Positions 1-64,000 of a DNA stretch of 64,000 bases are shown piece after piece. The DNA lies in the IMG/VR virus record IMGVR_UViG_3300050120_000152, positions 62,001 through 126,000 of that record; one strand, 5' to 3'. Within the stretch, counting starts at the first letter, position 1, and each line of letters begins with the position of its first letter. A program made the translations under genes and the position numbers. The notes beneath the pieces are model-generated. The model was not told the origin of the DNA. It did not search any database and saw only the letters and a program-made list of their open reading frames with translations.

Positions 1-168
1 CCAGAAAGTGGTACATTTCTCTTCGAAAAGACAAAGGCTGCTTGGGAAGTGTTCCGAGGTCGTGCTGATGCTGTTCGATGGCCGCAAGGGCAATAATAAA
101 GCAGTAAACAACATTGATGTAAGACGGGTTACATAAAACAAATTAATTGTCTAATAGGAGACATAACA

Positions 169-1593
169 ATGAACAGTACATTTAAAACAGAATATTTGAA
201 CAACCTTACCGAGAATATGATTCTCGACGCAGATTCTTACAAGGCAAGCCATTTCGCTTTTCTTGAAGATGGTACTACAGACATTCGTCTATATATCGAG
301 GCCCGCACTGGTGCAAAGCATCAAGCTGTGGTAATGGCTGGTATCCAAGCCTTCAACAAAAAGTACATGATGAAGCCAATCACTCAATTTATGATTGATC
401 AGGCTGATTGGTTTCTTACCACTCATGGTGAGCCGTTTAATCGTGCTGGATGGGAATACGTGCTGAATTATCATGCTGGATATATGCCGGTCGTTATTAA
501 AAGCGCCGAAGAAGGCACCACTATCCCTATTGGTTGCCCGTACATCACCGTAGAGAACACTGACAAGCATCCTTTGGCTGCATGGTGCAGTTCGTACATT
601 GAAACGAAGATCATGCGTACATGGGCACCCATTGCTGTTGCAACACAGTCGAATCTTGTTCGCAAGCTTATCTTGGAATATCTTGAAAAGACTGGTACAC
701 CAGAATTGATTGATTATAAGATGGTTGATTTTGGTAGCCGTGGTGTTAGCTCTAAGGAAACTGCCGAAATTCTTGGTGCTGCTCATCTTACTAGTTTTCG
801 TTCTACAGATAATTTGATGGGCATTGCCCATGCAATGACATATTACAATGCTACTGAAATGTTGGGTGAATCTATCCCTGCCAGCGAGCATTCGGTGACC
901 TGTGCACGCGGCAAGGAAGGTGAACTTCAGTTCTATCTTGACATTGTTGATCGTTTCCTTGGTGAAGGTAAGATGGTATCGGTTGTTGGTGATACTTATG
1001 ACCTTGATGTTATGCTTGATATGCTAGGAACTATGGTTAAGCCATATTTGCTTGCAAAGGGTGGCACATGGGTAGTTCGTCCAGATAGTGGTGATCCTGT
1101 TCTTCAGGTCATGCAAACTATTCGCAAGTTGGAATTATATTTTGGTACAACTACCAATGATAAGGGCTATAAGGTTCTTCATCCTTCTGTTAGAATCATT
1201 CAAGGAGATGGTGTAGATGCTGCGTCGATCCATCGTATCTTGGTGGCTCTTGAGACGGCACATTATAGTGCGGACAATATCACATTTGGTTCGGGTGGTT
1301 GGTTGCTACAGTCGTTGAATCGTGACACCAATCGTACTGCCATGAAAGCATCGTATGTTGAAGTGGGTGATCGTAAGCTTGAAATCCGTAAGGAAGTCAA
1401 AACTGACCCAAGCAAGGCTTCGAAAGCTGGACGTGTTACTACTGTACTTCGCAACGGTAAGAAAATCTGTGTCAAGGAAGATGATATGATTGAAGGCGAT
1501 ATTGATCTTCTTAATGAAACCTATCGTGATGGTGAAGTCTTGAATTTGATTGACTTTGCGACAGTACGAGAGAACGTAAAAGCTGGGAAGTGA
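169..1593 (+). CDS. nadV: Nicotinamide phosphoribosyltransferase (NAMPT/NadV family)
   Basis: DSYKASH, DFGSRG, SIPASEHS, VVGDTYD, VVRPDSGDP, IIQGDGV and FGSGG motifs typical of NAMPT; GGAG RBS upstream. Confidence 0.93.
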   Translation: MNSTFKTEYLNNLTENMILDADSYKASHFAFLEDGTTDIRLYIEARTGAKHQAVVMAGIQAFNKKYMMKPITQFMIDQADWFLTTHGEPFNRAGWEYVLNYHAGYMPVVIKSAEEGTTIPIGCPYITVENTDKHPLAAWCSSYIETKIMRTWAPIAVATQSNLVRKLILEYLEKTGTPELIDYKMVDFGSRGVSSKETAEILGAAHLTSFRSTDNLMGIAHAMTYYNATEMLGESIPASEHSVTCARGKEGELQFYLDIVDRFLGEGKMVSVVGDTYDLDVMLDMLGTMVKPYLLAKGGTWVVRPDSGDPVLQVMQTIRKLELYFGTTTNDKGYKVLHPSVRIIQGDGVDAASIHRILVALETAHYSADNITFGSGGWLLQSLNRDTNRTAMKASYVEVGDRKLEIRKEVKTDPSKASKAGRVTTVLRNGKKICVKEDDMIEGDIDLLNETYRDGEVLNLIDFATVRENVKAGK

Positions 1594-1594
1594 T

Positions 1595-2158
1595 ATGATT
1601 AATGAAATCTTATTAAGGTCATATACCGAAGAAGGTTATGACAAAATACAAGAAATCATGAGTGTCATTATGTCTCACACTGACATGGAAGTTAGTGTGG
1701 TAGATCATTCAAGGGTTTCATATTTAGACTTTGATATTTTAGATGATGAGGTTATTATCAGTATTGACAAGTTCATTTCAGAACAGTTGAACGTGCCATA
1801 TTTCCAAATTTCAAGAGTCTTTAATCTTAATGGTAAACCACTATATCGTCATGTTAGTGGGGATATTGTAAGCACTGGCGCTAATGTTCGTATCATCGAC
1901 ACCGATAAAGTATTTGGCGATAGTATTAAATTAGCATGTGAGATATTTAACACACCTAACTACTCCACGTTATTGACTCTTAACAAAAATCAAGACCTTA
2001 TCGACATTGAAGATTTGCTTTACCCGCAGTCACTATTGATGTATAATGGAAAGACTACCAAATGTAGCTATCTATTAAATGAGAAATTTTTTACCACAAG
2101 GACTTCACTTCCGAAATCATGTTATAAACAATTTTGTAGGATTTTAAATTATGAATAA
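1595..2158 (+). CDS. Divergent phosphoribosyltransferase (type I PRTase)-like protein
   Basis: VRIIDTDKVFGDSI resembles a PRPP-binding loop; starts 1 nt after the NAMPT stop. Confidence 0.4.
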   Translation: MINEILLRSYTEEGYDKIQEIMSVIMSHTDMEVSVVDHSRVSYLDFDILDDEVIISIDKFISEQLNVPYFQISRVFNLNGKPLYRHVSGDIVSTGANVRIIDTDKVFGDSIKLACEIFNTPNYSTLLTLNKNQDLIDIEDLLYPQSLLMYNGKTTKCSYLLNEKFFTTRTSLPKSCYKQFCRILNYE

Positions 2159-2522
2159 CAAATGGCTACCAATATCCAAAGCTCCGAAAGATGGGACTAT
2201 GATTTTAGTCACTGAAACTCCAAATGGTGAACATTGGAATGTTATCCCAGCATGTTGGATGGCATTAACCAGTTATACAGAATCGGACAAAGAAGCTTTT
2301 GAAAATGGTGGGTTTAATCCAGATAATAGCCATAAAGGATATTGGTGGGGCATTTGTGCTACTCGTTATTCACGAGAAGGGCCATTATACACACGATTTA
2401 AGCCCTTAGCTTGCACTCCAATTTGTTGGATGCCTTTTCCTGAAGCTGAATCTGAAAATAAATTGCGTCGTAGACTTTCTCAATTATATAGGAACCCACC
2501 GTATAGGAACACACAGTTATGA
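2151..2522 (+). CDS. DUF551-like phage protein
   Basis: WLPISKAPKDGTMILV N-terminus and PICWMPFP C-terminal motif. Confidence 0.6.
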   Translation: MNNKWLPISKAPKDGTMILVTETPNGEHWNVIPACWMALTSYTESDKEAFENGGFNPDNSHKGYWWGICATRYSREGPLYTRFKPLACTPICWMPFPEAESENKLRRRLSQLYRNPPYRNTQL

Positions 2523-3370
2523 TAACGATTAAAACCCAAAAATTAATTGATGATGTGGCACACTGGTTTGCTGATCGTCATCTTAATCATGCTGTGGTTG
2601 GATATTCAGGTGGTATCGATTCCGCTACCACAGCAGCATTGCTAGATGCTGCAAAAATTAAGACTACTATTGTTCAGGTTGGATTCAAAGGACAAAAATT
2701 TTCCTCTACAACGTTAGCCATGGAAATGTGTGGTGGTCGGAAATACATGCGTTGGGAATATATTGATATGCCTCCTATTAGCATATTTTTTGGTGATGCT
2801 GGTAAGGAGGCTGTGCTTCCTATTATTCGTAATGCTTATTTTTATGGTGTTGCAGCAGAATTACGTGAATCGGGAGAACGTCCTATTATTGTTGGAACAG
2901 CAAATTTTGATGAAGCATCATTTTTAGGATTTTGGGGGAAGGCTTCGGATGCTGCACAAGATTTTTATCCTATCAGCCATCTGCACAAATCTGAAGTTTA
3001 TGCTTTAGCTAAGGAATTGAATGTTCCACAAGAAATCATCAAAGCTGTGCCATCGGGTGATCTTCAATGGTCAGGAGAGCTTAATGATTATAAAATGATC
3101 GGAGCTACCTACGATCAAATTGAAGCATTGGTCAAGTTTGTGGATACACCAAAATGGAAAGGTCTATTTGAAATCATCGATTTCATTAAAAATACTGTCG
3201 ATAACCCCAAATGTTTTGTTAAAAATATTAGCAAGAATGCATTTAAATATGATCTACCCTTTCCCGGCTTCCACATTAATAATCGTCTTGAATTTTTCCG
3301 TAGAGAATATTATAGAAACATTCTGGTAGCTTCAATTTCATTAGAAATAGAGTTTGATTATCCTTATTAA
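2519..3370 (+). CDS. nadE: NH3-dependent NAD+ synthetase
   Basis: PP-loop GYSGGIDS, GTANFDE, GFWGK..D, PISHLHKSEVYALAKEL, PSGDL. Confidence 0.85.
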   Translation: MITIKTQKLIDDVAHWFADRHLNHAVVGYSGGIDSATTAALLDAAKIKTTIVQVGFKGQKFSSTTLAMEMCGGRKYMRWEYIDMPPISIFFGDAGKEAVLPIIRNAYFYGVAAELRESGERPIIVGTANFDEASFLGFWGKASDAAQDFYPISHLHKSEVYALAKELNVPQEIIKAVPSGDLQWSGELNDYKMIGATYDQIEALVKFVDTPKWKGLFEIIDFIKNTVDNPKCFVKNISKNAFKYDLPFPGFHINNRLEFFRREYYRNILVASISLEIEFDYPY

Positions 3371-3702
3371 TGATTCAATTGCTCATAAAAATTAACAATC
3401 TTTTTCATTTCCTCAAGGGTAGCATTTGATTTTAATTTATTAGCTCTATGTGATATGACAATAAGATTATCTAAAGAATATCCTTTAGAAGAGTCAATAC
3501 GATCATAGCTGATAGAATCATCCTCTGCCATGTCTCTGTGGAAATATAATGGAATACCAAGGATGGGGCAGGTAATGGGTATACCAATCTCGTCTATATC
3601 AGACGGAGACAATGTAAAGGCTATATTTCGCTTCTTGGCTGAAGCTTTCAAATGAGTCCAAATATGCTTGAAATCTTTTTGAGTTAGATGTAAAGTATTC
3701 AT
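3367..3702 (-). CDS. Small HNH-type endonuclease, antisense within the NAD cluster
   Basis: CPILG...SYDRIDSSKGYSLDN...ANKLKSN; TATAAATA on the minus strand at 3708-3715. Confidence 0.75.
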   Translation of the reverse strand: MNTLHLTQKDFKHIWTHLKASAKKRNIAFTLSPSDIDEIGIPITCPILGIPLYFHRDMAEDDSISYDRIDSSKGYSLDNLIVISHRANKLKSNATLEEMKKIVNFYEQLNH

Positions 3703-3725
3703 TCAGATATTTATAACAGGAAATT

Positions 3726-4532
3726 ATGATGCACAAATTGATGAACTATTCAGGTAATAAACTCTTAAAGCCAGAGTGGCAATCTGTCGTGCTTAATGAT
3801 GACGATACTTCTCCAACCATCCATAAAATCGAATACGATTTCTATTCGAAGTATCCAATCTATGTGGTAGAAAATGCTCTTTCTGCAAAATCTTGTGATT
3901 TTATTATTGATGACTTTGATGAACAAGAAACCCATCCCGTTGGTATTGATGGATATTGTAATCCTGAATCAAATGTGGGTTCTTATCGTGCCAATGCATG
4001 GGCTGAAGAATTATCAATTACCATTTCCGAAAAATTGCGTGCATTCATGGACGAGAAAGAATTTACCTTTCCATTACTGGGCGATGGTATTGATCCTATC
4101 GTTAATGATAAAGAATTTGCACTTCCATTTTGGCCTCATGATATGCAACCTTTCAGGTTGTTAGGATCAACCCCATTCATGCGTTTTATGAAGTATAAGA
4201 ATGGTGGCATGCATACTCCACACCATGATGCACCTTATAAGAATGAAGAGGAACGGTATATCAGTTTGTTCTCATGGGTGCTGTATCTTAATACACCAGA
4301 TGGGACAGGTGGACATTTTCAATTTGTAAATGATCTTAAACAGAAAGGTAAGCATCCTAGATCATGGGATACTTCCGATTGGACAAATATGTCTAACGAG
4401 GTTACAATGGAAGTTGCTCCGAAGCAGGGAAAATTGTTGATATTTCCTCACTGGCTGTGCCATCAGGTGCAAGAATACATCGGTGAGGGTTATCGTTATA
4501 TCATCAGGGGTGATGTGGCCTACTCTTTTTGA
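3726..4532 (+). CDS. 2OG-Fe(II) dioxygenase (prolyl-4-hydroxylase-like)
   Basis: RFMKY..GG.H.PHHD (HxD), VLYLN, GG.F.F, LLIFPH..CH.V, RYIIR. Confidence 0.85.
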   Translation: MMHKLMNYSGNKLLKPEWQSVVLNDDDTSPTIHKIEYDFYSKYPIYVVENALSAKSCDFIIDDFDEQETHPVGIDGYCNPESNVGSYRANAWAEELSITISEKLRAFMDEKEFTFPLLGDGIDPIVNDKEFALPFWPHDMQPFRLLGSTPFMRFMKYKNGGMHTPHHDAPYKNEEERYISLFSWVLYLNTPDGTGGHFQFVNDLKQKGKHPRSWDTSDWTNMSNEVTMEVAPKQGKLLIFPHWLCHQVQEYIGEGYRYIIRGDVAYSF

Positions 4533-5236
4533 CCAAAAGTGATATGATTATGATTACTGAATCGTGGTATAAAAATCTTGAATCAAAATACGGATATGAT
4601 TTTTGTGTCCGCGCTGGGTATTTTGAAGAAACCAAGCCATGGGGAGAATCATCATATCGTGATATATTCGAATTACCATCTGGTGAATTTGTTATTCAAT
4701 ATTCGGGAGCTTTTTATCCATTACATGATGGGCATTTGGAAGTCATGCAAAAAGCTATGGATAATATTATTGAACGGTGGGATACTTCTGGTGTAGTTGT
4801 TATTCATGTGGATCACCATGAATATAGAACATCTAAAGGTAAATATTCTGAAGAAGAATTTAATAAATCATTAGCTAAACTTGATACACTATTTCCTTAC
4901 AAAGGGTTTACTTATCAAATCATAGCAGAAGATGCTATGCCTAATGGATGTTCACGAAATTTCACTAGGTTATATAGTGAGTTGAGTGACAAGTCTTTAT
5001 ACAATACCGTATATTTTTTGTGCGGTAGTGATCGAGCAAATTATGCTTTTACTTTTCTGGATGATGGTAATTGTTATATTGTCAATAGACCCAATACAAT
5101 TAATCCACTGCTGGCGACCATGGAAGTTTCTGTATTTGAGAATCTTGGTGCATATGCTAACGAGACTATCATATATTTGGATTGCAACAATCCAACGTCA
5201 TCTACAGAAATTAGAAACTTAACTACCGTTCTCTAA
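4529..5236 (+). CDS. HxGH nucleotidyltransferase (NadD/NadM NMN/NaMN adenylyltransferase-like); ATG start probably 4544
   Basis: YSGAFYPLHDGHL, FLCGSDRA, VNRP and C-terminal SSTEIR motifs. Confidence 0.75.
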   Translation: MTKSDMIMITESWYKNLESKYGYDFCVRAGYFEETKPWGESSYRDIFELPSGEFVIQYSGAFYPLHDGHLEVMQKAMDNIIERWDTSGVVVIHVDHHEYRTSKGKYSEEEFNKSLAKLDTLFPYKGFTYQIIAEDAMPNGCSRNFTRLYSELSDKSLYNTVYFLCGSDRANYAFTFLDDGNCYIVNRPNTINPLLATMEVSVFENLGAYANETIIYLDCNNPTSSTEIRNLTTVL

Positions 5237-5527
5237 AATATAATTAAGTACATAGCCAATATTGTTACTTAAATAGAAGTTTATTAACTCAAAATCCTGT
5301 TTGTCGCCATCCGAATCTTGATCGCCATCGGCGACAAAGATTGATTCTATTTTATATTTTTTAGTTTCTTTGTCGATGAACAAATCTACCATGTACTCAA
5401 TCTTATTAGATTCATCCTGAAGCGTGAAGGTTCCATGGAGTACCTTCCCTTCATTTTTGTATAGCGTGCTGCTTAATATTTCAAAGTCATCTTTATATAA
5501 AGATTCAATAATTCGTTCGATTCGCAT
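5219..5527 (-). CDS. Hypothetical acidic protein (start MRIERIIES)
   Basis: Internal ATG of ORF 5219..5605; AATAAATA late-like promoter upstream. Confidence 0.5.
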   Translation of the reverse strand: MRIERIIESLYKDDFEILSSTLYKNEGKVLHGTFTLQDESNKIEYMVDLFIDKETKKYKIESIFVADGDQDSDGDKQDFELINFYLSNNIGYVLNYILENGS

Positions 5528-5639
5528 ATGGAAAACCTGTGTAATGTTATTTATTGATTTGTATACATAGTTACTGCGAACAAAATAATTAAAAGACCCA
5601 TCCACATTCCATAAATAGAAGGTAATTTATGGAATTTAA

Positions 5640-6302
5640 ATGCAATATAGAATTATTTATGATCAACTAATTGATCATGCAAAAGCTACCAATAATGATA
5701 GTGGGCCTTATGAAAAACATCATATTATACCAAAAAGTTTAGGTGGCAGTAATTTAAAAAATAATATAGTAAAATTAACTCCAAGGCAACATTTTGTGGC
5801 CCATCGGCTATTAACAAAATTTTTAATAGGTGCAGATAAACACAAAATGATATTTGCTGTTAAGCGAATGGCAACATCAAATAAGAGGAAATTATATAAT
5901 ATAAATTCTAGAACTTATGAATGGCTGAGAATTCAACATAATATAGCAGCATCTATTGTTATGAAAGGTAGAAAACCATCAGATGATACTATACGTAAAC
6001 AATCTATTGCACAAAGAAAAAGATATGCATTAACACCTACCCATTGGAAAGATAGACAACATGACCCAAATAGTATAGAATTAATTAGGGAAGCTAATAT
6101 AGGTAAAAACAATCACCAATATGGAAAACCAAGAACTACTGAAGAAAGACTAAAAATTAGTTTAACTATGAAAGGTCGTAAAAAATCCAAAGAAACCATA
6201 GAAAAATTTAAAAATAGAAAAGATTCGGAAGAGACTAAGCGTAAAAAAAGTGATGCAGCAAAACTTAGATGGACTAAACATAAAAATGAAATCATGGGAT
6301 AA
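5640..6302 (+). mobile_element. HNH homing endonuclease with NUMOD3 DNA-binding repeats
   Basis: EKHHIIPKSLGGSN...LTPRQHFVAH plus basic repeats (SEETKRKKS, HQYGKPRTTEERLKIS); overlaps the dCMP deaminase start. Confidence 0.88.
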
Positions 6303-6735
6303 AAAATTTATAAATCTTGCTTTACATATAGCAGAATGGTCACACGATCCAAGTACCAAAGTTGGAGCAATTATAGTAGATGATGTGAATAATGTTCGTG
6401 CCATAGGTTATAATGGATTTCCTAGATTGGTCAAAGATACGGTTGAAAGATTGTCAGATCGACCAACCAAATATGCGTTAACTACTCATGCTGAAATAAA
6501 TGCATTGTTATCATGCACACGTTCGGGTGTAGCCACGGACGGTTATACTTTGGTATGTACTCATTATCCATGTTCTACATGTGCAGGAGCAATAATTCAA
6601 GCTGGTATCAAAAATGTAATAACCATTATGCCATCAGATGATTTAATATCAAGATGGGAAACTGAACTTAACATAGCTAAACTCATGTTTAATGAATCAG
6701 GAGTAACCGTGGTTGAGTATATATCAGGATTATGA
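6286..6735 (+). CDS. dCMP deaminase
   Basis: SHDPSTKVGA, GYNGFP, HAEINA, PCSTCA. Confidence 0.92.
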   Translation: MKSWDKKFINLALHIAEWSHDPSTKVGAIIVDDVNNVRAIGYNGFPRLVKDTVERLSDRPTKYALTTHAEINALLSCTRSGVATDGYTLVCTHYPCSTCAGAIIQAGIKNVITIMPSDDLISRWETELNIAKLMFNESGVTVVEYISGL

Positions 6736-6793
6736 ATTGATTGTTGTGTTGAAATACATTATCATAGTGAAATAAATTATAAGGTGGAAGAAT

Positions 6794-7330
6794 ATGGAAA
6801 CTCTTGAATTTAACAAAAATTTTGAATTAAGCAAACATGCAAAGTATTTCATTATGCTTGTTGGTTTGCCGGGTAGCGGAAAAAGCACTTGGTTGCAGGG
6901 AGTTCGCAATACTCAAATTATCATGAATACTGGTGTAAGTTTCGATGTTATCTCCACTGATGATATTATCGAAAAAATTGCTAAAGATCGTGGTCTTACC
7001 TATTCAGATGTTTGGTCTGAATCCATCAAAGGTGCGACCAAGGGAATGCATGAAAATTTTCAAAATGCTATCAGACATAATCATAATGTCATTTGGGATC
7101 AAACCAATTGCACTTCTAAGAAGCGTAAATCGGTAATAGTTCAAGTGCCTAATGATTATTACAAAGTTGCTGTAGTGTTTAATACTCCATTGGATGAAAT
7201 TGAACGTCGCCTTAAGGCTCGTGCTTTGGAAACTGGAAAAAACATCCCCAAGTCAGTATTACTAAATATGTATGATACCTTTGAACAACCGACACACGGA
7301 GAAGGTTTCGATTTCATCAACCAAGAATAA
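6794..7330 (+). CDS. P-loop kinase (AAA_33 / polynucleotide-kinase-like)
   Basis: MLVGLPGSGKST, ISTDD, IWDQTN...R, RLKAR. Confidence 0.8.
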   Translation: METLEFNKNFELSKHAKYFIMLVGLPGSGKSTWLQGVRNTQIIMNTGVSFDVISTDDIIEKIAKDRGLTYSDVWSESIKGATKGMHENFQNAIRHNHNVIWDQTNCTSKKRKSVIVQVPNDYYKVAVVFNTPLDEIERRLKARALETGKNIPKSVLLNMYDTFEQPTHGEGFDFINQE

Positions 7331-7341
7331 AGGAATTAATT

Positions 7342-7968
7342 ATGACTTTTCAAAATCATTATGATGGTTCTCCCAAGATATTACAGTTAGATTCTGGTGG
7401 TAATCCCATGGATTGGCTGTCTATAGAAGATTATGCAACATTAAAAGCGAAAGAAAGAGTTCTATGGACTACGGGTACATATGCCTATACAATGCGTGGT
7501 GGTACTAATGCAAAGACTGGTATGCGTTCTGAATTAATGTTGGATACCATTGTTGCAATCAAGCATGAAGGTAAAGTTAAAACTGCTAAACGTCATGCTA
7601 ACGGGTTCAATCCTACCTTGTCCAACAAAATGTTGTTTGAACGTGACAAGTACCTTTGCGCTTACTGCGGTCATGTGTATCCGAAGCATAAGTTGACTCG
7701 TGACCATATTATTCCTGTTAGCAAAAATGGGTCAGATGATTGGCTTAACGTGATTACAGCTTGCGGCCCCTGTAACCGATGGAAAGATAATAGAACCCCG
7801 GAAGAAGCAGGTTTGTTATTATTGATGGTTCCATATAAACCAAGTTTTCATGAGCATTTAATTTTAAAAAATAGAAATATACTCTATGATCAATTAGAAT
7901 TCTTGTTAAAGGGAGTTAGCCCTGATTCTCCAGTATATAAAGAAAGTATATTACGTTTAGCAAAATGA
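7342..7968 (+). CDS. HNH endonuclease (McrA-like)
   Basis: RDKYLCAYCG, LTRDHIIPVSKNG, NVITACGPCNRWK. Confidence 0.88.
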   Translation: MTFQNHYDGSPKILQLDSGGNPMDWLSIEDYATLKAKERVLWTTGTYAYTMRGGTNAKTGMRSELMLDTIVAIKHEGKVKTAKRHANGFNPTLSNKMLFERDKYLCAYCGHVYPKHKLTRDHIIPVSKNGSDDWLNVITACGPCNRWKDNRTPEEAGLLLLMVPYKPSFHEHLILKNRNILYDQLEFLLKGVSPDSPVYKESILRLAK

Positions 7969-7971
7969 AAA

Positions 7972-8397
7972 TTATGCCGTTTGTGTGGTTATATAATAAC
8001 CACACAAAGGTTTTTTATCTTTAATTCTTCTACTTATATAAGTATGAAAAGTATTAAAAAATTTAGCAGCATCCGTTTTGGATGAAAAATATATAATATC
8101 ACCATTTTCAGTAGTGCATACTATAGAAGTCTTTGCTCTCACAATTTTTGTATAGGGTGTTAATTTATCATATCCTTCTATATTACCGTTAATATCTAAT
8201 CTACACCAATAATAACCTTGATAATATGATGATTTATTAACGACTGTCATTATCCGTTTATTAAAAATTGAATTCATATAGATTTCTTTGACAGAATTCC
8301 ATATCTTGATAATCTCAAGGGTTTTATTACCATCTACTTTGACTTGGTTTTGGAGCATATAATGTTGCAAATATATCTTTATTGATACCAACATCAA
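7972..8397 (-). pseudogene. NUMOD1-like DNA-binding remnant of a homing endonuclease
   Basis: IIYFSSKTDAAKFF...ISRRIK helix-turn-helix repeat; no catalytic domain visible. Confidence 0.4.
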
Positions 8398-9361
8398 TAA
8401 TAACTAAATTACCCTGATAGACGCCCCAATTTGCTAAACGATTAAAATCTCCAATGGGCATGTCATAATTACCAACCATATCACCAAAGTTACTGGCGAA
8501 TTCATTTTCAGGATCAATTTTTGCATGATTACCACCAGTGTAATCTTTACCACCATGGCAATTAACAGCAAAAGCACATAAATCTGCTAAAGTTCCACCA
8601 CACGCTTTGATAAAATCAGAATCTTTAGCTTTAGTTGCAAATTCTGTATGAATCCATGATGGTTGTGGTGATTCTTCATCATAATCAATGATAGGAATTA
8701 TTAAATTTAAACTTTTTAAATAGTAATCATTCATTTTTTCAGCTTCGTGTTCATTTTGAACTAAGCCTTTCTTATTTTTTGCTATTTTTAATACTGTTTG
8801 CCGACCTTCATAGGGTAATACGAAAGCTACTCTGGAACTACCTACACCAACTTGACGTGCACGTTCTTTAGCATAACGAATTTGTTTAGCAAATGGCGTA
8901 TTATTATTGAAAGTTCCTTTGTCCCAATCAGCCGGTAAAGGCATTTCGTTTATCAAATAACGCTTAAAAGATAATTTTTCATTCATAGGTTTAGGTCTTG
9001 GTTTAGGATTTCTTATCATAGCTTCAGATACAGCAAAGTCTTTATTTCTACCACTATTCATGACAAACCCAAAAGATTTATAAAATTGAATTAAACGATT
9101 GCGGGATGTTGTCCCAAAATTCTTGTCAGTTGATCCCGGCGAGAGTATGATTCGACAATTGTTATCATCAGCTAATTCAGTCAAAGCATTCATGGCACGA
9201 CTACCGATTCCAGAATGTTGATTATCTTTGGATACAGCAATCATCATTAGATTTATATCATTGCCTTTCAGGTAAACTTCAAAATGGCTTAATCCAAGCT
9301 CATTCTTAGTTTTTTCGGCCCATGATTGTAATTCTGAATTTGTTAACATTGAATAAACCAT
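8327..9361 (-). CDS. GNAT acetyltransferase fused to a protein-kinase-like domain
   Basis: N-terminal QHSGIGSRAM...LIQFYKSFGF (GNAT); C-terminal GVGSSR, VLKIA, E, D...NWG, IIDVG (kinase-like). Confidence 0.65.
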   Translation of the reverse strand: MVYSMLTNSELQSWAEKTKNELGLSHFEVYLKGNDINLMMIAVSKDNQHSGIGSRAMNALTELADDNNCRIILSPGSTDKNFGTTSRNRLIQFYKSFGFVMNSGRNKDFAVSEAMIRNPKPRPKPMNEKLSFKRYLINEMPLPADWDKGTFNNNTPFAKQIRYAKERARQVGVGSSRVAFVLPYEGRQTVLKIAKNKKGLVQNEHEAEKMNDYYLKSLNLIIPIIDYDEESPQPSWIHTEFATKAKDSDFIKACGGTLADLCAFAVNCHGGKDYTGGNHAKIDPENEFASNFGDMVGNYDMPIGDFNRLANWGVYQGNLVIIDVGINKDIFATLYAPKPSQSRW

Positions 9362-9443
9362 ATATTAATGATATTTATCGTTAATAGTCTTTCCATGAAC
9401 ACAAAAACATGTTATCATCTTGTTCATAAATGGATAGTAACAA

Positions 9444-10013
9444 ATGAATTTACAAGAATACCAAAATTATGCATTAAGAACGGAGTCAATTATTAGTGAA
9501 GTTGTAGTAGAAGATAAGCATGAGTTAAATTATGTGTTATCAGCATTTATTACTGTAGGAGAAATGCTTGATTGCTATAAGAAAGCTGCATACTATCATA
9601 ATCCCAAAAAATATAATGAACAATTTCAAGAATTAACCCAAAAGTTAGTATTTTTTGCTGAAGCGTTGTCTAGGCATAAATCATTAGAACATACCCCAGC
9701 AAAACTTAATATTGATCCTCGTACATTCCACGGAATCGTTGGAATCGCCAGCGAAAGCGTGGAATTAGTAATGGCATTAGAAAAAGCCTTGAATGGTCAT
9801 GAAATTGATCCCGTTAATGTACAGGAAGAACTATCGGATATCGCATGGTATAATGCAATTTTAAATGACACGCTGAACCTTTCATGGGAAGAAGGTCTTG
9901 AACGTAATATTGCCAAGCTTAAGGCTCGATATCCTGAAAAATATTCAGATAAAAATGCTGAAATTCGTGATTTACATGTTGAACGAAAGATTCTTGAAGG
10001 TAATGGTGAATGA
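9444..10013 (+). CDS. MazG-like NTP pyrophosphohydrolase
   Basis: GIASESVEL, EELSDIAWY, NIAKLKARYPEKY. Confidence 0.85.
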   Translation: MNLQEYQNYALRTESIISEVVVEDKHELNYVLSAFITVGEMLDCYKKAAYYHNPKKYNEQFQELTQKLVFFAEALSRHKSLEHTPAKLNIDPRTFHGIVGIASESVELVMALEKALNGHEIDPVNVQEELSDIAWYNAILNDTLNLSWEEGLERNIAKLKARYPEKYSDKNAEIRDLHVERKILEGNGE

Positions 10014-10097
10014 AAATCAATAATATTATTGAAAAACAAATAGCAGAAGTAGTAACAGTAATTGACTGATCTTGAACCTTGAGTTATACTTGGTAAA

Positions 10098-10676
10098 ATG
10101 AGTAAGTTTATGGACAATCAAAAAGTAGTAATATTAGATGCTGACGATACTCTGTTAGGGCTGCATGTTCCATTGTGTGCAGCTCTAAATGAGTTTACAG
10201 GAAAATCAATTTCATGTAATGAATGGGGAACATTTAATGTTACTGACATTTATGATGGTTTGCATATCGAAGATTTTTATAAACTAATCATAGGTAAAGA
10301 GTTATTAATATTAGCTGAACCGTATGAAAATACTAAAAACACATTGAACACATTGAAGCAATTGGGATATTATATAGTAATCATTAGTTCTCGCGGTTAC
10401 CATGATAACGGTTATGATGTGACTAAACGGTGGTTTGAAACCCATAATATACCATTTGATAAAATTCATATATCAGGTAATGGTATTAAAAAATCCATGT
10501 ATTCGATGATGTATGACAATGTAATAATGTCAGTTGATGATAATATAGAAAATTGTGAAGATTTTTCCAAAAATGGATGCATAAATAATGTGGTACTTAT
10601 GGATCAACCGTGGAACAGAAACAACAATGAATTTAAACGAATACATTCGATTGAAGAAATACTTGATTTGATTTAA
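10098..10676 (+). CDS. HAD-family 5'(3')-deoxyribonucleotidase
   Basis: LDADDTL, ISSR, VDDN, DQPWN. Confidence 0.8.
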   Translation: MSKFMDNQKVVILDADDTLLGLHVPLCAALNEFTGKSISCNEWGTFNVTDIYDGLHIEDFYKLIIGKELLILAEPYENTKNTLNTLKQLGYYIVIISSRGYHDNGYDVTKRWFETHNIPFDKIHISGNGIKKSMYSMMYDNVIMSVDDNIENCEDFSKNGCINNVVLMDQPWNRNNNEFKRIHSIEEILDLI

Positions 10677-10724
10677 CAGGAAAATATTTTCCTGTAGTAC
10701 AATAACTAAAACAGGAAGATAATT

Positions 10725-11012
10725 ATGAAATTCGCAAATAAAACTAAAGTAAAGAGCCTTCTAGAAAAGGGTGGTGTGTTAATTGATCTACGTGATCCAG
10801 TATCTTTCCGTAATGGATCAATTGATGGCGCTAAAAATCTTCCATTGACTAATTTTATTAATAGTTTTTTGAAGTTTGATAAAAACAAGCCTATTGTGCT
10901 TATTGTGAATTTTGTTGATGATGCTGATCTTAAAACCGTCAATACTTATGCAGATCAGTTAGGCTATGAAAAGGTTTGGGCAGCTGAATACAATCAGTTG
11001 CGTGGCGAATAA
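10725..11012 (+). CDS. Rhodanese-like domain protein
   Basis: LIDLRDPVSFRNGSIDGAKNLP; catalytic Cys not evident. Confidence 0.7.
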   Translation: MKFANKTKVKSLLEKGGVLIDLRDPVSFRNGSIDGAKNLPLTNFINSFLKFDKNKPIVLIVNFVDDADLKTVNTYADQLGYEKVWAAEYNQLRGE

Positions 11013-11016
11013 TGGA

Positions 11017-11045
11017 TTGACAATTGCATTATAGTAGCGTATAGT
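11017..11045 (+). promoter_or_regulatory. Sigma70-type early promoter (representative; similar TTGACA sites at about 12925, 18359, 27568, 42473, 44714, 52090, 53187, 54667, 58188)
   Basis: TTGACA-17 bp-TATAGT. Confidence 0.75.
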
Positions 11046-11100
11046 GGCTTCCTAATCGGAAGCCATTTTCACTTCCATCACATCACATTAGGAATATATC

Positions 11101-12288
11101 ATGTTGGGTCTTTTTTTATTTTTAATAATCATGTCTTTTCTGGTTGCTGTAGTATGCCGTTATGGCTTTCCAAATCGGTTTAATAATTTCGAAACCTGTC
11201 TAATCATAGGTGGTTCCCTATTGTGCGGCTTACTTCTTATGGGTATCGTCTCGTGGAATGCTACATCAGATTATGATGTTCTTAATGGACAGGTCACAAG
11301 CAAAGTTATGGAACGTGTAAGCTGTTCCCACAGTTATCAATGCCATTGTCATACAGTGAGTTCAGGTTATGGTAAAAGTCGTTCTTCACATACTGAATGT
11401 GATACTTGTTATGAACATCCGTATGATCAAGATTGGGTTGTAAAATCGACCATTGGAAATTTTGATATCAATCGTGTAGACCGCCAAGGTCTTGATGAAC
11501 CTCATCGCTGGACTATTGTAAATAAGAATGATCCAGTATCGGATACCGAAACTGTAAGAAATTACGTGTTGGCTGCACCAAATAGCTTGTTCAATGTGTC
11601 TAAATTTGCTAACGATAATGCTACTTTCGGTAAATATTTTCCATCGTATCCCAAAGTATATGATTACTACCACTTTGATCATGTCATCAATATGGGTGTG
11701 ACTGGACTTAAGATTAAAGATTATAATGTTGCTATGGCCGATATTATGCGAAACATTGGCCCCGCTAAACAAGCTAATATTGTTGTGGTGTTTGTTCCAA
11801 TTGATAATCGTGCCTACTTACAAGCATTAGAGCGTCATTGGCTTGGTTCCAAAAAGAATGATATTGTGGTAGTTATCGGAATCACTCATTATCCGCAGAT
11901 CGCATGGGCTGGTGCGTTCACATTCGGCAAGAGTGCTAAGAATGAATTGCTTGTAGTGAAAATGCGTGATACCATCGAAAATGTAAATGATGTATCAAAG
12001 GTGGATGATGTTGTAGCTCAGATCAAAGTTAATGCTGAATATTATTATAATCGCCAATCAATGAGTAACTATGAATACCTCAAACACGATTATTTCCCTA
12101 GTTCGAAAGCATTAATTATTTCTGGTGTGTTCTATCTTATCGTCTTACTAGCTTTGTTGGTGTTTTTCTGGCTCAAAGACGTTACCATGAATGGTATTGC
12201 AAATGGTGAAACATCAGGTTATAATGGTAACACAAGCAAATCGTTCTCAAATCTCAATCGTTTCAATAACTCAAGGAAATTCAAATGA
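11101..12288 (+). CDS. Membrane protein with a Cys/His-rich extracytoplasmic region
   Basis: Two N-terminal and one C-terminal TM helices; CSHSYQCHC...CDTCYEH. Confidence 0.7.
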   Translation: MLGLFLFLIIMSFLVAVVCRYGFPNRFNNFETCLIIGGSLLCGLLLMGIVSWNATSDYDVLNGQVTSKVMERVSCSHSYQCHCHTVSSGYGKSRSSHTECDTCYEHPYDQDWVVKSTIGNFDINRVDRQGLDEPHRWTIVNKNDPVSDTETVRNYVLAAPNSLFNVSKFANDNATFGKYFPSYPKVYDYYHFDHVINMGVTGLKIKDYNVAMADIMRNIGPAKQANIVVVFVPIDNRAYLQALERHWLGSKKNDIVVVIGITHYPQIAWAGAFTFGKSAKNELLVVKMRDTIENVNDVSKVDDVVAQIKVNAEYYYNRQSMSNYEYLKHDYFPSSKALIISGVFYLIVLLALLVFFWLKDVTMNGIANGETSGYNGNTSKSFSNLNRFNNSRKFK

Positions 12289-12833
12289 AATTAGGTCTTA
12301 TTATAGCTGGTGCATTTCTCGCTCTGGTCTTGATTATCTGCGGAGGCGCTTATGTTTCAGCCGCAAACTATGGTAATGCTTCAGAAATGGCCCTTAATGC
12401 TAAGGTATCTGATAGCCAGAATATTTTGGCAAACTATACTACTTCAATCGCGGAAATGATCCAAATTCCACAGATGTACAAGAAGGATTTGGGTGATATC
12501 ATTGACAAGACTTTCAAGGGTAGATACGGTGATGGTGGTTCAAAGGCAATGTTCCAGTTCATTAAGGAACAGAATTTGAATCTTGATCCATCCATGTACA
12601 AAAATGTACAGGAAAAGATGGAAGCTGGTCGTAATGAGTTCAAGGATTCACAGACTGCTGTAATTGACTATAAGCGTAGCTACCAGACCTCATTGGGTTC
12701 AGTATGGGAAGGTTTCTGGTTAAAGCGGACAGGCTATCCAAAGATTGATCTTACAGCGATTCAACCAGTCATTAATGATCATACGGCTGAAGCTTTCAAG
12801 ACCCATCGCGATGAAGGTATCAAACTTCAGTAA
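12285..12833 (+). CDS. LemA-like membrane-anchored helical protein
   Basis: N-terminal TM, helical body ending in RSYQTSLGSVWEGFWLKRTGY; coupled to the upstream gene. Confidence 0.55.
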   Translation: MKLGLIIAGAFLALVLIICGGAYVSAANYGNASEMALNAKVSDSQNILANYTTSIAEMIQIPQMYKKDLGDIIDKTFKGRYGDGGSKAMFQFIKEQNLNLDPSMYKNVQEKMEAGRNEFKDSQTAVIDYKRSYQTSLGSVWEGFWLKRTGYPKIDLTAIQPVINDHTAEAFKTHRDEGIKLQ

Positions 12834-12844
12834 TCGTTACAATT

Positions 12845-12895
12845 TAATATGTTAAAATGAATGCGGCCATAGTGCCGCATTCATTTTTGGAAAAT
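12845..12895 (+). repeat. ~50-bp imperfect direct repeat copy 1 (terminator hairpin); copy 2 at about 14274-14334
   Basis: taatatgttaaaatgaatgcggccatagtgccgcattcatttttggaaaat versus taatatgttatactgaatgcggccattatgaccgcattctttttaggaaaat. Confidence 0.7.
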
Positions 12896-13028
12896 GATGG
12901 ATGGAACGGTGGTGATAGTAGGGATTGACATTCATTTTTAATGTGATAGACTTCACACTCTTGGCTTGGTATACAGTGGGGCCAGTCAAGTTAATCATTC
13001 CTACTAATTAAATCAATGGAGAATTAAA

Positions 13029-13586
13029 ATGAATAAACTTAATATTGTTTTGGGAATTGCTCTTGCTTTCGGTATTTCAACCGCAGCAATGGCTACTGAT
13101 GGTGGTAATACCTCGACTACTTCTGGTAGCGTGACAGGTCAGGTTACTGGTTGGCAGGGTGGTGTTATTGGTTCAACCGGCTCAACGACTATTGCTGGTT
13201 CACAAGCATCTACGGGTGTTGTTGGTACTGGCTCAAGTCAGCAATCGACGGTGAATAGCAGTGGTGGTGTTGCTTCTGCTGGAGGTTCTATTTCTGGCGC
13301 GGGCGTATCCACTTCCACGTCTGGTGCAACTTATAGCAATGGTGCGAGCAGTGGAGCTTTCACAGGTTCAGCAGGCGACTTCCGTAATGATACAAGTGGT
13401 GGTGCACAGTCCAATGTTGCTGCAACTGTAAGTGGCTCGTTCACCTTAAGCTCGTTCGGTGGAAGTGCTTCATTTGGCGGAAGTCAGAGTAGTGACTCAC
13501 AAGGAAATCAGAGCGGTAATGGTCAGGGAAATGGTAATGGTAATGGAACGGGCGAATCCGGTAATAATGGTCATGGCCATAATTAA
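13029..13586 (+). CDS. Secreted Gly/Ser/Thr-rich low-complexity protein
   Basis: Sec signal ending AMA; G/S/T-rich body; GN repeats at the C-terminus. Confidence 0.75.
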   Translation: MNKLNIVLGIALAFGISTAAMATDGGNTSTTSGSVTGQVTGWQGGVIGSTGSTTIAGSQASTGVVGTGSSQQSTVNSSGGVASAGGSISGAGVSTSTSGATYSNGASSGAFTGSAGDFRNDTSGGAQSNVAATVSGSFTLSSFGGSASFGGSQSSDSQGNQSGNGQGNGNGNGTGESGNNGHGHN

Positions 13587-13660
13587 TATTAGCTAATTAA
13601 TATAAATGAGGAAGGATAATATCCTTCCTCATTTCACTTCACGACATACAGGGATTCATC

Positions 13661-14257
13661 ATGAAATTAAAAATTTTTCTAATCATTTTATTATCATTAA
13701 GTTCAATGAACTTAATAGCACAAGATATAACAAACGGCAACACAGCAGCTTCCAGCGCAACTACCAACACTGCCGCAAACTCAGTTAATGGTGGATTGCA
13801 AAATCAACAAAATTTTATTACCAATAATCCAGATACTATACATTATAGTGGGTCATTTACGCAACATAATGTGCCTTCTGTATCACTGGGTTCTTTTGGT
13901 AATAGTTTTTCTAGTGATTATTGTAGTGGCACTATGCAGGCTTCCGTTGGTATTGCAGGCTTTGGTGCTGCCGCTGGCACACAGAAATTAGATGAAGGAT
14001 GTCAACTACTTCGTACCAGTGATATGCTAATGCGTATTTCGGCGGTTGAACGGGCGAATGCTGCTGCATCTTGGCAATTTGCTAAACAGTTTAATCAGAA
14101 AGGCAGTCAACTTGCCGATATTGCACAGAAAGCATCGTATGCAAAGGCTGAAAAGGCAGATCAACTTGAAGATGCTGCAATTAATAATATCTGTTCTATT
14201 AGTGATAAAATTTTAAAAAATATGGTTGCCGCAGGCATTCAGTGTCCCAAACGCTGA
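13661..14257 (+). CDS. Secreted hypothetical protein
   Basis: Signal peptide; NVPSVS...DYCSG...GFG...GCQLLR pattern with paired Cys. Confidence 0.7.
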   Translation: MKLKIFLIILLSLSSMNLIAQDITNGNTAASSATTNTAANSVNGGLQNQQNFITNNPDTIHYSGSFTQHNVPSVSLGSFGNSFSSDYCSGTMQASVGIAGFGAAAGTQKLDEGCQLLRTSDMLMRISAVERANAAASWQFAKQFNQKGSQLADIAQKASYAKAEKADQLEDAAINNICSISDKILKNMVAAGIQCPKR

Positions 14258-14299
14258 CTTGACTATAAGATGTAATATGTTATACTGAATGCGGCCATT

Positions 14300-14614
14300 A
14301 TGACCGCATTCTTTTTAGGAAAATTTAATGAGTGTCTATCTTGGGATGAAACCCAAGAATGGTTTGATCTACTAAGAGTAACTAGCGTCCCAATTCTTTA
14401 TGATGGAATTTATGACGAACATAAAATAAAATCTTTGTGGGATCAATCTAAACGCGATATCATGGAAGGTTATGTAATTCGTATAGCAGATGGGTTTGCT
14501 TATAGAGATTTTAAGAAATATGTAGCCAAGTTTGTACGTAAAGGTCATGTAAGCCAAAAAACACATTGGCGTTATCAAAAAGTTATTCCAAATGGTCTTA
14601 AATTTAAGGATTAA
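14300..14614 (+). pseudogene. C-terminal half of an ATP-dependent RNA ligase
   Basis: LSWDET, VPILYDG, EGYVIR and AKFVRKGH motifs present; the N-terminal KxDG motif is missing. Confidence 0.6.
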
Positions 14615-14832
14615 TATGCAAATCATAGAAAATGCATTATTTCAAATTGAATGTGCGAAATTAATGGGTGATATCTATATAAGAGTTAATTTGCCAGAGT
14701 CACTTCATCCATGGGCATTGAAAGAGTTAACGGAAGTTCATCATTTAATATGTAAATTTAAAAGTATTGATAATTCTTCAGTATATACTGAACCGCAATA
14801 CATTTATGATGTATTTTTTAAGGAGTAATATT

Positions 14833-15210
14833 ATGGGATGTTGTGGGCCACTTTCAGGTCGTAAAATAACGACTTCATGTTATGAAACACCAATACCTAA
14901 GCGTATTGAAGGTAATCCTGATCCAAAAAATTATAAAATTGGTAAAATTGTTCAGATGAACAATCTACTTATAGTTAAAATTAATTATCCAGATTGTAAA
15001 AATTATGAAGGTGATAAAATTTTAATATTTGAAGATGTATCGTTGGAAGATTTGATGCACACCAAAATCATTGATCCTCATTTTACAAATGCATTACGTG
15101 CACATATTGTACCAATTGCCAGATTCAAACCGGATGATGAAGGAATGAACATGGCAATAACATTTGCCAGATTTTGGAAATCTGGCTATGAAAGATTATT
15201 CACTGGATAG
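14833..15210 (+). CDS. Hypothetical phage protein
   Basis: AGGAG RBS before MGCCGP; NPDPKNY...YPDCKNYEGDKI...DPHF. Confidence 0.6.
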   Translation: MGCCGPLSGRKITTSCYETPIPKRIEGNPDPKNYKIGKIVQMNNLLIVKINYPDCKNYEGDKILIFEDVSLEDLMHTKIIDPHFTNALRAHIVPIARFKPDDEGMNMAITFARFWKSGYERLFTG

Positions 15211-15215
15211 GTGTA

Positions 15216-15533
15216 GTGAAATATATTGCATGTTTGTTTCTATTTATGCTATCATGGTCGTGTAAAGCTCAGATCAACACTACTGATCTTACTTGTCCAT
15301 GCATTGTACCGAAACATGGTGATGTTTCGGAAACGTGTGCCATGGAACAAGGTTTTATAGATATAAAAACGTATGTATCATATATTTGTGCTGACAACTA
15401 TACAGCACATATAATTAAAGAAGATTATATTTACTTGAAAAAAGATAGATTCAGGTTTATTCGTATACATTATGCAGTAGATGATCCAATTCAATGTATT
15501 CCCTTAAACATATTCGAAAATAGGTGTATTTAA
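15216..15533 (+). CDS. Hypothetical secreted protein
   Basis: Signal peptide, Cys-rich. Confidence 0.5.
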   Translation: MKYIACLFLFMLSWSCKAQINTTDLTCPCIVPKHGDVSETCAMEQGFIDIKTYVSYICADNYTAHIIKEDYIYLKKDRFRFIRIHYAVDDPIQCIPLNIFENRCI

Positions 15534-15534
15534 A

Positions 15535-16722
15535 ATGAAAATTTTTAAGGTAGGTGGAAGCATTCGTGATTTCTTTCTAAAAAAGACTCCACACGATCAT
15601 GATTATGTAGTCGTGGGTGCAACACCTTCTGAAATGGAATCTATGGGCTATAAACAAGTCGGTAAGGACTTCCCGGTCTACTTGCATCCTGATACTGGCG
15701 AAGAGTACGCGTTGGCTCGTACAGAGCGTAAAACAGGCTTGAAGCATACTGATTTTGATACAGTGTTTGATACTTCGGTAACCATTGAAACTGACCTTGC
15801 CAGACGTGATTTAACGATAAATTCTATTGCGCAAGATTTGGAAACTGGTGAATACATCGATCCATTCAATGGCATTCAAGATATTGAAAATAAAGTGCTG
15901 CGTCATACCACGGAAGCCTTCAAGGAAGACCCATTGCGTGTATTGCGTTTGGGACGTTTCTGTGCAAAATTTCCAGATTTTGAAGTGGCCGATGATACAG
16001 ATACAATGGTAAATCATATGATTGCCCGTGGTGAATTGGAGCATTTGTCCAAGGATCGTGTGTGGGAAGAAACTAAGAAAGCAGTGTTGTCAAAAGAACC
16101 GTTTAAATATTTTCTATTCTTACATCATGTGGAAGCATTACAATATGCTGTCATCGGTGGAAATATGATTACGGCTGAATTTGCTGAAGCGTTTAAGCGG
16201 ATTACCGAGTCTACTGAAAAAATGCCAGATGATGAAAAACTGTTGTGTCGTATGGCAGTCGTTTATTACCATTTGGGTACTTTATATAAATTGCAGTATC
16301 AATCTAACAAAGCTGCTACAGCAGAATTGAATACATGGAAAATTCCAACAGAAATTGCAGAATTTATTCAATTGGTGAATACTAAAGCATATGCGCTGAC
16401 GCATACTATTTTTAATTATAAGAATTTAGTTGAAATTATGGATGATATTGGAGTACGTAATAGAATTCAGAAGAATGACAGTTTCTTACAGAATTTGGGT
16501 TTAGTGTGTAACGCAATTTATCCAACAAAAGATATGTCTGCTACATATGACCCTGAATGGAATATTAAACATTTTATTGAACATGTACCATGCTATTTCG
16601 ATACCAAGGAAGCATTGGCCGAATGGATGGATGTAAATAAGCATGCTACAGGTAAAGAAATCAATGACAGATTGAAATTGATTAGAATACAAAATATGTT
16701 TTTAAATAGAGCTACACTATGA
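15535..16722 (+). CDS. cca: tRNA nucleotidyltransferase (CCA-adding enzyme, class II)
   Basis: VGGSIRD, DHDYVVVGA, VGKDFPV, EYALARTERK, DLARRDLTINSIA, EDPLRVLR. Confidence 0.95.
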   Translation: MKIFKVGGSIRDFFLKKTPHDHDYVVVGATPSEMESMGYKQVGKDFPVYLHPDTGEEYALARTERKTGLKHTDFDTVFDTSVTIETDLARRDLTINSIAQDLETGEYIDPFNGIQDIENKVLRHTTEAFKEDPLRVLRLGRFCAKFPDFEVADDTDTMVNHMIARGELEHLSKDRVWEETKKAVLSKEPFKYFLFLHHVEALQYAVIGGNMITAEFAEAFKRITESTEKMPDDEKLLCRMAVVYYHLGTLYKLQYQSNKAATAELNTWKIPTEIAEFIQLVNTKAYALTHTIFNYKNLVEIMDDIGVRNRIQKNDSFLQNLGLVCNAIYPTKDMSATYDPEWNIKHFIEHVPCYFDTKEALAEWMDVNKHATGKEINDRLKLIRIQNMFLNRATL

Positions 16723-17330
16723 AGAAAGTAAAAGCCGTAGTATTTGATGCATATGGTACCATTGTAAAAATTGGGAAAAAGACTAAACCACTAAATCCAT
16801 ATAAAATGATTTCCGGTAATATTAAAAATCATGGTTACAATCCTGTAACCATGGAGTTATCATTGAAAGATTATGATGAAATAATGCAAGGTAGTTCAGC
16901 CTATATAGATAATTATATTGAAGCTGAGATTGCTCTTCAAAAAGAAATTAAGTCTATCAAACCGTTCCCAGAAGCTATGGATGTAATGAAAATATTAAAG
17001 AAACATGGAATTAAAATTGCAGTTTGTTCTAATTTAGCACAACCATATGCACAGCCGATCATTGACATTTTTGGTGATGTAGTAGATGAATATGTTTGGA
17101 GTTTCAACACATTTGCTAAACCTGATATTCGAATTTATCAAATTGTAGAAGAGCGACTTGGATTACTAGGTAACGATATTCATATGATCGGAGATAGTTA
17201 CATCAATGATTATATGACGCCCAAAGAATTTATGGGTTGGTCGGCAACATTTTTGGATAGAACTGGCGGTGATGCTGGGCATCCATCGGTGTCACGCCTT
17301 AATTCTATTTTTCTGGATATTCAATTATGA
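16719..17330 (+). CDS. HAD-family hydrolase
   Basis: VFDAYGT, CSN, KPD, MIGDS..ND. Confidence 0.85.
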   Translation: MKKVKAVVFDAYGTIVKIGKKTKPLNPYKMISGNIKNHGYNPVTMELSLKDYDEIMQGSSAYIDNYIEAEIALQKEIKSIKPFPEAMDVMKILKKHGIKIAVCSNLAQPYAQPIIDIFGDVVDEYVWSFNTFAKPDIRIYQIVEERLGLLGNDIHMIGDSYINDYMTPKEFMGWSATFLDRTGGDAGHPSVSRLNSIFLDIQL

Positions 17331-18349
17331 CAACTATATTAATCATAACCGACGCATTTTTGCCGCAGGTAAACGGGGTTGTAACTACTTTCATTAATAC
17401 TATAAAAGTATTAGAACAGGAAGGTTTTGTAGTAGATGTTATATCACCATCATTATTTAAAACGATTCCCTTAATTGGTTATAGAGAAATCAGAATTGCC
17501 ATCAATCCATGGATAGTCGGCAAATTGATAGAAACTATAAACCCCGATCATATCCATATTGCTACAGAAGGCCCAATAGGTTTATTTGCTGGAATTTATT
17601 GTCGAAAAAAAGGTTACCAATTTTCTACATCGTATCATACAAAAATGCCAGAGTATATCAAGGAAAGATATAAAGTTATACCAGTAAACTTTAGTTACAC
17701 TTATATGAAATTTATTCATCGCGGATCATCTAATATTTTAGTTACTACTGATTCTATGAAAACCGAACTGCTTAAACAGGGGTTTAAAAATAAAATAACT
17801 GTATGGGGTCGAGGGGTTGATACTACAATTTTTAATGATACAGGTAGAATACCACATAAAAAACTGTCACTACTATATGTAGGACGAATATCTATCGAAA
17901 AAAATATTAAGGCATATCTTGATATGCCTGTAGATGCAGTAAAATATGTAGTAGGTAATGGCCCTCTGTTGGAGACTTATAAGAAAAATTATAAAAATGA
18001 TCCTAATATTATATTTGTTGGTGAAAAGAAGGGCAAAGAATTACAATATTATTATGTAAATGCAGATGTATTTGTATTTCCTTCAAAAACTGACACACTT
18101 GGAATTGTATTGCTAGAATCCATAGCATGCGGTACGCCTGTCATAGCTTATCCAGTTACGGGGCCAATTGACTGTATTACAGATGGTTTGACTGGAATAT
18201 TAAGCAATAATCTTGGTAATATTGAGATGCAGAAAGCAATATTGTTAGATAGACATAAAATATTTGAAATAGGTCAAACTCTTACATGGGAAAAGTGTAC
18301 GGACATTTTCAGAAACTCTTTGGTGAGAGCATTGAACTATCGTAAATAA
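17327..18349 (+). CDS. GT4 glycosyltransferase, Agt-like (diacylglycerol glycosyltransferase)
   Basis: TDAFLPQVNGVV, HIATEGPIG, SYHTKMPEY, WGRGVD, VGRISIEKN, FPSKTDTLGIVLLE. Confidence 0.85.
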   Translation: MTTILIITDAFLPQVNGVVTTFINTIKVLEQEGFVVDVISPSLFKTIPLIGYREIRIAINPWIVGKLIETINPDHIHIATEGPIGLFAGIYCRKKGYQFSTSYHTKMPEYIKERYKVIPVNFSYTYMKFIHRGSSNILVTTDSMKTELLKQGFKNKITVWGRGVDTTIFNDTGRIPHKKLSLLYVGRISIEKNIKAYLDMPVDAVKYVVGNGPLLETYKKNYKNDPNIIFVGEKKGKELQYYYVNADVFVFPSKTDTLGIVLLESIACGTPVIAYPVTGPIDCITDGLTGILSNNLGNIEMQKAILLDRHKIFEIGQTLTWEKCTDIFRNSLVRALNYRK

Positions 18350-18418
18350 TGAGTTGGCTTGACACTTTCCATCAATTGCGTTACAATATCTTTTGAATAA
18401 TAAAAAAGGATTAGTACA

Positions 18419-18838
18419 ATGGAAACGCAAATGGTTACGTCATGTGGAGTGTTGGTCAAGCATGCCGGGAAATATATTCTCGGTCATGCTACAGGTCGAA
18501 TTCATTTTGATATTTTTAAGGGTAGAATGGATGAAGGTGAAACTTATCTTCAGACAGCATTGCGTGAATGTCAAGAAGAATCGGGATTAATCTTTACAGG
18601 TGAAGCTATTCATGATCTAGGTTTACATGATTATATTAAGAATAAAATGCTGTATCTTTATATCGGTAAACTTGAAGAATTGGACATGTCAACGATGGCA
18701 TGCTCAACCTATTTTGATAATAATATTCTTGAAATGGATTATTACGAATCATTTGAATTTGATGAAATGCTTACCAAGATCGGTAAAAACATGCGTCGAA
18801 TTTTTCTTTCATTAAAAGATACTATTGAAGCTTATTGA
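18419..18838 (+). CDS. NUDIX hydrolase
   Basis: KGRMDEGETYLQTALRECQEESG Nudix box. Confidence 0.9.
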   Translation: METQMVTSCGVLVKHAGKYILGHATGRIHFDIFKGRMDEGETYLQTALRECQEESGLIFTGEAIHDLGLHDYIKNKMLYLYIGKLEELDMSTMACSTYFDNNILEMDYYESFEFDEMLTKIGKNMRRIFLSLKDTIEAY

Positions 18839-19389
18839 GAATTATTATGTATACCTATATCCCAAATTTTATTGAAAATCCAGATGCAGTTTTGGATACT
18901 TTAGTCAATGACCTTGCATGGACTAGGCACGGTACTGTGCCGCGTTTGGAATATTATACCAGCAAACTCGGTTTACCATATTCTTACGGCGTAGCAGCCT
19001 ACGCCAGAGAGTATCCTTCACAAGCTTCTCATCCAACTATTGAATTGATCGAAAACAATCTTAATAAAGAAACTGGAGCCTCTTACGAGGTATGTTTCCT
19101 CAATAGATATGAAGATCAATCTGACCATTTAGGATGGCATGCAGATGATAGTCCAGAAATGGATGATACAAGACCAATCTGTATTGTAAGTTTAGGTGTT
19201 GAGCGTGAAATTTGGTTCAAACCACAAGGTGGTTCAGCAGATGATGTGTTCAAGTTGAAGCTTGGGCATGGTTCATTGTGTATTATGCCAGCCGGAATGC
19301 AAGATACACATTATCATAGAATTCCAAAGGCCAGCTTTTTGTGTGGTCGAAGAATTTCTTTAACTTATAGGGGCTATGTTGCACCATGA
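18835..19389 (+). CDS. AlkB-family 2OG-Fe(II) dioxygenase
   Basis: LNRY, GWHADD, VSLG, HRIPK, RISLTYR. Confidence 0.9.
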   Translation: MRIIMYTYIPNFIENPDAVLDTLVNDLAWTRHGTVPRLEYYTSKLGLPYSYGVAAYAREYPSQASHPTIELIENNLNKETGASYEVCFLNRYEDQSDHLGWHADDSPEMDDTRPICIVSLGVEREIWFKPQGGSADDVFKLKLGHGSLCIMPAGMQDTHYHRIPKASFLCGRRISLTYRGYVAP

Positions 19390-19656
19390 GAGAAATTACA
19401 CAAGAAGAGATAGATGCGGTTGTTGACGGAGCATTATTAATGATCGCTTCTCTTGGGCCATCAATATTTAATTTTTCAAACGTAAAGGTTACAGGAGAAA
19501 ATTTAGAAAATATGTGCTGTCTACTAAGAGTATTATCAACATGGAGAGTAGATATAACTGGTTATGAAATATGTATTTCACGATGTAAAACATGTTGTTT
19601 AGAAGATGGAATCGACCCTCAAGATATTTTATACGGTATGATACCGAAGGAATAAT

Positions 19657-20085
19657 ATGGAAAATAATTTTTTGGGAACTTATAACTGTCCCATTTGTAC
19701 AAAATCTTCACCACATTCACATGATTTAATTAATCATTGGATTGGTGTGGATTTTGATAATACTCTTGCCTACGATAGTCCAACTAGACATGATCCATAT
19801 TCTTTGGGTGAACCCATAATAGAGATGGTAAATCGTGTGAAGGACTGGATAGCTAGGGGTTATACGGTAAAGATATTCACCGCTAGAATGTGTGATTTTT
19901 CTTATACCAGTAATCAATCGCGTGATGTAGACAACATGCGTTCTGTGCTTGAAGCATGGTGTTTAAAGCATATTGGTAAAGTAGTAGAATGTACTAATCA
20001 AAAAGATGGTGCTATGGAAGTATTATGGGATGATCGTGCTGTCAGGGTAGCATACAATATGGGTAAACCTGAACATACATCTTAA
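19657..20085 (+). CDS. HAD-like phosphatase
   Basis: GVDFDNTLA, IFTAR, LWDDRAV. Confidence 0.75.
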   Translation: MENNFLGTYNCPICTKSSPHSHDLINHWIGVDFDNTLAYDSPTRHDPYSLGEPIIEMVNRVKDWIARGYTVKIFTARMCDFSYTSNQSRDVDNMRSVLEAWCLKHIGKVVECTNQKDGAMEVLWDDRAVRVAYNMGKPEHTS

Positions 20086-20090
20086 TAACA

Positions 20091-20126
20091 AAATGAAACG
20101 GGGAGCAATTGCTCCCCGTTTCATTT
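20091..20126. terminator. Bidirectional intrinsic terminator between convergent genes
   Basis: aaatgaaacggggagc-aatt-gctccccgtttcattt. Confidence 0.85.
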
Positions 20127-20127
20127 A

Positions 20128-20892
20128 TTAAATACCAGCCTCTTCGCATGCACAAATAAAAGATTTTACGAACCCACTACGTACAATATCATTTCTAGTG
20201 AATGATATGATATCTAATTCATCCATCAGATTAGCTACCTGCATAAATTTATCAAATCCACTGGGAGTTTTTTTATCATATAGAAGATCATTTTGACGAC
20301 GGTCACCAATCACAAAGATTTTACTATTTTTACCCACTCGTGTCATAACAGAAGTTATTTCCTCAATATTCATATTTTGTACTTCATCTACAATGATGAT
20401 AGCATTATCCCAAGTTAAACCTCTGATGAAGGTGGTTGGCATGAACTCAATTTTTCTAACAGCTTTCATGTCATCATATGAAGAAGCCTTGCCTAATAAA
20501 TCATGTAGAATATCTTTATAAGGTGCTTCAAACGGTGCCATCTTATCCTCTAACTCACCCGGCAATGCTCCCACATCTTTACCAGTACCCACATTCGATC
20601 TAACGATTATAATTTTATTTTGATTGTATTCTTTAGAAAGGATAGCATTTAAGGCAAGCCATAATGCAATATAGGTTTTTCCTGTTCCAGCTGAACCATC
20701 AGCAACAATATGGTTACCCATATAAAATGATTCTATCATAGTTGCTTGAGGATCATTTAGCGGTTTGATGTTCTTAATGTCTAAAACCGTCCACGATTTC
20801 TTTCTTGCGCCTTGTGTAATGGCAAAAACATTACTTTCGGTGAACTCTGGATTTTCAACTCTGGGTTTTCTGTGTGAAGCTTTTCTAGCCAT
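20128..20892 (-). CDS. phoH: PhoH-family ATPase
   Basis: GSAGTGKT, GALPGE, FIRGLTWDNAIIIVDEVQN, GDRRQND, DIVRS. Confidence 0.93.
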   Translation of the reverse strand: MARKASHRKPRVENPEFTESNVFAITQGARKKSWTVLDIKNIKPLNDPQATMIESFYMGNHIVADGSAGTGKTYIALWLALNAILSKEYNQNKIIIVRSNVGTGKDVGALPGELEDKMAPFEAPYKDILHDLLGKASSYDDMKAVRKIEFMPTTFIRGLTWDNAIIIVDEVQNMNIEEITSVMTRVGKNSKIFVIGDRRQNDLLYDKKTPSGFDKFMQVANLMDELDIISFTRNDIVRSGFVKSFICACEEAGI

Positions 20893-21327
20893 ATAATTTT
20901 CTCCTAAAATTTATAATTGCTATATTAAAAATTGGGTTAGGTATCACATTAAATTATCTTACATAGGCAGACTCCTTCATTGACATTAACCGAGGCTGAA
21001 TGTATAATTTCGTGATTAAAATTACATGTTGGAAAAGAAAATTTTGACAAACTTGAGAATCCTTTCGATTTCAATAATATTTATGAATAACATAGAGTAA
21101 AACTAAAAATGACAAACAAAACCTATATTTACGAAGGTAAAGAACATGTTCTAACTGGCCGTACTGCAACAAAACGATTACGCTCAGATAAGATAAAAAT
21201 ATTACATGAAATTCGGCCTGCCGATTTGGATTCTGATAAAAATGAATTTAACCAATGGATAGAAATGGATGATCTATTCGTAGTCGAAGATTTACCAGAA
21301 TAAATATAAACAGATAACTATTAGGAA

Positions 21328-21843
21328 ATGAATGTGAAATTGGAAACCTTAAGTGAAGCATTAAAAGAAAGCCCAACACGCGGTACATATGTTGCTGTAA
21401 ATTTTTCAAAAGATACTGCCAAGCGAATAAAAGCTTTTATTAAAAAGTATAATATTCCTAACCCATTAGCAACCAACAAATTACATACGACTATCATTTA
21501 TTCAAGAAAATATTTACCCGAGTTTAAGACTCAGGGTAAATTGGATGAGCCGTGGGTAGGTAAGCCATCAAAATTAGAAATTTTTAAAAGTAGAGAAGGT
21601 AATAACTGCTTAGTGGTATTATTTACCTGTAAGGAAGCTGTTGCTCGCCATAAAGAAATAATGAAAGACCATGAAGCTACCTACGGTTTTCCAGAATTTA
21701 AAACACATTTTACATTGTCCTACGATTCTGGGGATTTCGACCCAGACTCTATCAAAAATCTTAAAGATGAACTTGGTGATATTGAAATTGTTGAAGAATA
21801 TACAGAAGATTTGAACTTGGATTGGGCTAAAAAATCCAGTTAA
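21328..21843 (+). CDS. acb1: Anti-CBASS 2H phosphodiesterase (Acb1 / T4 57B-like)
   Basis: GTYVAVNFS, PNP...LHTTIIYSR, HFTLSY and EYTEDLNLDWA follow the T4 57B layout with two HxT motifs. Confidence 0.85.
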   Translation: MNVKLETLSEALKESPTRGTYVAVNFSKDTAKRIKAFIKKYNIPNPLATNKLHTTIIYSRKYLPEFKTQGKLDEPWVGKPSKLEIFKSREGNNCLVVLFTCKEAVARHKEIMKDHEATYGFPEFKTHFTLSYDSGDFDPDSIKNLKDELGDIEIVEEYTEDLNLDWAKKSS

Positions 21844-21909
21844 AGTAGGTTTGTGCGACACACTTTTTTTAGTACCATAAATAATTTTACAAATTATATG
21901 GAATAAAAA

Positions 21910-23094
21910 ATGTTTAAAACCAATGAATTAGAAATTATAAATGTAATTTACAATATTAAAAATAATGAGTCATCATACAAAAACAAAATAGCCCAGATTC
22001 AAAAAGTTATTTCTGACTATATCAATTCAAACCGATTAATCGTTAAAGTAGATTTTTTGGATAGGTACATAGAAGTTACTTATGGAATAACTTTAAAGCG
22101 TAGACAATCTACATTAGATTATCAAAATAATCCAGAATATAGAAAACTTGTATTAGAATCATCCTTCGATTCGGTGGCAGGCTTAGACGAAAACGATTGT
22201 TTTAATAAATTAGAAAACGATCAGTTTCCCCTTTATATCTGTATTGAAACTATGTTTACTTATACTATCGATTCCTTTAGTGATCAGAAAAATGGTCACA
22301 TTTTAGATCAAATATTAAACAATAATAGATATGAAACACGATTTGGTTTTGAGTTATTTGATAACGATAACTATAAACCTATAATTAGAAAGATTAACAT
22401 CAACGATTATTTAACATCGGATGATTTAATTAAACTTGATAATATAATTTCTGTTGTGGGCGTAGCCACTAAAGTATGTAATGATCTAATAGATAATCAT
22501 CTAATAGAACCTAAAAAATATGATGAAGATACAACTGCTAAAAAATATGATGAAGATACAACTGCTAAAAAATATGATGAAGATACAACGGCTATATTAG
22601 GCGAGGAACTTTACGATAGTACCTATGATACCAAAAAAGTTGTTCATACGGTGAATGAAATCAAATATTATGTCAGACAAGTTACCGGGTACGGTAATGA
22701 AGATATATTCATGAATTCATTAGATTTGAAGACCTATGAAGATGTTGATAAATTACAATGTATCAAGCAATTTTTGAGATTGGTGCATCTGATCATGTCA
22801 AAAATGGAATATAATTATGATTATTTGGGCAATATTAAAGACTTGCCGATTGGTGAGTTACATGCTGATGGACATTTCTGCCAAAATAGTAGATTGATAA
22901 AGATCATTGGCCGAGTGATAAAATCTACTATCATCTCCACGCGCGATCTAGAATATATTATCACATTGTATTCTGACAAATCATATGTTGTAGGGTTGGC
23001 TATTAAGCATACTGATGAAGTTAAGAAAGAACCTGAGATGATGACACTCAACAGAAGTGAAAACACTTTGAAAGAATATAGTCAGTTCGCCTAA
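21910..23094 (+). CDS. Hypothetical protein with an internal 9-aa tandem repeat
   Basis: Long ORF; KKYDEDTTA x3. Confidence 0.7.
   Translation: MFKTNELEIINVIYNIKNNESSYKNKIAQIQKVISDYINSNRLIVKVDFLDRYIEVTYGITLKRRQSTLDYQNNPEYRKLVLESSFDSVAGLDENDCFNKLENDQFPLYICIETMFTYTIDSFSDQKNGHILDQILNNNRYETRFGFELFDNDNYKPIIRKININDYLTSDDLIKLDNIISVVGVATKVCNDLIDNHLIEPKKYDEDTTAKKYDEDTTAKKYDEDTTAILGEELYDSTYDTKKVVHTVNEIKYYVRQVTGYGNEDIFMNSLDLKTYEDVDKLQCIKQFLRLVHLIMSKMEYNYDYLGNIKDLPIGELHADGHFCQNSRLIKIIGRVIKSTIISTRDLEYIITLYSDKSYVVGLAIKHTDEVKKEPEMMTLNRSENTLKEYSQFA
22511..22593 (+). repeat. 27-bp tandem repeat x3
   Basis: ctaaaaaatatgatgaagatacaactg repeated head to tail. Confidence 0.95.
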
Positions 23095-23125
23095 CCTATT
23101 GCATTACATTTAGATTCCGTGTAGA

Positions 23126-25027
23126 ATGACCATTCATTTCTACACGGAATTTTTTATGTCTGACATTGATGCCATCGTTGCCCAACTTGAAGTGTACGAT
23201 ATCGCCTATGATGATGGTGATTCACTCGTACCTGATGCACAATACGATGCTATGAAACGTGATGCATTCAAGCGATTCCCAACTCACCCATATTTTATGA
23301 CCGTAGGCGCTACCGTTCGTGGTGGTAAGGTTAAGCTTCCTTATACCATGGGGTCACTTGACCAAAAATACGAGGGTGAAATCGAAGATTGGGTTAAAAA
23401 GTATAGTCTGTATAATGAAGAAATTTGTATTAGTCATAAACTTGATGGTGCAAGTGGCATGGAACGTTATAATGGTGGAACATTTCAGATATCTTATAGT
23501 CGTGGTAATGGTGTGCTTGGTGCAGATAGTAGCCGCCATGTAAAGAATTTGCCAAGTAATCCCCAAACAATTTCTAAATTAGGTCATCTAACTGTTCGCG
23601 GTGAATTAATTGTTCGCAATGATACGTTCGAAAATCGTTATGCGGATGATTATAAGACCGCTCGTGCTATGGCATCTGGTTGCATGAATGCATCTAATAC
23701 GTCACAGAATAAATTGAACGATATTGATTTTATTATGTATAGTGTTGTTGACTGTGATCCAGAATTCGAAACGGTTTCACAATCAGCCTCTTTGGATATG
23801 CTTGAATTATTAGGATTTAAAGTTGTTCCTTATATTATTGTTAGGGGATCGGAATTGAATGATGATTTCCTTACTAAAACGTTGGCTAAAGCACGCGCAG
23901 ATTCGCCATATGAATTAGATGGTATCGTGTTGACTATCAACAAAAAGTCTGCACAAAAGAATTTATCGAATTCTTCCAGTTTGAATCCTGAACATTCTGT
24001 AAAATATAAAGTTTTGGATGCTGCTGCATTGATTGAAACGACAGTAGTTAAAGTCCATTATGAAATTAGTAAGAATGGATATCAGAAGCCTCGCGTGGAG
24101 ATTAACCCTGTTCAGCTATTCGGCACAACGGTAACGTTCGCCACGGGCTTTAATGGCCGTTACATTGTGGATAATAACATTGGATCGGGAACCAAAATCA
24201 AAATTACCAAAAGTGGATCAGTTATTCCATATATTGTAGAAATTGTTAAATCTACCGTCGCCGATGTTCCGTCTGGCGATTGGGATTGGAATGATAACAA
24301 GGTAGAAATGGTAGTTCGTGATCCACAGAATCATCCTGAAGTCATTTTTAAACAAGTATTGGACTTCTTTAATACACTGGAAGTTGATCTACTAAAGGAA
24401 GCATCTATCGAAAAGGTTATTAGCTATCTGAAGCTTAATAATTCTTCCTATGAAACCATTCTGTTCACTATGCTTAATTTGCTAGAAATGGAATGGGAGA
24501 AGATCATTGGCTCTAATGGTGCAAAAATCTTTGCCAGCTTGGAACGTCGATTGTCGTCCTTGACTCTTGCTAAATATTTGGGATCACTTAAATATTTTGG
24601 TACGGGGTTTGGAGTTCGCAAGGCTAAACTATTGTTGAAAAATCTTACGGATGAAAATGATGTATGGAAATTATCTGTCAATAGGATTGTGGATTTTGAA
24701 GGTTTCGATGTAAAGACTGCAACAAAGTTTATTGATGGCTTATATGATGCTAAGGCATTTGCTGACAAAATGAATTTGAAGTTTGTGCAGGAAAAGAAAA
24801 CTAATGAATTAGAACATTTGAATGTTGTATTCACTGGTTTTCGTGATAAAGAATTTCAAGAAAAACTTGAGAAATCAGGTGCCAAAGTTGGATCATCAGT
24901 GTCTAAAAAGACAACTCATGTGCTAACAGCAGAACCAAATTCTAGTTCAGGTAAGGCTGTCAAGGCTCGTGAGTTAGGTATTGATACTCTTTCGCTAGAT
25001 GAATTTAAAGAAAAATTTAATTTATGA
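23126..25027 (+). CDS. ligA: NAD+-dependent DNA ligase (likely start 23156)
   Basis: DAQYD, KLDG, SRGNG, RGE, DGIV, KSGSVIP, C-terminal BRCT (VFTG...SVSKKT). Confidence 0.93.
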   Translation: MTIHFYTEFFMSDIDAIVAQLEVYDIAYDDGDSLVPDAQYDAMKRDAFKRFPTHPYFMTVGATVRGGKVKLPYTMGSLDQKYEGEIEDWVKKYSLYNEEICISHKLDGASGMERYNGGTFQISYSRGNGVLGADSSRHVKNLPSNPQTISKLGHLTVRGELIVRNDTFENRYADDYKTARAMASGCMNASNTSQNKLNDIDFIMYSVVDCDPEFETVSQSASLDMLELLGFKVVPYIIVRGSELNDDFLTKTLAKARADSPYELDGIVLTINKKSAQKNLSNSSSLNPEHSVKYKVLDAAALIETTVVKVHYEISKNGYQKPRVEINPVQLFGTTVTFATGFNGRYIVDNNIGSGTKIKITKSGSVIPYIVEIVKSTVADVPSGDWDWNDNKVEMVVRDPQNHPEVIFKQVLDFFNTLEVDLLKEASIEKVISYLKLNNSSYETILFTMLNLLEMEWEKIIGSNGAKIFASLERRLSSLTLAKYLGSLKYFGTGFGVRKAKLLLKNLTDENDVWKLSVNRIVDFEGFDVKTATKFIDGLYDAKAFADKMNLKFVQEKKTNELEHLNVVFTGFRDKEFQEKLEKSGAKVGSSVSKKTTHVLTAEPNSSSGKAVKARELGIDTLSLDEFKEKFNL

Positions 25028-25476
25028 TATATCCGACACTATCAAAATCTAAAATGCCAATTATTGAAAATCCAAAATATGCATGGATGTATGGATTAAA
25101 GCCGGAAGGGTTTTGGTATAGTAAAGAAGAGCCACATTATCCTCAAGCTGAACATAGTGATGTGGAGCATTCATTAAAGCAGCAAATTTTAAATGCTTAT
25201 GATAATTTATTGAACGAAGATAGATTTAACCCGCATCGCAATGAATCATGGGATACTAATGAACATGTTATAACATATAGAGGATCATCTTGGTGCCGAT
25301 GCTGTACAAAAGAACAACAGTTTAATCAAGAGACTAGAAAAATTCTTATATCCATGGGTTCTCGGCAATACGTATTAAATGGCTGGGAATGGCCCGAAGG
25401 ATATCGACATTATATTGATGTACATAATATTGTTCCATCTAAAGAGTGGCTTGAAAATGTGCTAAATATATATTAA
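25024..25476 (+). CDS. Hypothetical protein
   Basis: YRGSSWCRCC...WPEGYRHYIDVHNIVP motif; coupled to ligA. Confidence 0.65.
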   Translation: MIYPTLSKSKMPIIENPKYAWMYGLKPEGFWYSKEEPHYPQAEHSDVEHSLKQQILNAYDNLLNEDRFNPHRNESWDTNEHVITYRGSSWCRCCTKEQQFNQETRKILISMGSRQYVLNGWEWPEGYRHYIDVHNIVPSKEWLENVLNIY

Positions 25477-25480
25477 AGAG

Positions 25481-26245
25481 ATGGAAATGAACTATAACGC
25501 TATATTCATCAGTGATGTACATTTAGGAAGAATTGAAAGCCAGCATATAAAATTATTAGCTTTTCTCAAATCTCTTGAGACTGACGATGGGCATGGTTAT
25601 AGAGTGAAAACATTATATCTCAATGGTGATATTGTTGATGTTACAAATTTTCAAAAGAAACCATTCTTTTCTGATCATTTAACAGTCATAAAGAAAATAC
25701 TTAGAATGAAAGACAAGGGTGTCAGAGTCGTGTATATCCTTGGAAATCATGAAGCGCCTTTGAAATCTTATATTTTTGAAAACGATGATATTGAATATAA
25801 TGGTATTGAATTCAAAAAACATGCGATTCATGATGCAATCAATGGCAAAAAATATTTGATTATTCACGGTGATCAATTTGATGGCATTGTAAGAACACAT
25901 CCAGTAATTTACAAACTTGGTGATTTTGCTTATAATTTAATGAATAGCCTTAATCGAATTCAAAATAGAATTCGTAGATTATTTGGTAAAGTGGAATGGT
26001 CTTTTGCTCATTGGATAAAAATGAAAGCTAAAGGTGCTGTAAAATTTGTTGCTAATTTTGAGCATATTATCGTCGATTATTCTAAGAAATATAATGTCGA
26101 TGGAGTAATGGCAGGTCATATTCATATGCCAGAAAATAGAATGATTGATGGAGTTCATTATTTAAATAGCGGATGTTGGGTAGAATTGTGTTCTGCCATA
26201 TTAGAAGATGAACATGGAAATATATCGGTACAACGATTTGATTAA
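25481..26245 (+). CDS. Calcineurin-like metallophosphoesterase, PlcP/LpxH-like
   Basis: SDVHLG, GDIVD, GNHE, HGDQFD, GHIH, NSGCWVE; WSFAHWIKMKAKGAV insert typical of PlcP. Confidence 0.85.
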   Translation: MEMNYNAIFISDVHLGRIESQHIKLLAFLKSLETDDGHGYRVKTLYLNGDIVDVTNFQKKPFFSDHLTVIKKILRMKDKGVRVVYILGNHEAPLKSYIFENDDIEYNGIEFKKHAIHDAINGKKYLIIHGDQFDGIVRTHPVIYKLGDFAYNLMNSLNRIQNRIRRLFGKVEWSFAHWIKMKAKGAVKFVANFEHIIVDYSKKYNVDGVMAGHIHMPENRMIDGVHYLNSGCWVELCSAILEDEHGNISVQRFD

Positions 26246-26254
26246 GAGATTATT

Positions 26255-26446
26255 ATGAACCAATTTAATGCCTATTTAGGCCAACCTTTTGAAGTATTGG
26301 AAGCAGCTTGTCATAAGGCTGGAAAAACTATTAGAATTACCGTACTCAATGGTCAAGCACAAAGAGTAACCCAAGAAATTAATGTGAATCGTTTGAACGT
26401 CAGTGTAGACCATAACATTGTAGTTCATGTGGGGAATTTCGGATGA
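26255..26446 (+). CDS. Peptidase inhibitor I78-like small protein
   Basis: VTQEINVNRLNVSVD...G pattern. Confidence 0.55.
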   Translation: MNQFNAYLGQPFEVLEAACHKAGKTIRITVLNGQAQRVTQEINVNRLNVSVDHNIVVHVGNFG

Positions 26447-26883
26447 TACATTATTGCGTAGGATTCGCATTCTATTATGATAATAATAGTGTAGCTCTTA
26501 TAAAAAAGAATAGACCGGCATGGCAAGCTGGTAAAATGAATGGTATTGGCGGTAAACTTGAATTAGATGAAACACCTGTAGAAGCCATGATTCGTGAGTT
26601 TAGAGAAGAAACCGGCCATGAAATTACTGATTGGAAAGATTTATGTACATTGCACGGTAATGATTTTGTAGTTAGCGTATTTGTATCATATGACAATGAT
26701 CATCCTGAATTATTAAAGACCATGACAGATGAAATGATAGATATTGTTGATATTTATGTAGTTAATGATAATTGTTGTGAATCATGGTTTATTAGCAATC
26801 TACCATGGTTAGTCAATTTAGCTCTCGATCCTGATTTCAAAATGGGTAGAATTGATCCGCCCATTATTAATTATAATAAATAA
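26443..26883 (+). CDS. NUDIX hydrolase
   Basis: GIGGKLELDETPVEAMIREFREETG. Confidence 0.9.
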   Translation: MIHYCVGFAFYYDNNSVALIKKNRPAWQAGKMNGIGGKLELDETPVEAMIREFREETGHEITDWKDLCTLHGNDFVVSVFVSYDNDHPELLKTMTDEMIDIVDIYVVNDNCCESWFISNLPWLVNLALDPDFKMGRIDPPIINYNK

Positions 26884-27299
26884 GAGTATCTAATGATATT
26901 AAACATATTTTGTATTTTATATATTACTACAGTAATATTTGTGTTTATTAAAAATATTATTGCTCACAATGAATATTGTAAAGATGAAGAATTTCAACGC
27001 GAACTAGATAAAACTAGAGCGTTGTTGCCTGCAAAAAGTGGTAATACAATTATATCTTTACTCATCGCAGTGTTTCTCGTATTGTGTAGTATTGCGTGGC
27101 CTCTTGTCATTATATGGAATTGGAATAGCCCGGATGATGATAATGCATGATGAAGATGATGATTTTGTAGAAATCATTTCTGATGCTCTTGAAGGAGTAG
27201 AAGAATTATTTAAAAAAGAAAATAACCATATATTATTTGTTTTAGGTATAATTGTTGTTGTTATTGTAATGTTATTATTTTTTATATTGGTATAATATT

Positions 27300-27584
27300 A
27301 TGTTCGATTTGCCAGAAATTTTGCCGGAATTGTTACCGTGTCCATTCTGCGGTCATCATGCAATGTCACATGAAAAAGTTCATGGTGAATATTGGGGTCA
27401 ATGGGATTGGGAATTGCGTTGCTCATCATCACATTGTTGTGCTAGAATTCGTATTGTAGCTGATACATGGGAAGAGCCACGAACTGTGTTGCAGCCTGAT
27501 GGAAGTTATTTACCAACAAAGATTACACGTTTAACAAATCTTTATAAAATGTGGAATCGAAGAGTGGTTGACAAGTCTAATTAA
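27300..27584 (+). CDS. Lar-like Zn-ribbon protein
   Basis: LLPCPFCG...C...C...WNRR. Confidence 0.6.
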   Translation: MFDLPEILPELLPCPFCGHHAMSHEKVHGEYWGQWDWELRCSSSHCCARIRIVADTWEEPRTVLQPDGSYLPTKITRLTNLYKMWNRRVVDKSN

Positions 27585-27599
27585 TGTGTTATAGTAGTT

Positions 27600-27715
27600 T
27601 TGTGATATGGGTCAAAGTTGAAAGGGATCGTTTAGGTAATCCCTGAAGCCTACTCAGTAAGGGTTAATAACCAAGGTTTCCTAGCCGCTTTGGTGATACA
27701 ACTGAGATATCACAA
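27600..27715 (+). ncRNA. Unassigned structured RNA (multi-way junction with kissing loops)
   Basis: Starts just after TTGACA...TGnTATAGT; terminal helix ttgtgatat/atatcacaa; internal helices agggat/atccct and accaagg/ctttggt with complementary loops. Confidence 0.6.
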
Positions 27716-27743
27716 TAATTAAGTTTATATGAATTATTTTTCA

Positions 27744-27751
27744 TATAAATA
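27744..27751 (+). promoter_or_regulatory. T4-type late promoter TATAAATA (also 3708-3715 minus, 30733, 35494, 40367-40374 minus, 40715, 49576, 55304, 57683)
   Basis: Exact TATAAATA in intergenic DNA just upstream of genes or RNAs. Confidence 0.75.
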
Positions 27752-27757
27752 GAAATA

Positions 27758-28150
27758 TCCAAAGTAATTTGGATTATGATTGTAAAGATATCGTAAGGTA
27801 TCTGAGATTGTGAGTAATAAAGGGCCGCGACACGAGGGTTCGACTCCCTCCATCTCCACCACATATGTTCTTTACTGTTGCAACAGTAACGCTAGACGCC
27901 TATCAACTCCCTTCGAAAGGAGCCATGTGTAGGATGAGACAAGCCCAATGATGGCGCGGAAGAACATAGCTGATGGGGATGCAATGGCTTCGACCGGGGT
28001 TAGAATAGACAAACAGACAATCCGTTTAGAATGGTACGTTATACCTTAAAAAACTATAAATGCTTCTAACGATGCGATTTATTCAATGGAATACAGCTTA
28101 GCTGCTTGAAATTGATGGGGTTTAATCCACCTTATTACCCAACAAGATTA
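27758..28150 (+). ncRNA. ssrA: Circularly permuted (two-piece) tmRNA; outer ends approximate
   Basis: Acceptor piece ends GAGGGTTCGACTCCCTC-CATCTCC-ACCA (27861); coding piece starts GGGGATG (27975) giving G3:U70; tag ORF 28062-28109 encodes ASNDAIYSMEYSLAA*. Confidence 0.92.
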
Positions 28151-28151
28151 C

Positions 28152-28175
28152 AAAAAGGAGCTTCGGCTCCTTTTT
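28152..28175 (+). terminator. Intrinsic terminator of the tmRNA
   Basis: aaaaaggagc-ttcg-gctccttttt. Confidence 0.9.
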
Positions 28176-28255
28176 GTTTTATAGTGCATTGCAAAATATT
28201 CAAATGATTTTCATCCACCATAAATACTTAGACATTTATTTTGGAGGATACTAAA

Positions 28256-28438
28256 ATGTTAACTTTAATCTTTGGAGTTGTATTAGGCGTTGTGTTATGT
28301 GGATTAGGAATTGTAACCTTACCAAAATTGAAGACTTTATTGGCTGCAATTAAAGCAAAGTTTGCAAAGGCACCAGTAGTCGCTGCTACTGTTACCACTC
28401 CACCAACATTAACACCAGCAACTACCCCCGTACCGTAA
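28256..28438 (+). CDS. Small membrane protein
   Basis: GGAGG RBS, N-terminal TM, Pro/Thr tail; CATAAATA upstream. Confidence 0.6.
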   Translation: MLTLIFGVVLGVVLCGLGIVTLPKLKTLLAAIKAKFAKAPVVAATVTTPPTLTPATTPVP

Positions 28439-28517
28439 CTAATGATAAGCCGCTTGATTTAACTATCAGGCGGCTTTACCATACCAGAGGTATCAGAAAC
28501 CACAACAAGGTATTATA

Positions 28518-29279
28518 ATGAATTATAGTAAAAATGCGGCAATGGAACTAGCAACACAGATTCTCAAATCACAAAATCCCACACAAATGGGTGGCGGCTT
28601 GGATGAACTTTTTCAATTAGATTTGGGACAACCGGATAGAAAAATCAAACATTTCAAACAAACAATTCCGGTCAATATCCATCATTTTTATATTGTTGAA
28701 GATATCAAAGAAGTTGATTATTATTTAAGCATGATCAACACAATTAGAACAGCAGAACAACATGATACCATATTCATTTACTTGAATACTCCCGGTGGAA
28801 ATCTACATACTGCCATACAAATTATTGCAGCTATTAGACAATCATCCGCAACTGTTGTAACATGTCTTGAGGGCGTTGTATGCTCGGCTGGTACAATGAT
28901 TTTCTTAGCTGGTCACAAGCATGTAGTTAATCAAAATTGTACATTCATGATCCACAACTATTCTCAATGGGTAGGTGGTAAGGGTAATGACATTACGATT
29001 CAGGTAAAATATACAGAATCTTATTTTAGAAAATTATCAGAAGATATTTATGGTAAATTCTTATCTAAGGATGAAATTGAATCAGTATTGGAGGGTAAAG
29101 ATTTATGGATGGAAAGTTCTGATGTTGCAAGACGTGTTAAAGATAAATTAATAGCACAAGAAGCACCCGAAGATTCAGTTCCAGCCGTACATCAGCCTGC
29201 ACCATCTGTAGATGCAACAGAACCTGTTGTACCTATTAAACCAAAACGTAAACGAGTAGCCTCAAAGAAAAAAGTGTGA
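28518..29279 (+). CDS. ClpP-like serine protease (S14)
   Basis: YLNTPGG, VCSAGTMIFLAG (catalytic Ser), FMIHN, KDLWM. Confidence 0.85.
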   Translation: MNYSKNAAMELATQILKSQNPTQMGGGLDELFQLDLGQPDRKIKHFKQTIPVNIHHFYIVEDIKEVDYYLSMINTIRTAEQHDTIFIYLNTPGGNLHTAIQIIAAIRQSSATVVTCLEGVVCSAGTMIFLAGHKHVVNQNCTFMIHNYSQWVGGKGNDITIQVKYTESYFRKLSEDIYGKFLSKDEIESVLEGKDLWMESSDVARRVKDKLIAQEAPEDSVPAVHQPAPSVDATEPVVPIKPKRKRVASKKKV

Positions 29280-29308
29280 TAATATAAGCCTTCGTAAGAA
29301 GGCTTTTT

Positions 29309-30352
29309 ATGTTTGACAAAACCATTGAAGATATTGTTAAAGAAAATGTTACATTTTTGGATAATGCCAAAGAATGGACAAAATGTTCATGTCCATTGTG
29401 TAATGACGGTAAATCACATAATCCTAGAGGCGGATGGCTATTTAACGACGAAATGGCATCCTATAATTGTTTTAACTGCGGAACCAAAGGTACGTTTGAT
29501 CCAAACAGAGAATATGCCTTTTCCAAGGATATGAAACATATCCTTGAAGGCTTTAATGTTCCTTTATCAGAATGTTATGCAATTATATTTTCAAAGAATG
29601 ATAATAAGAAAATAAAACCATCTATTCCTAAAGTGGTAGTTTCTACTTTAGAGATGCCGAAATATTTTTATAAATTAGAAGATGGTAATCCAGAAAATAT
29701 TATTGTTCAAAAAGCATATGCTGAATTAAGCCGAAGAAATATTGATCCCGCATCATATCCATTTTATTTAAGCAATGGTATCACCAAAGATGGCCCACGA
29801 CACGAGGCAATCGCCAAAGCTATGATGAATAGATTAATTATTCCATTTTTTAATGCCGATAATGAATTAATATTTTATCAAGGACGCTCATTGGATAAGC
29901 AATCGACCATGAAATATCTTAATGCTGATGTTCCTCGTGGAAATATAATTTATGGTATGGATCGTTTACATAGTGATATTAATAAACCATTATTTGTATG
30001 TGAGGGATTTTTTGATGCATTCCATTTAAAGGGTGTAAGCCTTCAAGAAAATAATATCACAACTGGTCAAATAGAATTACTTAAAAAAAGCCCTCGCAAA
30101 AAGGTATGGGTTCCTGATAAAGGTTCCGATTCGTCACGAGTCGTTGATGCCTTTTGTAAATTAAATTGGCATATTGCTGTACCAGAATTTGGGTCAAGCT
30201 GTAAGGACGTTGATGATTCTATTAGAAAATATGGTAAATTACATACAGTGCAACAAATAATGTCTAATATCTACGATTGCGAATTTGCAAAAACGTTATT
30301 AATTATGAACGGTTTTCTTATCAAATCTAAAAATAATAAATTTATAAAGTAA
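29309..30352 (+). CDS. DNA primase (T4 gp61-like)
   Basis: CPLCND...YNCFNCG Zn finger, RLIIPF, YQGRS, KYLN, VCEGFFDA, KDVDD. Confidence 0.85.
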   Translation: MFDKTIEDIVKENVTFLDNAKEWTKCSCPLCNDGKSHNPRGGWLFNDEMASYNCFNCGTKGTFDPNREYAFSKDMKHILEGFNVPLSECYAIIFSKNDNKKIKPSIPKVVVSTLEMPKYFYKLEDGNPENIIVQKAYAELSRRNIDPASYPFYLSNGITKDGPRHEAIAKAMMNRLIIPFFNADNELIFYQGRSLDKQSTMKYLNADVPRGNIIYGMDRLHSDINKPLFVCEGFFDAFHLKGVSLQENNITTGQIELLKKSPRKKVWVPDKGSDSSRVVDAFCKLNWHIAVPEFGSSCKDVDDSIRKYGKLHTVQQIMSNIYDCEFAKTLLIMNGFLIKSKNNKFIK

Positions 30353-30761
30353 CTACGATAAATAAATGTATCATAATATGAGATTAAATTGATGAATAAT
30401 GATGGTATTAAATTATCTGAAAAGAGTCGGGTCGATTTAATCAACGAAAAAATTATTTCGTTGACCTTTCGTGCAGAACTTCAGCGTAGAACGGCCGAAT
30501 ATTGTTTAGATTGTGATGATGTGCTTACGGTGTTAACCCGTGAAATGCTAGAGAATGTATAACAGCTTGCAAAAATTATCACAATTGATTGATGAAGTTG
30601 GTATAGAGATAGCATTAGAGACAATCGACATCAATGATGTCGATGATCCCACCGTAAAAGTAATTTTACGCACCATTAAATATTCAATTGCACGCTTACG
30701 CGAAGAATTGAATTAAAACCTTCACATAAACTTATAAATAGTTCGATAAAAACTATTTCAT

Positions 30762-32852
30762 ATGGCCGATACTCCCTCTACCACCATTGCCAAAAAAAGC
30801 CCGATAGATGCGTTTACATCGTATTTTATGGCAGTGAAGCCTTATCATTCAAAAATTCTCGAAATTGTTGAAAAATACAACTTTTATGATAATGTCGTGG
30901 TGGATACCACTGAACGAGTTACTACCCAGTATGGCTTAGCTAATACACCACTTTGTAATCAAGTAGGATTTGGTTTAGTTTGGGATAACGGATGTAGTGG
31001 AGGGTGTGGATTTGATGCTACTGAATGCTGTGATTTGGGAACCTGTCCAACAACAGTAGCGAGTTTTGATAATTTATCTTCTGCAACATCAGCACCCATT
31101 CAGCAAGCGATAGCATCTACAGGTAACGTTATTGTTTCAGGTAATATGACCTTTGATCAAACTTTTCAAATAGTCAAAATTTTGACTCAAAATATGTTTA
31201 CGGTATCTGGTAATCAAACTACCTTATTTAATTTGGAATCCATCTTTTCTATTGTCCCATTTAACACGATTAATTACACGGTAAATGCTCTTAATTCTAT
31301 ATCACTTGTTGGAAATTATGCCCAACAATTTACAAATGAAAAGCATTTTCAAATTTATGGATCGAATTTTAATGACGGAAAATATTACGTTGCATCTGCT
31401 GCATATACTCAATCCTCAAATACGACAACCATAATAACTATTGAAAATATGACAATAGGTGATCCCGGATCAATTTTAATTTCATCTCCTACTAGAAATC
31501 GGGGTGTATATTCTGTTATTAATGCAACATTCAATGGATCAAATACTATTGTGACTATTGATCCAACAATAAAAAAATTAACTATAGAATCTGAACCACC
31601 ATCTGTATTATTTTTGACTGCATTCAAAGAACTTAGAATAGTAAATCTTGTAGGAAATAATGCTGGTGAATCAGGAAACAATGCTGGTAGTTATGTGATA
31701 GTAAATAGTGCATACGATCCCGTATCATCTACAACAAATGTATCATTGACTAGTTTGTTAAATGTAGACACCGGGGTTTCCGGCAATATGGTATTGCAGT
31801 TAGCTATGGATGATGTTCCAACATATATAGCAGCAATTGCATGTGATCCTCCTAAAGAATATAATGTATCGGTCAATTTTGCTGAACAATTAGTGCTTAG
31901 TGGTGGCTTTAGACCATCTATTACGCCTACACCAACAATTACGCCTACACCATCAGCGACCCCAACATTAACGATTACGCCAACATTAACAATTACACCA
32001 ACATCGACTGCCGCCACAACACCAACAATTACGCCTACAAGTACGCCAACGGGTACTCCACCAATTACAGCTACCATTACACCTATAGCTACTATAACCC
32101 CAACAACTACATCAACAGTTACACCAACAGCTACGATAACCCCTACACCTACACCAGCAGCATCTGTAACCCCAACATCATTCCCACCATTAAGTTATTA
32201 TGTTGTTGATGGTGACCCACGTTCAGCAGTGTATATGCATAATTTTGGAAAAACACCAACCTTAAGTTTGTATACTACAGCATATTATGCTAGTGGAGCA
32301 TATCACGGTGCAGCATTTGCAGTCGATCCAACATCCTCAAACGTAATAAATTGTACTAACTATTGGAATAGTACATATACACCAACATCACGCCCACCAC
32401 AATATGAGGATAGTAATGGACATACCAACATGCCTATCATTTTCCCAACAGGTGGTTCAGGAAGTTATACGGTTACAGTAAGTAATCTTTCAGTATCATG
32501 TCAAAAACAATCATATGCTCTAGGGCCACCAGCTATTGGCGTGGTTCAATCTACTGCTAATGCGCAAACAACCATTTCTACCTATTCGGGTAATGCCATT
32601 ATGTGTATAAATACTGGATCAGTTTGGTCACCCGGCCCAGCAAAGGACTTATTATTAAATTCCTATTATGGTGGTTATGGCCCAATTTTCGGTATGGCAG
32701 GTTGCTCTTCTACTAATGCTTATCAATTAGCTGCAGCATTTACTACTACTATTACAGATAATGTTACTGGGTTAACCTTAGTAATACCGGGAATCATGGC
32801 TGTAGATCGTTCAGTAGATGGTTCACAAGGTGTATATGATCCATGTCATTAA
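30762..32852 (+). CDS. Putative virion structural protein with Thr/Pro-rich linker
   Basis: Late promoter at 30733; VKPYHSKI N-terminal motif; beta-rich body; (TPT/ITP)n stretch. Confidence 0.65.
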   Translation: MADTPSTTIAKKSPIDAFTSYFMAVKPYHSKILEIVEKYNFYDNVVVDTTERVTTQYGLANTPLCNQVGFGLVWDNGCSGGCGFDATECCDLGTCPTTVASFDNLSSATSAPIQQAIASTGNVIVSGNMTFDQTFQIVKILTQNMFTVSGNQTTLFNLESIFSIVPFNTINYTVNALNSISLVGNYAQQFTNEKHFQIYGSNFNDGKYYVASAAYTQSSNTTTIITIENMTIGDPGSILISSPTRNRGVYSVINATFNGSNTIVTIDPTIKKLTIESEPPSVLFLTAFKELRIVNLVGNNAGESGNNAGSYVIVNSAYDPVSSTTNVSLTSLLNVDTGVSGNMVLQLAMDDVPTYIAAIACDPPKEYNVSVNFAEQLVLSGGFRPSITPTPTITPTPSATPTLTITPTLTITPTSTAATTPTITPTSTPTGTPPITATITPIATITPTTTSTVTPTATITPTPTPAASVTPTSFPPLSYYVVDGDPRSAVYMHNFGKTPTLSLYTTAYYASGAYHGAAFAVDPTSSNVINCTNYWNSTYTPTSRPPQYEDSNGHTNMPIIFPTGGSGSYTVTVSNLSVSCQKQSYALGPPAIGVVQSTANAQTTISTYSGNAIMCINTGSVWSPGPAKDLLLNSYYGGYGPIFGMAGCSSTNAYQLAAAFTTTITDNVTGLTLVIPGIMAVDRSVDGSQGVYDPCH

Positions 32853-32869
32853 AACAGAAGCCTGATTTC

Positions 32870-33421
32870 TCAGGCTTCTGCGAAAACAACATCTAATTTA
32901 AGCAATTCTTGTAGCTGCTTAATTGTTGATTTTGCATCAGTATGCAAAATACCGATGCCACCAGCTGCAATCCACGGATCAAGTGACTTTGCACGATCAT
33001 CAATCAAGATAGTCGTAGGAGTGGCAAATGCAGCCTTGTCAGGGCTCTTTGCAACCACTTCCACATGGTAGTCGCCAAAATGCTTACGAACCCATCTCTT
33101 CTTCTGCTGTGGGGCGTCAGATGGTGTATGACCAGATGCCGTCAAAATGCCAATATCATCATGGTCAAAATGTTCTAGAACAAAATCAAACAGTTCATCA
33201 GCATCAGGCATCTTATCCAAAGTATAAAAAAATGGAGTATGTTCATCATAACGATGAATAACCTTCCACATCAATCGTTTATCAATGGAATCATCCTTTT
33301 CTGCCTCATCCATCAACAGTCCACTTTCTTTTTTAGAAAGATGAATAAGCTCCCGAACTCTGCCTTCAAACGAAGCCAGCACACCATCCAAATCCAAAAA
33401 AAGTTTAAGTCCGCTTCTCAT
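32870..33421 (-). CDS. HAD 5'-nucleotidase (NT5C-like)
   Basis: LDLDGVLASF, ILTA, KKRW, ILIDDR, WIAAGGIGILH. Confidence 0.85.
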   Translation of the reverse strand: MRSGLKLFLDLDGVLASFEGRVRELIHLSKKESGLLMDEAEKDDSIDKRLMWKVIHRYDEHTPFFYTLDKMPDADELFDFVLEHFDHDDIGILTASGHTPSDAPQQKKRWVRKHFGDYHVEVVAKSPDKAAFATPTTILIDDRAKSLDPWIAAGGIGILHTDAKSTIKQLQELLKLDVVFAEA

Positions 33422-33526
33422 CTCATCTCACCTATTAGTTATTTCCATCATGATAGCACAATTACATTATATGTCAAGTTGCAATGCATTTGCAATTGTG
33501 TTAATATGAATGTATGGAGAATTAGT

Positions 33527-33796
33527 ATGAATGAACATTGGCGCAAAAAATTAACAGAATTTTCTAAAAAGCTAGATAAATCTGATTGTCATTACGTTAC
33601 CATTATGAGTAAGGGGTTTGATTATGAAAGTGATCTGCGACAAGAAGCTAACCTAAGACGGTTACGATTGGAAGATCAAATAATGCCAGCAACTCCCAAT
33701 GCTTTGACCAAAGAAGATGCTGAAGATATTATTCATGAATATCTTGGGAAAGCCGGAGAATTTGGATTCTGGGCTGCATTAATTATGGGCAAATAA
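33527..33796 (+). CDS. Hypothetical protein (MNEHW...)
   Basis: GGAG RBS; 3' part of ORF 33239..33796. Confidence 0.55.
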   Translation: MNEHWRKKLTEFSKKLDKSDCHYVTIMSKGFDYESDLRQEANLRRLRLEDQIMPATPNALTKEDAEDIIHEYLGKAGEFGFWAALIMGK

Positions 33797-33815
33797 AAAG
33801 CGGGGAATTCCCCGC

Positions 33816-34013
33816 TTAAATATTTCGTTCTACAACATCGCTTGCGTCTCGAAAAATTTCGGTAATACGTTTTACTTCTTCATCTTGAATATCATCTTCT
33901 TCAGCATCATAGCATTCAAAGTTTGGGATACCTGAGCCGATGAACAATTCACTAATTTCTGTCATATGTTCTTTCAAAGCTTCAAAGAAGCTTTCACGAT
34001 CTAAATTACGCAT
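33816..34013 (-). CDS. Hypothetical acidic protein
   Basis: AGGAG RBS upstream on the minus strand. Confidence 0.55.
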   Translation of the reverse strand: MRNLDRESFFEALKEHMTEISELFIGSGIPNFECYDAEEDDIQDEEVKRITEIFRDASDVVERNI

Positions 34014-34244
34014 TTTATTCTAAATCTCCTAATTAACCTAATAAAAATTGCTTGCCACTCTTAGTCACTGGGACAATGGTAGCTCTTTTCTTTGTGGATT
34101 CATCCATCTTATCTATACACACTTCAGCCAACACATGACTACCATGCGTTGAAATCACTTTACCTTCTACCAATACTTCAAATTGTAAATCATTATCTGT
34201 TAAGTTCATAACCGTAATCCCATTATACCTAATATAATGGATAT

Positions 34245-35069
34245 TTAGATATTATTTGTATCAGTGTCATTAAAATCGAAATACTGTTCCACTTCATTAA
34301 TTACAGCGTGGCACTTCTCTAGGTCAAATTTGTTATCAGTACGAACCCCAGATTCCATATCAATATAATAGGATTCAATACGAAAACCATCATATTTCCC
34401 GGTTTCCGTGTTGATTAATTTCAGGACGTTTGAGATATTTCCCGGTTTTAATCCACCAGCATAACCAGTTAAAATATCCTTATAAGGGCGTTTAACCACT
34501 TCGATTTCACGTCCAAAACCACCAGAACCATCATAGAGAATATTAATATTAGGCATAACACCAGAGATAGATGCTTCTTGATTCATTCGTTTAACTAATT
34601 TTGTAATAAACTCTTCTTTAGATTTGTTACTTTGTAAAATTAATGGAAATGAATGTTTATGACTGACTTCTAATACATTGTCAATAAGTTCTTCAATATT
34701 AGTAAAATTATTCATCGCAAAATTTAATTGGATTCTTGAACTGCAACCCATGTCAATAAATTCATTATCAGATTTTAAATAACGATTTACGGCATCTTCG
34801 CCGCAAAGATGTAAGGATGTTGTAATGCTTTTAGGAAACAATTTAGCAATAGACTCTTTTATAAAATTCAATGGTGGATAACGGATATCAGTTGTCAATG
34901 AACGCGTTTTACTGAATAAAAATCCAAACTCAATAAAAGGAGGATTATTCATATATTCAAAAGTATCTACAGCATTTAAATCCAAATCTATTAATTTGAG
35001 TAAATCAGTTGATTCATCAACACCAACAAATGAGATTAATTCTAACATAGACATATCCTTAAAGAACAC
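34245..35069 (-). CDS. TIM-barrel protein, phosphoribosylanthranilate-isomerase-like
   Basis: SLHLCG, RIQLNF, LYDGSGGFG, GYAGGLKPGN, IDMESGVRT. Confidence 0.65.
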   Translation of the reverse strand: MFFKDMSMLELISFVGVDESTDLLKLIDLDLNAVDTFEYMNNPPFIEFGFLFSKTRSLTTDIRYPPLNFIKESIAKLFPKSITTSLHLCGEDAVNRYLKSDNEFIDMGCSSRIQLNFAMNNFTNIEELIDNVLEVSHKHSFPLILQSNKSKEEFITKLVKRMNQEASISGVMPNINILYDGSGGFGREIEVVKRPYKDILTGYAGGLKPGNISNVLKLINTETGKYDGFRIESYYIDMESGVRTDNKFDLEKCHAVINEVEQYFDFNDTDTNNI

Positions 35070-35442
35070 TTGGTATAGCAGTTATTGTAATAGGGGTAAA
35101 ATGAACAATTTTATCAGCTTCTTTAACCAATATATTAGAATCGACAGGCTTGTAACCTAATTCCGAATCCAATGAATGTGTAATATGAAAAATTTTTCCA
35201 TCAGGTCTAATCGTTTCACCATCCACATTAGTCAAAAAACATTCTAGACCATCCCCACTATCGATATATCCAATAATTTTAATGGACGTTGCTTCCTTTG
35301 GTAATGGAGCATCCATAGGAACATTGAAGACCACCGTAATATGATGACATAATACTTTTTTATATTTTGGTGGAAACTTTTCAAGTAATAAATTTCTTGA
35401 TTTTTCAGATAATAGATAGCAGCTATACATGATAAGTCCCAT
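35059..35442 (-). CDS. 2H phosphoesterase (RNA 2',3'-cyclic phosphodiesterase-like)
   Basis: Two HxT motifs (HHITVVF, FHITHS) and KPVDSN. Confidence 0.7.
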   Translation of the reverse strand: MGLIMYSCYLLSEKSRNLLLEKFPPKYKKVLCHHITVVFNVPMDAPLPKEATSIKIIGYIDSGDGLECFLTNVDGETIRPDGKIFHITHSLDSELGYKPVDSNILVKEADKIVHFTPITITAIPSVL

Positions 35443-35521
35443 AGATTTAAAGATGAAGTATAATGCCTGAAGACTTAACTGTCAAGGATCATCTATAAAT
35501 ATGTGAATAGGGGCTGTATAT

Positions 35522-36073
35522 ATGACATACGATCTAACCCATTGGGATAATCCACGCGCTGCAATAGCAACCAAATATGTAAATAATGATTTTGCATATG
35601 TGTCGCGTGGAGCAAATATCGCATTTTACATATTAAAAGAATTTAACATATCGCCAAATGAAGCTAAAGATTTGACCGTACTGGATTATGGTTGTGGTAC
35701 AGGAAGAGCTGCAGCATTCTTAGCATTAATATTTAAAACATCCGTGGGATATGATCCTAATATTAATTGTATAAAGGTAGCTAAAGAAGAAAATCTAAAA
35801 TCTGAATTAAATGTACATAATTTAATATTGACTGATAATGTAGCTAACATACCACAATGTGATATTGCATTTAGTACCAATGTCATAGAACATTTAGATT
35901 ATGCAGCACAACAGATTATGATAGATACTCTTAAAAGTAAAGTTACCGGCAAATCATTGCTTTGGTATAATCCTGCTATGAATAATAAACTAGAACCCTA
36001 TATTGTTAGTAGTGTATGGGCAGATAAATTAAGGGGCGGAAAAATACAAATAGACTTTTTTGATATCCATTAA
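35522..36073 (+). CDS. Class I SAM-dependent methyltransferase
   Basis: VLDYGCGTG, GYD, NVIEHL; late promoter at 35494. Confidence 0.85.
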   Translation: MTYDLTHWDNPRAAIATKYVNNDFAYVSRGANIAFYILKEFNISPNEAKDLTVLDYGCGTGRAAAFLALIFKTSVGYDPNINCIKVAKEENLKSELNVHNLILTDNVANIPQCDIAFSTNVIEHLDYAAQQIMIDTLKSKVTGKSLLWYNPAMNNKLEPYIVSSVWADKLRGGKIQIDFFDIH

Positions 36074-36085
36074 AATATAACTAGT

Positions 36086-36346
36086 TTATGCACATTGGCC
36101 ATCTTGAACTTTCAACCATTCGATCAAATCATTTAAATCGCCGATATGGTTATTGTTGACTATTATTTGGGGAGCGCTTTTCAAGGGTTTAATTGATTTT
36201 AGCTCGGTAATTCTTTGATGTAAATCTTGAATAGTCAAATCTTTTCCAAGTATCTTTTCTTCAAAATCTAAACATTTAGATTTTAGAAGAGATTTTGCAG
36301 TATTACATTGTACACACATATCTTTGCTGATGACTTCTATATACAT
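36086..36346 (-). CDS. Glutaredoxin
   Basis: CVQC, SAPQI, HIG. Confidence 0.85.
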   Translation of the reverse strand: MYIEVISKDMCVQCNTAKSLLKSKCLDFEEKILGKDLTIQDLHQRITELKSIKPLKSAPQIIVNNNHIGDLNDLIEWLKVQDGQCA

Positions 36347-36366
36347 TATTATTTTCCTAGTATAGT

Positions 36367-36822
36367 TTATTTATTGTATTCGTAGATTGTAATCTCGATC
36401 CGTGGATACTTGGCATGATATTCTTTAAAAATAGGTTCTACATCTAATTCCCATGATAGTCCACCTAATCCACATCCTATTTTAGGAAAATGTGCAGATA
36501 AATTATCATGTAAAGAACACCAATTTAGCGCTTGGTGTATTACCTGTTCGATAGCTTTTACTGAAGCATATCGTTTTCCATCATTACCATAATTTAATTG
36601 AGTGAATCCATTACCAATGTAAAGATCATTTTCGATATGTACTATTTGTAATTTCCCGAGAGAATCTACCCCTGTAGGCATCATTTTAAACTTATCATAA
36701 ACTTGAGGGAATTGTTTACGAATTTGACCTGCTACCCCGCTGCCAAAAGCACCACTGGCATTTGTTCCATGAACGATTAATCCTTCAGTGCATTTAAGAA
36801 TGTCTTTATTGAGTAATTTCAT
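36367..36822 (-). CDS. Macro domain (ADP-ribose processing) protein
   Basis: IVHGTN..GAFGSGVA, FPKIGCGLGGLSW. Confidence 0.9.
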   Translation of the reverse strand: MKLLNKDILKCTEGLIVHGTNASGAFGSGVAGQIRKQFPQVYDKFKMMPTGVDSLGKLQIVHIENDLYIGNGFTQLNYGNDGKRYASVKAIEQVIHQALNWCSLHDNLSAHFPKIGCGLGGLSWELDVEPIFKEYHAKYPRIEITIYEYNK

Positions 36823-38242
36823 TGATGATCTTTTCCTGTATTAAGCGTTGACCAACTTCATTAAATAGAGTATCTGATTGTGCAATCTTACGTAATCCTG
36901 CTAATTTTTGGGTATAAATTATATCAAGTTTTACGTAATGAAGTCTCTCCCGAATTTTTTTAATAGTACGAATATTAGCTAGGATAAATGGATGCAATGC
37001 TTCTTCTGTGCGAGTCAACAACTCACACATCACCCCAAACATTTTGGTATAATAATCTTCAGCCAAAATAATATCGTAACTGGTTATCAATCCAACACGG
37101 TTAATAACTTCGCGTTGCTTATCTGGATCAGCATAATATCCAATATTATGTCGATTATCAGAAACCACATTGATAAATTCCATATCACTCAACTCATCAG
37201 ATGGAATAGTTTTAGCTCTCCACCGCTTTAGCCCAGAAATGATACTATATTCTATTTTATTGGTACCCCCGCTCTTTTGAGAAATGATCGGGTCAAAGTA
37301 TATTTGATATTTACGATAATCTTCGGTGTCCATGATATGGCGGCGAATAGTAGAATGTGACAAAAAGGTTTTAATCAATTTTTCCTTGGGAAAATGTTGA
37401 ACAAAATAGGTTTGATAACTCTTGTCATTTAAGATCAAAGCTTCAGTGGCAAAATAGAAATTTTCGCTTTCGAATGCCTCTTTAGAAGCAGCATCATTCT
37501 TTTCTAAAAATAATGCCTTTAATTTTTCAGCAGGTGCCCCATCAGCCAATTGTGTAACCAATTGATGTACACTTACACTGGCTGGTAAAATATAACTCAA
37601 ATCACCACCCACAAGATATTCATCAAGTACATAACTTAACCGGCGTGGAGAAATTTCATCTTTCACATCATCTTCTAAAGCATCCCACCAATCACATGCG
37701 GTATTACCAATCGCTCCATAACGCTTTGTAAAGAACTCTCGGTTAACGGCATAGGGTAGCTCCACATGAACATGGAAACGGTCACGTTGAGCCGGATCAA
37801 GCTTCTCAACATCATAGGAATCATCATCGTCAGGGTTGATTGCTGCCCAAATAACTTCAAGGTTCTCCATCTTCTTACCATTGATGGATTTGAACTGTAG
37901 AATTTCCATTACCGCGTTTCGCACTTTAGGCGCTGCGCGATTATATTCATCAATCATGATAGCTCTAACACTATCAGTTTGAAATAGTTTAGGGCGCACC
38001 AAATCAAGATAACTTTCGTGTGTGATAGGGTCAAATACTTCTTTAGGCACACCTACGAAGTCTACCCATGGATCAAGTGTGGAAGCACTGAAGTAGAGCC
38101 AATTGCCCTTACCATAGTGTTCATCAAATTTCTCTTTAACGGTTTCGGTCTTACCGATGCCGTGTTTACCTGTAAATAACACATTACGTTTGTTTACGAT
38201 CCATGAATCGTAATTTGCTGGTAGAGGGGTACGCTTGGTCAC
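36806..38242 (-). CDS. MoxR-like AAA+ ATPase
   Basis: GKHGIGKT, DFVGVP, IDEYNRA, AINP, LDPAQRDRF, SPR. Confidence 0.88.
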   Translation of the reverse strand: MTKRTPLPANYDSWIVNKRNVLFTGKHGIGKTETVKEKFDEHYGKGNWLYFSASTLDPWVDFVGVPKEVFDPITHESYLDLVRPKLFQTDSVRAIMIDEYNRAAPKVRNAVMEILQFKSINGKKMENLEVIWAAINPDDDDSYDVEKLDPAQRDRFHVHVELPYAVNREFFTKRYGAIGNTACDWWDALEDDVKDEISPRRLSYVLDEYLVGGDLSYILPASVSVHQLVTQLADGAPAEKLKALFLEKNDAASKEAFESENFYFATEALILNDKSYQTYFVQHFPKEKLIKTFLSHSTIRRHIMDTEDYRKYQIYFDPIISQKSGGTNKIEYSIISGLKRWRAKTIPSDELSDMEFINVVSDNRHNIGYYADPDKQREVINRVGLITSYDIILAEDYYTKMFGVMCELLTRTEEALHPFILANIRTIKKIRERLHYVKLDIIYTQKLAGLRKIAQSDTLFNEVGQRLIQEKIINEITQ

Positions 38243-38330
38243 TATAGAAATCCTTTGGTTGTCAATGGTTGCCTATCTTATCCTAAGATGGTAAGCTATT
38301 GCAACATATAAACAACATTGCAGGTCAAAT

Positions 38331-39653
38331 ATGACACTTCAAACTACCGACGAAGCAACAAATAACATACCTGCCCCAGCAGTTAAACATCGTTACAATA
38401 CCGTAGCTCGCATGTCTCAAGTAGAAATGATGGAAATTTCGTTCCATTTACAGAAGCATCACGCCATTTTTAACAAATTTTTTACATCTGGTGCACCCAT
38501 CTTTGAGCGTACCTTACATACTGCTGCTGTCTATGCTACTGCTGATACTGGTAAATTCTTGTTCATGAAGATTAACCCTGATTTTTGGGCTTCTCTAGAC
38601 ATGACACAAAAGCTATTCATCATTTCACACGAATGTCTGCATCTGATTCTAAACCATTTAACCCGCTTGTGCAATGAAAAATTTCCACGATTGGTTAATT
38701 ACGCTAAAGATTTGGTCGTCAATCATATGGCAGTAGAAAAATTTGGATTCAAGCGTTCAGAAATCGATCCCGAAAATGTGTATTGCTGGGTAGATAAATT
38801 TTTTAAATCAGAAGAAAACATTAAAACGAATGAAACGGCTGAATATTATTATTCATTGCTGTTGGTAAAGAAAGAGAATGGTACACTTCCCGAAGGTTGT
38901 GAAACCGTGGATGAACATGCAACCATCTCCCCAGAAGATTTAAATGATTTTATTGATGATATGGATAAATTTTTAACGCCTGAAGAAAAGGAATATCTTA
39001 AGGATATTCTTATTCAACATGGTGCAGTAGGCGGTGGTACTATCGCAGGTAAAGGTGGTGGCCCCGGTTCATGGACATTCTTTGATATTAAAGTAAAAAA
39101 GAAAAAGAAGTGGGAAACCGTTATTAAACGTTGGGCTATGCAAACTGCGGGTCGAAAAGAAAAAGTTGCTGACCAATGGGCTAGAATTAATCGTCGGTTT
39201 GCTTTTCTTAGTGATGATTTATTTTTACCATCAGAATTAGAAACTGATGAAGCACACAAAGAAAAGAAAAAGATTGACGTAATGTTTTTCTTGGATACAA
39301 GTGGATCATGTCATCATTTAGCAGAACGATTTTTTATTGCCGCGAAATCTCTCCCATCAGAGAGATTTAATATACGATTGTTCTGCTTTCATGATTATGT
39401 AGTGGAAACAGATATTTCTGGTGACAAAGTGCATAAAGGTGGTGGAACTAATTTTCAAATTATTGAAAATGAAATTCAAAAAACAGTAAGTGCGGGGGGC
39501 AAATATCCAAAAGCAGTATTTGTGGTGACAGATGGTGATGGTACTCCCATATCAGCAGAGTATCCAGAAAATTACCATTGGTTTTTGAGTCATCGTTCTA
39601 TATCATATATTCCAAAAGAATCTAAATGGTACGATTTGAATGATTTTGAATAA
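38331..39653 (+). CDS. HExxH metallopeptidase + VWA domain protein (DUF2201-like), partner of the AAA+ ATPase
   Basis: HECLHLILNH, NYAKD..VN, LDTSGS (MIDAS), GGGTNF, VTDG. Confidence 0.85.
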   Translation: MTLQTTDEATNNIPAPAVKHRYNTVARMSQVEMMEISFHLQKHHAIFNKFFTSGAPIFERTLHTAAVYATADTGKFLFMKINPDFWASLDMTQKLFIISHECLHLILNHLTRLCNEKFPRLVNYAKDLVVNHMAVEKFGFKRSEIDPENVYCWVDKFFKSEENIKTNETAEYYYSLLLVKKENGTLPEGCETVDEHATISPEDLNDFIDDMDKFLTPEEKEYLKDILIQHGAVGGGTIAGKGGGPGSWTFFDIKVKKKKKWETVIKRWAMQTAGRKEKVADQWARINRRFAFLSDDLFLPSELETDEAHKEKKKIDVMFFLDTSGSCHHLAERFFIAAKSLPSERFNIRLFCFHDYVVETDISGDKVHKGGGTNFQIIENEIQKTVSAGGKYPKAVFVVTDGDGTPISAEYPENYHWFLSHRSISYIPKESKWYDLNDFE

Positions 39654-39654
39654 A

Positions 39655-39681
39655 ATAAAGCCCCTTTCGGGGCTTTATTTT
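39655..39681. terminator. Bidirectional terminator
   Basis: ataaagcccc-tttc-ggggctttatttt; a near-identical hairpin lies at about 63946-63974. Confidence 0.85.
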
Positions 39682-39947
39682 TACTTATTTGAATTGTAAG
39701 CTTGCGCCCAAGGATATATGCGAACTAAATCACTATATCCACCAATATACGATTCATCTATGAATATTTGAGGCACAGTATTAATTTTTACATCCAATCC
39801 TAAAGCATCAACTCTGGCTTGAACTTGTTCTTTTGTAATATTCGTACCAATGGTATATTCGGTAAAAGGTAAATCAGCAGCTTTAAATGCATTTTTTGCA
39901 TTAACACAATACGGGCAATTCGGTTTACTATAAATCTCAATTTTCAT
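39681..39947 (-). CDS. Glutaredoxin
   Basis: CPYC, TVPQIF, IGGY. Confidence 0.93.
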   Translation of the reverse strand: MKIEIYSKPNCPYCVNAKNAFKAADLPFTEYTIGTNITKEQVQARVDALGLDVKINTVPQIFIDESYIGGYSDLVRIYPWAQAYNSNK

Positions 39948-40018
39948 TTATTATTCTCCTAAAAATAATGACAACTTTCGTTGTCATTATTTAGTATATC
40001 ATTAATGCTGGTGAAATA

Positions 40019-40342
40019 TCAATCTTCTTTTTTACCATCACCATTCTTGCTACCTTCAGGTCTGCCAGTGCGCGGCAATTCACCATCTTTACCTTGCTTA
40101 GCCTTCAATGCCTGTACACTGGTTAAGTGATACCATGAATCACGGCTACCCGGTTCTGGTTCACGACTAGCTTTCAAGTCACCATCAGCTTTATATTGTC
40201 TGACTCGTGACATACTGCAACCTAGAATTTTTGCGGCTTGAGCCCCGGTTATTTCTTCAGATTTTGGGGCTGGAGCCTTATTCGGTGTTTCATCTTCGGT
40301 AGTAGATTCTTTCAATAATTTGTTCAAAACATCTAATTTCAT
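40019..40342 (-). CDS. MerR/Xis-type HTH protein
   Basis: TGAQAAKILGCSMSRVRQY..DG.L; late promoter 40367-40374. Confidence 0.7.
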   Translation of the reverse strand: MKLDVLNKLLKESTTEDETPNKAPAPKSEEITGAQAAKILGCSMSRVRQYKADGDLKASREPEPGSRDSWYHLTSVQALKAKQGKDGELPRTGRPEGSKNGDGKKED

Positions 40343-40385
40343 TGCGGGGATTCCGTTAGTTATGTCTATTTATATCTATATTTGA

Positions 40386-40679
40386 TTATGGTAACGACTT
40401 TGAAGTACAAACAAGGTCTTCCCATTCGATTTGATTTATTGACCAATGTTTACCATTTACGTCAACTACATTAGAAATTATAAAATCTGCGAAATATTGT
40501 GAGGGTATATCTACTCGTTGAGATTTTAAATATTCTACTGTAGAATGATCTAATTTACTTACACAGCTTACTAAGGTATCATTATGAACCTTAGACAAAT
40601 CGGGGGGTGTTGGTGTAACAGTTTGTGCCGAACATGAAAATACAAACATTAGCATCGGAATTATTAAAAACTTTTTCAT
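40386..40679 (-). CDS. Secreted protein or lipoprotein, hypothetical
   Basis: MKKFLIIPMLMFVFSC signal. Confidence 0.55.
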   Translation of the reverse strand: MKKFLIIPMLMFVFSCSAQTVTPTPPDLSKVHNDTLVSCVSKLDHSTVEYLKSQRVDIPSQYFADFIISNVVDVNGKHWSINQIEWEDLVCTSKSLP

Positions 40680-40727
40680 TGCATTTCTCAATTTATTAAT
40701 ATTATTTATTCCACTATAAATAATTTC

Positions 40728-41186
40728 ATGCAAGATAAAATCAAAGACCCTATTAAAATAGATAAAAAACAAACCTTTTCATTGATACTTACCATTATAA
40801 CAGTATGTTTAATTTTGGTAGCTGGGGGTATTATGCTACCTTATCTAGTGAGTCATCATAAACAAAACTCATTAGACACACATTTTTATTTGAATAGAAT
40901 TACTAATTTGGCACAAGTTACAGAAAAGTATAAGACATTCTGGCATAGATATGATATAATACTGACTCAGCGTGCCAATACTGATGGAAACCCTGCAATA
41001 AGTTTACAAGAAAAAGCCACATTTGATGAAGGATTTTTTGGCACATTAGGATTGACAGTAGATCAGACAACTAAAACCATCACAAAAAATGATGGATCAT
41101 ATCCCAATGAAACTGCATTAATTTGTAGGATTAACTATTATTACCCTTCTCACCCATGGATACATCCGATCTGCCCAGATTTATAA
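40728..41186 (+). CDS. Membrane-anchored hypothetical protein
   Basis: N-terminal TM; late promoter at 40715. Confidence 0.6.
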   Translation: MQDKIKDPIKIDKKQTFSLILTIITVCLILVAGGIMLPYLVSHHKQNSLDTHFYLNRITNLAQVTEKYKTFWHRYDIILTQRANTDGNPAISLQEKATFDEGFFGTLGLTVDQTTKTITKNDGSYPNETALICRINYYYPSHPWIHPICPDL

Positions 41187-41459
41187 TTTTAAACCCTTTG
41201 AGAACCGTGTTGATACCGTCAATAGTTCCGAGCAATCCAATAATCAAAGTAAATATGCCATTGGTTAATTGAAAATTACTATGCGAATCACTTAGAGAAA
41301 TTCCGCCATATATAACGATAGCACCGAAGAATAAAGTGAAGATAGCCCCAACAATCAGATTGTACACTGCATATTTTTTTGTTAATTTATTCATATCTAT
41401 TGACTTTCATTCTTATTTTATTTATCATCGCCAACTCACCCAACCCAACAGGAAATTAA

Positions 41460-41765
41460 ATGAATAAGCCCCATCATGAACAACTATCCATTAAACCGGA
41501 ACACGATTATGTATTTGTTAAACATACTAAAGTCAAACAAACTACTATGGCATCTGGTGTTATTGTAGCTGAAGTAAATAAATTTGCTGATATTTTGAAT
41601 GGGACAGTAGTTGCCGTAAGCGACAGTAGCCCATATCCATTAACAGTAAATATTGCGGATACAGTCTGGTTTACCGAACAGACTATCAAAACTAAAACTA
41701 TTTTAGATGGTAAAGAATACTTAGTATTAAGTGAAAAAGATTTGCTTGCCTATCGATCCCATTAA
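41460..41765 (+). CDS. groES: Co-chaperonin GroES-like
   Basis: IKPEHDYVFV, TMASGVIV, GTVVAV, DGKEYLVLSEKDLLA. Confidence 0.85.
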   Translation: MNKPHHEQLSIKPEHDYVFVKHTKVKQTTMASGVIVAEVNKFADILNGTVVAVSDSSPYPLTVNIADTVWFTEQTIKTKTILDGKEYLVLSEKDLLAYRSH

Positions 41766-42498
41766 CGCATGCGTTAATTGAGAATATTGTAATCCAGCCT
41801 TGAAAAATTCATACCGCATGAATTTTTCAAGGTCATTAGAATATTACAATGTGTTATATCTATTGATTATAATAATATACATCAAGGCTGTCATAGTATA
41901 ACATAGAATTTAAAATAATTCAATAATTCCGATAATTAATTTATCTATGGTTCATAATTATATCATTGACGTTACTATATGTAATGTATTACACTAGTCT
42001 CTGTTGAAATATATCATATCGAGGAATGTTGTCATGGGTAAAATTTTTGGTGAACTCTTAACTACATATGCTTTGTACACTTTGAACGGTGCAGGGTTAA
42101 TTGTTGTTTTCTGGACTTTAGCAAGTTGGTACATCACTTGCATTTATGGATGGTTGGCTGAAGGTGCATTCGTTGTGCTGACCTATATAGCGCTCAAGCT
42201 GATTATCAATGCTATTGCAAATTATATCAACAAAAAATCTATTTATTATGGTAACCGATCTAATTGGGACAACCGTAAGAAAGATACTGAATAAGGAGTC
42301 TGCTATGTATACTGTAGTTTACGAATGGAACGGTCGTAGATCAGCTATTTATGATATCGTGTTGCAATGGGTAAAAGAAGAAGGCCGTCTTCCTATTGAA
42401 ACTATTAAAAAGTTTTTGATAGGAGATGCTGAACCCAAACTGTCTGCTCGTTTCTATTACATCCGAAAGGATTGACATAAATATTCCCATTACATATA

Positions 42499-44733
42499 AT
42501 GGGAGTACTTCAACTATTACTGGATCATTTAATGATTATTCCAAATTCTAATCCCTTCGTGATTCAGTCTCAAAATCTTGTTAGTCATGATTTTGGTGCT
42601 AAGTTGGATGGCAAATTCTTTAAAATGATTACCGAATCGCAGTATGAGAACAAAATTGGTTCTCCTGTGCGAGAATTATCGTGTAATGCCTTGGATTCAC
42701 ATAATTCTGTTGGGAAAGGCAATATTCCATTTGAAATTCATTTACCATCGGTTTATGAACCGTGGTTCAGTGTGCGTGACTTTGGTTCAGGCATGTCTGA
42801 TGAATTTGTACAAACCACTTATACTACCTTTGGTGCCAGTACCAAAGATATTGCCAATGATGCTATTGGCGGGTTTGGGTTAGGATCGAAAACGCCGCTG
42901 GCATATACAGATAGCTTCTCAGTCTGTTCTATTTTTAACGGTGTGAAATCACATTACAGCGTCATTTATGGTGATACTGGTATTCCCGCATTGACAGCGT
43001 TTGACAGCGAACCCACTGATGACCCCAATGGCGTAGAAATTAAGTTTTCTGTTAAGTCAGACGATTATCGTAGTTTTTCTAATGAAGTAATCAAACAGTT
43101 GATGTTCTTCAAGGTTAAACCAACATTGCTTAACAATACGTTTAATGCTCAATTTCATGAAATCGAATATAAGGAAAATTTTGGTAATTTTAAGATTACC
43201 AATAGCGTTTCGGGAATGTGGATCGTTCAGGGTGAAGTTGGCTATCGTCTCGATAAAGCATTATTTGCGGAAAAAATTAAGGATAAAGACCAACTTGAAT
43301 TTTTCAATCTGTATAATAATGCGGTAATGTTTTTTGATATTGGAGATATTGAGGTTACTATCAGTCGTGAAGGTGTTTCTTATAGCCCGCATACAGTAGA
43401 ACATCTTGAGAAATTTGTAAGCATTCATGCACCCATCATCTATGGAAATATCAAAACACATATTGAAAATATGTCTTGTGATTGGGAGCGGTTATGCTAT
43501 CTGAACGAAGATTATACTAATCGTCGCTTTGCCGCATTAGCTGGCATGAAATTTGGTAAAGATGGCAATACTGGCGATATGAAGCTTTCTATTCATGGTA
43601 GTGGCAGTACAACTTATGGTATTACACTTACTTCAAATTGGCGTGTTAATAACATTAAAATGTGGAACATTTGTTCATTTGACAATACTAAGAAGACACG
43701 CGCGTATTTTAATGGGAATGAGTTTATTATCAATCCATCAAAAAATATTCGTATTTTTATCCGTGATGTAGCAAAATCTACTATTGGCAAAATGAAACAT
43801 TATATCAGTTCAAATTCTGAATATAATGTTTATATGATTGAACATCCTGATGGTGCTGCTAAAGTAAATGCAGAATTTATTGGAAATATTAAAAATTATT
43901 TTGGCGGAGTCGAAATTCAGCTGGCATCAAGTTTTCCAGAGCTTGATCGTTCAGCCCGTATTGCATCAAAGAATAGTCCAGTTGTGGTCTATAAAAATGA
44001 TGCTACTAAAAATGTAATATTTAACACCGAATCATTCTATCATTGGGATCGAATTTATGATGAAGAAGAAATTGAAGGTGGCTATTTCTTAATTTATGAT
44101 TCGTTTCCACGAATTAATGCAGCTATTAATGATCTTGAAATGATCAAAAAAGTTGTGTATGCGGGATTGTTTGATAAACCCATTTATATTATTAAACGTG
44201 AAAAATCAGCTTTGCTACGGGATAATCCAAATTTTAGTTGTCCTATCGTTAAGGCTCGTGAAATTATTGAAGAAAATGAAAAGAAGATTTTGAAATCTGA
44301 AGTGCAAATTCAACGTTATAAATTCGCACGGGCTGTTAACCAATATATTAATGGTGTTATCGGTAGTCCTAATGCGTCTCTTATGATAATCCCGGAGGAT
44401 GTTAATCGGTTGCCTACTAATAGTGTCCCAGCACGTATTAAGAAGATTCACAAAGTCAGTGAACGATACGTAGCACGTATCAATAAAATGATAGAAGAGC
44501 AGACACAACCCTTATTGAAAGCATTATTTGAAGAAAGAATCAAAGCATCATTTGACGATCAACAGAGTGTATTATCAAAAATTTATAATCATAATGATAC
44601 TGAAATGTTTTATGAGAAGTATCCCATGATTAAAGAATTGTACGGATCATATAACCGTTACGGCGAAAGCATAAAAATTCGTTCCAAAAATATGGTTGAT
44701 TACATTTTGACAGTTGACAAGGCAACTGCTTAA
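42499..44733 (+). CDS. rIIA: rIIA-like protein (GHKL ATPase N-terminus); likely start 42532
   Basis: YENKIGSPVRELSCNALDSH, RDFGSGM, GASTK, GGFGLGSK, SREG; directly followed by rIIB. Confidence 0.9.
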   Translation: MGVLQLLLDHLMIIPNSNPFVIQSQNLVSHDFGAKLDGKFFKMITESQYENKIGSPVRELSCNALDSHNSVGKGNIPFEIHLPSVYEPWFSVRDFGSGMSDEFVQTTYTTFGASTKDIANDAIGGFGLGSKTPLAYTDSFSVCSIFNGVKSHYSVIYGDTGIPALTAFDSEPTDDPNGVEIKFSVKSDDYRSFSNEVIKQLMFFKVKPTLLNNTFNAQFHEIEYKENFGNFKITNSVSGMWIVQGEVGYRLDKALFAEKIKDKDQLEFFNLYNNAVMFFDIGDIEVTISREGVSYSPHTVEHLEKFVSIHAPIIYGNIKTHIENMSCDWERLCYLNEDYTNRRFAALAGMKFGKDGNTGDMKLSIHGSGSTTYGITLTSNWRVNNIKMWNICSFDNTKKTRAYFNGNEFIINPSKNIRIFIRDVAKSTIGKMKHYISSNSEYNVYMIEHPDGAAKVNAEFIGNIKNYFGGVEIQLASSFPELDRSARIASKNSPVVVYKNDATKNVIFNTESFYHWDRIYDEEEIEGGYFLIYDSFPRINAAINDLEMIKKVVYAGLFDKPIYIIKREKSALLRDNPNFSCPIVKAREIIEENEKKILKSEVQIQRYKFARAVNQYINGVIGSPNASLMIIPEDVNRLPTNSVPARIKKIHKVSERYVARINKMIEEQTQPLLKALFEERIKASFDDQQSVLSKIYNHNDTEMFYEKYPMIKELYGSYNRYGESIKIRSKNMVDYILTVDKATA

Positions 44734-44775
44734 CCGTAGAATGTCCAAATTATTCACAACATCGGAGAAACAATA

Positions 44776-45765
44776 ATGAGTGTACAACGCATCGCTTATC
44801 AATATAAACAAAATGGCAGTGTCGTCCTATATGTTAATGGTATGGTTACCATTGGTAAGGATGATGTAAATTATAATACTATCATTGCAGCCCTTAAAGC
44901 TGGAGATGATGATGCTGTCCGCCGTAGTATTACGGTAAAGAAGGCAATTGCCGATCTTACGGATGGTCGCGTTGAAATTTTTGGGAGTGAAGTTCATGTG
45001 GATAAGAAGCCATTGCCAAAAGCAGTCGCTGATCGAATCTTGACTCTTTTCCGCAATAATTTCAATTTGAATCCGGTTTTTCGTTTATTGGAAAATATCG
45101 AATCCAATCCTGAAAAATTCAGTCGTGATGAACTGTATTTGTTCTTGGAGCATAACAGCTTACCATTCACACCAGATGGTTGTTTCTTAGCCTATAAAAT
45201 GGTTCGTGGTGATTATTTTGATATCTACACTGGCAAGACTATCAAAAACGAAATTGGTTGTAGACCTGAAATGTTACGTTCGGACGTTGACCCAAATCGT
45301 CATAATACATGTTCGCGTGGTCTTCATTTCTGTTCGTTCGATTATCTTGACAAAGCATACAACATGGATAACGGTCAGCGTTTAATGGTCTTGAAGATTA
45401 ATCCAGCTGATGTAGTTAGTATTCCATCGGATTATAATAATTCCAAGGGTCGTACATGGCGTTATGAAGTGGTCGATGAGTTGCCACATTTTGTCGATGC
45501 CATTCCGAAGGATTTCACTGATAAGTATTCTGATGTGAAGGCTACTGACAATGCTCCTGTAAAGAAGGTTCCCCATGTCAAGGCTGACATTTCGGATAAG
45601 GCTCCTGCCAATTATTCGGCAAAGCTTTCGGAAGCTGATGTTCGCAAAATCAAAAAAATGCTCAAGGAAGATTGGACAATCGTTGGAATCGCCAATACGT
45701 TCGGAGTTTCGGCGCGACAGATTGCCCGAATTCGTGATGGCGAAGCATGGGCTGACGTTAAGTAA
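44776..45765 (+). CDS. rIIB: rIIB-like protein with C-terminal HTH
   Basis: LYLFL...TPDGCFLAYK, CSRGLH, KINPADVVSIPSDYN..KGR. Confidence 0.92.
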   Translation: MSVQRIAYQYKQNGSVVLYVNGMVTIGKDDVNYNTIIAALKAGDDDAVRRSITVKKAIADLTDGRVEIFGSEVHVDKKPLPKAVADRILTLFRNNFNLNPVFRLLENIESNPEKFSRDELYLFLEHNSLPFTPDGCFLAYKMVRGDYFDIYTGKTIKNEIGCRPEMLRSDVDPNRHNTCSRGLHFCSFDYLDKAYNMDNGQRLMVLKINPADVVSIPSDYNNSKGRTWRYEVVDELPHFVDAIPKDFTDKYSDVKATDNAPVKKVPHVKADISDKAPANYSAKLSEADVRKIKKMLKEDWTIVGIANTFGVSARQIARIRDGEAWADVK

Positions 45766-45817
45766 TAGAAGAGGGCGATGAATATTCATCGCCCTTTTTA
45801 CTTGACATGTATGAGCA

Positions 45818-46234
45818 TTGACGTATAATGGATTAATGATAACTCCATACGAACTAAGAAATCTAAGATGTTTGAAATTGATTGCAACGAATCTTACCCA
45901 TGGTTTGCGGTGTAAGCATGCTGCCATGTTGACTGTTGGTGGAAAAATTATTAGCATTGGTGTGAATAAAGCTAAGAGTGATCCTTTACAGAAACGGTAT
46001 ACTCGTCATGCTGCATTGTCATGGACGCATGCTGAAGTAGATTGTCTCAAAGGTATTGAAATTGATTTGAAACGTGCTACACTATATGTAATACGTACTG
46101 ATGATAACGGTAATCTTATGGAAAGTTGTCCCTGTAGTGGATGCCGGTCATTAATCAATGAATTAAAAATCCCACGAATCGTGCATAGTACGACAGATGG
46201 GCAAATTATAGAATTACTCACTAAAGAGAAATAA
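45818..46234 (+). CDS. Zn-dependent nucleoside/nucleotide deaminase (CDA/TadA superfamily)
   Basis: KHAA, HAEVDCL, LYVIR, PCSGC. Confidence 0.85.
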   Translation: MTYNGLMITPYELRNLRCLKLIATNLTHGLRCKHAAMLTVGGKIISIGVNKAKSDPLQKRYTRHAALSWTHAEVDCLKGIEIDLKRATLYVIRTDDNGNLMESCPCSGCRSLINELKIPRIVHSTTDGQIIELLTKEK

Positions 46235-46236
46235 TT

Positions 46237-46689
46237 ATGGATAGTTGGAAAATTACACCAAAAAATACATCATATCGTTTTTTAAATCGTTGGTCGAAAG
46301 CTGATTTAAAGCATCAGACCTTTTGTAGTTATTATCGTTTGGTTGTTCTTAATATACTCAAAGTGTTTATGATTGGTATGATATTACCTTCTATGGTAGT
46401 AGCATTCGCATTAATTACCGGAGTTATTCTACCAGAGAGGCTTAATAATTTTTATGGTGTAACAGAATTCAATATTGCAGTTTATGGGTTTCTATGTTGT
46501 ATGCTATGTATTTTGGGCATATTTGCTGGTATTTTTTATTCAATTGGATTGGGAATTACTTGGTTAGTGGATTGGTTAGCGGAAAAACGTCAAGATAATA
46601 AAAAAGAATCCAATCCAAATATCGTTTGGACTTGGATTAAAACTAAGAAGCAGAAATTCTGTCCATTTGTCGAAATCATCAAGGAATAA
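46237..46689 (+). CDS. Membrane protein (paralogue of the next gene)
   Basis: FCSYY + 2 TM + KQKFCP. Confidence 0.65.
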   Translation: MDSWKITPKNTSYRFLNRWSKADLKHQTFCSYYRLVVLNILKVFMIGMILPSMVVAFALITGVILPERLNNFYGVTEFNIAVYGFLCCMLCILGIFAGIFYSIGLGITWLVDWLAEKRQDNKKESNPNIVWTWIKTKKQKFCPFVEIIKE

Positions 46690-46691
46690 TT

Positions 46692-47258
46692 ATGACCTTC
46701 ATCATCAAGAAAACTAGCTCGTCTTTCAAATATCTTTCACGTTGGAAGAATAATTACAAAGCATTTGCTAAAGACGGTAAGTTTGTATGGTATTATAATG
46801 ATAGTATTGATGCTAGTGACTGGTATTCTCGGAATATTGCAAGAGATTTTTGTTCCTATTATCATGATGTATTAAAATTAATGTTTTTTCATTTTTGTAT
46901 ATCATTATTGGTTCCGTCATTGTTAATTCTTGTATTAATGTTATTTGGTGGAATTTATGTCCCACCAAATGTAACATTAACATCATTATTGTATATTATC
47001 GCAAGTTTGCCAGCAACAATGGGGGTATTATTTTGTGTAGCATTTGTGGTGGTAGCTTTCATAGAAAATGTATGGCCTAAAATTAAAAATTGGGTTAGAA
47101 AATTGTTACCTGAACGTAAGCCACGTCCTGATGCATCAAATAACACACCAAAACAACCCAGTGTGCTTGCAATGTGGTATGATGGCTTCAAGGGCAATTT
47201 CTGCTCCACTATTGAATTTGAAGTAGAGAACCATGATCAAACTATTCACCCCGAATAA
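46692..47258 (+). CDS. Membrane protein
   Basis: DFCSYY + 2 TM + FKGNFCS. Confidence 0.65.
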   Translation: MTFIIKKTSSSFKYLSRWKNNYKAFAKDGKFVWYYNDSIDASDWYSRNIARDFCSYYHDVLKLMFFHFCISLLVPSLLILVLMLFGGIYVPPNVTLTSLLYIIASLPATMGVLFCVAFVVVAFIENVWPKIKNWVRKLLPERKPRPDASNNTPKQPSVLAMWYDGFKGNFCSTIEFEVENHDQTIHPE

Positions 47259-47853
47259 TAGTAAACCTTGGACAGGTAATTTTGCGATTGCCTGTTCTGG
47301 TGGTTTTGATAGTATGGCAGTTGCACATTTCTTTATTAAAGGAAAACGTAAGCCTACTATTTTGCATGTAAATCATTCAACGGGAAATGATGCAGCAGAA
47401 GCTGAAGTATTACATTTTTGCACTCAGAATGAGTTGAAAATGTTTACTTATAAAGTTAATCCTGCGGATAAGCTTAAGAAAGAGTCTTGGGAAGAATTTT
47501 GGCGTAATGAAAGAATCAAGGCTTTTCGAACAGTAGACATGCCAGTGATCACAGGTCATAATTTGGATGATGCTATGGAAACTTGGATGTTTGGGGCTAT
47601 GCATGGGCAACCAAAGCTTATTCCATACAACACCAACAATGTTTATAGACCTTTCTTGCTTACTCCGAAGGATGATCTTCGCAATTATTGCATTAAGCAT
47701 AAGATTAGCTGGAATGAAGATAAAAGTAACAAAGATAATAAGTATGCTCGTAATAGAATTCGCAACAATATCATGCCAGAAGTATTAAAAATCAACGCCG
47801 GTTTCCCCACAGTTGTCGCCCGTAAATATAGAGAAATGTATGAAAAATCCTGA
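47233..47853 (+). CDS. tilS: tRNA(Ile)-lysidine synthetase, minimal PP-loop domain
   Basis: ACSGGFDS, HVNH, RNER, TGHNLDD.MET, RPFL, EDKSN, RNRIR. Confidence 0.88.
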   Translation: MIKLFTPNNSKPWTGNFAIACSGGFDSMAVAHFFIKGKRKPTILHVNHSTGNDAAEAEVLHFCTQNELKMFTYKVNPADKLKKESWEEFWRNERIKAFRTVDMPVITGHNLDDAMETWMFGAMHGQPKLIPYNTNNVYRPFLLTPKDDLRNYCIKHKISWNEDKSNKDNKYARNRIRNNIMPEVLKINAGFPTVVARKYREMYEKS

Positions 47854-48472
47854 TAATTTTGCAAAAAATACCATTGATCGTTATTTGGCTGATGATGATG
47901 ATAACCCACCACCAAAGTCTTATGCTGTTGATAAGTCTTGTGCTGTTGATACAGTCATCAAAATGCTCATTGTAGCCAACCGTAAAGCTATTCAAGATCA
48001 CTTACAATCTATTTTTGATTATGTGCGTAAATCTGCCGACTCTACTGAAAATTTGGCTGATGGTACGATTTATAATTTCCATAAAGGATTTCGCTCATAT
48101 AATGTAGTTGAATCTGTCGGTGACTCTCGTTCACCTGATTATCTATGCATTGATATGGTATTTTATAATTTATTGAATGCAGAGCATTCGTTTTACAATA
48201 CCATTTCGGCATCGGTGTATCGACATAGCATGTTTGAAAACGCACCGTTTGAAGATGACAATGAATAATAGTTTACCTAAAATGAGTAATACCGCATCAG
48301 CAAGTGATCCAAGCGAAGAGTTTTCGTGGACGTGGATTCAATTTTCACCAGAGTATGATCATGGTATGTGGTATTCTACCGAAAAGGATGCTGAGGATGC
48401 AGCCTTAGATAATTATCATCATTTTGGCCCGACGATGAAACAATCAGTATTGATTATTAAGGCTTACAAAGG

Positions 48473-48961
48473 ATGGAATTTATGAACGATATTCAAATGT
48501 TTTATCTAAATGATGCCAGTAATGGTAGACCAACTTACGATCAAGTTATGGCTGCAACGCCAGAATGGATCGAAGGCACTCATGATTGGGTTCAGCGTGC
48601 ATTCCCTAATTTTGAACCAAGTGAGATTGTATCAGATGCTCCGGTATTGGACGAATTTACCTTAATTATTCTTAAGGATAGTCATGTACAGGCACGGATT
48701 TATTCATTAGTATTCAAATATTTGAATCACTACGCCCATATTTCAGATGAAAGTAGATTACCGCATAATAATCGTCGTGTAACGCGCCTCATCAAATTCT
48801 TAATCATGTTGGGATATGAAGATGCCGCCAAAACGGTGTTTATGACATGTCGTAGTTTATTATATGAATGGAATAACGAAACGATCTTGCCATTTGATAT
48901 TAGCACTGCTATTATGTATTGGAGAGAAGCATTAACTTATAAAAGAGAAAATAATGAATAG
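48473..48961 (+). CDS. OGFr-like domain protein
   Basis: HDWVQRAFP..EPS...APVL and HNNRRVTRLIKFL. Confidence 0.75.
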   Translation: MEFMNDIQMFYLNDASNGRPTYDQVMAATPEWIEGTHDWVQRAFPNFEPSEIVSDAPVLDEFTLIILKDSHVQARIYSLVFKYLNHYAHISDESRLPHNNRRVTRLIKFLIMLGYEDAAKTVFMTCRSLLYEWNNETILPFDISTAIMYWREALTYKRENNE

Positions 48962-49591
48962 AGCAGAGTTAACAAATCATTTGAAGATATTGCAATTTGA
49001 CCAAGCTTCAAATATTAAGTTTTATAAAATTTTGTGGTCACGATTGACTGAATTGGATATTCCATCAGATGATGCTACAAAGATTGCATCGACCGTGGAA
49101 TACGATTTTTCAAATGTTCCAGAAGACAACGATAGCTTGAGTGAATTTGCAACCGAGTATGCAGATTATTGTCTAAAGGTTTATAAAAATATTCGTTTAA
49201 ATGGTGTGCGTGATATTACTCCATTGTTACGATATTTCAAAACCTTTAAATTAGAAATTTCTGGATTATGAAATCCGAATAAAATTATTAGGAATAAATT
49301 ATGAACGATTTAATGAAAGTGGTAAAAGAATTATTGACTCAGTATGATAATTATGGTACTGTATCCGAGAAAATTATGGATGAGCTTGAAGAAGCTTACG
49401 AATGTTCCATTTTTAAGACAAGTTCAGTGTTAAATTCTGAATTAGGTTTAGGTGATTTGAATTTTCCTGAACATGCTCCGACCGAAACCGTTGTTTATGA
49501 AGCTGGTGCAGCATTGACTGATGCTCAGCATAATGATGAATTTTAATACTTGACATTAAATTATTTGTGAAGTAGTATAAATAGATTATAT

Positions 49592-49669
49592 GGGCTATTG
49601 AAGGGAATTGGTCTACCTACCATCCTTAGAAGTTGGTGTTTCTCGGTTCGAATCCGAGGTAGCCCACCA
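49592..49669 (+). tRNA. tRNA-Leu(TAG), short variable loop
   Basis: GGGCTAT/GTAGCCC acceptor, loop CTTAGAA, TTCGAAT T-loop, encoded CCA. Confidence 0.85.
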
Positions 49670-49675
49670 AATTAT

Positions 49676-49758
49676 GCCGATGTGGGGGAACGTATACCCA
49701 GCACGCTAAGGACGTGCCGCCGCAAGGCATGCAGGTTCAAGTCCTGTCATCGGTACCA
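49676..49758 (+). tRNA. tRNA-Leu(AAG)
   Basis: Stem GCACG/CGTGC with loop CTAAGGA; long variable arm GCC-GCAA-GGC; A73-CCA. Confidence 0.85.
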
Positions 49759-49766
49759 AATTTAAA

Positions 49767-49822
49767 TCTTAGGGACTGATGATTGTAAGACCCAAGTGAA
49801 ACTAGCGTTCTAGTAACAATCA
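49767..49822 (+). ncRNA. Pseudoknotted, ribozyme-like spacer between tRNAs
   Basis: cttaggg/cccaag crosses tgattgt/acaatca; hairpin actag/ctagt. Confidence 0.35.
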
Positions 49823-49826
49823 ATAT

Positions 49827-49906
49827 ACCGCTGTTGGGCAATGGAGGCCCGCCAGAATACGAATCTGGTATAACACATGTTGGTTCGAATCCAATCAGCG
49901 GTGCCA
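49827..49906 (+). tRNA. tRNA-Arg(ACG)
   Basis: ACCGCTG/CAGCGGT acceptor; CCAGA-ATACGAA-TCTGG; CCA. Confidence 0.85.
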
Positions 49907-49909
49907 CTT

Positions 49910-49935
49910 AAAAAGCTCTCAATTGAGAGCTTTTT
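49910..49935 (+). terminator. Terminator after the tRNA cluster
   Basis: aaaaagctctc-aatt-gagagcttttt. Confidence 0.85.
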
Positions 49936-50266
49936 GTTTAGCCCAATATTCGTTTGGTGGTTTTTATTCCACATTTTTAAATAAATTTTACGTAAATCTA
50001 AACACGGATTTATATTTGCAATTCATTATAGCTCCTGCTATAATGATCACATGAATAATAACACACAAAAATTACTTGAACGGGATGCAAAACGCTATCG
50101 AGCGTTGATGAGGCATTTTAAGCATGATCATATCTGGTACGACGTCATGGGTTCGCCTGAAGGTATGGGTAGAAGTGTGAATGAAGTATTAGACAATTTA
50201 GTTAATGATCCTAAAACTTATTATGTCTATGATTATAGTTATACAATTAATTAAAGGTAATTTCTT

Positions 50267-50515
50267 ATGTCCACATCATCTAACGATATTTCACAATGGT
50301 TCGATCATGGATGCAACACAAAAGCCACCCATTTGATTGTTGTATGCGATACCTATGATTGGGATGATTACCCAGTTTATGTAAAGTCGAGTGAAAACGT
50401 CCGCGAAGTGTTTGAACATTATTCTGATAAAAACATGCAGCGCGTAATGGAAGTCTATAATCTAAAAGAAGATAAAGAGACGCAGCTACAACAAACACGA
50501 TCATTTAATTTTTGA
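50267..50515 (+). CDS. Conserved-looking small phage protein
   Basis: ATHLIVVCDTYDWDDYPVYV...MQRVMEVYNL. Confidence 0.65.
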   Translation: MSTSSNDISQWFDHGCNTKATHLIVVCDTYDWDDYPVYVKSSENVREVFEHYSDKNMQRVMEVYNLKEDKETQLQQTRSFNF

Positions 50516-50524
50516 GGTATTATT

Positions 50525-50971
50525 ATGACTACGCTTAAAGCACAAATTATGGCAGAACGTATTACGGCATTGAAGGCCAAGGATTCTGCGCGCACACAAA
50601 TTGTAAGCTCTATTCTTGCTGCTATCAAACAGGTTGAAGTAGATACTCGTGTTGAACAGGATGATACTGGTGTGTTGACTGTACTTAATCGAATGGTCAA
50701 ACAGCGCTTAGATTCCATCTCACAATTTAATGCTGCTGGCCGTACAGATTTGTCAGAAATTGAAGAGAAAGAATTAGTCGTTATTAAAGAGTTCATGCCA
50801 CAACAAGCTTCCGAATCTGAAATTGATACTATTATTTCTGATGCATTGGCCTCAGTTGGTTCAACGTCTGTTAAGGATATGGGAAAGATCATGGCTATCG
50901 TTAAGCCTCAGTTACTTGGCAAAGCTGACATGGCTAAGGTCTCCCAATCTATTAAGAGTAAGCTTTCATGA
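50525..50971 (+). CDS. yqeY: GatB/YqeY domain protein
   Basis: ALKAKD, KQRLDSISQF.AAGRTDL..E..E, PQQ, KDMGKIM, GKADM. Confidence 0.92.
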   Translation: MTTLKAQIMAERITALKAKDSARTQIVSSILAAIKQVEVDTRVEQDDTGVLTVLNRMVKQRLDSISQFNAAGRTDLSEIEEKELVVIKEFMPQQASESEIDTIISDALASVGSTSVKDMGKIMAIVKPQLLGKADMAKVSQSIKSKLS

Positions 50972-52140
50972 GTAAAGATATTTTTGAAACACATTATCCA
51001 GCATTACGTAATATTATATTGCATGGATTATTATATGAACAGCTTAAATATGCTATTCGTAGATCGGTAATCATTATCATGATGGATGCTGTCCAACGCT
51101 CGTCACCTTCTTATACTGATCCACAAACCTTTACTGATGCTTATTGTGTTGTGGCCGGTGAATGTGTAGATAAATTGGTTCTTGATAGTCTTGAAATTAT
51201 TATGAATTCGGTAGGGAATGGAACTTTACGGGATGGTATCTACAGTATGATTGGACATGTTAATACGGTCAGCTATCATGCAGGCCAATCGTTTGCTAAA
51301 ACTGGAAAGGTATCATGAATAAATTATTTAAATTGCTTTTGGTGGCAATTGTTATTTCATTATTAAGTGTAGGATATGCCTTCATGATGGGGTTTTCTTG
51401 GGGTACACCGGCCTTTGGTGAGTGTGTATCGAGTAGCTTTGGTACGGGAATTGTAATTGTAATATTAGCAACTATATTTTTTGATATAAATTTTGATAAC
51501 TAATAGAGAGAATTTTATGACATGTAAATGTGGTTCATCATTAATCATAAATTTTCAAGCAAAGTGCGGTGACTTATCACGAACCTGTTATAAAAGTTAT
51601 AACACGGATGGTTACGTCCCACGCGGTTTAAGCATTGGTGGCGGTGACTATATTGATTTTGATTTTTGCGCAGCGTGCGGGCTAATCCAGCATTTTGCTG
51701 CCATTGAAGAGACTGAATTGGAGTTAATTCTTTCATGAATCTTGATCCATTCACTTTTGGTGATTCTGCTCCTGCTATATGGTTAGCAGATAAACTCAAT
51801 GAAGCCAATAATACAAAATGTACCCGATCCATATCTGCATTTTTAGGCACGGCTAATCGTACCATCAATGCTATTGCTACTATTGAAGACCCCGAATCTA
51901 GAATCACTTTAGCAAGCTTGTTTCGTCATGATATTCATTCTCGTTTGAAAGCGAGTACATCTATTCCAGAATATTTTAAAAGTCGTGTAAGCAACATTTT
52001 GATTACGAAAATTGTCATTCTTATTAGAGATACTAATGAAATGGAAAAATTTAAGCGAGCATGTGAAACGAATCGTCTTTGATATACGATTGACAAGAGT
52101 TGTAATGTATTGTATGCTCTAATCAAACGAGGATCATACC

Positions 52141-52761
52141 ATGCTTTCCAACATTGAAAAAACCCGTATTGCACTCTATCATTGGATGCTTGGAAAAGGC
52201 TTTTTCATTGCTTCCGAAGCCATGGCTTATGCTGAAAACACACATGTAGGTTTCCGTAAGGATGGTGTCACGCCAGCTTTTGCTCACCAGATTTGGATTG
52301 CTAATCGTATCCGTACATTCAATCTTCCCGATGATGTAATGGAACTCTGCCTCATTTTGGCGTTCTTACATGATACTGCTGAAGATTATGATGTAGGTTT
52401 TGAAGAATTTAATGCAAAGTATGGTGCTGTTGTTGCTGATGGTGTTCGTCGTTTGACGAAAAAGCATCGCGGGATGGTTATCCCAAAAGAAACTTATTTC
52501 AGTGATTTGGCACTCATGGCGGCTGCAGCTATCGTAAAAGGTGTAGATCGTTTGCATAACCTTTCTACGATGATTGGAGTGTTCAATCCTGCGAAACAGA
52601 TGGATTATATTGCAGAAACTATGTTGTTCCATTTGCCTATGCTTAAGAAAGCTCGAAAAAGCTTCCCTATGTATTGGCAGGCTTTTGAAAGCATCAAACA
52701 GGCTATCAATGATAAAATGGAAATGGTCAATATGATTCTTAAACTTGAGGCAAAATCATGA
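52141..52761 (+). CDS. HD-domain (p)ppGpp hydrolase (small alarmone hydrolase-like)
   Basis: H.G.RKDG.TP...H, LHDTAED, LTK, VKGVDRLHNL, YIAET. Confidence 0.85.
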   Translation: MLSNIEKTRIALYHWMLGKGFFIASEAMAYAENTHVGFRKDGVTPAFAHQIWIANRIRTFNLPDDVMELCLILAFLHDTAEDYDVGFEEFNAKYGAVVADGVRRLTKKHRGMVIPKETYFSDLALMAAAAIVKGVDRLHNLSTMIGVFNPAKQMDYIAETMLFHLPMLKKARKSFPMYWQAFESIKQAINDKMEMVNMILKLEAKS

Positions 52762-53256
52762 AATTTATTGTACCTGTTTACATGGGTGATGATTGTACAT
52801 GGTCAACTACAGAATATGTGGCTTTTGAATGCAATTCTAAAGAAGAATTATATGTCTCATTGGTAGATGTTATTATCAAAAGTATTGACACCGATCTAGT
52901 CTACACTATAGTAACTGTATGTGGGTCAAAAATTGACGTGCGTTGGTTTACCTATATTGATGATAATGAAAAATTAACATATAATGAACCTAATATTATG
53001 ACATTAGATGAATGGTTCACGCACCAAACTAAATTGGATTGGTGTTAATATGATCATTTTAACCGTAAACGGTAAGTATCGTCCCGGTGAAGACGAAGTA
53101 TTAGATGAAGAAATTCAGCCAATATTCAACTTTAGTCGGGATAATTATATCCCTTCACGAACAGAACTATTCGATAATACAAATGGTTGACAATAATCAA
53201 ATGTACTAGTAATATATACGAACACTAACATCACCAACACATTAAGGAATCACATC

Positions 53257-53550
53257 ATGCATAATACATTCAAGTTTGCTCATCTCGGTGACCCACTCTT
53301 TGGTCGTCGTACCATCGGTTATCGGATTAATGACACTGATAATACTGTTGATTTTGCAGTAGCACAGTGCCGTACCAATGATCAGTTTTGTAAGGCCACA
53401 GGCCGTAAGATTGTAGAAGGTCGCATCCTCAAGGGTGGGAACCATGCTAATACAGGTTTGCCACGCTCTTATTCTATCAATTTGGCAGATATCAAAAATG
53501 GTAGCACCAAATATCGTGATATCATCGCATATATTGATGCAAATTTTTAA
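53257..53550 (+). CDS. Hypothetical phage protein
   Basis: AVAQC..NDQFCKATGRKI; early promoter upstream. Confidence 0.6.
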   Translation: MHNTFKFAHLGDPLFGRRTIGYRINDTDNTVDFAVAQCRTNDQFCKATGRKIVEGRILKGGNHANTGLPRSYSINLADIKNGSTKYRDIIAYIDANF

Positions 53551-54025
53551 CTGCAAATAATTACAAGCTATACTTTACCAAAATAGGATAGCAATATCCT
53601 ATTTTCTTTTTGGAGAAATATTATGGAACAGACATATGCACAATGGGTAGAGGAAAATTTCGCATCAGTATGCGGACTGTATGAAATAACACATTCATAC
53701 GGATCATGGACTAATTACCGTAAATCTTTCAACCAAGTTGATAATATTAATAATTTAGTGATTCATCATGAGTGGAGCATGGGCGGAACCTACGGTAATT
53801 GTTATGATGACAATAAATCAACTGTAGAAGGTGAAATCCAGCCAGAATTTACAGATTTGGATATAGTGATTGAGCTGTTAAATCCAAACCTCACATTCAT
53901 GCAATATAGAAGAAAAGTGATTCCCCTAATTAAAACTACTATTCAAAGTCGTGGCGATTATTATGGTGGCGAGACTTCAACTGGTATTGAATATATAATG
54001 CTTAAAGATTTATGGGATGCATTAG

Positions 54026-54433
54026 ATGAATTATAAAGTCATATTGATAGTAGGTTTGCCGGGTAGTGGGAAAACTACCTTGGCAACGTCTATGCTCAAT
54101 TCTGACACATTCCTGATTGATGACCCTAGCAGAGACACGTCTTTGTTCACCAAAGCCTTAGAGAGCGGCAAATCAACTATTATAATATGTGATCCATTAT
54201 TAATAGTTACCAAAGCAGAAAATGTAATAACTTTCATGCAGAAGAAGTTTGGTAGTGATGTTGACATTCAATGGATTTACTTCGATAATGATCCTGTTCA
54301 AACATGGAAAAATCATGAGCAGCGTAATAAACATGATTATCGGTTATTGGATAAAAACAAATTTAATGATATGTCAAAGAAATATGCTATTCCTGAGAAT
54401 GTAACTCCTATTTCTGTTTATAAAGGTAGATAG
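54026..54433 (+). CDS. P-loop nucleotide kinase-like protein
   Basis: IVGLPGSGKTT, IDD. Confidence 0.75.
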   Translation: MNYKVILIVGLPGSGKTTLATSMLNSDTFLIDDPSRDTSLFTKALESGKSTIIICDPLLIVTKAENVITFMQKKFGSDVDIQWIYFDNDPVQTWKNHEQRNKHDYRLLDKNKFNDMSKKYAIPENVTPISVYKGR

Positions 54434-54751
54434 TCATGTTGATGCCGTTTGAAATTGTACTTCATAATATTGTTAGTGTTACAGACGATAGTAGCAAGCG
54501 ATATAAGCAGATAGGTAAAATCACTTTCATTGATGATAAGCTTGGATTTCGTCGTAGTTATACTTATTTTGATATTTCAGTGAAATTTGATGATTCAGTT
54601 AATGATGAAATCTTCAAATCATGGAATTTGAAACTTAATCAACCCTGAATTACATAACATATAACATTGACAAATTAATTACATCATGTAATATGTGATA
54701 TGTTGTCCGGGTGGACACATTGAATACCATAAAACATTACAGGAAAATTTT

Positions 54752-54994
54752 ATGACAGACTCAACCGTAGAAAAGAAGCAACGTGGGGCAAAGCGCAATC
54801 CCAATAGCGCAATCAGCAAAACATATGAGATTATCAAAAATCTCCCGGTCGCTGAACGTACTCGCTCTAATGTGTTAAGCCTTATTGGGGTTGGCACAAC
54901 CATCAATTTGCAAGAAAAGGTTGCTAGTGTATATTATTACAACACAATGAAGAAGATTCGTAATGAAGCTGCAACGTCAACTGTAACCGCATAA
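54752..54994 (+). CDS. Small basic protein directly upstream of the rRNA-like RNA
   Basis: AGGA RBS before MTDSTVEKKQRGAKR; early promoter at about 54667. Confidence 0.6.
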   Translation: MTDSTVEKKQRGAKRNPNSAISKTYEIIKNLPVAERTRSNVLSLIGVGTTINLQEKVASVYYYNTMKKIRNEAATSTVTA

Positions 54995-55012
54995 AAGTCT
55001 TGAGAGGGCGGA

Positions 55013-55267
55013 TGAAGGTCGTAGGCTTAGAAGCAGCCATCATAAGAGTGAGACAAAGGCCAAATGCTATCATGTAGATAAGTCGAAGGGTATCGTTAAC
55101 TTATCGAAATTTCAAAAACTGCCAATATCCATAATACGCTATTATGGTTTAGAGCAATGGGATGGCTTCCCTGAGAAAAAGACGCATTGGACACCACTTG
55201 GTAAAGTAATGATGCACCCCAGAAATGGTAAGGCAGATTTTCTCTTTAGCGTAATAGCACACCTTCA
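55013..55267 (+). ncRNA. Structured RNA mimicking the 23S rRNA uL11-binding domain (H43-H44) with a large insertion
   Basis: GTAGGCTTAGAAGCAGCCATC (55021-55041) and AGCGTAATAGCACAC (55248-55262), closed by TGAAGG/CCTTCA. Confidence 0.8.
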
Positions 55268-55331
55268 ACAATCTTATGATTAAATAAATCTATTGACAAA
55301 TGATATAAATAGTATATCATATGATTATTAT

Positions 55332-55403
55332 GGCCTATTCGGCGAATCCGAACTGAAGTCTTCGAAACTTTATGGAAGTGTTTGACTCACTTATGGGCCT
55401 CCA
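55332..55403 (+). tRNA. tRNA-Arg(TCG), atypical D-arm and T-loop
   Basis: GGCCTAT/ATGGGCC acceptor; AAGT-CTTCGAA-ACTT; T-loop TTTGACT; CCA. Confidence 0.7.
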
Positions 55404-55411
55404 AATTATAT

Positions 55412-55492
55412 GGCCTCGTAACGAGCAAGGTTTCTACCCTTGACAATCGTAATTGGATGTAAATGGGGGTTCGAATCCCTCCGGGGCCACCA
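55412..55492 (+). tRNA. D-armless tRNA-like RNA, anticodon TCT (Arg)
   Basis: GGCCTCG/CGGGGCC acceptor; 7-nt connector instead of a D-arm; CAAGG-TTTCTAC-CCTTG; long extra arm; canonical T-arm; CCA. Confidence 0.65.
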
Positions 55493-55513
55493 TTTAACTA
55501 AATACTAGTTAAA

Positions 55514-56209
55514 ATGATCATTATGAAAATACAATACTTAATTGAAGATTTAGTAAACGCTGACATTGCCAGAAAGAGATTCAACGGCACGCTCAAGCGT
55601 AAAGATACTGGTTACGCTTTAAGTGGAAAACAATTAAGTAATGGCTCTCAAGCATCTGTAAAAGCTGATCCTAATGACCCTCATATGATCAAGAAACATA
55701 ATACCAAAGTATATCCCGAAAAGTCTATAATACAAGGCTTTAAGCCAACCAGAGCTAATGACGGATTCAATGATTATATTGAATATCTTATCAATAATAA
55801 TCTCACTGATAATATCCATTTTCCCAAAGTATATAATGTAAAAACTATCATAGATAAGAATGGTGATAAAATCCATACTTATACCATGGAAAGATTGATA
55901 GAAACTGACACATTAACGGTAGAACAGATCGAAGCTTTTCTTGAAAATAATTTATCAGAAAAATGGCAAGACTCCGTAAAATGGACAAGTCATCCTATTG
56001 AATATGTAGTTAGATTAATTACAAATTGTATACAAGGGACTAGAGATATGGATGAAATTTTTACGAATAAAGAATTAATTTCTGCAATCTCAATCATAAA
56101 ACAAATTAAAAATACTATATCTGCTCAAATTGACCTTTCAGTGCATAATATTATGTGGCGCAGAACACCATATGGAATGATTTTGGTATTCACTGACCCA
56201 TTTTTTTGA
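55514..56209 (+). CDS. Protein-kinase-like protein
   Basis: HFPKVY, YTMERL, DLSVHNIM, VFTDP. Confidence 0.65.
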   Translation: MIIMKIQYLIEDLVNADIARKRFNGTLKRKDTGYALSGKQLSNGSQASVKADPNDPHMIKKHNTKVYPEKSIIQGFKPTRANDGFNDYIEYLINNNLTDNIHFPKVYNVKTIIDKNGDKIHTYTMERLIETDTLTVEQIEAFLENNLSEKWQDSVKWTSHPIEYVVRLITNCIQGTRDMDEIFTNKELISAISIIKQIKNTISAQIDLSVHNIMWRRTPYGMILVFTDPFF

Positions 56210-56259
56210 GCTTGACATAGAAACTTCCATGAATTATACTATCCAATAAATGTTAGGGT

Positions 56260-56655
56260 ATGTTCATGGAAAAAATTATTTCTATATCAGAAGATGGATT
56301 TTCTATTAAAGGAGATTATTATGATTATGACGGCTACGTTATTGTAACTTCTGAACAAATTATTAAAGTAGGTATTTCCAACATATCAAATTGTTGTGAG
56401 AACTGGTCGGTTAAGTATACCACAGATGATGTTCCAGATAATTTAGAAAAATTTATAGGTACAGAATTATATAATATCATAGAGTGTGATGATCCTCTGG
56501 AATACAATAGTTATGATGAAGGTGGATCAATAGCCATTGATCTTCAGACTTCGAAAGGATCATTGAAACTAATATTAAGTAATAGTCACAATGGTTATTA
56601 TTCACATTCATACTTTATAGAATCTAATCAATTTAAACAAGAAGGAAGATTATAA
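56260..56655 (+). CDS. Hypothetical phage protein
   Basis: CCE...TSKG...NSHNGYYSH motif. Confidence 0.65.
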   Translation: MFMEKIISISEDGFSIKGDYYDYDGYVIVTSEQIIKVGISNISNCCENWSVKYTTDDVPDNLEKFIGTELYNIIECDDPLEYNSYDEGGSIAIDLQTSKGSLKLILSNSHNGYYSHSYFIESNQFKQEGRL

Positions 56656-57730
56656 TGGGATATTTTATTGATGACGATGGGTTGAACAAAGCTTGCACCC
56701 ATCCCGAACACAATCCACCATCCATGCTTTATGTTCCCTATGGGAAAGTTTATATCCATGAATGTCCTCAGTGCGGTAGCTGCACTAGACTTCAATCATC
56801 TGATGTGACGATGTAATCTTATGAGTCCTTTTTATGATGCCGTGTATGCGCTATTCTTGGCAATGGCTGTTTTGGTATGTGCCGCATTCACTTTCAAGTG
56901 TGGTATGATGATTCATGATGCTGGATTGACATATTCAACCATAATAGGTATGATAGGTTTCTCAGTCAATGGCATCATTACCGCTGTCATGCTCTGGTAT
57001 CATATCAAAACTGGTAACAATAACCTGTATTAGGAATATGTATGACATATACAATAGATGACCTTTGGCAAGCAGTTTATGTCTTCATCCCATCTTTTAA
57101 GAAGGCGCGAGAAGCTGGCGTAAACATGAATCTGCCTTCATCACTGAATAGTGCAATCATTGCATGGTCAGCATTGCGTTTTGCTTGTGATAAGGATGGA
57201 GCATTACCAAATACCCTATTCATTAACGCAGCAAATGTATTGCATACTGCCCATAACGATTTGCACACCCATAGTCAACTTATGCCATCGGATAATAATT
57301 ATGCAGATGTTTAATTGGAAGAAACATCCTGAGAATATTCCTTCGTATAAAGAGCAAATTTTAAAACTGTGTAATGATGATAATAATGTAGACTTAGATA
57401 CGCTTTTTGGAATTTATCTAGGTTATCCACGTTGTTGCATTGAATCACTTGCTGCTGGACATTGGGCAAAGGCTGGTTTACCATGCACTGGTACAGGATA
57501 CGTTCCATGTTTTGAATGCCGTAAAAAACCTGAAGAAGAATTGCTTGATTACATTGAAAAATACAGATTATGTGACTTGCCATTTCCCGAATGTGATGAT
57601 ATCATGGGTCACCAACATTTCACCGATATGGTTTTGTACGGTGATCTTATAAATATTGCTACTTACTAAAAATATTTAGAATTATAAATACTTGATATAA
57701 TGATGTAAAGCTGTATACTAGGCACACAAC

Positions 57731-57817
57731 GGATCGGTAGCAGAATTGGTTAAATGCACTCGACTCATAATCGAGCGGAGAAATCCACTGAAGGTTCAAG
57801 TCCTTCTCGATCCACCA
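57731..57817 (+). tRNA. tRNA with CAT anticodon (Met or Ile2), long variable arm
   Basis: GGATCGG/TCGATCC acceptor; CTCGA-CTCATAA-TCGAG; GGA-GAAA-TCC extra arm; CCA. Confidence 0.85.
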
Positions 57818-57831
57818 TTTTTAAATAAAAT

Positions 57832-57981
57832 GGGACGTTAGCTCAATTGGTTAGAGCGATGACCTCTCCGGGAGAGTTTTAAGACTCTCCAATCTAACAG
57901 ATTTTTATAGTCTGTTACTTTGGGTAGTTTTCCCTAAAGATAAGTCATGGGTTGCTGGTTCAAGTCCAGCACGTCCCACCA
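57832..57981 (+). tRNA. tRNA gene interrupted by a 73-nt structured insert in the anticodon loop (Ile-GAT, CAT or Lys-CTT depending on the junction)
   Basis: Perfect acceptor, D and T arms; anticodon stem ATGAC/GTCAT encloses 80 nt. Confidence 0.85.
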
Positions 57982-59005
57982 TTCAAGAGAATAATCATGG
58001 ATTACAATTATAATCATGCTACTGAGAAAAAGTGTGCATGGTGTGATAAAATTGCTCCACGAACTGAATCATTTTGGCAATTTGCCGCTAATCTTCCTTT
58101 TCATTATGTCTGTAGTAACCAATGCGCTACAGACTTGAAGGATTATTTTGCTGCTCAAAAAGAGCTTAAAGAAGCAAAGAAAAAGTCTTGACAATCCATT
58201 ATATGGGTGTATAATTATCCAATGAAAACTCAAACCGACTACCAGAAATTTATCAAAGTGCTATATGAAGCATACGATGCTTCTTTAGAAGTAGATAATT
58301 TTGATCTTGATTCGTCAACGGCCAACAGCAAACAGGTATGGAATAGTTTGGTTAAACAACAGGCCCGAGCTTTTAATAAAATGTGTAATATGGCTAAAAA
58401 TAGCCCAATAGCAATACCACCTACACCCATTGGATTTTAATATGTCTAAAACATCAATAACCGGCATCTTTATTGGTGGCCCACATGCATGTGCAACCGT
58501 ATATGACATGGCTCATGTAGAAGTTGTTATCAAGGCATTATGTGAAGTCACTGGCGATGATCAGGATGATTATACGGCAACAGATTTGGATAACCCACAA
58601 GCTTTTAAATTTGACTTCAAAGCGTTCCTTGATCCGGTTTGGGTTAAGGCGAACGAAACCTTTAAAGAAGCTGACAAAGCCTTCAAAGCCGCAGAAAAGG
58701 CACTGGATGATGCTTTTGATTCAGCATTTGCATGGAAAAGCCACGATGACTAAGCAGCGGCGCAGCATTATCGAAGAATTTATGCTATCCAATGAATGGA
58801 TAGCTGCCGGACATTTGGAAAAAATGCATACTCGACAGCTTCTTTCTATAAAAAATAGCTTATTTATTTACTATGGTGGACGACATGATCTAACTGAACC
58901 ACTTTATGATAAAGTAAAAGCAATCCTTTCTACACGGGAGCATATCCCATCCAAAAAAGAGGCGAAAGAAATTCGCCAAGCTAAGGCTAAACAAGGACAC
59001 TAATT

Positions 59006-59404
59006 GTGAAAAATCCAACAGTCAAAGGCTTCATATCAGGACATTTCAATAAGCAGCAAGTTTATGATTTTGTTCGTGATAAACTTATTGCTCAAGAACG
59101 TGGTAGTGTGAACATCAACTATAGAGGATGTGCCTATCGTGGAGTAGATGGAGCGAAATGTGCAGTAGGTTGGCTTATTCCAGATAGGCAATATAATAAA
59201 GATATGGAAGGTGATGTTGACAATCTATTTAATTATTATAATATTGATACGCATTCAAACAAATCGACCGTCGATAAGTACGAGTTTTTAACTCGTCTAC
59301 AATCTGTGCATGATGCAATTGCTCATTTGGAGGGAAAAGCCTTCGTTAATTGTATTAAACCACGTTTAACCAGATTTGCATTAAAAAATGGTCTTAAGCC
59401 ATGA
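59006..59404 (+). CDS. Hypothetical phage protein
   Basis: CAYRG.DG.KCAVGWLIPD...LQSVHD. Confidence 0.65.
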   Translation: MKNPTVKGFISGHFNKQQVYDFVRDKLIAQERGSVNINYRGCAYRGVDGAKCAVGWLIPDRQYNKDMEGDVDNLFNYYNIDTHSNKSTVDKYEFLTRLQSVHDAIAHLEGKAFVNCIKPRLTRFALKNGLKP

Positions 59405-59724
59405 ATGATTTTTATGTAGGCACATCTGATATTGCCGGATTTGGTTGCTTCACCCGACGACCAGTTAAAGCCATGGAAAAATTTACCTTTTCTGTAGTAC
59501 CAATCCCCCGGACAACTCAGAGTCATCACAAATACCCATTTGATTCGACCCGCTCATGCATTATATTATCAGAATTTAGCTACTGCAATCATTCAAAATC
59601 TCCAAATGTTGAACCGATATCAATGGATATTACAAACATGGAAATCACGTTTGTATGTTTGAAGGATATCCAGCCATATTCTGAGTTAACATTTGATTAT
59701 GGTGATGGCAACGTATATCCTTAA
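59401..59724 (+). CDS. SET-domain lysine methyltransferase
   Basis: S.IAGFGCF, CNHSKSPN, KDI...ELTFDYG. Confidence 0.85.
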   Translation: MNDFYVGTSDIAGFGCFTRRPVKAMEKFTFSVVPIPRTTQSHHKYPFDSTRSCIILSEFSYCNHSKSPNVEPISMDITNMEITFVCLKDIQPYSELTFDYGDGNVYP

Positions 59725-60090
59725 CCGTAGTTAACTATTGACTTGGGAACAGTATAGCATTTATACTGTTCCCGTTTTAGTATATAACACAAGGAATTAT
59801 ATGGAAACTACGTATACTGTTGAATTTATATCATTTATTAACGGCGTAAGTCATTACACTACTCTAATAGATTGTACGAAGACTGAAGCCGATATGATTC
59901 AAAATAAAGCCGCTCGTGCGTTGGCAAACGAAGATGCTTTAGAAATTGCATTGGATGGAGAATTTTTGATTTTCCCATATCATATTCTATCACAAACAAT
60001 CATTAAGATAATAAAAACCGAAGAATAACTATTGCATTACATGCAACAGTAAGCTATACTAGTCAAATCTAACAACACTGAGAATGTATC

Positions 60091-61077
60091 ATGGAAAAGT
60101 TTACATCAATTGAATCCCTCAAGCATATTGTCGCCAATGTGCGCAAGCATTACAACAAGATCGCTAAACCGTTCCCTACCCTCAATTTTACGGGTACGGT
60201 GAAGCTTCATGGCACAAACGCATCAGTAATGCGCAAACATTCTGGCAAACTTCAACCACAATCGCGTGAACGCATTCTTGATGTTACATCTGACAATTAT
60301 GGCTTTGCCATGTTTATTGAATCCAACAAGGAAGCCGTTAATAATCTCTTCAGTGCCTTCCCCAATGATATTGATGTTACGCTCTATGGTGAGTGGTGTG
60401 GTGGTAATATCCAGCCTGCTGTAGCTCTTACACAGGTTCCAAAGCATTGGGTATTATTTGCTGTTAAGTATGGTGTCGGTGAAGATGCCAAATATATGAA
60501 ATTATCAAATGTTGTGCATAATAATGCATATGGTATTTACAATATTGCACAGATTCCATCGTACCATGTAGAAATTAATTTTCTTTCGCCTGAACCAGCA
60601 TCAGAAATTCTTGCTGATTTGACTCTTAAGGTTGAGCAAGAATGTCCATGGGCTACACTCATGTTCAATGTTTCCGGGATTGGTGAAGGTCTTTGCTGGG
60701 TCTGCGATGAACATCCTGAAATTAGTGATCTATGGTTTAAGACCAAGGGCATGCTTCACAAGGGCAATGATAAAACCAAAGTACCGAAAATTAAGATTGA
60801 TGACCAGAAACTTGCTTCTATTATGGAAGTAGTGAAGGAAGTCTTGCCACAATGGCGTCTTGAACAGGGTATTTCGCATCTTCGTGATGAAGGTATCCCA
60901 TTGCTTCCACAGGGTACGAGTGATTATTTGAAATGGATTGCCAAAGATATTCTCAAGGAAGAAGTTGACACTATTGCAGCCAGTGGTTTTGACTGGAAGG
61001 GTATCAATGGTTCTGTCATGCAAACTGCACGTCAGTATTTCTTGACAGCTATTCAGCAGAATTTTGAGGAAGTATAA
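60091..61077 (+). CDS. RNA ligase (Rnl2-like)
   Basis: KLHGTNA, QSR, DNYGFA, LYGEWCG, GEGLCW, FKTKG. Confidence 0.85.
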   Translation: MEKFTSIESLKHIVANVRKHYNKIAKPFPTLNFTGTVKLHGTNASVMRKHSGKLQPQSRERILDVTSDNYGFAMFIESNKEAVNNLFSAFPNDIDVTLYGEWCGGNIQPAVALTQVPKHWVLFAVKYGVGEDAKYMKLSNVVHNNAYGIYNIAQIPSYHVEINFLSPEPASEILADLTLKVEQECPWATLMFNVSGIGEGLCWVCDEHPEISDLWFKTKGMLHKGNDKTKVPKIKIDDQKLASIMEVVKEVLPQWRLEQGISHLRDEGIPLLPQGTSDYLKWIAKDILKEEVDTIAASGFDWKGINGSVMQTARQYFLTAIQQNFEEV

Positions 61078-63572
61078 TTATCATGGATAAACTCTTACAT
61101 ACTGAAACTTTCAATTTGGCCCCCCATGAAAATGGGGGAGAAAGTTTGTTACTTCATATTGAATATTTTGATAATGGTGATCATAATTATCACGGCATTT
61201 ACATGAATCAAACGCTTTCACTGCAATCTTACGGTAATAGCGCATCATTTAATTTATGTGGAGCCGCTTTATCACCAGAAATTTTACGTAAATTAGCTGA
61301 TACTATTGAACGTGGACATGCGCTATCTGCATTAAACTTTTTTGAAAAGGTGGAGAAATAATCATGGGTTTTCATAGAACTAACAGCATTGGCTATTTTG
61401 TAATTGTTAAGCCAACTACAACAGTGGTTGAGCGTATCACGTACAAATGTCCTCAATGCTCAAGAAAGTCTTCTCTCCTAGAGACTGACAAATTTTGCTC
61501 TTATCATGGTGTAGAGATTATCAAAACTGTAAAGCATGACACCATAAAATTAGATGATCCTTGTCAGATGGTTCAGGATAACGAAGCATTATATGAAAAA
61601 TATGATGAAGATTTTCTATGGTCGCCTGAATATGGCCCTGAAGGCATTGGTATTTTTAATATAAATGTGACAGAGAAGTCACGTCATTTTGACGAAGATA
61701 ATTATTGCACCATTACATCAGATAATCTTGTACCACCAGAAATGTTACCTGATGCTGAAGTTAGAATCAATCAGTTTCTTAATGATTTCCGCAATGTTTA
61801 TGGTGAAGATTCTATTGAATTAAAATATGGGTTTTATAATTATGATAGTTAAGGTGTTTTCATGAGTGTAGAAATTCCCTATTTTGTTAATGATTTTTTC
61901 AAAGAGCAGATCAGAGAAAAGGGTGTGCTTATTGTTGAAGTTGATGTATTTGACCAAAATGATGAAACTAAATTTCTTTATCGACATGGGTTAACTTTTG
62001 GCATTGATATGCATTTTCATGGTGCCAATTCTTATACATTAAGTATCAATGAATATCTCAAACGATTACTCACTTACACGATTAAGCCTATTAAGATTTA
62101 TGTAAATAAAGTGGCTTTAAACACTATTGAACCTAAAGCGTTACCACCAGTCATCACACCTATTGAAATTGATTTGACCAATGTGGTAGAATCAGATGAT
62201 GATACACCACCATCAACAACCGAAGGATAATTATGAATATTGCAGGAAAGATCGCTGGGATTGTTACATATATTTTACTATTACTTACTGTCATCTATGT
62301 TGATTTGACCGCTAATGTAGACCTTTTTGGTCATCTTGTATTTGCCCTCGCTATCGCATTCATTGTGGTTTGTGGTTTGGGCGTTTATAAAGGTGGCGAT
62401 GCATCATCTGACCCAGAATAGATCAAACAGGTCAAATAATTATGTTATTATGTAGTAACAAACCACTTAACAAATTAGTGAACAATTTTTTCAATGATAT
62501 TGCAAATATTCTTCATCATGTACGAGATAGGGTATCTGATAATAAAGTGTTGAAAGAAGTTGTCTCTCTAAGAGAAACTGTAGTTGCTACTCAATTAAAA
62601 TTTGATCCTGATGAAGATTATTCAGAACTTATTGAAATTATAAAATTTTTGGATATTCTTGAATATGTGGTGTTATATACCAAAGAAACGTGGGAATCTT
62701 GATATGTCATATTGTCGATGTGGTACTAATAGTGATATGTATGCTTATTGTAGTGGTGATACATATGAATTAATTTTTGCTGGTGCAAAGTTAAAAGAAG
62801 GCTCACGTAGACGTTGGAAATATCTAAGTGATATGATGGCTAATAATAATGGTAATCCTCTTAAACAAAGCTCATTATGGGCCGAAATGAAAGAATTGTG
62901 GGAACCTATCCCACTCAAATTAGATAAAGCGTCTTATATATTTGATACTCCACGAGAACTTTACAACAAAATGTTGGAAGGTCAAACGGCAGGTTACAAA
63001 GTGCCAAAATATGTTCTAAATCACGTTTTGGCTGATGCCAAATCTTATGAAAAAACAATTAAAGGAAAAATATGACTGTCGAACATTTTATTCAAGCTAT
63101 TATCGCTATTTCAAGTAGTTATAATTTTTGGCCTTATTGGGTTCCTATCATTATTTGTCTTGTTGGTTATATCTTCAAGACCGTTAAAGAATATAACGAA
63201 GATGTGAAGAATCGTGCTGATTATCTCAGTCAACCAGATTCTGCGCAAATTCAAAGGCGATATATACCAGAATTAGTAGTGGGTCATTTAGTTGGCCGAC
63301 TATTGGTATCATTCATTCCAGTCGTAAATTTTTGTATTGCCTTATTCGTATTTCTTCCAACGCTTGCTCGTGATATCATTGACGTTTGCAGTAATTGGTT
63401 AGATATTCCGCTTGTACCAAAGAAAGAGAAAGCTACTGCAGTAGAAATAAACTCATACTAAGATTCATATAAGATATATTGTAAATAATCATTTGCCTGT
63501 CACGGTTAATAGACAAGATGAACACACTAGTAATGGTATAATACTCCCATCATAACAACAGGAGAATCCATT

Positions 63573-63923
63573 ATGATTACTAATAAAAATAATAAGAACA
63601 AAAGTATATTATTAGGTTTGATGCTCGTTACACTTGCTACTTCAGCACTTGCCGAAGATATGATAGTACACACAACTATCCCTACAGGGAAAGAATTAGT
63701 AGGTATGTCGGCCAGTGATAGCCGAACCTATATCAACGGTATTCTTGTCAGTGATTTGCATAAGAATAAAAGTTGGACATGTTCAGAAGGGAAAAATTGG
63801 ACGATTGATGCTAGAGATGATTTGATATTGAAGAAACTCAATGATAACGCTACCGAGCAAATGAAACCTGCACCCGAAGCTATCTGGGATGTTTACAAGG
63901 ATGCATGTTCGACTCCTATGTGA
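63573..63923 (+). CDS. Secreted hypothetical protein
   Basis: Signal peptide ending ALA; GGAG RBS; terminator follows. Confidence 0.65.
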   Translation: MITNKNNKNKSILLGLMLVTLATSALAEDMIVHTTIPTGKELVGMSASDSRTYINGILVSDLHKNKSWTCSEGKNWTIDARDDLILKKLNDNATEQMKPAPEAIWDVYKDACSTPM

Positions 63924-64000
63924 TATCATAGACAAGATCGAGCGCAAAACAAGCCCCTTTCGGGGCTTGTTTTTATTGTCAAAACTCTTGAATTAGAGTG

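Follow-up and report, generated by a model that had tools for sequence, protein, structure and literature searches.

Bacterial-type tRNAs can be interrupted in the anticodon loop by group I introns, as in cyanobacterial tRNA-Leu(UAA) and in Azoarcus tRNA-Ile (for the latter, PMC13168695); these introns are sporadically distributed and need roughly 200 nt or more and a P1-P9 catalytic core. The intron of tRNA-Leu(UAA) lies between positions 34 and 35. In archaea and eukaryotes, short structured introns with a bulge-helix-bulge (BHB) motif are cut out by EndA/Sen endonucleases and the exons are joined by RtcB or Trl1. The textbook view is accordingly that bacterial tRNA introns are self-splicing group I introns and that protein-dependent tRNA splicing belongs to archaea and eukaryotes. 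Two further bacterial systems are related in part, namely the intervening sequences of 23S rRNA that are excised by RNase III, and the anticodon-loop repair of phage T4, in which a PrrC cut is healed by Pnkp and sealed by Rnl1.

Short introns that fit neither of the two splicing classes were flagged once in phage tRNAs, when Devoto et al. (2019; PMC6784885) reported 'enigmatic' inserts of 79-114 nt in tRNAs of Lak megaphages and stated that phage tRNA introns had not been reported before. These inserts have no Rfam hit, are missed by bacterial-mode tRNA finders, and are present in some related genomes and absent from others. This is the only precedent that we found; later papers merely repeat it, and the literature that we could search has not explained it.

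Here, we analysed a 64,000-nt stretch of a 340-kb jumbo phage contig (IMG/VR record IMGVR_UViG_3300050120_000152, positions 62,001 to 126,000; hereafter the window, numbered from its first letter). It carries an intact tRNA gene with a CAU anticodon, most likely tRNA-Ile2, that is split directly after its wobble base by a 73-nt, three-hairpin intron. As this intron is far too small to be a classical self-splicing intron, bacteria or their phages probably possess a still undescribed way of splicing tRNA.

Results

A tRNA gene with a structured insert in the anticodon loop

A sequence-only reading of the window had proposed a flawless tRNA body whose anticodon stem encloses 80 nt with three hairpins, and this observation was confirmed. 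The Rfam tRNA model (RF00005) matches 57832-57978 over its full length (model positions 1-71) at 54.7 bits (E 5e-9, gathering threshold 29), with a 77-nt unaligned block inside the anticodon loop. ARAGORN with default settings does not report the gene, whereas ARAGORN with introns allowed (-i) calls a tRNA(cat) with a 73-nt intron between ...acctc and ataag.... The minimum-free-energy (MFE) fold of the arm gives exactly the three hairpins H1-H3 (Table 1) at -29.7 kcal/mol, with a z-score of -4.1 and none of 200 shuffled sequences as stable; the 150-nt gene gives a z-score of -4.8. A blastn-short search of the 80-nt insert against the window found only the insert itself and its own hairpin complement, which excludes an element repeated within the window, such as a MITE-like element.

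Table 1. Features of the interrupted tRNA gene, its surroundings in the window, and the corresponding genes of the relative L196.
Feature	Coordinates	Strand	Description and support
Interrupted tRNA(CAU) gene	57832-57981	+	anticodon stem 57859-57863/57944-57948, enclosing 80 nt
5' exon	57832-57866	+	G1 to wobble C34; acceptor 57832-38, D arm 57841-57, anticodon stem 5' strand 57859-63, C32 U33 C34 57864-66
Intron	57867-57939	+	73 nt, between C34 and A35; leader UCCG; H1 57871-78/57883-90 (loop holds UAAGA); linker AAUC; H2 57895-903/57909-17; H3 57918-24/57933-39 (loop holds AGUUU); last bases AG
3' exon	57940-57981	+	A35 U36 A37 A38, anticodon stem 3' strand 57944-48, variable loop, T arm, acceptor 3' strand, A73, encoded CCA 57979-81
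Neighbouring tRNA(CAU)	57731-57817	+	no intron, long variable arm; Rfam 59.1 bits, ARAGORN
Sigma-70-like promoter	57692-57719	+	TTGATA-16-TATACT, 12 nt upstream of the tRNA pair; 10 of 12 consensus bases, a pattern match only
Rnl2-like ATP-dependent RNA ligase	60091-61077	+	2.1 kb downstream; PF09414, 1.5e-9, 38.7 bits (cut-off 27); PHROG 548 'RNA ligase', 5.9e-49; NCBIfam Rnl2 (TIGR02307) 31.5 bits (cut-off 197), residues 2-140 only; motif KLHGTN, with the motif I lysine, invariant between homologues
tRNA(Ile)-lysidine synthase TilS	47233-47853	+	short, 206 aa; TIGR02432 lysidine_TilS_N, 115.2 bits (cut-off 93.6); PF01171, 1.1e-30
AAA_33 P-loop kinase	6794-7330	+	possible 5'-OH RNA kinase (weak); Pfam AAA_33, 1.7e-23; PHROG 505 'polynucleotide kinase', 1.7e-13; NCBIfam Pnkp hits far below cut-off
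ORF with two HxT motifs	35059-35442	-	127 aa; phrog_36523, unknown function; no Pfam or PDB hit; single-sequence AlphaFold2 model pLDDT 36
CCA-adding tRNA nucleotidyltransferase	15535-16722	+	Pfam PolyA_pol, 1.1e-19; NCBIfam CCA addition/repair protein, 1.9e-87, N-terminal half
Permuted tmRNA	27806 (start)
ClpP-like protease	28518 (start)
Counter-defence genes: Acb1, NAD salvage	21328, 169, 2519 (starts)
HNH endonuclease genes	5640, 7342
L196, first CAU tRNA	11419-11579		long variable arm, homologous 74-nt intron at the C34/A35 site
L196, second CAU tRNA	11588-11664		no intron, loop CTCATAA

Intron boundaries and tRNA identity

To place the insert exactly, we looked for relatives of the phage; a search for homologues with and without the insert had been proposed beforehand as a check. 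Direct searches at the DNA level gave none: there was no blastn match in the INPHARED phage-genome collection, exact and gapped patterns in IMG/VR returned only the source contig, the one hit in a collection of genome contigs (L209) is a chance match inside a coding sequence, and plasmids gave nothing relevant. A protein search with the neighbouring ORF 57151 found only itself under a length filter that hid an 86-aa homologue. A search with the TilS protein was successful and led to L196 (ENA ERZ25073694 ctg129202), which contains this homologue and is syntenic with the window from TilS to the RNA ligase at 30-85% protein identity.

L196 has the same pair of CAU tRNAs at the orthologous spot, but with swapped occupancy, as its first gene carries an insert and its second gene, the orthologue of the interrupted gene, has none (Table 1). 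The alignment shows that both inserts enter at the same point, CUC|...|AUAA, so that excision restores a canonical loop, CUCAUAA, identical to that of the intron-less orthologues; for the window gene the predicted spliced junction reads ...GAUGACCUC|AUAAGUCAUGG.... Hence, of the three registers proposed by the sequence-only reading, Ile(GAU), Met/Ile2(CAU) and Lys(CUU), only CAU is supported. The Lys proposal is explained by the acceptor stem GGGACGU, which is shared mostly with phage tRNA-Lys(UUU), but D-loop length, N26, the variable loop and above all the orthologue point to CAU.

The best matches of the intron-less orthologue in 5,426 E. coli genomes are all genes annotated tRNA-Ile, at 82-84% identity, and the one that we retrieved has a CAT anticodon. 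The window tRNA spliced in silico is 63/76 identical to this gene, with an identical T arm. The phage encodes its own TilS, an enzyme that modifies C34 of tRNA-Ile2, the base immediately 5' of the intron, and AUA is used at 16.4 per 1000 codons in this 35% GC window. The gene is therefore most likely tRNA-Ile2, although this assignment rests on similarity and on the presence of TilS, and elongator tRNA-Met is not strictly excluded.

Is the interrupted gene a pseudogene? The spliced window tRNA differs from the L196 orthologue at 19 positions. Eighteen of these lie in stems and form nine double, pair-preserving changes, all 21 pairs are standard in both genes, and every loop is identical. This is the signature of a tRNA under purifying selection and not of a pseudogene.

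The intron is a conserved structured RNA

A covariance model built from the window arm alone missed the L196 intron with default filters, but with filters off found it at L196 11447-11537 (28.3 bits, E 4.5e-6, 98.6-kb search) and nothing else. In the resulting alignment 98.2% of cells are paired and 13 of 28 pairs have changes on both sides, nine in H1-H3 and four in the anticodon stems, whereas sliding the 3' partners as a control leaves 29-44% of cells paired and 0-1 compensatory changes. These counts derive from only two sequences and from an alignment that was fitted to the model's structure. However, each isolated intron independently folds to the same plan, with z-scores of -4.7 (window) and -4.2 (L196): a 4-nt leader, H1, a 4-5-nt linker, H2 with a 5-nt loop and a conserved U-G pair, H3 directly abutting H2, and 0-1 nt before the 3' junction.

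About 15 unpaired nucleotides are conserved between the two introns although their stems have diverged, namely the first U, UAAGAC in and around the H1 loop, AGUUU in the H3 loop and the terminal AG. AAGACU and AGUUU(U) are complementary (6 and 5 pairs), which allows either a loop-loop contact in a cloverleaf-like four-way junction or a rod-like alternative fold. In the rod, a 3-bp helix (U33-A35, C34-G(-1), U(+1)-A(-2)) sets the two junctions opposite each other; this fold is the MFE in L196 and costs +2.1 kcal/mol in the window, while covariation favours the three-hairpin fold, and the junction helix rests on conserved rather than covarying bases in only two sequences. Both intron-bearing genes have C31-G39, whereas the three intron-less CAU genes (the first window tRNA, the second L196 tRNA and that of a further relative, L194) have A31-U39, which could reflect a co-conversion tract or a structural requirement.

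The intron matches no Rfam intron or ribozyme family

No group I or group II intron and no Rfam ribozyme (including hammerhead, twister, hairpin, HDV-like, pistol and hatchet) was detected at gathering threshold or, for the isolated arm (57855-57952), at E<=10, where only chance miRNA and cis-regulatory hits appeared. Of the group I hallmarks, the terminal G is present, but the 5' exon ends in C34 rather than U, and the CUCUCC/GGAGAG complementarity of the window is absent from the L196 homologue, so that it is not a guide-sequence pairing. A BHB motif, i.e. two 3-nt bulges separated by a 4-bp helix, could not be drawn: a hand test of exon[-6..-3] against intron[-6..-3] at registers k=2-6 gave no pairing, and the intron does not lie at position 37/38.

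Genomic context and candidate processing enzymes

No terminator separates the two window tRNAs, and the window is an auxiliary region rich in RNA- and translation-related genes (Table 1). Of the healing and sealing enzymes named by the sequence-only reading, the ligase at 60091 was confirmed as a protein with an Rnl2-type nucleotidyltransferase domain. It lies 1-2 kb downstream of the CAU tRNAs in the window, L196 and L194, all three relatives that have them. This proximity is weak evidence, since the family is very common in phages (2806 homologues at E<=1e-20) and also occurs in relatives without a CAU tRNA in the flanks retrieved around the ligase; none of the further ligase-anchored relatives (L198-L207) has CAU tRNAs upstream of the ligase. 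The kinase at 6794 is an AAA_33 P-loop kinase with only weak polynucleotide-kinase similarity. The 2H phosphodiesterase proposed at 35059 shows two HxT motifs by eye, but neither profile nor structure searches support it, and its predicted model is unusable.

No endonuclease candidate for intron removal, and in particular no EndA-like protein, was found among about 60 ORFs scanned with Pfam, which are not all ORFs of the window and come from only 64 of the 340 kb. Of the neighbours, ORF 55514 looks like a T7-type protein kinase and ORF 57301 is a protein of unknown function.

Other short inserts in phage and metagenome tRNAs

Are such inserts found in other tRNAs? A search for the same D-arm/T-arm pattern, spaced as if by an insert, gave at least 78 distinct candidates in phage and metagenome contigs, of which 29 are half-tRNA duplications or adjacent tRNAs and 49 remain. 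Contig L005 has tandem tRNA-Asn copies with and without an insert of about 50 nt; L002 and L048 have nearly identical 51-nt introns with a T-arm mimic, and L075 and L072 carry similar tRNA-like modules. In a further class, including two genes on a 422-kb contig, the insert seems to split the anticodon stem at 28/29 and starts with UAA. L203 and L204, relatives of this phage, have a type-II tRNA, probably Leu-UAA, with a 43-nt hairpin intron at 34/35. These introns share no sequence, and some of the metagenome contigs may be archaeal. We considered excision of the tRNA-like introns by RNase P and RNase Z for L075, L002 and Lak, but the cut registers do not rebuild a 7-nt loop, and the window intron has no T-arm mimic.

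Discussion

Our analysis establishes the tRNA gene, the exact intron boundaries, the conserved fold, the homology to the L196 intron and purifying selection on the exons, whereas transcription, splicing, its catalysts and the modification of C34 are inferred. The intron belongs to a small family that occupies the same site in CAU tRNAs of related jumbo phages and is present or absent gene by gene. The sequence-only interpretation of a candidate protein-spliced intron is thus partly supported: the insert is a genuine intervening sequence in an otherwise intact, selectively maintained tRNA, it is too small for and unlike a group I intron, and an RNA ligase and a P-loop kinase are encoded in the window, but protein catalysis and a role of these enzymes remain hypotheses.

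We consider it likely that the intron is removed at the RNA level and, with less certainty, only somewhat more likely than not that this occurs by a protein route. In this view, the pre-tRNA would be made from the predicted promoter together with its neighbour, and two endonucleolytic cuts would occur at the base of the intron domain, where the 3-bp junction helix can set the two sites opposite each other. The nuclease could be a host structure-specific or dsRNA-specific RNase such as RNase III, for which the helices near the cut sites are however short, or an unidentified phage protein. The halves, held together by the tRNA body, would be sealed by the Rnl2-like ligase, with the P-loop kinase or a phosphoesterase healing the ends first if the cuts leave 5'-OH and cyclic phosphate; a cut leaving 3'-OH and 5'-P, as RNase III does, would need no healing. 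C34 would be converted to lysidine by the phage TilS so that the tRNA reads AUA. We prefer this route because unrelated short introns at several positions in phage tRNAs argue for a general enzyme, because the halves would stay together, and because the phage supplies a ligase.

The main rival, which we regard as possible but unlikely, is a new and very small self-splicing or self-cleaving RNA, in which the four-way junction formed with the anticodon stem and a contact between the H1 loop (UAAGAC) and the H3 loop (AGUUU) would build an active site that cuts, and possibly rejoins, at C34/U(+1) and G(-1)/A35, a ligase being needed only if the chemistry leaves cyclic-phosphate ends. The conserved unpaired motifs, the complementarity of the two loops, the conserved compact fold and the lack of a splicing endonuclease among the scanned ORFs speak for it. 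On the other hand, the isolated arm matches no Rfam ribozyme, no natural RNA of this size is known to perform both steps of splicing, loop conservation in only two sequences could simply reflect recent common descent, and the other short phage tRNA introns seen here (L002, L003, L005, L075, L203) share neither sequence nor fold, which argues for a general protein route.

It is doubtful that the insert is never removed and that the tRNA body, processed by RNase P and the CCA enzyme, serves as a stable scaffold displaying a three-hairpin decoy or sponge for a host anticodon nuclease or other tRNA-targeting defence, or a protein-binding module, as in the 'armoured tRNA mimic' alternative of the sequence-only reading. 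The hairpin fold is conserved, the window is rich in counter-defence and tRNA-related genes (Acb1, NAD salvage, CCA enzyme, ligase), and position 34/35 is where several anticodon nucleases cut. However, both intron-bearing genes preserve exactly the bases CUC and AUAA that would rebuild the loop of their intron-less orthologues and their anticodon-stem pairs covary, which is expected only if the spliced tRNA is used, and the element sits in different paralogous tRNAs in different phages while intron-less copies do the same job.

A selfish insertion, such as a mobile-element remnant or homing-type gene conversion between the two CAU tRNA genes, that has inactivated this copy and leaves the phage to rely on the neighbouring CAU tRNA or on the host is very unlikely, since the swapped occupancy, the C31-G39 pair resembling a co-conversion tract and the HNH genes of the window are outweighed by the compensatory changes in exons and intron, which a dead insertion would not need, by the absence of further copies in the window and by the lack of a target-site duplication, although mobility and splicing are not exclusive, as classical mobile introns do both.

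More broadly, it is slightly more likely than not that phages carry a class of compact (about 45-95 nt), structured, site-specific tRNA introns that are spliced inside bacterial cells by a route that is neither group I/II nor BHB. A demonstration of splicing would reveal either a new RNA-processing pathway in bacteria and phages or a new minimal ribozyme, and might give the enigmatic phage Rnl2-like ligases a natural substrate. As the intron abuts the very cytidine that TilS would turn into lysidine, splicing and decoding identity (Met versus Ile) could be coupled. With boundaries defined by an intron-less orthologue, a homologous intron in a paralogous tRNA that gives covariation support for the fold, conserved unpaired motifs, and a syntenic ligase and a TilS, the locus offers a compact test system. 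Since standard bacterial-mode tRNA and ORF pipelines miss such genes, phage tRNA repertoires and codon-supply inferences are undercounted.

How does this intron compare with the described systems? Like group I introns it interrupts the anticodon loop of a bacterial-type tRNA, and like that of tRNA-Leu(UAA) it lies between 34 and 35, but it has 73 nt, no Intron_gpI match and no internal guide pairing conserved between the two homologues. It shares with BHB introns a short structured insert in the anticodon arm and exon halves that would need a protein ligase, and the heal-and-seal idea of the sequence-only reading copies the Trl1 pathway, but no BHB motif can be drawn, the position is 34/35 instead of 37/38, and the host is bacterial, as indicated by the tmRNA and the sigma-70-like promoter. 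The intervening sequences of 23S rRNA are likewise helical inserts in a stable bacterial RNA that are cut out at their base, and a rod-like fold is energetically accessible here, but the helix at the cut sites is short and irregular, and rRNA fragments are not re-ligated, whereas a tRNA cut in its anticodon must be. In T4, phage-encoded kinase and ligase act on a break in a tRNA anticodon loop, and the window ligase shares the Rnl2-type nucleotidyltransferase domain with T4 Rnl2 although it scores far below the Rnl2 equivalog cut-off; there, a host tRNA is restored after one cut, whereas here two cuts would remove 73 nt from a phage tRNA. The Lak introns are closest, as both are inserts of tens of nucleotides in the anticodon loop of phage tRNAs, absent from orthologues in related phages and without an Rfam family. 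They share no sequence similarity, and the phage lineages differ, this one having 35% GC, a permuted tmRNA and, as a bare count, TAG at the end of only 3 of 66 ORFs. The Lak introns, as predicted by Devoto et al., lie 3' of the anticodon and contain a tRNA-like acceptor stem plus a GGTTCGAATCC T arm, a module also present in L002, L048, L075 and L072, whereas the intron described here lies at 34/35 and, like its L196 homologue, lacks this module and consists of three plain hairpins.

Other RNA and translation genes of the phage

The tRNA next to the interrupted gene is of unclear amino-acid identity; it has a CAU anticodon but carries a long, type-II-like variable arm (CGGAGAAAUCCAC), which is unusual for Met or Ile tRNAs. 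This architecture is conserved in L196, the syntenic relative, where it is this copy that carries the intron, while a search of E. coli sequences returned no match for it. A tRNA-Arg(UCU) of the window also showed an odd architecture: there is a short region where the D arm should be, and a segment of roughly 22 nt after the anticodon arm contains a D-loop-like AATTGGAT. ARAGORN and Rfam disagree on the 5' end of this gene (97 nt versus 78 nt).

We further found a phage-encoded two-piece (permuted) tmRNA (Rfam 88.9 bits; ARAGORN tag ASNDAIYSMEYSLAA), followed by a ClpP-like protease gene. A permuted tmRNA is also present on L002, another phage contig with an intron-bearing tRNA. The TilS of the phage, with 206 aa, consists only of the N-terminal PP-loop domain, and as homologues at 40-75% identity occur on many contigs of 60-370 kb, it is a conserved feature of this jumbo-phage group.

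The NAMPT-like and NAD synthase genes (NAD salvage) and an Acb1 anti-CBASS phosphodiesterase look like counter-defence content. A T7-kinase-like protein (an atlas lead, TM 0.74), a SET-domain protein and a SpoT/RelA-type HD hydrolase could all act on host physiology. Just downstream of a small Zn-ribbon-like ORF lies a perfect consensus sigma-70 promoter, matching at 12 of 12 positions (TTGACA-16-TATAAT).

Coordinates of the additional features in the window and on other contigs
Sequence	Position	Feature
Window	57731-57817	tRNA(CAU) with long variable arm
L196	11419-11579	tRNA(CAU) with long variable arm, intron-bearing
Window	27806-28109 and 28518-29279	Permuted tmRNA, followed by ClpP-like protease gene
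L002	828-1125	Permuted tmRNA
Window	55396-55492	tRNA-Arg(UCU)
Window	47233-47853	TilS
Window	169-1593, 2519-3370, 21328-21843	NAMPT-like and NAD synthase genes, Acb1
Window	57997-58191	Small Zn-ribbon-like ORF
Window	58188-58215	Consensus sigma-70 promoter
Window	55514-56209, 59401-59724, 52141-52761	T7-kinase-like protein, SET-domain protein, SpoT/RelA-type HD hydrolase
L005	3832-3954 and 3960-4033	Tandem tRNA-Asn(GUU) genes
L005	1146-1274	Intron-bearing tRNA-Ile(UAU)
L002	3641-3770 (approximate)	Intron-bearing tRNA, probably Thr-CGU
L048	5865-5990 (approximate)	Intron-bearing tRNA, probably Thr-CGU
L203	10746-10873	Intron-bearing type-II tRNA, probably Leu-UAA
L204	7131-7258	Intron-bearing type-II tRNA, probably Leu-UAA

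Interrupted tRNA genes on other contigs

In a relative of this phage (L203 and L204; ligase 69% identical), the type-II tRNA carries a 43-nt hairpin intron at or near 34/35, and a tRNA with a UCA anticodon, called 'SeC' by ARAGORN, lies next to it. On L005, a 35-kb phage contig, the tandem tRNA-Asn genes are identical in the anticodon arm, yet one of them carries an insert of about 50 nt at 37/38 or 38/39 and the other does not. The ends of this insert (TCCCAG/CTGGGA) stack on the anticodon stem, and the tRNA-Ile(UAU) is a second intron-bearing tRNA on the same contig.

The two probable tRNA-Thr genes, on L002 and on a further contig, L048, share an almost identical 51-nt intron (3 differences) with a T-arm mimic GGGTTCGA(T/G)TCCC, although their acceptor stems differ at 4 of 7 positions. 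The intron is more conserved than the exon.

A further, recurrent class comprises tRNAs in which 45-60 nt appear to be inserted inside the anticodon stem, between positions 28 and 29 (L050, L082, L099, L123, L061, L064, L067, L100 and L125). The insert always follows ...GAGC-N-CG and starts with TAA or TAT, and the class occurs in several isotypes and twice on one huge contig (L050, 422 kb). No BHB motif fits these genes.

At many metagenome loci (L007, L015, L017, L028, L051, L053, L069, L103, L105, L116 and others), the tRNA gene is followed or preceded by a duplicated half of itself, as expected at integration sites or after endonuclease-driven recombination. These loci mimic intron-bearing tRNAs in simple pattern scans.
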